Shown in pieces: positions 1 to 39,306 of a stretch of DNA of 39,306 nt. Source of the DNA: an uncultured Gammaproteobacteria bacterium (GTDB lineage: Bacteria; Patescibacteriota; Microgenomatia; Levybacterales; UBA12049); NCBI GenBank assembly GCA_964461865.1, contig CAYWVK010000002.1, forward strand, positions 1 through 39,306, given 5' to 3'. A program made the position numbers and the translations under genes. The stretch's first letter is position 1. Each line of letters begins with the position of its first letter. Under the pieces are notes generated by a model. That model did not search any database. It was not told the origin of the DNA and was given only the letters and a program-made list of their open reading frames with translations.

Positions 1-1704
1 AACGGAGGTCAAACCACATTTACAATTGCGGTAAATTACTCTAACGTAACTGGACCCATCACCATTACCGACCCAATACCCGACAACGCTGATTTTGTAT
101 CCTGTGACAGTTGCACAAGAGAAAAAGACTCTAGCGGAAAAGATATTGCTAAATGGATTATTAGTCCAAGCACATCACAAGACACAACATCTAACTCTTC
201 TTTTGATCAAGAAAAATTTACAAATTATGGTTTTCCCGAGCCCGATAATTCAATTACTATGGATACCACATCTTTGGAAAGATGGAAAAAAGTGATGCCT
301 CAAGCCGTTTTAGCAGCTCAGAAAACAGGAGTTGATGTAGGAATATTGGGTTGGTGGGCGTGGAAAGAAAGCGGTGGATTAGATTATTGTTTTGAAAATT
401 GTGTTAACGGAACAAATACAGTAAATAATAGCTGTTATTGTTCGCTTAACGCTGGTGATGAGTGCCTTTGGCAAGTTGGAATTTTTGGAAACCATCCTCA
501 ATATACAATTGGCTTTTTAGAAAGCGCCATGAACGAAATGCATCCCGGACTTACCCCGCAACAAGTAGGACAAGCTGTAATTGATCAGTCAAAAAATAGG
601 TGCTTAAACAGTAGAGCCATCACAAGCCCCAATGCTTTCCCTAACTACAGCCTTAGCGAAATTGTAGAAGGAGCAACCAATGACAACAGCCCAAAAAATA
701 AAGAAATGAAATCTCTCATCGCAACTCTTTACAAGGATGATGGAATAGGAGCGTATTTACTGGCTAAACATTTCGATGAAATAATAAAAAACAACAAAAA
801 ACTAGCTCAGCATATGTACGATAATTGGGGATCCTATTATGAACCGCAAAAAGTTATCAATCATATTAAGGCAATATACAATGCGGGAATTTCTGGCTCT
901 ATATCAAGTGGGGCATCTGGTACTACCTCTCTTAAAATAACATTAAAGTTAAAAGACGGTATTGAAAACGCGTATGTTGTTAATCAAGCTTTTGCTGAAA
1001 CTACGGGATCAACAATTACCACAAACAAAGGGGGTTCGGGATCAACAATTGTCATTGATCCAGGTCATAGTGGAGGAAATCTCACGCTAACTGATCCTAC
1101 AACTAACATAAAAGATGTCCAATATCATAACGTCCCCGAAACAGAAGACGTGTTTGATGTTGCAGTCATTCTTAAAAACAAACTTGAAACAGCAGGATAT
1201 AAAGTTATCATGACAAAAAATAATGCAAGCGATACGGTTTCTCACCGAAAAAGAGCAGACATAGCCAACAATGCCAATGCTTCGCTTGCGGTTAGTATTC
1301 ACACGGACTCTGGAGCCGGCTATTTTGGAACATGGGGACAAGTCTATCCACAAAAAGTTAATCTTTACAGAGAAGATATTAATGGCAACAAGGCATCGTT
1401 TACAAATAATGAAGTTGCAGCCCTTAGTCAAACATATGCCGCAACCATTGCTCAAACAAGGTCAACAGCCGAGGGGACCAATGTCTCAAATACGATTGTT
1501 AGTTTTGACAGCAGGGATGGTCTTGCCGGTGGAAACATTCCCTTGGTACAACTATGGGCAAATGTTCCCTGGGTTTACAACGAAGCTGGTGGCCCTTTAA
1601 CAGAGGCTCAAAAAAATACATATGCAGAGGGCATATTTAATGGAATTTTAAAAGTTTTACCAATCAATAACGATAATAAAACTAGCCCTAATTTGATATT
1701 ATAA
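1..1704 (+). CDS. Secreted multidomain peptidoglycan hydrolase, 5' end outside window; C-terminal N-acetylmuramoyl-L-alanine amidase (Amidase_3-like) domain
   Basis: Frame +1 has no stop from nt 1 to the first Met of the listed ORF (259), so the ORF very likely enters from upstream. The C-terminal half has amidase_3-like stretches (IVIDPGHSGG, AVSIHTDS). The central GWWAWKESGG segment is lysozyme/transglycosylase-like. The first codons (TFTIAVNYSNVTGPITITDPIPDNADF) look like a DUF11-type surface repeat. Confidence 0.7.
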   Translation, partial: NGGQTTFTIAVNYSNVTGPITITDPIPDNADFVSCDSCTREKDSSGKDIAKWIISPSTSQDTTSNSSFDQEKFTNYGFPEPDNSITMDTTSLERWKKVMPQAVLAAQKTGVDVGILGWWAWKESGGLDYCFENCVNGTNTVNNSCYCSLNAGDECLWQVGIFGNHPQYTIGFLESAMNEMHPGLTPQQVGQAVIDQSKNRCLNSRAITSPNAFPNYSLSEIVEGATNDNSPKNKEMKSLIATLYKDDGIGAYLLAKHFDEIIKNNKKLAQHMYDNWGSYYEPQKVINHIKAIYNAGISGSISSGASGTTSLKITLKLKDGIENAYVVNQAFAETTGSTITTNKGGSGSTIVIDPGHSGGNLTLTDPTTNIKDVQYHNVPETEDVFDVAVILKNKLETAGYKVIMTKNNASDTVSHRKRADIANNANASLAVSIHTDSGAGYFGTWGQVYPQKVNLYREDINGNKASFTNNEVAALSQTYAATIAQTRSTAEGTNVSNTIVSFDSRDGLAGGNIPLVQLWANVPWVYNEAGGPLTEAQKNTYAEGIFNGILKVLPINNDNKTSPNLIL

Positions 1705-1709
1705 AAAAT

Positions 1710-2408
1710 ATGTTAAATAAATCTAAACTGCTTTTTTGCACAGCAGCAATTATTTGTATTTCATTATTAGTGCCAAATTCTACATTTTCGGTTTCGTTTC
1801 CAAGCAATTGTTCTGTAGTAGAAGTGGGCGATCCATCAGGTGAGCCTGATCTCTCCAAATGCTACTCTGTTACAACTAGTGACTACGCAACTAAGGTTAT
1901 ACAAATGGCTCAAAGCCAACTAGGAAAACCATATAGCCAAGAATTAAGATGTGAACCAAGCGATTGGGACAGTTATCCTCCGCCACAAGAAGGACGCGGA
2001 TGCACATATTTCGACTGCTCTAGTCTTGCTGGTTGGGCATGGTATTGGGCAACTAATAAGTCGTTTAAAATGTGTGGTCAAACATGTTGTGATTTTGGAG
2101 ACTGTCAAAGCAAGGGCGGTTTTCACTATAATTTTAATCCTGAAAAATTCGAAAAATTTTTCCCCACCAATCTTACCTCCGATTTAAACCGATTACAACC
2201 AGGAGACCTGATATACTGGGGCGATAAACTTAAAGACGGAAGTATTCAAACATCACACGTGGCAATATTTGAAGGCTCTCTTGGAAAAAACTGTAAAGGA
2301 AACGATTGCATGATTGAAGCATGGCATGGCGTAGAAGAAAACAATTTTTCTGGTCGCTACAATCGTTTCATTGGTTTTTTAAGACCAAAACTAAACTATG
2401 GTTTATAA
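1710..2408 (+). CDS. NlpC/P60-family cell-wall cysteine peptidase, secreted
   Basis: N-terminal signal/anchor (LLFCTAAIICISLLV). Catalytic Cys context FDCSSLAGWAWY and downstream His context TSHVAIF are typical of NlpC/P60. Starts 6 nt after the amidase gene. Confidence 0.7.
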   Translation: MLNKSKLLFCTAAIICISLLVPNSTFSVSFPSNCSVVEVGDPSGEPDLSKCYSVTTSDYATKVIQMAQSQLGKPYSQELRCEPSDWDSYPPPQEGRGCTYFDCSSLAGWAWYWATNKSFKMCGQTCCDFGDCQSKGGFHYNFNPEKFEKFFPTNLTSDLNRLQPGDLIYWGDKLKDGSIQTSHVAIFEGSLGKNCKGNDCMIEAWHGVEENNFSGRYNRFIGFLRPKLNYGL

Positions 2409-2952
2409 TACACTCATGAACGCAATTCTGTTTTTTAAAAACAAAAAAATATTAATCGGCATCGCCATTATTCTCGTCTTTGCACTTAGCATTCTCATTA
2501 GCAATATAAGCAACCAAAGGGATGAAGAAAAGAACAATAACATAAACACTACAACCACCGAAAACAACAGAATAAAAACAACAACAACATTAAACCCCAC
2601 ACCAAGTCCAATGATATATCTAAAAAACGATGAATTATTAAAAAATAATGACAAAAACGAAATAGAAGATCTTTTATATAATGTTACTGGATTTAAAAAA
2701 GAAGATATATTTTTTTCCGGATATTACCTGTTGGAAGAGTGGGCAATAGTTTCTATCGAGCCCAAAGAGAAACTAATAGATGCAACAAATACTGTTCTAA
2801 AAAAAGAAAATGGAAAATGGACCATCGTTGAAGGACCAGCTACTTATTTTGACAAAAACGAATTAATAAAAAAAGGTGCACCAGCAGAGATTTCCGAAAA
2901 AGCAGAAATCGTACCCATATCGATAATTTTTGAAATTATTCCTGAACCCTGA
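2398..2952 (+). CDS. Hypothetical N-terminally membrane-anchored protein
   Basis: 184-aa ORF overlapping the previous gene by 11 nt. One TM helix (ILIGIAIILVFALSILI), then an Asn/Thr-rich linker and a globular C-terminus. No family recognised. Alternative ATG at 2416. Confidence 0.5.
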   Translation: MVYNTLMNAILFFKNKKILIGIAIILVFALSILISNISNQRDEEKNNNINTTTTENNRIKTTTTLNPTPSPMIYLKNDELLKNNDKNEIEDLLYNVTGFKKEDIFFSGYYLLEEWAIVSIEPKEKLIDATNTVLKKENGKWTIVEGPATYFDKNELIKKGAPAEISEKAEIVPISIIFEIIPEP

Positions 2953-4045
2953 TTGGCATTATTAAGTGAAGATATGTATTGTCCCCTTTTATTTTAAATA
3001 CTCCTGGATTTAATGGGCCGGACATTTCAAAAACCATTGTCTCCGCATCTATATTTGACAAAAGCTCTAATAAATATCTTGCATTAAAAGCAATTTCGTT
3101 TTCTTCTCCCTGAATGGTAGAGTCAATTTCAACAGAGTTTTCTCCAACAGAAGGGGTATTTGCGGACACTCTTATCTTGTCTTTTTCAATTGCCATTTTT
3201 ATAATATTGGCTGTTTCCCTGGCAAAAACCGAACATCTTCTTACTGCTGCTAACAACTCTTCTTTATCAAACTCTGCTTTTGTTGAAAAATCAACAGGAA
3301 GAATTTTTTCATACTCCGGATATTCTGCCTCTATAAGTCTTCCAACCAGTATTGTCTTGCCCCTTGAAAAAATCACTTGGTTGCTTTCTTGTGAAACGAA
3401 AAGTTCGATCTTTTCACTCTCGTCTATCATTGCCAGTAATTCCTTTATAACTCTGGAAGGGATCAAAAGCTCTTTTTCGGTTTTTGTTTTTATGTCTACT
3501 CCGATGTTTTTCTTTAATGAAAGCCTAAATCCATCTGTTGCAACCGCAATTACGCCTCCCCCTTCTTTTTCTAAAAGTACGCCTGAAAGAGCAGGTCTTC
3601 CACTGTCTTGGCTTGCCGAAAAAACAACTCCCTTTAATTCTTCTTTTATTTTTTCTGCGCTTGTTTCTGTTAGTTTTTCTCCTTTTTTGTCATATATCCT
3701 TGGGAAGTCCTCTTTTGGCATTGTCTGAAAAACCGCTTTTGTTTTTTCTCCTTTTAAATAAAGATTTGTTTCTTTTAGTTCAAGTGTTATTTTTTCTTTT
3801 TCAAAGCTTGAAAGAAGATCAAAAAATGTCTTTGCTAAAACCGTTGCTTCCCCTTCTTTTTCTACAACGGCAGGAACGGATGTTGTTATTCCTATTTCAA
3901 GGTCCGTTGCGCTTATGTGTAGTTCTCCTTTTTTTGCTTCTAGGAGAAAATTTGAAAGTATGGGTAATTGTGTTTTTGTAGAAACAGCATGGTTAACAAA
4001 ACCAAGTTTTTCTTTTATGTTTTCTGTTAAAAAAGTTACTTTCAT
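2936..4045 (-). CDS. dnaN: DNA polymerase III beta subunit (sliding clamp)
   Basis: 369 aa, directly downstream of dnaA. Typical clamp N-terminus (MKVTFLTENIKEKLGFVNHAVSTKTQLPILSNFLLEA) and C-terminal LNPGVF...YLHLIMPIRV. Confidence 0.95.
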   Translation of the reverse strand: MKVTFLTENIKEKLGFVNHAVSTKTQLPILSNFLLEAKKGELHISATDLEIGITTSVPAVVEKEGEATVLAKTFFDLLSSFEKEKITLELKETNLYLKGEKTKAVFQTMPKEDFPRIYDKKGEKLTETSAEKIKEELKGVVFSASQDSGRPALSGVLLEKEGGGVIAVATDGFRLSLKKNIGVDIKTKTEKELLIPSRVIKELLAMIDESEKIELFVSQESNQVIFSRGKTILVGRLIEAEYPEYEKILPVDFSTKAEFDKEELLAAVRRCSVFARETANIIKMAIEKDKIRVSANTPSVGENSVEIDSTIQGEENEIAFNARYLLELLSNIDAETMVFEMSGPLNPGVFKIKGDNTYLHLIMPIRVQE

Positions 4046-4122
4046 TTAAGTATATATACACTAATAGTTGTAGTAGTTTATAGGGAAAAGTGGAAAAAAG
4101 CAACAAGGCAAGAGTAAAAAAA

Positions 4123-4188
4123 TGTTGATATCCTGTTGATAACTTTGTGGATTTTCTGTTGAAAACCCAAAAAGCAATTTAATCCACA
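4123..4188. promoter_or_regulatory. DnaA-box-like cluster in dnaA-dnaN spacer (candidate oriC part)
   Basis: Same-orientation TGTGGATAA-like 9-mers at 4123 (TGTTGATAT), 4134 (TGTTGATAA), 4146 (TGTGGATTT) and 4157 (TGTTGAAAA), spaced 11-12 nt. Opposite-orientation TAATCCACA at 4180-4188. AT-rich tract 4046-4085 lies next to it. Confidence 0.5.
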
Positions 4189-5522
4189 ATTTTTCCCTTA
4201 TTAAACTGTGTTATCCCCATTATTTCTTGTTGAAAAATTTTATTTTTTAACATAGCTTCTATTTTTTCAACACCATGTATTACGGTTGTGTGGTCTCTTC
4301 CCCCAAGCAGGTTTCCTATTTCAACGTAGGTAAGCTTCATTTCTTTTTTTAACAGAAACATGGCAATTTGGCGCGCTTTAACCAAAAAGGCATCTCTTTT
4401 CTCTCCCTTTATCTGTGTTGTTTTAATTTTATAAAAAGAACAAACAGCTTTAATTATTTCTTCCGGATGAAAACTGGCCCCCTCTTCCTCCTCGTTTAAA
4501 AACAGGGCTTTTTTTATAGCCTCATCAATGTCGCCTCTTGTTTTTGCATCTGTAATAACTCGTAAGAGTATGCCCTCCAGTTCCCTTGCGTCTCTTTCTT
4601 TTTCCGCTATTTTTTTTGCTGCCTCTATTGGAAGATTAAAGCCTCTTTTTTCCGCTTTTATTAAAAGAATTGCTGTTCTTAATTCAAAATCAGGTGATTC
4701 AATGTCAACCGTTAATCCCCCGGCGAACCTTGAAAGTAGTCTTTTTTCAACTTTTTTCATTTCGTTTGGCGGTCTATCTGACGAAAGGACAATTTGAGCC
4801 CCTCTGTCCACCAAAACATTAAAGGTGTGAAAAAGCTCTTCTTGCACTTTTTCTTTTCCGGCAACAAATTGGATGTCATCAATGATAAGTAGGTCTAAGT
4901 TTCTAAATTTTTTCTTTAAATATCCGGTTGCATTTGTCCTTATTGCTTCAACTACTTCATTGGTAAACTCCTCGCTGGTTATGTAGATGATTTTTTTATT
5001 AGGCTCATTTTTGTATAAGTCATTGGCAATTGCTTGCATTAAATGGGTTTTTCCTACTCCGACTGGTCCATAGATAAACAATGGGTTGTATGCTTTTCCT
5101 ATTTTTTTGGCAACAGTAGATGCGCTTACAAAGGCAAGTTGGTTGCTTGATGAAACAGCTAGGCTTTCAAAGGTATAATCCGGTCTTACTCTTGGAAGAT
5201 GGCCGATTGTTTTTTTTATAATTTCCGGTTCTGAAAAAAGAGGCCCCACTTTTGTATCCTTTTTTTCTTCGATTATTGTCTTTGGCACAAAGACAAGTTT
5301 TGTATCAAGGTTAGTGTGCTTGTCGGTAATTTTTTTTATGATGTCATAAAATCTTCGCTGTAGAAGATCTATGATCATTCCTGATGGGGCTGCAATTGTT
5401 GCAACATTATCCTGAAGGGAGATTAACGAGGTTCTTTTAAATAGGGTTAGAAAGTTAGCCCTTGATACCTCTATCTCAGCCTCTCCTAAGATTTTGTCCC
5501 ACAGCTTTTTTGTGTCATCCAT
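4179..5522 (-). CDS. dnaA: Chromosomal replication initiator protein DnaA
   Basis: 447 aa. Walker A GPVGVGKTHL, Walker B LLIIDDIQF, and the C-terminal DNA-binding signature GGRDHTTVIHGVEKI. Confidence 0.97.
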   Translation of the reverse strand: MDDTKKLWDKILGEAEIEVSRANFLTLFKRTSLISLQDNVATIAAPSGMIIDLLQRRFYDIIKKITDKHTNLDTKLVFVPKTIIEEKKDTKVGPLFSEPEIIKKTIGHLPRVRPDYTFESLAVSSSNQLAFVSASTVAKKIGKAYNPLFIYGPVGVGKTHLMQAIANDLYKNEPNKKIIYITSEEFTNEVVEAIRTNATGYLKKKFRNLDLLIIDDIQFVAGKEKVQEELFHTFNVLVDRGAQIVLSSDRPPNEMKKVEKRLLSRFAGGLTVDIESPDFELRTAILLIKAEKRGFNLPIEAAKKIAEKERDARELEGILLRVITDAKTRGDIDEAIKKALFLNEEEEGASFHPEEIIKAVCSFYKIKTTQIKGEKRDAFLVKARQIAMFLLKKEMKLTYVEIGNLLGGRDHTTVIHGVEKIEAMLKNKIFQQEIMGITQFNKGKIVD

Positions 5523-5542
5523 AGTATAGTGGAGTTTAATAA

Positions 5543-5579
5543 TGTGGATAACTTTTTGTCAAGTAGAAGAAGTGGATAA
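5543..5579. promoter_or_regulatory. DnaA boxes in dnaA/rpmH divergent spacer (candidate oriC / dnaA autoregulation)
   Basis: Perfect box TGTGGATAA (TTATCCACA on the other strand) at 5543-5551 and AGTGGATAA at 5571-5579. Confidence 0.6.
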
Positions 5580-5633
5580 AACTAGGTCTTTTTTAAATAT
5601 ATAATTATTCTGCTTTTAAAAAGGAATAAAGTT

Positions 5634-5642
5634 TGCTATACT
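5634..5642 (+). promoter_or_regulatory. Extended -10 promoter element upstream of rpmH
   Basis: TGCTATACT (TGnTAnAnT) 11 nt upstream of the rpmH ATG. No Shine-Dalgarno in between. Confidence 0.4.
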
Positions 5643-5653
5643 TGAAACTTGTT

Positions 5654-5788
5654 ATGGAGAGATTAACAAAACCTAAAAAGGTTAAAAGAAAAAGAAAACA
5701 CGGCTTTTTAAAAAGATCAACAACAAGAAGCGGAAGACATGTTCTTAAAAGAAGAAGAGACAGTAAGAGAAAGAAACTGACTGTCTAA
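5654..5788 (+). CDS. rpmH: 50S ribosomal protein L34
   Basis: Not in the ORF track (<60 aa). ATG 5654 to TAA 5786-5788 gives 44 aa: [44 protein letters not shown]. This is the basic L34 pattern (KR.RxHGF...G..VL.RRR..R..LTV), in the canonical position upstream of rnpA. Confidence 0.9.
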
Positions 5789-5794
5789 TAAGTA

Positions 5795-6136
5795 ATGCTT
5801 AAAAAAGAACATCGGCTGTCTATTAAAGGGAAGCTTAAGACAATTAAGACAATACATACCCCCTACTTTATTTTAAAAACAGCAAAAAGTGAAAACGGGG
5901 TAAAATTTGGAATAATTGTAGGAAAAAAAGTAGACAAAAGAGCAGTTGTTAGAAATAGGATTAAAAGGCAATTAAATGAAGCGATTAGCAAATGTATTCC
6001 ATGGGTAATACCGGGAAATGATTTTTTAATAATAGTAAAAAAAGAAGCATTACAAAAAGAAACAGAGAAACTAACAACAGAGCTTAAAAAAGTACTTAGT
6101 AAAGAGGGTTATTTAAATGAAGAAAATTTTGATTAA
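5795..6136 (+). CDS. rnpA: Ribonuclease P protein component
   Basis: 113 aa, basic, with the RNR motif region (KRAVVRNRIKRQLNEAI). Synteny rpmH-rnpA-yidD-yidC. Confidence 0.9.
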   Translation: MLKKEHRLSIKGKLKTIKTIHTPYFILKTAKSENGVKFGIIVGKKVDKRAVVRNRIKRQLNEAISKCIPWVIPGNDFLIIVKKEALQKETEKLTTELKKVLSKEGYLNEENFD

Positions 6137-6329
6137 TTTAATTTCAATATATCAATTGATAATAAATGGTGTTTTAAAAAACGTAATTGGCGTTAATAAA
6201 TTCTGTCGTTTTGAAGTTAGCTGTTCCGAATACGCAAAACAAAAAATAAATGAAAAAGGAGCACTTAGGGGATTAGGATTTGCACTGATAAGAGTTTTAA
6301 GGTGTCATCCTTTTACAAAAACAGTATAA
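6117..6329 (+). CDS. yidD: Membrane protein insertion efficiency factor YidD
   Basis: 70 aa with the hallmark CRFEVSCSEYA...LRCHPF. Confidence 0.9.
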   Translation: MKKILINLISIYQLIINGVLKNVIGVNKFCRFEVSCSEYAKQKINEKGALRGLGFALIRVLRCHPFTKTV

Positions 6330-6338
6330 TAAGAAAAT

Positions 6339-7139
6339 ATGAATTTTGATACATTAATAATTAATCCAATAACAAATATCTTGGTTATTGTTTACTATTT
6401 TTTAAACCTTATTAATTTTCCTTATGCGCTTGGTTTTTCGATTATTGCCTTAACGGTAATAATTAGGCTTGTTCTTTATCCCCTAATGTCATCGCAGCTT
6501 AAAGCTTCAAAAAAAATGCAAGAAGTAGGGCCTCATTTAAAGAAAATAAAAGAAAAACACAAAGGAAATCCACAAATGCTTCAACAGGAAACAATGAAAT
6601 TGTATAAAGAGTTTGGCATTAATCCGGCTGCAGGATGTTTGCCGGTGATAATACAAATTCCAATTATTTGGGGATTATATGCAGTTCTTCAAAAAGTCAT
6701 AACACTAGAGCCGGATGTCATCAATAAGGTAATTTATTTTGATGTTTTTAAATTAACTAAGGTATGGGATCAGTATTTTCTTGGTCTCCCGCTTGCCCAA
6801 AGCCCTTCTCAGTTAATCTCAACACTTGGGCCAATGATATTAGTGGTTCCTGTTTTAACCGGGTTATTCCAGTATATTCAATCAAAAATGCTTATACCTG
6901 AAGCAAAAAAGGGAGAGATTGTGCAAAAAGACAAAAAAGAAGACTTTGCAACTTCGTTTCAAAAACAAACAATGTATCTTTTCCCATTAATGATTGGATT
7001 TTTCTCTTATACATTTTCAATAGGATTGTCTTTGTATTGGAATACTTTTACGGTTTTTGGTATTATACAGCAGTATAAAATCTCTGGGCTAGGTGGTCTT
7101 AAGGCATGGAGGGATAAATTATATGGCAAAAAAGGATAA
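6339..7139 (+). CDS. yidC: Membrane protein insertase YidC (short form)
   Basis: 266 aa, multi-TM. LKASKKMQEVGPHLKKIKEKHKG...LYKEFGINPAAGCLP matches the YidC/Oxa1 core. Confidence 0.92.
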   Translation: MNFDTLIINPITNILVIVYYFLNLINFPYALGFSIIALTVIIRLVLYPLMSSQLKASKKMQEVGPHLKKIKEKHKGNPQMLQQETMKLYKEFGINPAAGCLPVIIQIPIIWGLYAVLQKVITLEPDVINKVIYFDVFKLTKVWDQYFLGLPLAQSPSQLISTLGPMILVVPVLTGLFQYIQSKMLIPEAKKGEIVQKDKKEDFATSFQKQTMYLFPLMIGFFSYTFSIGLSLYWNTFTVFGIIQQYKISGLGGLKAWRDKLYGKKG

Positions 7140-7578
7140 TAAAGAAAAAATAGAAAAAGTTGTTAAAAAACTACTGGATGGACTCGAGCTTAATGCAAAA
7201 TTTGAAATAGAAGAAAAAGAAGAAGAAATCGCAATAGCTTTAGAAACAGAAGACACAGGAATGGTTATTGGCTACCACGGAGATACCCTTGAATCGTTAC
7301 AGTTAATATTGTCATTGTGTATAGCAAAAGAATTAGGTGAATTTAAAAGAGTATCAATTGAAGCAGGCGGATATAAAAAACAAAGAGAAGAATGGCTAAG
7401 TAATTTGGCAATGGAAAGTAAAGACAGGGCAATTAATGAGAATAGGGAAATATTTTTAAGAAATCTTAAATCATGGGAAAGAAGAATAGTTCATATAGCA
7501 TTAAAAGACGATGAAAGTGTTATGTCAGAATCCGTAGGCGAAGGAAACGAGAGAATGCTTGTTATAAGACCGCGATAA
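7123..7578 (+). CDS. jag: Jag/KhpB-type RNA-binding protein (KH + R3H)
   Basis: GYHGDTLESLQLILSL (KH-like) and ERRIVHIALKDDESVMSESVGEGNERMLVIRP (R3H). The track ORF starts at GTG 7093. I prefer ATG 7123, which is preceded by GGAGGG at 7108-7113. Confidence 0.85.
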   Translation: MAKKDNKEKIEKVVKKLLDGLELNAKFEIEEKEEEIAIALETEDTGMVIGYHGDTLESLQLILSLCIAKELGEFKRVSIEAGGYKKQREEWLSNLAMESKDRAINENREIFLRNLKSWERRIVHIALKDDESVMSESVGEGNERMLVIRPR

Positions 7579-7580
7579 AT

Positions 7581-8855
7581 GTGTCAAATAAATTAAAGAA
7601 ATTTGAACAGACAATTTTTTACCTCTTAATATTGTTTTTGCCCACACAATTAGGATTTCATTTCTGGCCGGATTTTTCTTATGTTTATGGTTTAAGAATT
7701 GATTATCTTTCTCCAACTATTTATTTAACAGACATTTTAATTTTACTTTTATTAATTACGTTTCTTATTAAATGGTTTTTGTATAAGAAAAAAATTAATT
7801 TTAATAGTTTTAAAAAAAATAACTGGCTTTTTGTTTGGTTGTTTTTAATTATATCCGGAATAATTATCTCAAGGACTCCCCTGTTGGGTGCATATGGTTT
7901 ACTTAAGCTTTTGGAGTTTATTTTTTTCGGAATATATACGGCTAAAATTTTAAGCAATAAAAATGTTTTTAAAAAAACCGTATTGTTTTTAGCAATAGGG
8001 GTAATTTTTGAGGGATTATTGTCAGTTGGCCAATTTTATAATCAGAGTTCGTTAAATGGACTATTTTATTTTTTAGGAGAAAGAACATTTAGTGGACAAA
8101 CAATAGGAATTGCCAATGCCTCTTTAAATGGTCAATTAGTGCTTCGCCCTTACGCTACTTTTTCTCACCCTAATGTTTTGGCTTCATTTTTACTTTTATC
8201 CTTAGTATTTATTTATTTTGCCCCAAAATATAAAAGAAAAATTATTTATTATTTAGCTTTTGTTATTGGTTTAATTTCATTGATGCTAACAATGAGTAGG
8301 ATAGCGATTATTCTTTGCTTACTGTTAATATTTTTATTCGTAATAAAAAAAAGTTTAAAAAAAGAAACATTAATTTTATTACTTATCATTTTTTTAGTGA
8401 TAATTACTTCTCCTTTAAGATTTCGTTTTATAGGTATTGGTTTTGATGATTTAGCAATTACACAAAGATATGAATTAATGCAGGCTTCATTATTAATAAT
8501 AAAAAATAATTTTATTATTGGTACAGGAATTAATAATTACTTTATTCATTTAGCTGATTGCCTAACGGTTCAAAAAGAATTTTTCCTTCAACCTGTACAC
8601 AACATCTTTTTATTAATAGCAATGCAAACAGGATTTTTTGGTCTTGTTTTTTTTATGTGGTATTTAAAAAAAACCATTTATTTTATAAAAGAAAAAACAA
8701 AAGATAAAAAAGTTGTATTAGCTAAAACAATTTTATTTTGTTTAATTTTAACGCTTGGATTTTTTGATCATTACTTTTTAACTATTCAACAAGGACAATT
8801 ATTATTTTCCCTTACCTTCGGTTTCCTCTGGTCAGAGGTTAAGTCTTTCAGTTAG
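7581..8855 (+). CDS. O-antigen ligase/polymerase-like (Wzy_C family) membrane protein
   Basis: 424 aa, about 10+ TM helices. MSRIAIILCLLL and PVHNIFLLIAMQTGFFG segments are typical of the O-antigen ligase family. GTG start. Confidence 0.7.
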   Translation: MSNKLKKFEQTIFYLLILFLPTQLGFHFWPDFSYVYGLRIDYLSPTIYLTDILILLLLITFLIKWFLYKKKINFNSFKKNNWLFVWLFLIISGIIISRTPLLGAYGLLKLLEFIFFGIYTAKILSNKNVFKKTVLFLAIGVIFEGLLSVGQFYNQSSLNGLFYFLGERTFSGQTIGIANASLNGQLVLRPYATFSHPNVLASFLLLSLVFIYFAPKYKRKIIYYLAFVIGLISLMLTMSRIAIILCLLLIFLFVIKKSLKKETLILLLIIFLVIITSPLRFRFIGIGFDDLAITQRYELMQASLLIIKNNFIIGTGINNYFIHLADCLTVQKEFFLQPVHNIFLLIAMQTGFFGLVFFMWYLKKTIYFIKEKTKDKKVVLAKTILFCLILTLGFFDHYFLTIQQGQLLFSLTFGFLWSEVKSFS

Positions 8856-8864
8856 AATTAAATT

Positions 8865-10103
8865 ATGTATTTATTTAAAATAGCTAAAAATACTTTTTTT
8901 CAAGCCGTTGCTAAACTATTTTCCTCTTTTGTCGGATTTTTAATAACCATAATTATTGCTCGTTCTTTTGGGGTATTAGGATATGGTGATTTTATAAAAA
9001 TTACTGCATTTGTTGCTCCGTTTTATTTATTTGTAGATTTTGGCTTAAATGCTTTTTATCTTCAGCTAAAAAAAGAAGATGAAAATTATTCTCATTTTTT
9101 TTCATTAAGAATATTATTAGCTCTTATCGTTTTTATTTTATTAAACATCATAAATTTATTTCTTCCGTATGATCAGATTAGTAATATTGGTTACTCCCCC
9201 ATTGTAAAGTTTGGAATATTTATTTTTTCAATTTCAATATTTAGTCAGGCAATTATTTATTCATCATTAGCTATTTTTCAAAAAAAATTAAAGTATTTGT
9301 ACTACATGTTCTCAATAGTTTTGGGATCATTAATAAATTTAATACTTGTTTATTTTTTTACAATTACCCAAAGACCAATTATTTATATAATCATTGCCTT
9401 TGTAATAAGCAGTATTTTAACGGGAGCTTTAACTATTTTTTTTGCTAAGGAAAAAATAAAAAATTTAAGTATTAATTTTAATTTTTCAAAAAAAATCTTA
9501 AGACTATCTTTTCCGCTAGCATTAATGTTAATTTTTAATTTAGTTTATTTTAGAATAGACGCTATTATTTTAGCTTTTTTAAAATCAACAGCAGATGTTG
9601 GGATATATGGGTTATCATATAAGTTCTTTGATTTTCTAATTGCGCTACCGTTATTTTTATCAAATTCTCTTTATCCGATTTTACTTGAAAATCAAAAAAA
9701 TTTACGAAAATTTAAATCGATAGTTAAGAACTATAGCTTTGTTTTTGTAATTTCCGGTTTTGTTTTAATTTTACCTTTCTGGTATTTATCACCGCTTTTT
9801 TCTATTATTAATAAAGATTTTGTGATGTCGGTTTTGCCGTTTAGGATTTTACTTTTATCTCTTCCCTTCTTTTTCATCAGTAGTCTTTTGCAATGGGTGT
9901 TAATTGTTTTAAAAAAACAAAAATTTTTAATGTATTTGTATTTATCGGTTACAATTTTAAATATTATTTTAAATTTAATTTTTATTCCTAAATATTCATA
10001 CATCGCATCTGCTACAATAACAATTGTTTCAGAAGCATTAATTGTTGTTATATTATTAATAAAATTTTTTGATACCAAAAAATTATTAGAAAGGGGAATG
10101 TAA
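8865..10103 (+). CDS. Polysaccharide/oligosaccharide flippase (MOP/Wzx-like)
   Basis: 412 aa polytopic membrane protein. N-terminus (FFQAVAKLFSSFVGFLITIIIARSFGVLGYGDF) matches the flippase-family pattern. Confidence 0.7.
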   Translation: MYLFKIAKNTFFQAVAKLFSSFVGFLITIIIARSFGVLGYGDFIKITAFVAPFYLFVDFGLNAFYLQLKKEDENYSHFFSLRILLALIVFILLNIINLFLPYDQISNIGYSPIVKFGIFIFSISIFSQAIIYSSLAIFQKKLKYLYYMFSIVLGSLINLILVYFFTITQRPIIYIIIAFVISSILTGALTIFFAKEKIKNLSINFNFSKKILRLSFPLALMLIFNLVYFRIDAIILAFLKSTADVGIYGLSYKFFDFLIALPLFLSNSLYPILLENQKNLRKFKSIVKNYSFVFVISGFVLILPFWYLSPLFSIINKDFVMSVLPFRILLLSLPFFFISSLLQWVLIVLKKQKFLMYLYLSVTILNIILNLIFIPKYSYIASATITIVSEALIVVILLIKFFDTKKLLERGM

Positions 10104-10105
10104 AC

Positions 10106-10528
10106 ATGAATGAATTATTTATCTATACAGACGGTGGATCAAGAGGAAACCCAGGGCCATCAGCGGTCGGTGTTTATATTACTGATGAGAAAAAAGTAGA
10201 AATTGCTGCGATTGGTAAAAAAATAGGACATGCCACAAATAATATTGCAGAATACAAAGCAGTAATTACTGCTTTAGATTGGCTAATTGAAAAAAAAGAT
10301 GAATTAACTAAAATAACAAAAATACATTTTTATTTAGATTCTAAATTAGCATGTTCCCAGATAACAGGAGTTTATAAAATTAAAAATGCAGCATTAAGAG
10401 ATTGTTTATTTTTAGTTAGAGAAAAAGAAGCGCAAATTAAAAAACCAATTATTTATACATTTATTCCACGAGAAAAAAATGAAATGGCAGATCTTCTGGT
10501 TAATAAAGCGCTAGACAACACCCTCTAA
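10106..10528 (+). CDS. rnhA: Ribonuclease HI-like protein
   Basis: 140 aa. YTDGGSRGNPGPSAVGVY, NNIAEYKAVITAL and NEMADLLVNKA supply the D-E-D-D type RNase H signature. Confidence 0.8.
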   Translation: MNELFIYTDGGSRGNPGPSAVGVYITDEKKVEIAAIGKKIGHATNNIAEYKAVITALDWLIEKKDELTKITKIHFYLDSKLACSQITGVYKIKNAALRDCLFLVREKEAQIKKPIIYTFIPREKNEMADLLVNKALDNTL

Positions 10529-10547
10529 TCTAAACTAAAATAAAGTT

Positions 10548-13247
10548 GTGAATAAACCTGCCTTAATTAGTGAAAAAATTCATGAAACCCTAGATCAGCC
10601 GATTTTAGTAATAGATAAAAAGGGTGTTATTGGCACCGAGTTGATAAGGCAATTAAAAAACGAAGGTTTAGTAATATACGTTAGCGAAAAAACCCCGGAC
10701 ATAGAAGAAATTAATAGCAATAATATAATTCATATTCCGTTTCAAAAAAAAATTCCCACAATCCCGGAGAATAATTATTCATACATTTTTGTTGTTGATG
10801 ATAACGATGTTTTAAGGGAAGCAACATCTTCTATTTTAAAAAAAGCAGAAGGCGATCATTCAACGTTAATTTTTATCTCTTCTCTTTTAAATTACGATGA
10901 AAAACTAATTACGGAAATTAAAAACTATAATAGGCTAACAAAAGTTATAATTTACGGAGATTTATTCAGTAACGTTTTAATAGAGAGCAGAAGTTCAACC
11001 GTAAACAAATTAATTTATGAAGCAAAAACCTACGGAAAAATAGAAATAGAAGGGGATGGAACAAGAACTCTTTACCCGATTTTTATTAACGATTTAATTA
11101 GGGGGATATTAGAGTCGGTATTCGGTTCACATAGGGAGGAAAAAATATTTTATCTTTACCACCAGCATGGGATAACTCATTTAAGCTTTGCCCATATGTT
11201 ACAGAAAAAATATCCTTGGATAAAAACAGATTTTATCAAGGAAAAAAATAAAAATTGCATAATACACCCGTCTTGGGAGGGAAATTATTCAATTGCCAAA
11301 AATTTCGATTTAGAAAAAAACATTAATGAAATAAGTTTTGAAGAAAATCAAATTTTATCCGAGAGAAAAAAGATAAAAATAGACAAAAAGAAAACAGAAA
11401 AAAGGGGTAAAAAATTTCCGATTCTAACATTAGTATTTTTTCTTGTTTTATTTATTTTGCTTCCTTTAGTAAGTACGCTTTCTTTGTCTTTTTTGGGCGT
11501 AAACCTTTTAAAAAGTGCAAAAGAAAATTTTGTAAAAGGAGATATTGAGAAAGCATTAAAGCAAGCTGAGATTTCAAAAAAAACATTTTCCTATGCAAGC
11601 AGTTCATTAAAACCGCTTGAATATGAACTAGCTTTTATTAAACAAAAAGAACGTGTTGAGTTTTTAGGAAAAGATATAGAAACAGGGAAAAATATTTCTT
11701 CTGCAGCAATATCTTTTTTTAAAGCTTCAAAAATTTTCCTAGATGTTTTAAATGGGAAAGCAAAAAATCCAAAAGACGAATTTATTAATGGTACCAATTT
11801 AATAAAAGATGCAATTACTATTTTGCAGAAAGAAAAAAACAAAAACAATTTAATTGAAGAATTTGATAAAACAATTGAAGAGTCTTTAAATTTTGCCTCC
11901 TTAACAATTGATATGTGGCCAACGTTAATGGGATTTGATGATAAAAAAACATATCTTGTTTTGCTGCAAAATAACATGGAATTAAGACCGGGAGGAGGTT
12001 TTATCGGTTCTTATGCTACTTTAACCCTTGATGAAGGCAGGGTAACTAATTTTCAAATAAACGATGTGTACAATGCAGACGGACAATTAAAGGCGCACAT
12101 AGAACCACAATACGCAATAAGAAGATATCTAAAAGAGAAACATTTATATTTAAGAGATAGCAATTTTGACTTAGACTTTAGAAATGTTGCATCTGTTTCT
12201 GCTTTGCTTTTTAATCTTGAAACAGGTGAAAAGGTAAATGGAGTAATAGGAGTAGATTTAAGTTTTGTTAAAAATCTTTTAAACACAATAGGGGAAGTAG
12301 AGGTTATAGATTATAACGAAAAGGTTAATTCGGAAAATCTCTTTTATGTTACCGAATCACATGTTGAAAAAGGCTTTTTCCCGGGATCTACTCAAAAAAA
12401 AGATTTCTTAGGCTCTTTATATAATTCTATACTTTCAAAATTTACTCAAGAAAAAGAAATTTCATATTTTAAATTACTATCAGGAATAGTAAAGTCAGTC
12501 GAAGAAAAACACCTGCTTTTTGCTTTTAGTAACCCAAGCATACAAAACCTTTTTACTGTTAATGGTTGGTCATCATCGCTTTGGGATGAAAGAAAAGATG
12601 CCCCTCAAGTTATAAATGATTTTATTGGTATTAATGAATCAAATTTTGGTGCAAATAAGGTTAATTATTTTATTTCAAGAAGTGTTTCGCAAAGAGTAGA
12701 AATTACAAACGAGGGGAAAATAATTGAGGAAATTACTCTTTCGTATAAAAATACAAGTGATGGTAAATGGCCGGGAGGGGATTATAAAAACTATTTAAGA
12801 GTAATTCTTCCATATAAAGCAGAAATTGAATCAATAACCATAAATGATGAGAAACAAAAAATAATAGATGCCATAACTGATCCATCAATGTATGAAAAAA
12901 CAGATTTTAAAGAACCAGTTGGTTTAGAAGTGGAGAAAACAACAGAACAAGAAAAAGATGTTTTCGGATTTTTAATAACAGTTCCTAAAGGGGAGCTTTT
13001 GAAGGTATCAATTAAATATTCTTTAATAAAAGAGATAGATGTAAAAAAATCATCTTTTACTTATGATTTAAGATTAATTAAACAATCCGGAATAGATAGT
13101 TTTCCCTACGACTTATTGGTTAAGTACCCAAAAGATTACCAAGTTTTAAAAGAGTCAAAAGGAATGGTTAGTACAAATAGTCAATCGTTATATGAAACAA
13201 GTATCACTAAAGATGAAGATGTGTCAATCTCATTTAGAAAAAAATAA
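10548..13247 (+). CDS. Membrane protein with N-terminal Rossmann-like domain and large extracytoplasmic DUF4012 domain
   Basis: 899 aa, GTG start. The N-terminal ~270 aa resemble an NAD-epimerase-like fold (VIDKKGVIGTELIRQL). One TM (FPILTLVFFLVLFILLPLV). LLQNNMELRPGGGFIGSYATL is the hallmark DUF4012 motif. Confidence 0.75.
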   Translation: MNKPALISEKIHETLDQPILVIDKKGVIGTELIRQLKNEGLVIYVSEKTPDIEEINSNNIIHIPFQKKIPTIPENNYSYIFVVDDNDVLREATSSILKKAEGDHSTLIFISSLLNYDEKLITEIKNYNRLTKVIIYGDLFSNVLIESRSSTVNKLIYEAKTYGKIEIEGDGTRTLYPIFINDLIRGILESVFGSHREEKIFYLYHQHGITHLSFAHMLQKKYPWIKTDFIKEKNKNCIIHPSWEGNYSIAKNFDLEKNINEISFEENQILSERKKIKIDKKKTEKRGKKFPILTLVFFLVLFILLPLVSTLSLSFLGVNLLKSAKENFVKGDIEKALKQAEISKKTFSYASSSLKPLEYELAFIKQKERVEFLGKDIETGKNISSAAISFFKASKIFLDVLNGKAKNPKDEFINGTNLIKDAITILQKEKNKNNLIEEFDKTIEESLNFASLTIDMWPTLMGFDDKKTYLVLLQNNMELRPGGGFIGSYATLTLDEGRVTNFQINDVYNADGQLKAHIEPQYAIRRYLKEKHLYLRDSNFDLDFRNVASVSALLFNLETGEKVNGVIGVDLSFVKNLLNTIGEVEVIDYNEKVNSENLFYVTESHVEKGFFPGSTQKKDFLGSLYNSILSKFTQEKEISYFKLLSGIVKSVEEKHLLFAFSNPSIQNLFTVNGWSSSLWDERKDAPQVINDFIGINESNFGANKVNYFISRSVSQRVEITNEGKIIEEITLSYKNTSDGKWPGGDYKNYLRVILPYKAEIESITINDEKQKIIDAITDPSMYEKTDFKEPVGLEVEKTTEQEKDVFGFLITVPKGELLKVSIKYSLIKEIDVKKSSFTYDLRLIKQSGIDSFPYDLLVKYPKDYQVLKESKGMVSTNSQSLYETSITKDEDVSISFRKK

Positions 13248-13266
13248 TAAATTTTTAACAAAGCTA

Positions 13267-13275
13267 TGATAGAAT
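13267..13275 (+). promoter_or_regulatory. Extended -10 promoter element upstream of valS
   Basis: TGATAGAAT 12 nt upstream of ATG 13288. No SD. Confidence 0.35.
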
Positions 13276-13287
13276 AGAAAAATTAAA

Positions 13288-15414
13288 ATGGATAAAGTTT
13301 ATAAAAATCAAGAAGTTGAGGAAGAAATATATAAAGAATGGGAGCAGAAAGGTTTTTTCAAGCCGGAGATAAACCCAAAGGGAAAACCATATTCAATTAT
13401 TCTCCCTCCGCCAAATGCTAATGCGCCACTTCATTTCGGACACGCAATGTGTGTAATTGAGGATATCTTAATTAGGTTTTCCAGAATGAAAGGAGATAGG
13501 GCACTTTGGCTTCCGGGAGCAGACCACGCAGGGTTTGAAACACAGTTTGTTTTTGAAAAATATCTTCATACACTGGGTAAGACAAGGTTTGATTATAAAA
13601 GAGAAGAGTTATACTCAGAGATTTTAAACTTTGTGCAAAAAAACCGCCCGATCATGGAAAATCAATTAAAAAAACTTGGTTTTTCACTTGATTGGGAAAG
13701 AAAAAAGTTTACCCTGGATAAAGATATTATTGAGGTTGTTTATGGGACATTTAAAAAATTATTCGATGAGAACCTGGTTTATAGAGAAAAAAGATTAGTT
13801 AATTATTGTACGTTTGATGGTACATCATTTTCGGATTTAGAAGTTATTTATGAAGAAAAAAAAGATCCGCTTTATTACATAAAATATGGACCGCTTGTTT
13901 TAGCTACGACAAGGCCTGAGACAAGATTTGGAGACACGGCACTTGCAGTAAATCCAAAGGATAAGCGTTATCAGAAATATATCGATAAAGAAATAGAAAT
14001 TGAAACTCTTTTGGGAAAAGAAAAGATTAAGGTAATTGCGGATAAAATGGTTGATCCAGCCTTTGGTACAGGCGTTGTAAAAATTACCCCTGCGCATGAT
14101 TTTGATGATTTTGAAGTTGGAAAAAGACACAATTTACCAATGGTTCAGGTAATAAATCATGATGGAAAAATGAATGAAAAAGCCGGTAAATATGTTGGTC
14201 TTTACGCAAGACAAGCAAGAAAGGCAGTGGTTGAGGAAATGCAAAAAAAGGGATTGATAGAAAAAATAGATGAAAATTATCGACACAGAGTAGGACTTTG
14301 TTATAAATGTAAAAATCCAATTGAGCCACTTCCTTTAGAACAGTGGTTTATTAAAACAAAACCTTTAGCAAAGCCGGCTATAGAAGCAGTAAAAAGCGGA
14401 GAAATAAAAATATATCCTAAAAGTTTTGAAAAACTATATCTTCAGTTTTTAGAAAACATTCATGATTGGAATATATCAAGACAAATTGTTTGGGGGATTA
14501 GGATTCCGGCATGGAAATGTAATAAGTGCAATGAATGGATGGTAACAAATGGTAATAAGCCTAAATTTTGTAAAAATTGTAACTCAACTGAATTAAAACA
14601 AGACGATGATACGTTTGACACTTGGTTTTCATCCGGTCAGTGGCCATATGCAACTTTAAAAACAACTGACAGCCTTGATTTTTATCCAACTACGGTTATG
14701 GAAACAGGATATGACATTTTACGCTGGTGGGTAGCAAGAATGGTAATGCTTGGACTATATATTAATCCTGAAAAAGTGCCTTTTGAAAATGTTGTCTTGC
14801 ATGGATTAGTAAATGACCCGCTTGGTAAAAAAATGAGCAAAAGCAAGGGTAATGTAGTTGACCCATTGGAAACGGTTGATAAATATGGAGCAGATGCGGT
14901 AAGGCTGGCCTTGGTTTTTGGAGCAGCACTGGGGAATAATCAATCTCTTTCTTACCCAAAACTTTCGGCAATGAGAAATTTTACCAATAAATTATGGAAT
15001 ATCGGTCGTTTTATTGAAATGAAAAGATTAACAAAGGAAATTACGCTTAAGTCTAGCTTTGAAGACTTACTTAAAAGTGTAAAACATAAAAATGATAAAG
15101 ATATGATTTTAAAAACTAAAGAGCTAACAGAAAAGATAACTAAATTGAATGAAAATTACGACTTTAACCACGCAGCCCAAACATTATATGATTTTATCTG
15201 GCATGAATTTGCAGATATTTATATTGAAGACATAAAGTTAAGATTGGATAAAGATTCAGGAATTATCCTAAATAGTCTTTTTCATATTCTTTTAAAACTT
15301 TTACATCCCTTTGCTCCTTTTATTACAGAAGAGATTAATAAAAGGTTATTTGATAAAAATAATTATTTAATTATCTCTAAGTGGCCAGAGGCAAAAAATG
15401 AAGAAAAAAGCTAA
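13288..15414 (+). CDS. valS: Valine--tRNA ligase (short form lacking long C-terminal coiled coil)
   Basis: HIGH motif (PPPNANAPLHFGHA), KMSKS motif (KMSKSKGN), and ValRS-type TTRPETRFGDTALAVNP and ETGYDILRWWVARMVMLG. Confidence 0.9.
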   Translation: MDKVYKNQEVEEEIYKEWEQKGFFKPEINPKGKPYSIILPPPNANAPLHFGHAMCVIEDILIRFSRMKGDRALWLPGADHAGFETQFVFEKYLHTLGKTRFDYKREELYSEILNFVQKNRPIMENQLKKLGFSLDWERKKFTLDKDIIEVVYGTFKKLFDENLVYREKRLVNYCTFDGTSFSDLEVIYEEKKDPLYYIKYGPLVLATTRPETRFGDTALAVNPKDKRYQKYIDKEIEIETLLGKEKIKVIADKMVDPAFGTGVVKITPAHDFDDFEVGKRHNLPMVQVINHDGKMNEKAGKYVGLYARQARKAVVEEMQKKGLIEKIDENYRHRVGLCYKCKNPIEPLPLEQWFIKTKPLAKPAIEAVKSGEIKIYPKSFEKLYLQFLENIHDWNISRQIVWGIRIPAWKCNKCNEWMVTNGNKPKFCKNCNSTELKQDDDTFDTWFSSGQWPYATLKTTDSLDFYPTTVMETGYDILRWWVARMVMLGLYINPEKVPFENVVLHGLVNDPLGKKMSKSKGNVVDPLETVDKYGADAVRLALVFGAALGNNQSLSYPKLSAMRNFTNKLWNIGRFIEMKRLTKEITLKSSFEDLLKSVKHKNDKDMILKTKELTEKITKLNENYDFNHAAQTLYDFIWHEFADIYIEDIKLRLDKDSGIILNSLFHILLKLLHPFAPFITEEINKRLFDKNNYLIISKWPEAKNEEKS

Positions 15415-15811
15415 TAAATTCCCGAATATATCCCGATTTTTTACCGAAAACTTAAAAAAAAACCTTTTAAAAAATAAACAAAAAAATACGTTGTTAAAAA
15501 GACTTTTTTTAAGCATATTAATTATTGTTTTATTTTTATTTATTGTATTTATGGTAATTGATTTAAGACAAAAAACATTTATTGCTCAAGATCTTGATTA
15601 TAAACATGAGGAAATCTTAAAAGACATAAAGGAATGGGAAAAAGTGGTTAATAAATATCCTGATTATAAAGATGGGTATTTACAATTAGCGATATTGGAG
15701 CTTAAAAGAAAAAATTTTAATATGTCTAAATTATATTTAGAAAAAGTATTTAATCTTGATCCTAATTCAAAAGAGGGAAGACAGCTTGAGAGCTATTTAA
15801 ATAAGTATTAA
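15398..15811 (+). CDS. Membrane-anchored TPR-like protein
   Basis: 137 aa. One TM (LFLSILIIVLFLFIVFMVI), then a TPR-like stretch (YPDYKDGYLQLAILELKRKNFNMSKLYLEKVFNLDPNS). Overlaps valS by 17 nt. Confidence 0.55.
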   Translation: MKKKANKFPNISRFFTENLKKNLLKNKQKNTLLKRLFLSILIIVLFLFIVFMVIDLRQKTFIAQDLDYKHEEILKDIKEWEKVVNKYPDYKDGYLQLAILELKRKNFNMSKLYLEKVFNLDPNSKEGRQLESYLNKY

Positions 15812-16515
15812 CTTTCCTTTTCTTCGTTTTGTGGTTTTTCCGCTTCAGTTTGTTCTTCTTTTTGTTCACCAGCTTCGCCTTCTTTTGCTTCTCCCTCTGC
15901 TGTTTCTGCCTTGGCTTCTTCTGCTTTAGCAGCTTCTTCCGCTGCTTGTTCCTGAGCTTCTTTACTGACTAATTCGGCAATTTTTACTACTACTTGTGTA
16001 GGATCGGTTAATACCTCAACGCCTTCAATTGTTTTTAACTCACTAACTGTTAATTGTTGATTTATTTCTGCTAGATTTTCAACGTTTAATTCAATATTTT
16101 CAGGTAGGGCTTCTGGTAATGCTTCAACTTCAACTTCAGCTAAAACTTGCATTAAGATACCAATTTTTTCAGTTACTGCTTTTGCTTCACCTGTTAATAC
16201 GATTGGAATCATTGCTTTAACTTTTTCCTTAAGATCAACTTTGTAAAAATCAGCGTGTAAAATATTTCGTTTGTAATCTGAGGCAATATTATGAATAAGA
16301 ACAGGAAGTATTTTATCTTTTAATTGAAGATCAACTAAGCCTGTTTCTCCGACTTCTTTATATACTTTATCAAAGTCTTTTTTTGCAACTTGTACAGCAG
16401 TTGATTTAATATCTTTCCCGTAAATATTTCCCGGTAAGATATCGTTTTTTCTTAAAGCTTTAATTTTCTTGCCAAAAATCTTTCTCTCTTCAACAATTAA
16501 TTTCGGATGTTTCAT
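15808..16515 (-). CDS. rplY: 50S ribosomal protein L25 / general stress protein Ctc, with acidic Ala/Glu-rich tail
   Basis: N-terminus ERKIFGKKIKALRKNDILPGNIYGK matches L25/Ctc. The C-terminal ~50 aa are a low-complexity E/A/K tail. Confidence 0.88.
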   Translation of the reverse strand: MKHPKLIVEERKIFGKKIKALRKNDILPGNIYGKDIKSTAVQVAKKDFDKVYKEVGETGLVDLQLKDKILPVLIHNIASDYKRNILHADFYKVDLKEKVKAMIPIVLTGEAKAVTEKIGILMQVLAEVEVEALPEALPENIELNVENLAEINQQLTVSELKTIEGVEVLTDPTQVVVKIAELVSKEAQEQAAEEAAKAEEAKAETAEGEAKEGEAGEQKEEQTEAEKPQNEEKES

Positions 16516-16580
16516 AACCTTTGTATTTTACGATAAATTGTTAAAATTAACAAGATTAATTATAATGAGTTAAATTTCAT

Positions 16581-17051
16581 ATGAAAATACTAGGAATTGA
16601 TCCAGGCATTGGACGAATGGGATTTGGAATAATTGAGACACAAAAAGGTACGGCAACAATGCTTAATTGTGGTTGCTTGGAAACAAGCAGCAAAAAAGAA
16701 ACTCCGCAAAGATTGGTTGAGATACATAGTAAAATTCTAAATCTAATTGATAAATATAAACCGGAGGTATTGGCAATAGAGGAATTGTTTTTTAATAAGA
16801 ATTCAAAAACAGCTTTTGTTGTCGGTCAGGCAAGGGGAGTAATATTGCTTGCAGCTTGTCAAAAAAAACTAAAAATACATATCTATACTCCGCTTCAGGT
16901 AAAAATTTCAGTTACCGGTTATGGAAGAGCGGAAAAACAGCAAGTCGGTAGAATGGTTAAAGCAATTTTAAAACTAAAAGAAGTACCAAGGCTTGATGAC
17001 ACCTCAGACGCCCTGGCAGTAGCTCTAACTTGTGCATTCTATAGAAAATAG
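16581..17051 (+). CDS. ruvC: Crossover junction endodeoxyribonuclease RuvC
   Basis: MKILGIDPGIGRMGFGIIE ... DDTSDALAVAL catalytic acidic residues. First gene of ruvCAB. Confidence 0.93.
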   Translation: MKILGIDPGIGRMGFGIIETQKGTATMLNCGCLETSSKKETPQRLVEIHSKILNLIDKYKPEVLAIEELFFNKNSKTAFVVGQARGVILLAACQKKLKIHIYTPLQVKISVTGYGRAEKQQVGRMVKAILKLKEVPRLDDTSDALAVALTCAFYRK

Positions 17052-17097
17052 TCAAAAGGCAAAACTTCTTATGTTATAATCAAAAAGATTTAAATCT

Positions 17098-17676
17098 ATG
17101 ATTGGTTTTTTAAACGGTAATGTAGAGCTTTTAGATATCCCCTATGTCATTGTAAACGTAAACGGAGTAGGTTATAGAGTACTTGTGCCAAATACTGTGT
17201 TGGAGAAGTTAATTATAAATCAAAAAACAAAGCTATACACATATACCTATGTTAGAGAAGATGCATTAGAATTATTTGGTTTTTTAGAATCTGAAGACTT
17301 AAAACTTTTTGAAGGCTTAATTTCGGTTTCTGGAGTTGGTCCAAAAACAGCTTTAAATATATTTTCTTTTGGTAAAAGAGAAGAGATTGTAGAGGCAATT
17401 ATTAAAGGGGATGTGTTATTTTTCTCAAATGTGCCAAGACTAGGTAAAAAAAACGCACAAAAAATAATAATTGAGTTAAAAAATAAACTTGGAAGTATCA
17501 ACGATTTGGATTTATCAGGAAAAGATTTAATTGAAAATACGGAGGTTATACAAGCTTTAAAAAGCTTTGGGTTTACATCAGCTGAAGCTACAAAAGCCTT
17601 AAGGGAAATTGATAAAAGAGGTAAAACTACAGAGGAAAAAGTAAGATTATCGCTTAAATATTTAGGAAGTAGATAA
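17098..17676 (+). CDS. ruvA: Holliday junction DNA helicase subunit RuvA
   Basis: MIGFLNGNV...VNGVGYRV plus HhH segment [14 protein letters not shown]. Confidence 0.92.
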
Positions 17677-17677
17677 A

Positions 17678-18697
17678 ATGAAAAAAGAAGAGAATAAAAA
17701 AAAGAAAGTTAAGCAAGATCTTCCGGAAGAAGAAGTTTTAATAACCTCCTTAAGGGTAAAAAATTGGGATGAATTTGCCGGACAAAAAAACATTAAAGAA
17801 GCATTAAGAATTGCCATAAGTGCTGCTAAAAAAAGAAAAGAACCCTTAGAGCATATTCTTCTTTATGGTCCCCCCGGACTTGGCAAAACTACCCTTTCTC
17901 ATATCATTGCTAAGGAAATGAAAAGTAATATTAGAATTACTTCAGGACCGGCAATAGAAAGAGCAGGAGATTTGGCTTCGATTTTAACTAATCTTGAGGA
18001 AAAAGACGTATTGTTTATCGATGAAGTTCATCGCTTAAATAAGGTAGTTGAGGAAACTCTTTATCCGGCAATGGAGGATTATGCACTGGATATTGTTATG
18101 GGAAAAGGCCCGTCTGCCAGAACACTAAGGTTGGATCTTCCTCATTTTACAATTATTGGCGCAACAACCAGGGCAGGTCTTTTATCAGCTCCTTTAAGAG
18201 ATAGATTTGGAGTTATTCATAGGTTAAATTTTTATAATCCGGAAGAACTAAAAGCGATAATTAAAAATGCAGCGGAAAAACTAAAAATTGCAATTGAAAA
18301 GGATGGAGTTGAAGAAATCGCCAGGCGTGCAAGGGGAACTCCTAGAATTGCTCTAAAACTTTTAAAAAGAGTAAGAGATTTTGTTCAGGTAAAAAACGAA
18401 GAAAGGATTAATAAGAGCTTAGTTGGTCAAGCTTTAAGCATGCTTGAAATTGATGAGATAGGACTTGATGGAATTGATAAAAGATTACTTAAGGCAATTA
18501 TTGAAAAACATTCAGGTGGTCCGGTTGGAATTGAGACAATTGCTTCAACAATTGCAGAAGATATAGGAACAATAGAGGAGGTAATTGAGCCGTATTTATT
18601 ACAAATTGGTTTTCTTAAAAAAACACCAAGAGGAAGAGTGGCTACGAAACATGCTTATAAGCATTTCGGAATAAAAACTAAAAAAGATACCCAATAA
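17678..18697 (+). CDS. ruvB: Holliday junction DNA helicase RuvB
   Basis: [17 protein letters not shown], Walker [11 protein letters not shown], Walker [10 protein letters not shown], sensor [16 protein letters not shown]. Confidence 0.96.
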
Positions 18698-18710
18698 AAA
18701 TTATTCTTAT

Positions 18711-21080
18711 TTAAATCCCCAAATGAAAAATTTCTTTAAATGGAGAAACAGTAGTGATAATAATTTGAGAAACAACAGTAAAAATTAAGGCAAGTACCAA
18801 AAGCTTATTATATTTAAAGGCATTTTTACCTCTAATTATAAATATGATTAAAATATGGGAGAATATTAAAAGATTAAAAACAATGGTTCTGGCAAAAGTT
18901 TCTCCTTGAAAAAGAGTTTGTTTAAAAACAAAGCCACAAATTACAGCCAAAATAATTCCGGTAAAAATAATAAAGAGTAGGTGGTTTTTAGTTAAAAAAT
19001 TAGCTCTTGGGTCCCTTGGTTTTTGTTTTAAAACTCCAATATCTTTGTTGTCACTTGCTAGGCTTAAAGCAGGAAGACCATCGGTTACAAGATTAATCCA
19101 TAAAATTTGAGTAGGAATAAGAGGGGATGGAAGCCCCAAAAGCATAGCTAAGATAATAAGGGAAATTTCGGCTAGGTTTCCGGATAAAAGATAAGTAATG
19201 GATTTTAAGATGTTATTATAAATTGTTCTGCCTTCAAATATCGCAGAAATCAAGGTTGAATAATTATCATCGGATAAGACAATATCCGATGCTTCTTTTG
19301 CTACTTCTGTTCCGCTTTTACCCATTGCAACCCCAACATCGCTTTTTTTAAGAGCTAAAGCGTCATTTACTCCGTCTCCTGTAACACCAACAATAAGTCC
19401 CTGACTTTTATAAAGAGTTACTATTCTTAATTTATCCTCCGGTTTTGTCCTGGCAAAAATTCTTACTTTTGGTAAAAGTTTAATTAATTCTTCATCCGAT
19501 AACTTTTCTAAATTTTCTCCGGTTAATACTTCTTCACCTTTTTCAATTAAGCCTAATTCTTCAGCAATGGTTAAGGCAGTTAATTCATTATCGCCTGTTA
19601 CCATAACTGTTTTAATACCGGCTTGCCTTGCTTGTGAAATTGCCTCCTTAGCTTCATCTCTTGGGGGATCATAAATTCCTACAAATCCTAAAAAGTCTAA
19701 GTTTTGCTCAATTGTTTCTCGATTTTTATTTTTAAAATCTTTTTCCTCTTTTTGGGCAAATCCAATAACTCTTAAGCCCTGCTTTGCAAATGCCTCGAAT
19801 TCTTTTCTGATTTTTTCCTTTTCATTTTCACTTAGAAAAGCTTTTTCAAGAATTGTTTCAGGAGCGCCTCTTACAAATACAAATTTTTTATTATCTTCCT
19901 CCCAAACAGTAGTGATTAATTTAGTTTTTGGGTCAAAAACAAATTCATCAATTATTTTTCCACCATCTTTAATTTTCTCAAAGTCTAATTTTTGCTCCTT
20001 AAGCCACAAAAGAAGAGATCCGTCTGTTTTATCTCCGATTACTTCAAATTCTTCCTTTTTTAAACCTCCTTCTTTTTCAACAAGTGAGGCGGTATTTCCC
20101 AAAAGACAAGCTCTGTATATTGAAGAAAGTTTGCCCTCGTTTCTTAACCAGAATTTTTTAACAGTCATTTGATTTTTGGTTAACGTACCTGTTTTATCGG
20201 ATAAAATTACTTGAACAGCTCCTAGTGTTTCAACTGAAGCCATTTTTCTTACCACTGCATTTTTCTTGGCCATTCTTTTTGTTCCGATAGCCAAAGCTAT
20301 TGTAATAACAGCAGGGAGTCCTTCCGGAATTGCGGCAACACCAATGCTTATTGCTAAAAGAATTAAGGGGATTAGTTCTTTTTGTTGCATTAATCCGATT
20401 GGAATAATTGATGCAGCAGCAATAATTACTAAAATTGAGAGAAATTTTCCTAAAGTTCCCAGTCTTTTTTGAAGTGGAGTTTTACCAACACTTATTGAGG
20501 ATAACTCTTTGGCAATTTCTCCAAATTTTGTATTCATCCCGGTTTTTTCAACTAAAACTTGTGCTCTTCCTTTTGAAACTAAGCTGCCTGAAAATACAAA
20601 GTCTGAAACCTCTTTTGCTACAGGCAGCGATTCTCCGGTTAATGTTGACTCATCAACTTCTAGATGGTGGCAGATAATAATTTTTCCATCAGCAGGAATA
20701 TATGATCCTTCATCAATAACAATTAAGTCTTGAGGAACAATTTCTGTGGTCGGAACCTCAATTTCTTTACCGTCTCTTGTTACTTTTGTAAAAGGGATGA
20801 TATACCCTTTTAATTTTTCTATTGCTTTTTCAGCTTGGTATTCCTGAATAAATCCAAATACCGCGGTTAAAAAAACAATTGCTAAAATTAAAGATCCGTC
20901 AACAATATCTTTTATAAAAAAAGAAAAAGCAGCTGCTAAAACAAGAATTAAATTAAGAAATGAAAACAATTGGGAAATAAAGATTTTAACTGCAACAAAT
21001 CTTTTTTTTATTTTAATCTCGTTTTTACCAAAAGTTTTTAAAGCCAGTGCTGCTTCACTTGCTGTTAAACCTTTTATCAT
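18711..21080 (-). CDS. P-type cation-transporting ATPase (type II, Ca2+-ATPase-like)
   Basis: 789 aa. Phosphorylation site DKTGTLT, PEGLPAVITIALAIG in M4, TGDN, and hinge TGDGVNDALALKKSDVGVAMG. Confidence 0.9.
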   Translation of the reverse strand: MIKGLTASEAALALKTFGKNEIKIKKRFVAVKIFISQLFSFLNLILVLAAAFSFFIKDIVDGSLILAIVFLTAVFGFIQEYQAEKAIEKLKGYIIPFTKVTRDGKEIEVPTTEIVPQDLIVIDEGSYIPADGKIIICHHLEVDESTLTGESLPVAKEVSDFVFSGSLVSKGRAQVLVEKTGMNTKFGEIAKELSSISVGKTPLQKRLGTLGKFLSILVIIAAASIIPIGLMQQKELIPLILLAISIGVAAIPEGLPAVITIALAIGTKRMAKKNAVVRKMASVETLGAVQVILSDKTGTLTKNQMTVKKFWLRNEGKLSSIYRACLLGNTASLVEKEGGLKKEEFEVIGDKTDGSLLLWLKEQKLDFEKIKDGGKIIDEFVFDPKTKLITTVWEEDNKKFVFVRGAPETILEKAFLSENEKEKIRKEFEAFAKQGLRVIGFAQKEEKDFKNKNRETIEQNLDFLGFVGIYDPPRDEAKEAISQARQAGIKTVMVTGDNELTALTIAEELGLIEKGEEVLTGENLEKLSDEELIKLLPKVRIFARTKPEDKLRIVTLYKSQGLIVGVTGDGVNDALALKKSDVGVAMGKSGTEVAKEASDIVLSDDNYSTLISAIFEGRTIYNNILKSITYLLSGNLAEISLIILAMLLGLPSPLIPTQILWINLVTDGLPALSLASDNKDIGVLKQKPRDPRANFLTKNHLLFIIFTGIILAVICGFVFKQTLFQGETFARTIVFNLLIFSHILIIFIIRGKNAFKYNKLLVLALIFTVVSQIIITTVSPFKEIFHLGI

Positions 21081-21130
21081 TATTAATCTATTCTAACAAA
21101 GATTTCATATAAGAAAAACCTTGGTGAAAG

Positions 21131-21139
21131 TGCTAAAAT
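21131..21139 (+). promoter_or_regulatory. Extended -10 promoter element upstream of dnaG
   Basis: TGCTAAAAT 11 nt upstream of ATG 21151. No SD. Confidence 0.4.
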
Positions 21140-21150
21140 AAGCCTTAATC

Positions 21151-22926
21151 ATGGATCAGGTTAATCAAGTAAGAGAAAAGATAGATATTGTAGCGTTAAT
21201 TTCAGAATATTTAACACTTAAAAAAGCAGGCAGAAATTTTAAGGCAGTATGTCCTTTTCATAATGAAAAAACTCCCTCATTTGTAATTTCTCCGGAAAGG
21301 CAAATTTGGCATTGTTTCGGGTGCAACAAGGGAGGAGATGTCTTTACCTTTTTAATGGAGTATGAAAATTTAGAATTTGTTGAAGCCTTAAGAATTTTAG
21401 CTAAAAGAGCAGGTATTGAACTTAAGGATTACACATACAATAAGGGTGCTCAAAGTATAAAAGAAAAAATTTTTAACTTAAATGAAAAAACAGCTAAATT
21501 TTATTCCTATCTTTTAACAAACCATACAATCGGTAAAAAAGCACTTGATTATCTTTTAGAGGAGAGAAAAATCCCTAAAGGTTTAATTGAAGCATTTCAA
21601 ATCGGTTATTCACCATCCCTTGGCAGCAGTCTTACTAACTATTTAATAAAAAAAGGTTTTAAAAAAGAAGATTTAAGAGAAGCAGGGCTTTGTTTTGATT
21701 TAAGAGGAAATGTAGTTGATTTTTTTAAGGGTAGATTAATGTTTCCCTTAAAAGATCACAGGGGAAATATTAACGGGTTTTCAGCCAGGCTTTTAACGGA
21801 TTCAAAAACAATTGACGGACCAAAATATATAAACACCAAAGATACTCCTGCATATCACAAAGGAGAGTTGTTTTTTGGACTTGATAAAGCAAAAGAGGAG
21901 ATTAAAAAACTGGATAGGGCAATCATAGTTGAGGGAGAATTTGATGTTATCTCCTTAGTTAAAGAGAATATAAAAAATGTTGTTGCCATTAAAGGAACTG
22001 CTTTAACGGAAAACCAGGTAATTCTTTTATCAAGATTTTGTCAAAAAGTAACTCTTTGTTTAGATCAAGATGAAGCTGGTTTTGAAGCAATGAAGAGAAG
22101 TCTTGTCTTTTTGGAAAAAAGAGGATTAACAACAAGTGTAATAGACATCAAAAATGGAAAAGATCCGGACGAAGCAATTAAAAAAGATCCGATAGCTTTT
22201 AAAAAGGCATTAAAAAATGATATTGGGGTTTATGATTATTTAATTGAAAAAATAATTTCTAAAAATGATAAAACAAAAGCAGAAGGAAAGAAAAAAATCA
22301 CCGACGAATTACTTTTATTAATTTCACAAATTTCAAATGAAATCGTTAAAGAACACTATCTTAAACTTTTAGGAAAAGAAATTGATGTTTCTTTAGAGAC
22401 TCTTCAAAAACAGCTTGATAAAGTGCAAGCAGGAGCAAAGGAAGAGGAAGTAAAAATTGTAAGAAAGAATAAAAAATCAAGAAGAGAAACAATGGAGGAG
22501 TATTTACTGTCTATTATTATTCAGCAAGAAAACACAAAAGAGCTGTTTTTAAAAGCAAAGGAAGAGCTTAAGGATTATCAGTTTGAAGTTTTATCAATTA
22601 AAAAGATAATTGATCAATTGGAAGTATATTTTAAGAATATAAATGAATTTGATCAGAAGAAATTTGCTAATGGTTTACCAAAAGAGTTAGTTCAAATTTT
22701 TGACGCTTGTTTTATTTTACCTCTTTTCTCATCGCTTCCAGCGGAGAAAAACGAGAGTGAAGTAATAAAAATAGCAAAAGAACTGTACGCCCTTTTTATA
22801 AAAGAGGAGATTCAAAAAATCAGCGATAGTTTAAAAAAAGCAAAACAGGATAAAAAGGAGGAGTTAATAAAAGACTTAGAAGATAAATTAGGAAATTTTA
22901 TTAAAAAACTTCCCGGAGGTAATTAA
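21151..22926 (+). CDS. dnaG: DNA primase
   Basis: CHC2 zinc finger CPFHNEKTPSFVISPERQIWHCFGCNKGGD. TOPRIM IIVEGEFDVISL ... LDQDEAG. Confidence 0.95.
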   Translation: MDQVNQVREKIDIVALISEYLTLKKAGRNFKAVCPFHNEKTPSFVISPERQIWHCFGCNKGGDVFTFLMEYENLEFVEALRILAKRAGIELKDYTYNKGAQSIKEKIFNLNEKTAKFYSYLLTNHTIGKKALDYLLEERKIPKGLIEAFQIGYSPSLGSSLTNYLIKKGFKKEDLREAGLCFDLRGNVVDFFKGRLMFPLKDHRGNINGFSARLLTDSKTIDGPKYINTKDTPAYHKGELFFGLDKAKEEIKKLDRAIIVEGEFDVISLVKENIKNVVAIKGTALTENQVILLSRFCQKVTLCLDQDEAGFEAMKRSLVFLEKRGLTTSVIDIKNGKDPDEAIKKDPIAFKKALKNDIGVYDYLIEKIISKNDKTKAEGKKKITDELLLLISQISNEIVKEHYLKLLGKEIDVSLETLQKQLDKVQAGAKEEEVKIVRKNKKSRRETMEEYLLSIIIQQENTKELFLKAKEELKDYQFEVLSIKKIIDQLEVYFKNINEFDQKKFANGLPKELVQIFDACFILPLFSSLPAEKNESEVIKIAKELYALFIKEEIQKISDSLKKAKQDKKEELIKDLEDKLGNFIKKLPGGN

Positions 22927-22951
22927 ACAGGTTTTAATTTCAGCCTCATCG

Positions 22952-22960
22952 TGTTAAAAT
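22952..22960 (+). promoter_or_regulatory. Extended -10 promoter element upstream of rpoD
   Basis: TGTTAAAAT 10 nt upstream of ATG 22971. No SD. Confidence 0.4.
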
Positions 22961-22970
22961 GTGAATATAT

Positions 22971-24053
22971 ATGAAGCAAAAAGAACCAAGTATTTTAAAA
23001 GACATTGTAGTTTCTGCTAAGAAAAGAGGCTATATAACTCAGGATGAGATCTTATCTATTTTTCCAAAGCCCGAAGAACATATCCTAGAATTAGATAAAC
23101 TTTACGATAAGCTTATATCTTCGGATATCGATGTTTTTGAATCGGTTGTATCGGAAAAAGACACACAAAAACCAATTGCGGATTTGGAAAAAGAACTTGA
23201 AGCTTTAACGGTTTTAACCGAAGGGACAGTTTCAGATCCTGTTAGAATGTATTTAAAAGAAATCGGAAGAATTCCACTTTTAACTTTCGATCAGGAAATT
23301 TCTCTTGCTAAAAGAGTTGAAAAAGGAGATAAGAAAGCAAAAGCAGTTTTAGTTAATTCTAATTTAAGATTAGTTGTTTCAATTGCAAAAAAATATGTCG
23401 GAAGAGGATTAACGCTTCTTGATTTAATCCAGGAGGGAAATCAAGGATTAATCAGGGCAGTTGAAAAATACGATTGGCAAAGAGGTTTTAAATTTTCAAC
23501 CTATGCAACCTGGTGGATAAGGCAATCTATTACCAGAGCCATTGCCGATCAGGCAAGAACAATTAGAATTCCTGTTCATATGGTTGAAAATATTAACCGG
23601 TTTTTAAGAACTTCAAGAAAATTAATGCAGGAATTAGGAAGAGAGCCAACTCCTGAAGAGGTTGCCAAAACCTTAGGAATAGAACCTGAAAAAGCATTGG
23701 AAATTATTAAAATTTCTCAAGAACCGGCAAGCCTAGAGTCACCTGTTGGAGATGAAGAGGACTCAAGACTTGGTGATTTTATTCACGATTCAACAGCACC
23801 AACACTTTTTGATACAGCCTCAAGAGAATTATTAAAGGAACAAGTAGAACAGGTTTTATTAACACTTTCTGATAGGGAAAAAAGAGTACTTGAAGAGCGT
23901 TTTGGCTTAAAAGATGGAAGGCCAAAAACTCTAGAAGAAGTTGGAAAAATGTTTGCTGTAACAAGAGAGAGAATTAGGCAAATTGAAGCAAAAGCTTTAA
24001 GAAAATTAAGACATCCGTCCCGTGGAAACAAACTTAAAGATTATTTAGGTTAA
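22971..24053 (+). CDS. rpoD: RNA polymerase primary sigma factor (sigma-70 family)
   Basis: Region 2 ([41 protein letters not shown]), region 3 ([10 protein letters not shown]), region 4 ([30 protein letters not shown]). dnaG-rpoD synteny. Confidence 0.95.
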
Positions 24054-24262
24054 CGTGGTAATTCCTCTGCTCCTATTAATACAGAGCCTGCAACCAGAGA
24101 ATTTCTTGAATTATTTTTTTCAACTTCCGCTTTGTCCTTACCCTTATTGGTAATTATCAAAGGCTTAATTCCCGAAATATCGCAATTAAAAAAAACAAAA
24201 CCTTTTTTATCACTATCTTCAGCAGACACAATTGTCCTAGGACTAGGTTGTTCCTTACTCAT
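24050..24262 (-). CDS. Hypothetical small protein
   Basis: 70-aa ORF with ordinary, charged composition, co-oriented with the next upstream minus-strand gene. Preferred over the overlapping + strand ORF 24132-24386, which looks like a shadow. No family recognised. Confidence 0.35.
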
Positions 24263-24316
24263 GCGCTATTTTATAGCATGCTTGATTATGTTTTGCAAGC
24301 TGGAGAGTAATAAGTA

Positions 24317-24574
24317 TTATTTTTTGTTAACAAAATTCCAAACTGTTGCAAAAACCCAACCAAAAACATATCCAAGAATAAAGTAAACAATAATTAAAAC
24401 AATTGCCGTAACTAAATCGAAAGGTTGGTATTGTAATGGGTTACTTATAAAGTGTAGTCCCATTAGCCAGGTCATTACAGGCTCAAGCCAGTTAAGTCCT
24501 GCTAAAATTGCCCAAGCTAAATGAAAAAGGGCAATAAAACTTCCAAGACCTAAGGCTACTTTTTCTCTTTTCAT
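24317..24574 (-). CDS. Small integral membrane protein (DUF5676-like, tentative)
   Basis: 85 aa with 2-3 hydrophobic helices (VALGLGSFIALFHLAWAILAGL; VTAIVLIIVYFILGYVFGWVFATVW). Confidence 0.5.
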   Translation of the reverse strand: MKREKVALGLGSFIALFHLAWAILAGLNWLEPVMTWLMGLHFISNPLQYQPFDLVTAIVLIIVYFILGYVFGWVFATVWNFVNKK

Positions 24575-24668
24575 TTTCTCACCCCCTTTATTCTAAGATT
24601 ACATATTTTTATCCCCAAAAGCAAACTGTGGAATAATATCCTTTTTCATGCTAAAATCTTAGGTGCTT

Positions 24669-24740
24669 TCCCCTGTAGCTCAACGGTAGAGCAGGAAGCT
24701 GTTAACTTCAAGGTTCGAGGTTCGAATCCTCGCGGGGGAG
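24669..24740 (+). tRNA. tRNA-Asn (anticodon GTT)
   Basis: 72-nt cloverleaf read by hand. Acceptor TCCCCTG/CGGGGGA (one G-U), D arm GCTC-AACGGTA-GAGC, anticodon loop CTGTTAA, T arm CGAGG-TTCGAAT-CCTCG, discriminator G. CCA not encoded. Confidence 0.9.
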
Positions 24741-24790
24741 CAAGCTAGTGCATGGTCAACTGACCGAGGTCTCTATTTAGCCTATCAAGG
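24741..24790 (+). repeat. Left direct repeat (DR-L) of the island, immediately 3' of tRNA-Asn
   Basis: CAAGCTAGTGCATGGTCAACTGACCGAGGTCTCTATTTAGCCTATCAAGG. The 32-nt core 24759-24790 matches 38899-38930 at 30/32 positions, preceded by a looser AAG(C)TAGTGCA block. Confidence 0.75.
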
Positions 24791-24813
24791 CTTTCTAAAG
24801 ACCTCATTTTTTT
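24766..24813 (+). terminator. Putative intrinsic terminator after tRNA-Asn
   Basis: GAGGTCT (24766-24772) pairs with AGACCTC (24799-24805), with inner AGCCT/AGGCT pairing, followed by a 7-T run (24807-13). The loop is large, so confidence is moderate. Confidence 0.45.
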
Positions 24814-25296
24814 GTCAAACTCTCGGACCGGATTTTACGCTCAAATGCCACCCAGTGCCAGGATTCGGTCTGTAGTCTCACGCATTGACATTAAAAATTT
24901 AAAAGAATAAAATCCTGATGCATAGCCTGTCCAAAATAGGCTTTATGGATATAAGTAAATTTTTAGATTTTAAAGAAAAACGGCAATTAATAAAAGATAT
25001 TGTCATTTAGTTTGTCTCTGGCTTTGCCCTTCTTTTTTTAGGTAAGTTGCTTGAAAATTTGCTGGGAAAACAGTTAAACCTAGTCTCTCGATATATTATT
25101 ACTCCTCCAGACGCTGTCTCAGTCGCTGCCTTTTTCTTACTGCTAGTCTTATTTTTTGTTCCAATCTTTTTTTCTTTTCTTCGAAATAATCTTTTTTCAT
25201 ACCCTTGAATTCAAGTTTTATCCAAGCGTATTGTATATAATTTTGCTTACCAAAGAAATATAAAATTTAATTTTTGAATTTTGTATAATACTTCCG

Positions 25297-25704
25297 ATGG
25301 ATAGAATATCAAAAGAAAAAAGAAGCTGGAACATGTCCAGAATTATGTCTGAAAATACTAAACCAGAGCTTATTATTTTTTCCGCTCTTGATAAGTTAAA
25401 TATAAAATATAAAAAACACTATAATATTTCAGGTAAGCCTGATATTGCATTTCCGAAAAATAAAATTGCGGTATTTATTAACGGTGAGTTTTGGCATGGC
25501 AGGAGATTTGCAAAAGAAAAAAATAGTTATCCAGAATTTTGGGTAAACAAAATTTCGGAAAACATAAAAAGAGACAGAAAAAACTATAAATTACTTAAAG
25601 AAAAGGGGTGGAAAATTATCAAAATTTGGGATAAGGATTTGAAAAAACACATAAATAGAGAATTCAATAAAATTATGCGGGCTATCAACATTGAAACTAT
25701 TTAG
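25297..25704 (+). CDS. vsr: Very short patch repair endonuclease
   Basis: 135 aa. SKEKRSWNMSRIMSENTKPELIIFSALDKL...KPDIAFPKNKIAVFINGEFWHG is the Vsr signature. TATAAT at 25284-25289 lies 7 nt before the ATG. Confidence 0.9.
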   Translation: MDRISKEKRSWNMSRIMSENTKPELIIFSALDKLNIKYKKHYNISGKPDIAFPKNKIAVFINGEFWHGRRFAKEKNSYPEFWVNKISENIKRDRKNYKLLKEKGWKIIKIWDKDLKKHINREFNKIMRAINIETI

Positions 25705-26803
25705 CCTGAAGGGTTTTAATTATTTGTGAGGCTATTGCCTGAATTACCGGAACGGCAACGCTGTTGCCCAGTTGTTTCATTCTCTGAGAACTGCTTACAA
25801 TCCCTTCGGGAAACTTAAAATCGTAAGGGTATCCCATAATCGCCTTTGCCTCATCAACTGAAATAGTATGCGGTTTTTTCCTTCTACTGCCGTCTTTGTC
25901 AGCTTCAAAAAACATATATGAGTCCCATGTCCTTTTGTCGTTTACCCACACTTTATTTTCGCTGACTTTGATATATGATTCGGGTGTCTTTTTACCTTTT
26001 GCAACCCAGTTCATACTTTTGTATGCCGAGCCGACACCTCCGACCCTGAGTGTTCGACCGATACGATCCGGCCATCCGTCTCTGGAAATTTCACATTTAT
26101 CCCAATTCTTATTTAAACTCTTAAAATACTTATTAAGAGTAATCCCTCCGTCATGGGTAGGTTTGGGGAATTTGAATTTAGAAGCATTAGCGACATTTGT
26201 TTCAAACGCTACCATATAGAATCTCTGCCTGTGTGTCGGCAGTCCGAAATCACTGGCTTTTAATATATTCCAAGAATCGTCTCTTTCTCTATTCACATGA
26301 TAACCGGCTTTGTCCAACTTACTCAGGATATAGTTAAACGTCCTTCCTTCGTTATGTGTCAGAATATTCCTTACATTCTCCAAAAAAACAACTTTAGGTT
26401 TCCTGGCAATTATTATCCTTTCAATATCGTTAAATAACGTCCCCCTGCTGTCTTCAAACCCGTGCTTTTTCCCGATATTGCTGAACGGTTGACACGGAAA
26501 TCCTGCGCACAATATGTCGAACTCAGGTATTATGCTTAAAATGTTCTTCTTCCAAACTGATTCGGGCAGCATAGTATCTGACAACGTAATTTCTTTAATG
26601 CTTTTCCAAAAAAACGGCTCCCTTTTTTTATCTGAAAACAGTTTTTTATCTTTTTTAACAAAATTATTTTCATAAGTTTTTCGGGCATTTGAATCAAACT
26701 CATTAACAAAAGCGCATTCCGCTCCAAGATTACTGAACGCAATATGAAATCCACCTATGCCCGCAAATAAATCGATAAAGGTGATCTTTTTCTTTGTTTT
26801 CAT
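25697..26803 (-). CDS. dcm: DNA (cytosine-5)-methyltransferase
   Basis: Motif I DLFAGIGG, motif IV GFPCQPFS, motif VI FLENVRNI, motif VIII THRQRFY, motif X GNSVAVPV. The 3' end overlaps vsr by 8 nt (convergent). Confidence 0.93.
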   Translation of the reverse strand: MKTKKKITFIDLFAGIGGFHIAFSNLGAECAFVNEFDSNARKTYENNFVKKDKKLFSDKKREPFFWKSIKEITLSDTMLPESVWKKNILSIIPEFDILCAGFPCQPFSNIGKKHGFEDSRGTLFNDIERIIIARKPKVVFLENVRNILTHNEGRTFNYILSKLDKAGYHVNRERDDSWNILKASDFGLPTHRQRFYMVAFETNVANASKFKFPKPTHDGGITLNKYFKSLNKNWDKCEISRDGWPDRIGRTLRVGGVGSAYKSMNWVAKGKKTPESYIKVSENKVWVNDKRTWDSYMFFEADKDGSRRKKPHTISVDEAKAIMGYPYDFKFPEGIVSSSQRMKQLGNSVAVPVIQAIASQIIKTLQAK

Positions 26804-26864
26804 TTAGCTATTATATACTGAAATCCTTTGAAAGTATTATTATTTAATATTATCATAAAAAATC

Positions 26865-26899
26865 ACATATTGACAATATGTAGTCATATAAGGTATAAT
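26865..26899 (+). promoter_or_regulatory. Promoter with palindromic operator for the 26910-31963 operon
   Basis: 17-nt perfect palindrome ACATATTG-A-CAATATGT (26865-26881) contains TTGACA (26870-26875). 18-nt spacer, TATAAT (26894-26899), then ATG 10 nt further. Confidence 0.45.
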
Positions 26900-26909
26900 A
26901 ACATATATT

Positions 26910-27143
26910 ATGTCAAAGAAAAAATACAATAACTCAAGAGAAAGATTTTTGGATGTTGCAGAGGCACGAACAAATGCTGTCTTAGATAGGATCAGAATTC
27001 TCGGCAATTGTTCTAATAAAAGTCTCTATAGTTATTCTCCGGATGAAATTAATAAAATTTTTAAAACCATCCAGGATGATTTAGATCATAATAAAGCAAG
27101 GTTTAAACTAGAAGAATCAAGAAAAAGAAAATTTAAGCTTTAA
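26910..27143 (+). CDS. Hypothetical small helical protein, first gene of island operon
   Basis: 77-aa ORF, basic ends, no family recognised. Followed after 2 nt by the next gene. Confidence 0.55.
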   Translation: MSKKKYNNSRERFLDVAEARTNAVLDRIRILGNCSNKSLYSYSPDEINKIFKTIQDDLDHNKARFKLEESRKRKFKL

Positions 27144-27145
27144 AA

Positions 27146-27772
27146 ATGAATAATAATCTTACAAGGTCCCAAAAAATTTTAATTGTCCTTTATAATCTTG
27201 CTGATGGTACAACAAAAAAAATACGTTTTGAAGACATAGCAGTCAGTGCATTCCAAACATATAAAGCAGACTTTCAGCTTCGAGGTTATCCTCAATATCC
27301 CGATACGGGAGACATAGTACATAAACCTCTTTACAGTGATTTAAAAAAACACGGATATATTTTATCCGGCAATAAATATTTTTCATTAACACCTAAGGGT
27401 ATCGAATATGCAAAAAAGGTATTAAATTTAAATGCAGATTCATCAAAAAAGGACGATTCATATGTTAAATTTACAATGGATCAACAGAAAGAAATAGAGC
27501 GCATAAAAGATTCGGCAGCGTTTAAACTTTTTTATGAAGGAAAACAGGAAGAAATTTTAGATATTGATTTTTATTCATATTTGGGTGTTACCGTAAGAAC
27601 AAATAAATTTGATTTTCTCGGCAGATTGGCAGCTGTTGAAGATGCAATTGAAGCCACAAAAAATAAAAGTAGACTACTGTATAAGGAACTAATAAACTGT
27701 CACGCTTTTCTTAAAAAGAAATTTAAAGATAATTTGGAATTTATAAAAAACAGTAAAGGAGGGAAAAGATGA
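27146..27772 (+). CDS. Hypothetical protein with N-terminal winged-helix-like domain
   Basis: 208 aa. The N-terminal ~95 aa (SQKILIVLYNLADGTTKKIRFEDIAV...KHGYILSGNKYFSLTPKGIEYAKKV) has a wHTH-like pattern. The stop overlaps the next start (ATGA). Confidence 0.6.
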   Translation: MNNNLTRSQKILIVLYNLADGTTKKIRFEDIAVSAFQTYKADFQLRGYPQYPDTGDIVHKPLYSDLKKHGYILSGNKYFSLTPKGIEYAKKVLNLNADSSKKDDSYVKFTMDQQKEIERIKDSAAFKLFYEGKQEEILDIDFYSYLGVTVRTNKFDFLGRLAAVEDAIEATKNKSRLLYKELINCHAFLKKKFKDNLEFIKNSKGGKR

Positions 27773-29598
27773 TAAAGCCTGATGAGATGAAAATTAATGA
27801 AGAAGCTAATGTTTATCATGATGCAACTTTGGATAATTGGGGTAACGCATTTAACTTCAGCCACGAAAAAGGATTAGCAGAATGGTTAAAAAATTCAATT
27901 GATGCTTACTTACGCATTAAGTTTGCTGATAAAGATCAGCATGTTATTTTTAGATTCGCTGAAGGAAATAGCTCCAATCCTTCAACGATTGAATGCATTG
28001 ATTTTGTCGGAATGACACACACGGATATTCAAAAGGCTGTTAAATGGTGGGGAGATCCAAATGCAGCAAGCAGAGGCTTAAACGTAAGAGTTTATGGTGG
28101 TCATGGAAACGGTGGTAAATTTTACATGCGCCAAATGTTTCGTTCTTCAAGGTTTATAACCTATAGAGACGGAAAGCTAAATATATTCGGTTTCAATGAA
28201 AATAAAAAATATGGCTTTGCAGACGGTTTTGAAGACAAATCAGTCTCCTTGGAAGACGCGCTTAAAATTGCAAATATTGATATCTCAATTATTCCCCAAA
28301 ATTTATTAGTTATAATGCAAGCTGGTAAAATAGGTTTTACTTTAGTCAGAGGTATTCAACCCAAGCGAATTGTCGGTCACGCATTGCCTGTCAATCAGCT
28401 TTGCGAGAAACTGAAATACCATCCTCAATCCAGAAGGCCTCTTAAATACTGTAACGTATCTGTTATTTATAACGGAAACTTAATATTTAAGAATCTTAGA
28501 ATGGAAGAAATTGAACCTTTAAAAGAGTTTAAGGATCCTTTTGTTTTTGAAATACCTGAATTCCTTATCGATAGCGATAATCATAATAAAAAAATTGAAC
28601 TCGCGAATAAAAAATATCAAAAAGGTCAATTAATTTTACGAACTTCTTCATTGCCTTTCGGTCGCGGAGGAAGAAAGCCAGAGTTAAATTGCGTGGATAT
28701 TATTGGAGAAATAGGTGTTATTGCTTCATATAAGATGAGCGAAATAGGTCCGTTAAGATATTATCCTCAGGCACAATCAATATATGGAGAATGCAAATGC
28801 CCGATTTTAGAAGATCCTGAATATGATTCTGTTCAAAACGACAGAGATAAGTTGGCTGAAAATGATAGAACACTGGTTTTACGCAAATGGATAGCCAGTA
28901 AAATCGATGAGGTAGGGTTTAAGATAGCGGATTTGGAAGAAAAAGAGGAGCAGAAAAAAATTAATCAGACAACGGATGAATTCAATCAAATGTTAAATAA
29001 GTGGAAGGATCAATTTATGTCCAAATTGTTTACGGAGATATTGGGCGGTCCCGGAAAGGGCAGATCTACGGGTGGAATCGGAGATGAAGGTTCAGGAGGA
29101 GGAAAAAATGAAAATTCAGAGACTAAAGGAGGATTGGGTTCTGGAAAAGGAGAAGGAGGAGGAGAGGGGGATGAAAAGAAAAAAGGATCTGCGATGCCGA
29201 GGGTTTTACTATCCGAAAGTGAGGATCCTGATTTTCCAGGCGTAATTGTGACATTCGCAGAAAGACATTTTGCTGTTGAACAAAGACCGCAGGATGTATC
29301 AAGGGGTATATTTTGGATAAATCGTAATAAACCCATGGCTAAAAAGATACTTGATAAATACGGTGTTGATTCAGTTCAATGGAGAAATTACCTCTTTCAG
29401 AGATACGTAGACATTTTTATAATTTCCGCCATAGATAGAAAGGCTAAGTTAGAAGGCGGAAGTTTAACACCCGATATAATTGATACTGAAATCTTTAAAG
29501 TCGTCTCAGTAGTTAACGACAAAGCAATTGTTGATTTGGAGCAATTTTTAGTAGGAGAAAAATTTAAAACTACTAACAGCTCTGAAAATGAAGAATAA
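27769..29598 (+). CDS. GHKL/MORC-type (HATPase_c_3-like) ATPase with Gly-rich linker and unknown C-terminal domain
   Basis: Bergerat-fold motifs: N-box AEWLKNSIDAY (ExxxNxxDA), degenerate G1 IDFVGMT, and G2 box GGHGNGGK (GxxGxGxK). A low-complexity GGPGKGRSTGGIGDEGSGGGKNENSETKGGLGSGKGEGGGEGD linker precedes the last ~150 aa. Confidence 0.7.
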   Translation: MIKPDEMKINEEANVYHDATLDNWGNAFNFSHEKGLAEWLKNSIDAYLRIKFADKDQHVIFRFAEGNSSNPSTIECIDFVGMTHTDIQKAVKWWGDPNAASRGLNVRVYGGHGNGGKFYMRQMFRSSRFITYRDGKLNIFGFNENKKYGFADGFEDKSVSLEDALKIANIDISIIPQNLLVIMQAGKIGFTLVRGIQPKRIVGHALPVNQLCEKLKYHPQSRRPLKYCNVSVIYNGNLIFKNLRMEEIEPLKEFKDPFVFEIPEFLIDSDNHNKKIELANKKYQKGQLILRTSSLPFGRGGRKPELNCVDIIGEIGVIASYKMSEIGPLRYYPQAQSIYGECKCPILEDPEYDSVQNDRDKLAENDRTLVLRKWIASKIDEVGFKIADLEEKEEQKKINQTTDEFNQMLNKWKDQFMSKLFTEILGGPGKGRSTGGIGDEGSGGGKNENSETKGGLGSGKGEGGGEGDEKKKGSAMPRVLLSESEDPDFPGVIVTFAERHFAVEQRPQDVSRGIFWINRNKPMAKKILDKYGVDSVQWRNYLFQRYVDIFIISAIDRKAKLEGGSLTPDIIDTEIFKVVSVVNDKAIVDLEQFLVGEKFKTTNSSENEE

Positions 29599-31540
29599 TC
29601 CGATTACAAATTTGGTTAACTTATTTTTTAACCAATCCCCAAAAGAAACAAACACAAATAATAATATGAAAAGCATAATGACCGATGATAAATATTATTC
29701 AGAAAATGATCCCATTGAGGTTCTTTCATTAAATTCCCAGATAGAATTTATATTGAAGGGAAGAAAAATAGATACAGTGGGTAAATTATATAAATGCAAA
29801 AGAAAAAGATTAAATAAAATAAAATTTATCGGTCCAAAATCCCTTAAATATTTAATGCGAGTTAAAAGAGAGATCCATATTAATAAATTAGATTCGGATG
29901 ATAACGGTCAAAAACAACATTTGAACGAAAATGATAAGTTATCTAAACAAGAGAAAACATCTCAAAATTTATCTTATATAGACTTAAGCAACATAGATTT
30001 ACTCCCATCAATTTCCAGAGATGATGACATCAGTGCCTTGGGATTACCAACCAGACTGGAAAATAGCTTGCGAAACGTAGCCTTATTCACCATAGGAGAT
30101 TTTTATGATTACAACGACGAAGCATTATTTAAAGTCAGAAATATAGGTTATAAAACGTATCCTTATTTATTAAAAATTAAAAAAGAATTAGAATCAAAGT
30201 TTGATTTAAAAGCTCCTGAAAAACCAGAGAGGGAAGACAAAAATAAAGATAAATTGAGAGATGATAATCCTGAAGAAACATTAGAAAAACTTCTAAATAA
30301 AGTTAATTTGTCTGGGGGCGATCCGATAGAAACACTCGGTTTGCCAACAAGAGTGGAGAATGCCTTAAAAGCTGCAGGAATAAAAACTCTTAATTTATTA
30401 TTCTCGTTATCAGATAAAGAAATAATTGAAGGTAAAAACTTAGGATATAAGTCTCTTGAATTAATTAAGTATTACAAAAATTCAATTGAGAAAGGAGTTG
30501 TTTCGGGTATTAACGACGAAGAGTTAGTCGATTTAACTCTTAACAGATGTAGGGATGATAGAGACAAGACAATAATAATAAAAAGATACGGTTTTTATAC
30601 GGGTGAGAGAGATACTCTTGAGGAAATAGGGAAAAGCTTAAATATAACCAGAGAAAGAGTGAGGCAAATTCAAAATAAAATGCTATCCAGAATGAGACAT
30701 CCTAGCACGAAGTCACGCGAGCGTTTAAAAGAATTAATGATTAAGGCCTGTTTTGATAATGGCGGAATGATAACGGACAGAGAAGCGGATAAATTAATTC
30801 CGCCTCTGATTAGAAATTCTTCGATTGACGGAAGTTCTTTTCTTGATCTTCTCGCTGATATAGGATGGATTCAAAAACATGGAGCTGGTGATGTATTTTT
30901 CTATTCACCGAATAGCACAGACTATGTATTGTCAGAACTAATGGAAAAGATTATATCCGTCCTTAAAGTAGCAAAACAATTATTAAGCTTAGATGAAGTT
31001 TTAGAGCGGTTATATTATACGGGTGATAAGAATTCAATAATGCGAGACATTGTGGCTAAGTGTTGTGTTTCCGATCCTAGAATCGAGCAGGCGGGAGAAA
31101 AATACACTCTATACTCGATTCCAGGTCATAAGCAAGATAAATGGGCTCATTATATGTCTAAAGTACTAGAGCAATCAGGCGAGCCCTTGCACTTTACAGA
31201 AATAGCAGGAAGAGTTAATGATCTAATAAGTAGCTCAGATCAGAAGATTGAACAAAGAAGAGTCCACGCAATTTTAATACAGAATCACCAGTTTGCGCAT
31301 ACGGGAACATGGGGTATGTATGGATTGACTAAATGGGGACTTAGAAAGGAATCTACGTTGGATCTCGCAGAAGAATATATAAAAAAAGCAGGCTTCCCAG
31401 TTCATTTGGATCAAATTTATAATTATGTAAGTAAATATAAATATACTAAGCCCAATAACATTGCGAGTATTCTAAATAACGACAGATTTATAAAGATGGA
31501 AAGAGGCATGTATTGGCTAAAGAATGTAAAAACAAATTAA
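29588..31540 (+). CDS. Chimeric protein: three RpoA-CTD-like HhH modules + sigma-70 region 4 + two or three HARE-HTH-like modules
   Basis: Alpha-CTD-like: ALGLPTRLENSLRNVALFTIGDF...VRNIGYKTYPYL; LGLPTRVENALKAAGIKTLNLL...GKNLGYKSLELIK; weaker LSLNSQIEFILKGRKIDTVGKL...IKFIGPKSLKYL. Region 4: KRYGFYTGERDTLEEIGKSLNITRERVRQIQNKMLSRMRHP (compare this window's Rpo[42 protein letters not shown]). HARE-HTH-like: VLEQSGEPLHFTEIAGRV...HQFAHTGTWGMYGLTKWG and IKKAGFPVHLDQIYNYV...NNDRFIKMERGMYWL. Overlaps the upstream gene by 11 nt. Confidence 0.7.
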   Translation: MKNNPITNLVNLFFNQSPKETNTNNNMKSIMTDDKYYSENDPIEVLSLNSQIEFILKGRKIDTVGKLYKCKRKRLNKIKFIGPKSLKYLMRVKREIHINKLDSDDNGQKQHLNENDKLSKQEKTSQNLSYIDLSNIDLLPSISRDDDISALGLPTRLENSLRNVALFTIGDFYDYNDEALFKVRNIGYKTYPYLLKIKKELESKFDLKAPEKPEREDKNKDKLRDDNPEETLEKLLNKVNLSGGDPIETLGLPTRVENALKAAGIKTLNLLFSLSDKEIIEGKNLGYKSLELIKYYKNSIEKGVVSGINDEELVDLTLNRCRDDRDKTIIIKRYGFYTGERDTLEEIGKSLNITRERVRQIQNKMLSRMRHPSTKSRERLKELMIKACFDNGGMITDREADKLIPPLIRNSSIDGSSFLDLLADIGWIQKHGAGDVFFYSPNSTDYVLSELMEKIISVLKVAKQLLSLDEVLERLYYTGDKNSIMRDIVAKCCVSDPRIEQAGEKYTLYSIPGHKQDKWAHYMSKVLEQSGEPLHFTEIAGRVNDLISSSDQKIEQRRVHAILIQNHQFAHTGTWGMYGLTKWGLRKESTLDLAEEYIKKAGFPVHLDQIYNYVSKYKYTKPNNIASILNNDRFIKMERGMYWLKNVKTN

Positions 31541-31597
31541 ATAAAAGCATCCAAAATTTAATAAACATGATGAATAACGACTGGAGGTGAAAACACG

Positions 31598-31963
31598 ATG
31601 ACAATAGATTTTTTTAAAATAATAGAGTTAATAAAGGACCCGGATCTTAGAATGAAAATAACGCAACTCTATGGAGAAAATATTACGTTAAAAGAAGAAA
31701 ATTCTAAATTAAGACAGAAAATAGAAAAGTTTAATAAAAATGAAGAAATAAGAAGTAAATTGCAACATAAAGACAATCATTATCTCATTGAAGAAGACGG
31801 ACCTTTTTGTACTAAATGCTGGGATGTTGATGAAAAACTAGTAAGGCTCCATGGAAACGCTTCTGATGAAGGAGTACAGCATTTTACTTGTCCAAACTGC
31901 AAAACGTACACTCAAATAGGAGAATATCCAAGAACTCGCGTAGAAGACATTAATCTGTATTGA
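31598..31963 (+). CDS. Coiled-coil + zinc-ribbon protein, last gene of island operon
   Basis: 121 aa. GGAGGTGA SD upstream. N-terminal heptad-like region, then CTKCW...CPNC four-Cys ribbon. Confidence 0.6.
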   Translation: MTIDFFKIIELIKDPDLRMKITQLYGENITLKEENSKLRQKIEKFNKNEEIRSKLQHKDNHYLIEEDGPFCTKCWDVDEKLVRLHGNASDEGVQHFTCPNCKTYTQIGEYPRTRVEDINLY

Positions 31964-31994
31964 TTATTAATCCTCTAGTCGTATAATCAGCTTA

Positions 31995-33320
31995 ATGGAA
32001 AAAACCCGCCTAAATAAGTCAGTTAATTATAAAGCGGTTATAATAGTTTTAATTCTTTACTACTTTATCAGACCTTATTCCTCTGACGCTTTTACCCCTT
32101 TTTTATCGGACTTATTATTTCTAATAATTATTTTAAAAATGTTCAAGGTAAATCTTAACTTAAAAAAATTAGTTTTTTTGTTTTTTACTTTCCTTGAACT
32201 ATTGGTAACTTATGTAATAAGACAAAGAAAGTATTCTGTACCGCTTGGGATCTGTATTATTCTTGTTTTTTTTATTTTTTATCAAAACAGTGAAATTAAT
32301 AAAATAAACAACAAGCTTGTTTTGATTGAAAATAAGCTAGGGGGTAATAAAGAAATTAATTGTAATATCAATGAATCAGTTAAGAAAATAAAACAATCGG
32401 TAGTCAGAGTAGTTGGAGGGGAAGCGGAAGGATCGGGTTTTGCAGTAACTTACGATGGTTTAATAATTACCAATTTTCATGTTATAGAATTTGAACCAAG
32501 TCCTAAAATTGTCTTTTCCGACAATACATTTGAAACAGCAACTATAGAGATGGCTGACAAGCAAGCAGATTTGGCTGTATTAAGAGTTGAGAGAAAATTG
32601 CCCATGATTAACTTCGGTTACTATCTGGACTTAACCCCAACCCAGGATCTTTACGCGATAGGATATCCGTTAGGTGGAGATATTCCCGGGGACGCAACTA
32701 TAAGTAAGGGAATATTATCAGCAATAAGAGAACCCAAAGATTCAGGTTTAACAATTCTTCAAACTGATATTGATTTAAATCAGGGTGTTTCAGGAGGTCC
32801 GATGATTGATACTTGCGGAGACGTATATGGAATAAATACTGCCGGAATGTCCGGCATGGGATGGGCAATTTCATCCGATACTATTTTACAAAAATTAAAC
32901 AAGATGTCACTGGATGAGGATCCCTTAAAAGATGTTAAAAAAATAACTATTGATCCGGATTTAAGCCCAACGGAAGCAGTTAAGGCTTTTTATAATTATT
33001 TAAAACTTAGAAAACTACCCGAAGCATTTAGTCTTTTATCGGATAATTTTAAAGAAGGACATGGTTATGATTATTGGAAAAAAGGCTACGAAACAATGCT
33101 TGATACAAGTATTATCAGTTCTTCTCAGGATGGAGCAGTAAACTCAGGTAAAAATATCGTAAAAGTTAAATTAACAACAACAAATTTAGTAGATGGTGAA
33201 TTTGTTTATAAGGCGTTTGAGGGAACATGGGAAGTAAGAGAACTAAAAGGAATGTGGCAGCTTTGGGAAGCTAATGTAAAAGAAGTTAAAAATCCGGATT
33301 ATTTCTGGTTTTATGAATGA
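31995..33320 (+). CDS. Membrane-anchored trypsin-like (S1C/Trypsin_2-like) serine protease with C-terminal NTF2-like domain
   Basis: 441 aa. Three N-terminal TM helices. Catalytic triad contexts GSGFAVTYDGLIITNFHVI (His), ADLAVLRV (Asp), GVSGGPMID (Ser). Confidence 0.75.
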   Translation: MEKTRLNKSVNYKAVIIVLILYYFIRPYSSDAFTPFLSDLLFLIIILKMFKVNLNLKKLVFLFFTFLELLVTYVIRQRKYSVPLGICIILVFFIFYQNSEINKINNKLVLIENKLGGNKEINCNINESVKKIKQSVVRVVGGEAEGSGFAVTYDGLIITNFHVIEFEPSPKIVFSDNTFETATIEMADKQADLAVLRVERKLPMINFGYYLDLTPTQDLYAIGYPLGGDIPGDATISKGILSAIREPKDSGLTILQTDIDLNQGVSGGPMIDTCGDVYGINTAGMSGMGWAISSDTILQKLNKMSLDEDPLKDVKKITIDPDLSPTEAVKAFYNYLKLRKLPEAFSLLSDNFKEGHGYDYWKKGYETMLDTSIISSSQDGAVNSGKNIVKVKLTTTNLVDGEFVYKAFEGTWEVRELKGMWQLWEANVKEVKNPDYFWFYE

Positions 33321-33918
33321 TAAGTCGCTTCGAAAATTAGCAATTAAAACAGGAGATAAAATAACAAGGGAAATCTTTTTAAACAAAAGAAAAAGAAAGA
33401 AACACAAAGAACTCTTCCTAATTGCCCAGAAATATGTTCTTAAAAATGCAGATTTTTCAGTTAAGCCTGTCTTAAAACAGGAATACGAAGAAAGGATGCT
33501 TCATACATCAATACTAAGCTTTAGCGTAAAAGGGTTGGAGATGGTAAAAAATGCAGAACAACGAGATAAAGAAACACATCTTACTAATTGTAAATTTGTT
33601 CTTTTTAAAAAAGGAAAATCATTAGTATTTAAATCAACATTTCTAAAACCCCTTTTGGATAATAAAAAAAGAACAAGTTATTTTTATTTTCCGCATGGCT
33701 TTCCAAAGAATACAAAAAAGAAAGCTTATATTTACAAAGGAATAGATAAATTTAAAAGTAAGGAATACAGGAATGTTGACAAGGGAATTTTCAAACAGAA
33801 AATATTGGATTTTAAAACATTCACCATAAAACATAAGGGAGAAAAAGAAGATTATAATTTTAAATTAACCATTCTTAATAAAGAGAAACAATCATACTGG
33901 GCAGAAAATTATGAGTAA
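33313..33918 (+). CDS. Hypothetical basic protein
   Basis: 201 aa, Lys-rich, overlaps the protease gene by 8 nt (translational coupling). No family recognised. Confidence 0.5.
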   Translation: MNDKSLRKLAIKTGDKITREIFLNKRKRKKHKELFLIAQKYVLKNADFSVKPVLKQEYEERMLHTSILSFSVKGLEMVKNAEQRDKETHLTNCKFVLFKKGKSLVFKSTFLKPLLDNKKRTSYFYFPHGFPKNTKKKAYIYKGIDKFKSKEYRNVDKGIFKQKILDFKTFTIKHKGEKEDYNFKLTILNKEKQSYWAENYE

Positions 33919-34046
33919 AAATAAAAATGAAGAAATAATAAAAAAGAGATAGAAGAAGACTAAAAAGATAAAGATGTTTATATTTTGGAGAATGAAGGAG
34001 TGATTAAAATTTTAATATCAAGAGAGTAAAATATAAAAGATACGAA

Positions 34047-34484
34047 ATGCTTATAAGTAAAAAATTATTAATTTTAGAAGATGATTTTTTGACAGTCTCG
34101 AAGATTTTAGATAGGCTAGAAAGTTTTGAGCAAATTGAGCCATATGACTTCAGTATCGTAGTATTGTCTGATTATATTCAGGTCCAAGATTATATCAACA
34201 ATAATCCTAAGGCAGAATTTGATGTAATTCTTTTAGATCGGGATTGTAAGATGGGAGGGTCATTTCACGTTTTAGACATTGAGAGATTCGGGCCCGAGAA
34301 GGTAATATCCATCTCTTCGGTTCCAAAAAATAACGAGGCCGCTAAGAAAAGAGGAGTAAAAAAGGTTGTAGAAAAGGACTTTCTTAATTTAGACGAGTTT
34401 GCAGACAAGGTAATCTTAGAAATAGAAAAAATGGTAAAAGGAAAAAATTTAAATAGATTAAAAAATATATTTAAAAAATTGTAA
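34047..34484 (+). CDS. Orphan CheY-like receiver (REC)-like domain protein
   Basis: 145 aa. LLILEDD (acidic pair), VILLDRD (phospho-acceptor-like Asp), ISISS and a downstream Lys in receiver-like spacing. No output domain, no kinase nearby. Confidence 0.5.
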   Translation: MLISKKLLILEDDFLTVSKILDRLESFEQIEPYDFSIVVLSDYIQVQDYINNNPKAEFDVILLDRDCKMGGSFHVLDIERFGPEKVISISSVPKNNEAAKKRGVKKVVEKDFLNLDEFADKVILEIEKMVKGKNLNRLKNIFKKL

Positions 34485-34542
34485 TTGCCTAAAACGGATA
34501 CTTAGGGAATATATTGATGTTTAGTAAGCCCTTCATCGTTAC

Positions 34543-34758
34543 ATGAGTAAAATAAGTCAAGAATGCGAAAACTATGGTAAATATTTAGGAACAGGAAATT
34601 ACCATTTGTGCACTCGTTGTGAAAATGGTTCAGAAAATGGCTGTGGTAACTTAAAGATAAAAGGTCAAAGATTCAGTGAATGGATAGCCAAATGTCCTGT
34701 TGGAGATACCCTCTATGTTTTTCATCAAAGATCGGAAAGAGTTAATAAAGAAAAATAA
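34543..34758 (+). CDS. Small Cys-rich protein, paralogue 1
   Basis: 71 aa with five Cys. 50/69 aligned residues are identical to 37229-37438 by hand alignment. The stop is immediately followed by repeat R1. Confidence 0.6.
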   Translation: MSKISQECENYGKYLGTGNYHLCTRCENGSENGCGNLKIKGQRFSEWIAKCPVGDTLYVFHQRSERVNKEK

Positions 34759-34796
34759 GTTCCAACATCATTCATTCCGTGGAGCAAATTAGCCTC
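34759..34796 (+). repeat. Cassette-end repeat R1
   Basis: GTTCCAACATCATTCATTCCGTGGAGCAAATTAGCCTC, starting at the first nt after the TAA stop. Confidence 0.7.
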
Positions 34797-34821
34797 AAAA
34801 ACTTAATATTTCTATTACCTT

Positions 34822-34830
34822 TGCTATACT
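34822..34830 (+). promoter_or_regulatory. Extended -10 element for cassette gene 34840
   Basis: TGCTATACT (identical to the rpmH element) 9 nt upstream of GTG 34840. Confidence 0.35.
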
Positions 34831-34839
34831 AATTTTATT

Positions 34840-35289
34840 GTGAAGAAATTTTATATTGTAATTATTTTATTTTTAGCTGTTATTTCATTTTATTTCCTTC
34901 CTGGAATTTTTAATATACCAAGAATGATTGAATGCGTTTCAAATAGCGAGTCTTTTCTCCTTACGCCGTGTGATCCCTTTAACAGTTGGTTTCTTTGCAG
35001 AAGACATGCTTATTGTACGATTTCATATAAAGATGGAGGAAAGGGATGTAACTCTGGGAGTAAATGTTCCTCTGGTATATGCGTGTTTAAAAAAGAGGAC
35101 ATTGTAAGGTTTAACAAAAAATTAATTGATGAGATATGGAGTATGCCAATGTTAACAGGTGAGAAAAGATTACAATTGCCCGATAATTTTGGTTTTTGTA
35201 AAAAGTACGAAAATGACCAAAATTGCATATCTCGTAAATATGTTGAAATTAACTATGATCAAAAAATAGTGGATGTTGGATGTATGTAA
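34840..35289 (+). CDS. Secreted/anchored cysteine-rich protein
   Basis: 149 aa, GTG start, N-terminal hydrophobic helix (FYIVIILFLAVISFYFLPGIF), 10 Cys in the mature part. Followed by R2. Confidence 0.55.
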   Translation: MKKFYIVIILFLAVISFYFLPGIFNIPRMIECVSNSESFLLTPCDPFNSWFLCRRHAYCTISYKDGGKGCNSGSKCSSGICVFKKEDIVRFNKKLIDEIWSMPMLTGEKRLQLPDNFGFCKKYENDQNCISRKYVEINYDQKIVDVGCM

Positions 35290-35291
35290 TA

Positions 35292-35334
35292 GATTCTAAC
35301 ATCGCTTATTCCTCGGAGCCAAGTTTTTAGACTC
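35292..35334 (+). repeat. Cassette-end repeat R2
   Basis: GATTCTAACATCGCTTATTCCTCGGAGCCAAGTTTTTAGACTC, 3 nt after the stop. Followed by TTGACA (35338-35343), N18, TACACT. Confidence 0.7.
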
Positions 35335-35374
35335 TGGTTGACAGGACAATAATTTAATCCCTACACTAATATTA

Positions 35375-37189
35375 GTGGTAACTCAAGAATTAATTAGTTT
35401 TGTTAATCAGCAAAGACAAAATGGGGTAAAAGATGTTGATATTGAGGCAATACTTGTTAAAAATGGTTGGACACAAGCAGATGTAGCTCAGGTATTAAAT
35501 CCACAGAATATCGATCAAAATAATTTGGATAATGTAAATCAAGGACCAACGCATAAATATAAATATAATGTTTTAGTAAAAATACTAAATATACTAATTA
35601 CATTATATTTATTTATTACTGCACTTATATTTTCATTTATGGCTGTTTTATCTTTTCCAGTTTTGCTTGTTCAAAATAAGATTGGTTTTGGCTGGTATCA
35701 AACCGCAATGTTTTCTATTCTTCACATTTCTGCATTTGTAATTTTTATTGTAAGCAAAAAAAGATATTCTATAGTTCCATGGATTCTTACTGCAATTATC
35801 ACTTGGTCTATAGGAATATGGATTTATTACCGCAGCTTTGAAATAGGTAATTTAATCACTATCCTTATTTATGGAATACCGATAATATTACTTTTTATAA
35901 TAAAACACATAAAGAAAGAAGGACAGACTATTGAGCCAGAGAAGCAAGGAGACCTATCTTCGAAAACGATATTAGAAACTCAAGCTTCATCTTTACCATT
36001 TACTAATTCAGCAGTTAAACAGTCATTTTGGAAAAAAGAATCTTATATTATCCTTTTCATTCTATTGATTCAGCCATTAGGAGTATTTTTAATGTGGAAA
36101 TACACCCACTGGAGAAGGTGGGTTAAAGAGGTTATTACAGCATGGTTTGTCTTAAGTATAATTCCCACATTGTTTTTGTGGTCAACATTGGGAGTCGTTA
36201 ATGGCCTTAGTTTTTATAATGATATTTTTAATCCTAAAACAGTAAATAAATCTCAAGAATACAACTGTAACCCAATTAATACTGAATGGTCGAAATGCGT
36301 AAACATAAAATATGGATTTAGCTTTGAATATCCCAGTAAATGGAATTATGTAGATGAAGGATCAGATTATCTAGTTTTCAGTCCATACGAAAAAGCTTCA
36401 GAAAAGTGGCTTATTTCTTTTTCTTTTCATAATGATTGGGATGACGAAGCTCAGGCAAAAAGTTTTACGGATGGAATTATACCCTCGGAAAACATAGAAA
36501 AAATAAAGGTTGATGGATTATATGCCACAAGAGAGAAAACTATACTTGATGGAGATGTGCGTTTACACGCAGTTATCTTAAATAAAAAAAATACTTATCA
36601 ATTTGATACGACTTTTGACCTAAAAGGCTTTATAAAAGATACAGGACTATCAATAGGAGATGAAGAACTTGAGAAGATTTTTGATCATATGACAAATAGT
36701 TTCACAGTAGGAAATAAAACTTCAGTGGTAAGTCCGACCTCTACACCAGAACTTACTATAACTCCATCCCTGGGCTCAACCCCGACAGCAAATTGGAAAA
36801 CATACATAAATACTGATTATAGTTTTCAATTAACCTTTACAGATAAATTTGAAGGATATACCGTTAAAAAACTACCTAACCCCGATAATTCTATGGGGGC
36901 ATCCGGGTCTCCGCTGGCTGAGTATACGTTCAGCTTGCCTACTACGGATCGACAATATATTAATTATGGAAATAATCCAGCTCAAGTGTTTAATATTGCT
37001 GTTTATAGCCAAGATAAATGGGATTGGGTTACGAATCAGGGAGGTTCAAAGCCAACCATTATTATCTCTTCTAATGATAAAGTATTTACCTATTCTTTAG
37101 CTTCTCAATGGCCTTCTGATTGGGAGTTGCAAGGAGGCCAAAATAACGATGTTAAGCCCATCATTGATTCTTTTAAGTTTGTAAACTAG
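35375..37189 (+). CDS. Large polytopic membrane protein with extracytoplasmic C-terminal domains
   Basis: 604 aa, GTG start. Small soluble N-terminal module (ELISFVNQQRQNGVKDVDIEAILVKNGWTQADVAQVL), about 8 TM helices, then ~330 aa of beta-rich extracellular sequence with a Ser/Thr/Pro linker. Confidence 0.6.
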   Translation: MVTQELISFVNQQRQNGVKDVDIEAILVKNGWTQADVAQVLNPQNIDQNNLDNVNQGPTHKYKYNVLVKILNILITLYLFITALIFSFMAVLSFPVLLVQNKIGFGWYQTAMFSILHISAFVIFIVSKKRYSIVPWILTAIITWSIGIWIYYRSFEIGNLITILIYGIPIILLFIIKHIKKEGQTIEPEKQGDLSSKTILETQASSLPFTNSAVKQSFWKKESYIILFILLIQPLGVFLMWKYTHWRRWVKEVITAWFVLSIIPTLFLWSTLGVVNGLSFYNDIFNPKTVNKSQEYNCNPINTEWSKCVNIKYGFSFEYPSKWNYVDEGSDYLVFSPYEKASEKWLISFSFHNDWDDEAQAKSFTDGIIPSENIEKIKVDGLYATREKTILDGDVRLHAVILNKKNTYQFDTTFDLKGFIKDTGLSIGDEELEKIFDHMTNSFTVGNKTSVVSPTSTPELTITPSLGSTPTANWKTYINTDYSFQLTFTDKFEGYTVKKLPNPDNSMGASGSPLAEYTFSLPTTDRQYINYGNNPAQVFNIAVYSQDKWDWVTNQGGSKPTIIISSNDKVFTYSLASQWPSDWELQGGQNNDVKPIIDSFKFVN

Positions 37190-37228
37190 GTCTCCACAAG
37201 ATAGGTTTTTTTGATTAACATAGTAATT

Positions 37229-37438
37229 ATGAGTCAGATAAGCATAGAGTGCGAAAATTACGGTAAGCATTTGGGGACGGGACATTATCATATGTGCACA
37301 CGCTGTGAAAATGGTTTGGAAAATGGTTGTGCCGATTTAAAGATAAGGGGTCAAAGATTCAGTGAATGGATATCCAAGTGTCCTGTCGCTCGTGAGCTCT
37401 ATGTTTTCCAAGCTCGGGCGGAAAGAGCTAAAAGCTAA
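37229..37438 (+). CDS. Small Cys-rich protein, paralogue 2
   Basis: 69 aa from ATG 37229 (the track ORF starts at TTG 37211). MSQISIECENYGKHLGTGHYHMCTRCENG... is parallel to paralogue 1. Followed by R3. Confidence 0.6.
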   Translation: MSQISIECENYGKHLGTGHYHMCTRCENGLENGCADLKIRGQRFSEWISKCPVARELYVFQARAERAKS

Positions 37439-37443
37439 AATAA

Positions 37444-37485
37444 GTTCTAACATCGTCTATCCCTCGGAGCCATTTTTTTAGCTTC
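37444..37485 (+). repeat. Cassette-end repeat R3
   Basis: GTTCTAACATCGTCTATCCCTCGGAGCCATTTTTTTAGCTTC, 5 nt after the stop. Confidence 0.7.
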
Positions 37486-37531
37486 AGAAAATCTCTTTAA
37501 CTATATCAACCACTAGTAGGATTAGAACTTT

Positions 37532-37540
37532 TGATATAAT
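37532..37540 (+). promoter_or_regulatory. Extended -10 element for cassette gene 37547
   Basis: TGATATAAT 6 nt upstream of GTG 37547, compatible with a leaderless or near-leaderless transcript. Confidence 0.35.
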
Positions 37541-37546
37541 CTATAT

Positions 37547-37891
37547 GTGGAAGAAACAGTAAAATTAGTAGTATTTGTCCCGGAGACCCATGCAGATGTT
37601 GTTAGAAAAGCAATGGGAGAATCAGGTGCTGGTTTGATCGGAGACTACAAATTCTGTACTTTTTCAGTAAAAGGTGTTGGAAGGTTTATTCCCCTAGAAA
37701 CTGCTCATCCTGCAATCGGAGAAATAGGAAAACTAGAGCAGGTAAATGAAGAACGAATAGAAACTGTTTGTTACAAAAAAGACTTAGAGAAAATAATTAA
37801 GGCAATAAAAGATGTGCATCCTTATGAAGAGATCGCTCTTGATGTATATCCACTCGTTTTAAATCCTCACGATACTACATATAAAAAATAG
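37547..37891 (+). CDS. Stand-alone NIF3/YqfO insert-domain-like (PII-like fold) protein
   Basis: 114 aa. KLVVFVPETHADVVRKAMGESGAGLIGDYKFCTFSVKGVGRFIPLETAHPAIGEIGKLEQVNEERIE...HPYEEIALDVYPL follows the pattern I recall for the NIF3-family inserted domain. Confidence 0.6.
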   Translation: MEETVKLVVFVPETHADVVRKAMGESGAGLIGDYKFCTFSVKGVGRFIPLETAHPAIGEIGKLEQVNEERIETVCYKKDLEKIIKAIKDVHPYEEIALDVYPLVLNPHDTTYKK

Positions 37892-37919
37892 GTTCTAACA
37901 TCATCCATTCCTCGGAGCA
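37892..37919 (+). repeat. Cassette-end repeat R4
   Basis: GTTCTAACATCATCCATTCCTCGGAGCA, starting at the first nt after the TAG stop. Confidence 0.7.
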
Positions 37920-37948
37920 GCTGATATTGTTTGATATATTTTCTTTTA

Positions 37949-37970
37949 GATTAGTATTTTAATACTAATC
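37949..37970. promoter_or_regulatory. 22-nt perfect palindrome (candidate operator) upstream of 38016 gene
   Basis: GATTAGTATT-TT-AATACTAATC. 8 nt downstream lies TTGACA (37979-37984), N17, TATTAT (38002-38007), with the ATG at 38016. Confidence 0.4.
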
Positions 37971-38015
37971 AACATATATTGACATTATTAATTAATCAGA
38001 TTATTATCATTTTAA

Positions 38016-38738
38016 ATGAACGCAGAGCACTTAATGGTTCCTCCAAAGGATAAAATTGAAAAGCCAAGTCAAGAATTGCTATGGACACTTTTGGAAACAG
38101 TTCCAGGAAATCCCACTAATGCAACAATAGTGTTCTCAGGTGGCGAGGAAGGGTCAATTCCTATGGAAGCAGTGATGGGAATATATTTGCCTGGCGATGA
38201 AAAGAAATTTGCAATTAGAGTTGGTGAACTAGATAGAAGTTCAGGATTAGAAAACCATGAAGAGACCAGAGAAGCGACAGCGAGGTTTTTAACAAATAAG
38301 CCATATAAGAAGTTGACTGTATTGACGGGCTCTGATTATTCCGAGAACGGATATCTGGCTTTTAGAAGAAATCTGGATGGATTTAAGGACTTAGGTTACG
38401 AAATAACAGGAATTGATTTTGAATTTATTACCTATCATACGCCTTCTTTAAAGGAATTTTCACCTGATCGACCTGAATATCAAGAAACAGTTCATTATTC
38501 AAAGCTCGACAGAGACGTTATTTCGCTTAACCGATACAATCCTTTAGCTGGAATTAGTGAAGACGCTCTTAAAACCATGCCACGGGAATATGCTATTCAT
38601 ACGAAAATTGAAAGTTCTCGAAGAGTAGCAAGGCGGAAGGAAAGAAACAGTGAATGGTTCCAAAAATTATGGGAATTATCTGGGACTCTAACCCGAGAGG
38701 AAGTTAGAGCTCTGCTAAAAAAAGGGGATGCTCTCTGA
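38016..38738 (+). CDS. Hypothetical protein
   Basis: 240-aa ORF with normal composition and no family recognised. Appears richer in G+C than the core genes (by eye only). Confidence 0.55.
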   Translation: MNAEHLMVPPKDKIEKPSQELLWTLLETVPGNPTNATIVFSGGEEGSIPMEAVMGIYLPGDEKKFAIRVGELDRSSGLENHEETREATARFLTNKPYKKLTVLTGSDYSENGYLAFRRNLDGFKDLGYEITGIDFEFITYHTPSLKEFSPDRPEYQETVHYSKLDRDVISLNRYNPLAGISEDALKTMPREYAIHTKIESSRRVARRKERNSEWFQKLWELSGTLTREEVRALLKKGDAL

Positions 38739-38819
38739 AAAAGCTTTAGGGATCAATACGATTCAAGTCGGGCAGTTACCCCAGAAGTCATGAGATAAGT
38801 ATATGATTCTACGAAATAG

Positions 38820-38885
38820 GTTCTAACATCGTCCCCTTCAAAAACTTCAGGATTTCGCTAACGCTCAACATTCTTCGGAGCCAAG
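38820..38885 (+). repeat. Cassette-end repeat R5 (split by a 35-nt insert) merging into DR-R
   Basis: GTTCTAACATCGTCC (38820-38834), then a 35-nt insert (38835-38869), then ATTCTTCGGAGCCAAG (38870-38885), continuing as TAGTGCA... into the island direct repeat. Confidence 0.65.
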
Positions 38886-38930
38886 TAGTGCACCCATGAC
38901 TGACCGAGGTCTCTGTTTAGCCTATTAAGG
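38882..38930 (+). repeat. Right direct repeat (DR-R) of the island
   Basis: CAAGTAGTGCACCCATGACTGACCGAGGTCTCTGTTTAGCCTATTAAGG. Matches DR-L (24741-24790). Confidence 0.75.
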
Positions 38931-38934
38931 CATA

Positions 38935-39168
38935 TTAAGTTCTTTGCTGATTTACAACGTAATAGTCAATAAGCCTTCTGATCATTGCTTGATAAGAGGC
39001 ATTATGTTTTTTAGCAGAAGCCTTAAAGAAATCAAGACTAGCTTGAGTAAGCGTTAATGTAACCTTTGTTTTTTTATCAGTTAAGCTTAATTCTTCAGGA
39101 TTAGGTAAGAAATCATTAATTACCCTTGCTTCTATTGGTTCATTGCTATATTTTATTTTGTTTTTCAT
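38935..39168 (-). CDS. brnA: BrnA-family antitoxin (CopG/RHH-like)
   Basis: 77 aa from ATG 39168 (the track ORF starts at TTG 39204). MKNKIKYSNEPIE...KVTLTLTQASLDFFKASAKKHNASYQAMIRRLIDYY fits the BrnA pattern. Overlaps the upstream toxin ORF by 23 nt. Confidence 0.7.
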   Translation of the reverse strand: MKNKIKYSNEPIEARVINDFLPNPEELSLTDKKTKVTLTLTQASLDFFKASAKKHNASYQAMIRRLIDYYVVNQQRT

Positions 39169-39306
39169 ATATATCCTTTCCTTTTCTCCAGAAGCCCGCA
39201 CCAATTATTCTGATGTGGCTTTTTCTATACGTAAAGCGAACTGTTAATACACCTCCTTTCACTTTTCCGAAACAATAATACCTTTCTTCGGTTTTACTAT
39301 GTGTTA
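39146..39306 (-). CDS. brnT: BrnT-family (DUF497) toxin, 5' end outside window
   Basis: The minus-strand frame is open from the window edge to TAG (39146-39148). It reads ...TEERYYCFGKVKGGVLTVRFTYRKSHIRIIGAGFWRKGKDIYEKQNKI, the BrnT C-terminal pattern (..IRIIsAR.a.k.E...Y). Confidence 0.6.
   Translation of the reverse strand, partial: THSKTEERYYCFGKVKGGVLTVRFTYRKSHIRIIGAGFWRKGKDIYEKQNKI

Follow-up and report, generated by a model that had tools for sequence, protein, structure and literature searches.

Organization of the locus

The window (the whole 39,306-nt stretch of DNA analyzed here) derives from a member of the Levybacteria, within the candidate phyla radiation, and carries a tRNA-Asn gene followed by a row of small gene units, each closed by a conserved element (Table 1). 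The genes dnaG and rpoD (identified with Pfam) lie upstream of the tRNA, and the island begins directly at its 3' end in the same orientation; we propose that this tRNA anchors the locus as an attB/attI-like end. The left copy of a 62-nt direct repeat comprises GGAGC, the final 5 nt of the tRNA, together with the trailer and a terminator hairpin, and opens the first, large inserted unit. The leader of this unit (24759-24914) shares 86.5% identity with the beginning of a cassette located after an element in L005. The right copy marks the distal end of the inserted region and is followed by a convergent BrnT/BrnA toxin-antitoxin pair.

Genes of the proximal unit encode Vsr, Dcm, an alpha-CTD/sigma-r4/HARE-HTH protein, a trypsin-like protease, unknown ORFs and a 71-aa Cys-rich ORF (34543-34758). 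The nhmmer profile of the element finds no copy within this ~10-kb unit; units of 4-8 kb are present in other arrays too. In the two-ORF cassette, which gave a weak DUF7479 match, the first ORF (35375-37189) encodes a membrane protein of 604 aa and the second (37211/37229-37438) a Cys-rich protein of 69-75 aa; the second is a paralogue of the Cys-rich ORF that ends the proximal unit (repeat 34543-34754 vs 37229-37440, 76%). Two further cassette proteins recur elsewhere: the 114-aa protein on Logan contig L069, and the 240-aa ORF in a cassette of L011 (77% nucleotide identity over 728 nt).

Table 1. Features of the tRNA-Asn locus and its array, with positions in the window.
Feature	Position	Strand	Basis and remarks
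tRNA-Asn (GTT)	24669..24741	+	ARAGORN; Rfam tRNA, 64.6 bits
Direct repeat (62 nt), left copy	24737..24798	+	Repeat search; 77% identity to 38877-38938
Large proximal unit, ~10 kb	24742..34758	+	Pfam, PADLOC, NCBIfam; closed by R1
R1	34753..34800	+	AAATAA/GTTCCAACATCATTCATTCCGTGGAGC, then cassette-start motif AAATTAGCCTCAAAA; 24.9 bits
Cassette ORF, 149 aa, Cys-rich, hydrophobic N-terminal segment	34840..35289	+	No family match
R2	35287..35334	+	TAATAG/ATTCTAACATCGCTTATTCCTCGGAGC, then CAAGTTTTTAGACTC; 26.3 bits
Two-ORF cassette	35375..37438	+	ORF list
R3	37438..37485	+	AAATAA/GTTCTAACATCGTCTATCCCTCGGAGC, then CATTTTTTTAGCTTC; 46.4 bits
Cassette ORF, 114 aa	37547..37891	+	No family match
R4	37886..37918	+	AAATAG/GTTCTAACATCATCCATTCCTCGGAGC; 43.9 bits
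Cassette ORF, 240 aa	38016..38738	+	Homologue in a cassette of array L011
R5, split element	38814..38882	+	Left half AAATAG/GTTCTAACATCGTCC, 39-nt insert, right half ATTCTTCGGAGCC
Direct repeat, right copy = truncated tRNA trailer	38877..38938	+	Repeat search

The repeated element

As a preliminary description of this DNA had reported, a ~33-nt element (aaaTAR/GTTCTAACATC-NTCY-ATYCC-NCGGAGC) is present five times in the array, always in the same orientation on the + strand, with copies starting at 34759, 35293, 37444, 37892 and 38820 (the last one split) and spaced at 534, 2151, 448 and 928 nt from start to start. With at most one mismatch, GTTCTAACATC matches exactly five times in the window versus 0.53 expected, a number reached in 0 of 100 shuffles, while the right half TTCCTCGGAGCC matches R2-R5 at up to two mismatches. 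A repeat search of the window recovered the element families, and an nhmmer profile made from outside copies retrieved R1-R5 (E values from 4e-6 to 9e-13) and nothing else in the 39 kb. The elements begin 0, 3, 5, 0 and 81 nt after a stop codon, which agrees with the earlier placement of four of the five at 0-5 nt.

The elements form no hairpin beyond chance as RNA or ssDNA on either strand (z -1.3 to +0.9), just as first described, and the window array lacks intrinsic terminators. The short element has no Rfam match, tRNA being the only Rfam match. In line with the proposal that each following ORF has its own -10-like element, there are promoter-like sites after R1 (34803-34830, ahead of the 149-aa ORF), R2 and R4 (TTGACA-17-TATTAT at 37979-38007, ahead of the 240-aa ORF), and an extended -10 after R3. 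The motif TTAGCCTC is absent after R4.

The element family in related contigs

Exact-pattern scans yielded ~110 distinct element copies on ~60 Microgenomates contigs, labelled mostly as Levybacteria, Roizmanbacteria or unclassified Patescibacteria, and the element bounds arrays there too. Copies are all on one strand in every multi-copy locus, and an array can hold up to 7-8 units. De-duplication left 71 unique complete units, with one ORF in 43 and two in 17; the 78 units present before that step have a median length of 721 bp. Of the coding residues, 78% lie on the strand of the element, which in most copies is located 0-16 nt past the stop of an ORF. The 27-nt core exceeds 1.4 bits at 21 of its 27 positions across 109 copies, which come from different candidate phyla. 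Downstream of GGAGC, TTAGCCTC occurs at 41% of junctions (1.7% in controls), as it also does after real tRNAs, and a -10-like hexamer at 79% (56% of controls). The offset from GGAGC to TTAGCCTC varies from 0 to 14 nt, being mostly 3 or 7-8; such variable spacing is odd for a rigid recombinase site and counts against the explanation that we prefer below.

All exact-pattern matches on a 561-kb contig fall inside one 16-kb stretch, which rules against a generic motif dispersed genome-wide. This clustering, together with the lack of a fold and of any terminator-like site in the array, led us to reject REP, MITE and intrinsic-terminator identities. Matches in L020, L034, L038, L045 and L046 represent one same unrelated sequence with few ORFs and were treated as chance, as were seven IMG/VR matches to an 18-mer. 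Since IMG/VR holds no true match to either the short or the long element (see below), a phage or plasmid origin was rejected.

The frame downstream of TAG/TAA reads VLTSSIPRS with synonymous changes only. A stop-codon readthrough tail was nevertheless rejected because the upstream stops lie 0-44 nt away and are not frame-locked, and CAG replaces the stop in 10 of 108 copies. A present-day ORF running through the element was likewise rejected, as no open frame of at least 100 aa ends in or traverses it; the only long open frame with the motif is a cassette ORF in L065 (369 codons), where the motif lies 12 residues from the end and CAG replaces the stop. Both candidate peptides were also searched for among proteins by word index, a weak test, and gave no match.

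Relationship of the element to tRNA-Asn

A tRNA-Asn gene is located upstream of the elements and co-oriented with them in seven loci (the window, L021, L025, L041, L056, L060 and L062); the order in L062 is tRNA-Asn/cassette/element/cassette/element. The junction between tRNA and first cassette resembles every junction between an element and the next cassette. When the element was compared with the 3' part and trailer of tRNA-Asn, its score was reached by 0 of 2000 shuffles for L021, 1 of 2000 for L060 and 4 of 2000 for L025; on these alignments, the short element is homologous to that region of the relatives' tRNA-Asn. The short form departs from any real tRNA-Asn in one common way, with ACATCGTCTAT replacing the T-arm. 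The preliminary description had taken cassette boundaries derived from a tRNA-Asn att site as one possibility, citing a resemblance of the element's 3' half to the window's own tRNA-Asn. The core of this idea is supported by comparative data (~60 contigs, seven tRNA loci, equivalent junctions, clustered copies), but the evidence offered for it is at chance level: with the 3' end of the tRNA in the window itself as the target, 472 of 2000 shuffles reach an equal score. The acceptor of that tRNA (CGGGGGA) also mismatches R1-R4 (CCTCGGA), which speaks against the explanation that we prefer below.

A long form of the element, of ~170 nt versus 27 nt for the short form, is present in 13 copies. Its last 72 nt match tRNA-Asn with z of 2.5-4.4 in eight of nine comparisons, and it retains an acceptor-like stem with covariation, although it has no Rfam match even at E<=5. 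The long form of L088 occupies the position beside purH that is held by the true tRNA in L041. The long forms look like whole decayed copies of tRNA-Asn. R5 is of intermediate length: its insert starts like a long element (CAGGATTT...) in a by-eye comparison with long and intermediate forms of L060, L010 and L088, and R5 looks like a deletion intermediate. Its right half (38870-38882) continues into the direct repeat at 38877-38938, as originally noticed.

Recombinases and strain variation

In agreement with the preliminary description, which saw no integrase, none of the window ORFs scanned with Pfam has a recombinase domain. Neither was a recombinase found in ~330 kb of array loci by a motif screen and spot checks of larger ORFs, which encode a glycosyl hydrolase, glycosyltransferases, ZnuA and GalE but no integrases. 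The sequence found flanking the window's contig consists only of short Logan contigs. Large serine recombinase islands do occupy tRNA-Asn in sister Levybacteria with identical RpoD, but the rpoD-anchored loci carry no arrays beside them. These islands have neither short nor long elements in the 10 kb fetched, so that the array is linked to this enzyme only by the shared site. Circular cassette contigs were looked for and none was found.

Two comparisons (L017/L053 vs L019, and L030 vs L010) pair the same left cassette with different right cassettes, the switch falling inside the element, while in L001/L013 vs L029 it falls at the element's left edge and not at GGAGC. Breakpoints between shared and unshared sequence lie at various positions within the element; the overlaps that reveal these polymorphisms are short and located at the ends of contigs, and assembly could have produced them. 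In a relative with 97% RpoD identity (L077), a different sequence follows the tRNA directly, and the contig ends there.

A model for array growth

With modest confidence, we regard as the probable explanation that a trans-acting recombinase inserted cassettes serially at the 3' end of tRNA-Asn. The region from the tRNA (24669) to ~38940 would then be an additive insertion hot spot, and each unit a gene cassette with one or two ORFs and its own promoter. A site on the incoming DNA would recombine site-specifically with the tRNA 3' end, with the crossover in or beside CGGAGC, and the insertion would restore the tRNA end; because of this restoration, new units would enter beside the tRNA and older ones would be pushed outward. 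The element that closes each unit on its 3' side would be the junction left over, in which the left arm (aaaTAG GTTCTAACATC...) was carried along by the cassette and the right arm (...CC-N-CGGAGC) stems from a tRNA-Asn 3' end that was displaced and has decayed, with the start of the next unit (AAATTAGCCTCAAA plus promoter) directly after it. The long, intermediate (R5) and short forms may represent successive deletion states of one displaced pseudo-tRNA. As no recombinase was found in the arrays, the enzyme must act in trans in this model; in sister Levybacteria, bigger islands at the same tRNA-Asn encode large serine recombinases, the sole candidates that we observed.

More tentatively, the array could be a functional integron analogue of candidate-phyla-radiation bacteria, a possibility that we think is doubtful. 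Here the tRNA-Asn 3' end would be the entry site and a 27-45-bp sequence-specific, non-hairpin pseudo-tRNA element the cassette site, and promoter-bearing, single-gene cassettes would be excised and inserted one at a time. The recombinase responsible would be encoded in another part of the genome or by another member of the community; it may be a large serine recombinase, with a gene that overlapped the site in an ancestor. If true, such an overlap would also explain the period-3 variation. Individually moving cassettes would constitute a second, independently evolved answer to the integron problem, using a sequence-specific, tRNA-derived site instead of a folded attC, and the 27-nt element would be a simple marker by which these organisms' accessory gene pool could be located in metagenomes. 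The genomes of candidate-phyla-radiation bacteria are tiny and contain few recognized mobile elements, yet differ greatly in gene content between strains; a compact site for collecting genes at tRNA-Asn, common to several Microgenomates lineages, would give that variation a concrete route.

Alternative explanations

The elements may instead be inert scars, i.e., decayed attR copies from serial integration of larger, integrase-bearing islands whose integrases and most cargo were later deleted, leaving units that are no longer individually mobile. Such islands do integrate at tRNA-Asn in sister strains, the three forms of the element resemble progressive decay, and no recombinase was found in any array; moreover, R1 and R3 (74% identity by eye) are no better conserved than the paralogous genes (76%). 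We nonetheless consider this unlikely given the information content of the core over 109 copies and the uniformity of the units (a promoter, one or two ORFs, an element hard by the stop, a median of 721 bp). The ACATCGTCTAT change, common to the short forms, further implies that the short form spread as such, and not by repeated decay. The preliminary description had offered both alternatives, inert scars of serial insertion or an active cassette system; the data cannot separate them.

Less probable still is exchange without a recombinase, in which the elements would be short homology anchors for RecA-dependent swapping of transformed genes (possibly stimulated by breaks from GIY-YIG nucleases encoded beside tRNA-Asn), and/or an RNA role as a 3'-end or processing signal, with a tRNA-like tail for each gene. 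Breakpoints at different element positions and the lack of a linked recombinase would fit the former; for the latter, some copies in L007, L051 and L044 lie between the stop codon and a true terminator and are hence transcribed, and the stem of the long form covaries. GIY-YIG genes are present only in L077 and L088/L089, with duplicated tRNA-Asn fragments alongside in L077 and L088, but were not found in the window or in array loci L001-L066, and homologous recombination is hardly efficient over as little as 27-45 nt. As to RNA, the short element has neither structure beyond chance nor an Rfam match, Rfam does not recognize the long form as a tRNA, and a 3'-UTR signal needs neither a strict single orientation nor linkage to a tRNA.

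A true integron or CALIN (an attC cluster lacking integrase) is very improbable, and the integron analogy drawn in the preliminary description fails on the traits that define integrons, despite closely packed cassettes in one orientation, mostly with one ORF each and with a 3' site immediately past the stop codon: the element (27-45 nt) is under the attC range (57-141 bp), does not fold on either strand and lacks R''/R' RYYYAAC...GTTRRRY pairing (GTTCTAAC and ATTAGCC match the boxes partly, by eye), it is conserved in sequence and not in structure, no IntI was detected (Pfam on window ORFs, motif screen of all loci), and the cassettes have promoters, whereas those of integrons are mostly promoterless and expressed from Pc. 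A Xer/dif-type site (28 bp, two inverted 11-bp arms, 6-bp spacer) was rejected because GTTCTAACATC and CCCTCGGAGCC are not inverted copies; a dif-like site or inverted-repeat core is unconvincing by eye, and the spacing to TTAGCCTC is variable.

Comparison with known systems

The proposed serial insertion of cassettes at tRNA-Asn has close parallels in islands linked to tRNA genes. In the additive flexible genomic islands of Alteromonas, variable numbers of cassettes accumulate at a tRNA-gene hot spot (PMC4898812). The array shares the insertion hot spot at a tRNA gene but differs in having mostly single-gene units (median 721 bp) in tight arrays, without the integrase of their own that is a trait of tRNA-targeted islands (absent from the window and array loci), and a repeat that is a common derived 27-nt sequence conserved across several candidate phyla, not a plain copy of the tRNA end. 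Tycheposon-seeded islands of Prochlorococcus arise by serial integration at one tRNA, with newer elements pushing older ones inward and with partial tRNAs and remnants scattered throughout; tycheposons are several kb long and have their own recombinase and replication modules (bioRxiv 10.1101/2020.12.28.424599). Partial tRNAs and the successive integrations at one tRNA that we propose for the array are similar, but the partial tRNA here has a fixed altered form, and units hold one or two ORFs without recombinase or replication/hallmark domains.

In layout, the array resembles integrons and CALINs, with a fixed entry site, small co-oriented cassettes and a site-like element hard by each stop, but it has no attC hairpin or IntI, its cassettes have their own promoters, and its site is tRNA-derived and conserved in sequence. 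CIMEs next to the Streptococcus thermophilus elements ICESt1 and ICESt3 are integrase-less, att-flanked, arrayed through site-specific accretion and mobilized in trans by the integrase of a related element. They too are integrase-less units in arrays, and mobilization of the array units in trans would be analogous; a CIME, however, is a remnant of kb size located at the fda gene, in contrast to single-gene cassettes at a tRNA. Acinetobacter plasmid pdif modules are small gene modules bounded, like the array units, by short conserved sites; they depend on Xer, with the recombinase encoded elsewhere, and their 28-bp sites have inverted 11-bp arms and alternate in orientation, whereas the copies of the element lack inverted arms and are all in direct orientation. 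The array is not an integron; it belongs among the additive islands linked to tRNA genes, of which it represents a new form.

Array elements in the window

The array is a real feature of the window. GTTCTAACATC, allowing ≤1 mismatch, has five matches in the whole 39.3-kb window, against 0.53 expected (0/100 shuffles reach five), and the element family was also recovered by a repeat search of the window. These pattern scans place the five copies (R1-R5), all on the + strand, where the preliminary description had located them. R1-R4 have unbroken 27-nt cores directly preceded by AAATAR, while the left and right halves of R5 lie 39 nt apart; the right half, TTCCTCGGAGCC, is present in R2-R5. The elements had been described as lacking hairpins, and indeed folding of both strands, as RNA and as ssDNA, gave no more structure than shuffled sequences do. 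An Rfam scan matched only the tRNA and assigned the elements to no family. Beyond R1, R2 and R4 lie promoter-like sites; the corresponding feature after R3 is an extended -10. The array has no terminator-like site. Judged by eye, TAGGTCTCCACAAGATAGGTTTTTTTGATTAAC could be the remnant of a sixth, badly decayed boundary; the profile search misses it as an element.

Gene order in the window is dnaA/dnaN, core genes, dnaG, rpoD and tRNA-Asn, and RpoD homologues assign the organism to Levybacteria. Given the location of dnaN/dnaA, the likely region of the replication origin is only ~20-35 kb away from the array. Direct repeats enclose ~14 kb, comprising a 10-kb block (Vsr, Dcm, unknowns and a protease) and then the five-element array. 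Domain scans detected no recombinase domain in any window ORF, in keeping with the earlier remark that no integrase was visible. The noncoding leader after the tRNA is 86.5% identical to a cassette start in locus L005, where the copy follows an element; it has no Rfam match and could represent either a conserved RNA or a promoter region. Two small Cys-rich paralogues sit in different units, both of which have an element of their own, and look like a within-array cassette duplication. A BrnT/BrnA toxin-antitoxin pair lies directly past the array's distal end.

Coordinates of features in the window and at related loci (L numbers); distances are from ORF stop to element core
Feature	Location	Strand	Remarks
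dnaN, dnaA	window 2936-5522		
tRNA-Asn	window 24669-24741		
62-nt direct repeat	window 24737-24798, 38877-38938		GGAGC + tRNA trailer; 77% identity
Leader, ~156 nt	window 24759-24914		contains tRNA's terminator hairpin
Vsr	window 25297-25704		inserted block
Dcm	window 25697-26803		inserted block
650-aa protein	window 29588-31540		inserted block; two RNA polymerase alpha C-terminal domains, sigma-70 region 4, HARE-HTH
Trypsin-like protease	window 31995-33320		inserted block; resembles defence-associated proteases in PADLOC
Cys-rich paralogues	window 34543-34758, 37229-37438		CxxC motifs; weak DUF7479 match
R1	window 34759	+	0 nt
R2	window 35293	+	3 nt
Possible sixth boundary	window 37187-37220		3' of 604-aa ORF; by eye only
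R3	window 37444	+	5 nt
R4	window 37892	+	0 nt
R5	window 38820	+	81 nt
BrnT/BrnA	window 38935-39168 onward; L067:1278-1770	- (window)	
Large serine recombinase	L078:12009-13622	-	3' end inside tRNA-Asn
Large serine recombinase	L079:13361-14863	-	3' end inside tRNA-Asn
Split tRNA-Asn	L079:13135-13352; also L081		~205-nt insertion after CTGT of anticodon loop
GIY-YIG ORF (82-102 aa)	L077:11742-12096; L088:18577-19113		between 5' tRNA-Asn fragment and intact tRNA-Asn

Element family in other genomes

An exact-pattern scan of genomes, one per species, found the element in Levybacteria, Roizmanbacteria and unclassified Patescibacteria MAGs, with further matches on one Omnitrophota-labelled contig and one Gammaproteobacteria-labelled contig (561 kb); a single Arthrobacter match was rejected as chance. 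Metagenomes added 57 loci, and a profile built from the scanned copies gave ~140 copies (~110 distinct), recovering R1-R5 again. The consensus is aaaTAG followed by GTTCTAACATC-gTCy-ATyCC-kCGGAGC. At every locus, all copies lie on a single strand. On the 561-kb contig, every pattern match falls inside a single 16-kb segment. The motif therefore forms clusters and is not the genome-wide repeat that the preliminary description had set against its own reading.

The largest arrays hold 7-8 units in 4-8 kb (L059, L006+L002, L064). Complete units (n = 78) have a median length of 721 bp (range 151-7830); 43 of the 71 unique units contain one ORF and 17 contain two, with 78% of coding residues in units on the element's strand. 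A start motif, TTAGCCTC, occurs ≤25 nt downstream of the element in 41% of junctions vs. 1.7% of controls, often with a promoter next.

Relationship to tRNA-Asn

A tRNA-Asn origin of the element is well supported, although by other evidence than first cited. Similarity to the window's own tRNA-Asn (acceptor CGGGGGA), on which the proposal had rested, is at chance level (472/2000 shuffles). In relatives, tRNA-Asn 3' ends read ...AAGGTTCTAGGTTCGAATCCTAGCCGCGGAGC followed by aattttagcttca, for comparison with the element, ATAGGTTCTA-ACATCGTCTAT-CCCGCGGAGC followed by aaattagcctca; here shuffles rarely did as well (L021, 0/2000; L060, 1/2000; L025, 4/2000). As in the window, tRNA-Asn is upstream and co-oriented in L021, L025, L041, L056, L060 and L062, and L060 shares the dnaG-rpoD-tRNA-Asn synteny. 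L062 is laid out as tRNA-Asn, cassette, element, cassette, element, with one start motif common to the tRNA-Asn junction and each element junction.

A conserved 117-nt block that ends CTGGGGAGC is present at 13 boundaries, where a degenerate version of the left half of the short element comes before it. The final 72 nt of this long form resemble tRNA-Asn (z 2.5-4.4 in 8 of 9 comparisons) and an acceptor-like stem is retained with covariation; an Rfam scan gave no tRNA match for it. The long form in L088 adjoins purH and the same TTAGTGCCAGAATTT trailer, a place held by a true tRNA-Asn in L041. L010 and R5, with left half, insert and right half, would be intermediate deletion forms. In our reading, a displaced copy of tRNA-Asn decayed through the long, intermediate and short forms in turn. 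The short form has also spread widely in its own right.

The most variable positions of the short element are 9, 12, 15, 18 and 21 (window 34759-38882 and all loci), and the phase effect holds in 29 copies found independently of the search patterns (permutation P = 0.04). In the + frame all changes are synonymous, yet the stop ahead of the element closes this frame, and upstream ORF stops are not frame-locked. The - frame that shares these third positions (LRGIDDVRTYF) is the one in which the serine recombinase genes cross the tRNA. No gene of today continues through the element; the sole long open frame with the motif stops 12 residues beyond. One possibility is that the pattern is a relic left by a recombinase gene that overlapped its own attachment site; chance is another.

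Possible cassette exchange and a candidate recombinase

Several comparisons show signs of exchange, all at contig ends, where assembly effects may contribute: L017/L053 and L019 share an identical left cassette (100%, 120 nt) and differ in the right, switching at element positions 20-28; L030 and L010 have a common cassette (98.5%) and diverge past element position ~11; L001/L013 and L029 have the same element and right side and differ on the left. Among these cases are also a homologue of the window's 240-aa gene within another cassette context (L011), the ~156-nt leader that recurs in L005, and the closest relative (L077; RpoD 97%), where the sequence directly 3' of tRNA-Asn is unlike the window's. 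No circular contig was found. We infer that the cassettes are mobile.

No array locus encodes a recognisable recombinase. Levybacteria with identical RpoD carry two distinct tRNA-Asn islands, the first resembling a prophage and the second carrying a type III restriction-modification system, both encoding a large serine recombinase (500-537 aa) on the opposite strand. These genes end inside tRNA-Asn, and thus their final 11-13 codons (LPREDSNLEP), antisense to the tRNA 3' half, are dictated by the tRNA sequence; L077 appears, by eye at a contig end, to have the same overlap. Neither short nor long elements occur in the 10 kb covered of these islands, so the enzyme is a candidate through the shared site only. 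Presumably a recombinase is behind the cassettes.

The insertion splitting the tRNA-Asn gene in L079 and L081 resembles a small group I intron, and ARAGORN does not call the split gene. In L077 and L088, a GC-rich hairpin replaces or expands the D-loop of the 5' tRNA-Asn fragment, and L088 has an extra partial copy with the same 40-nt hairpin; the GIY-YIG arrangement suggests a further mobile unit that targets tRNA-Asn.

Comparison with known systems

The integron-like reading fails on each defining feature examined, there being no attC fold and no IntI, with promoters carried in the cassettes; only the layout is similar. We found no comparable arrays in candidate-phyla-radiation bacteria in the literature. 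The array resembles additive islands at tRNA genes (Alteromonas; PMC4898812), and also tycheposon-seeded islands of Prochlorococcus, in which older elements are displaced outward by new ones (10.1101/2020.12.28.424599). It differs from both in that no integrase accompanies the units, which are very small and promoter-bearing, and in having pseudo-tRNA long forms and a common derived element that is conserved in different candidate phyla.
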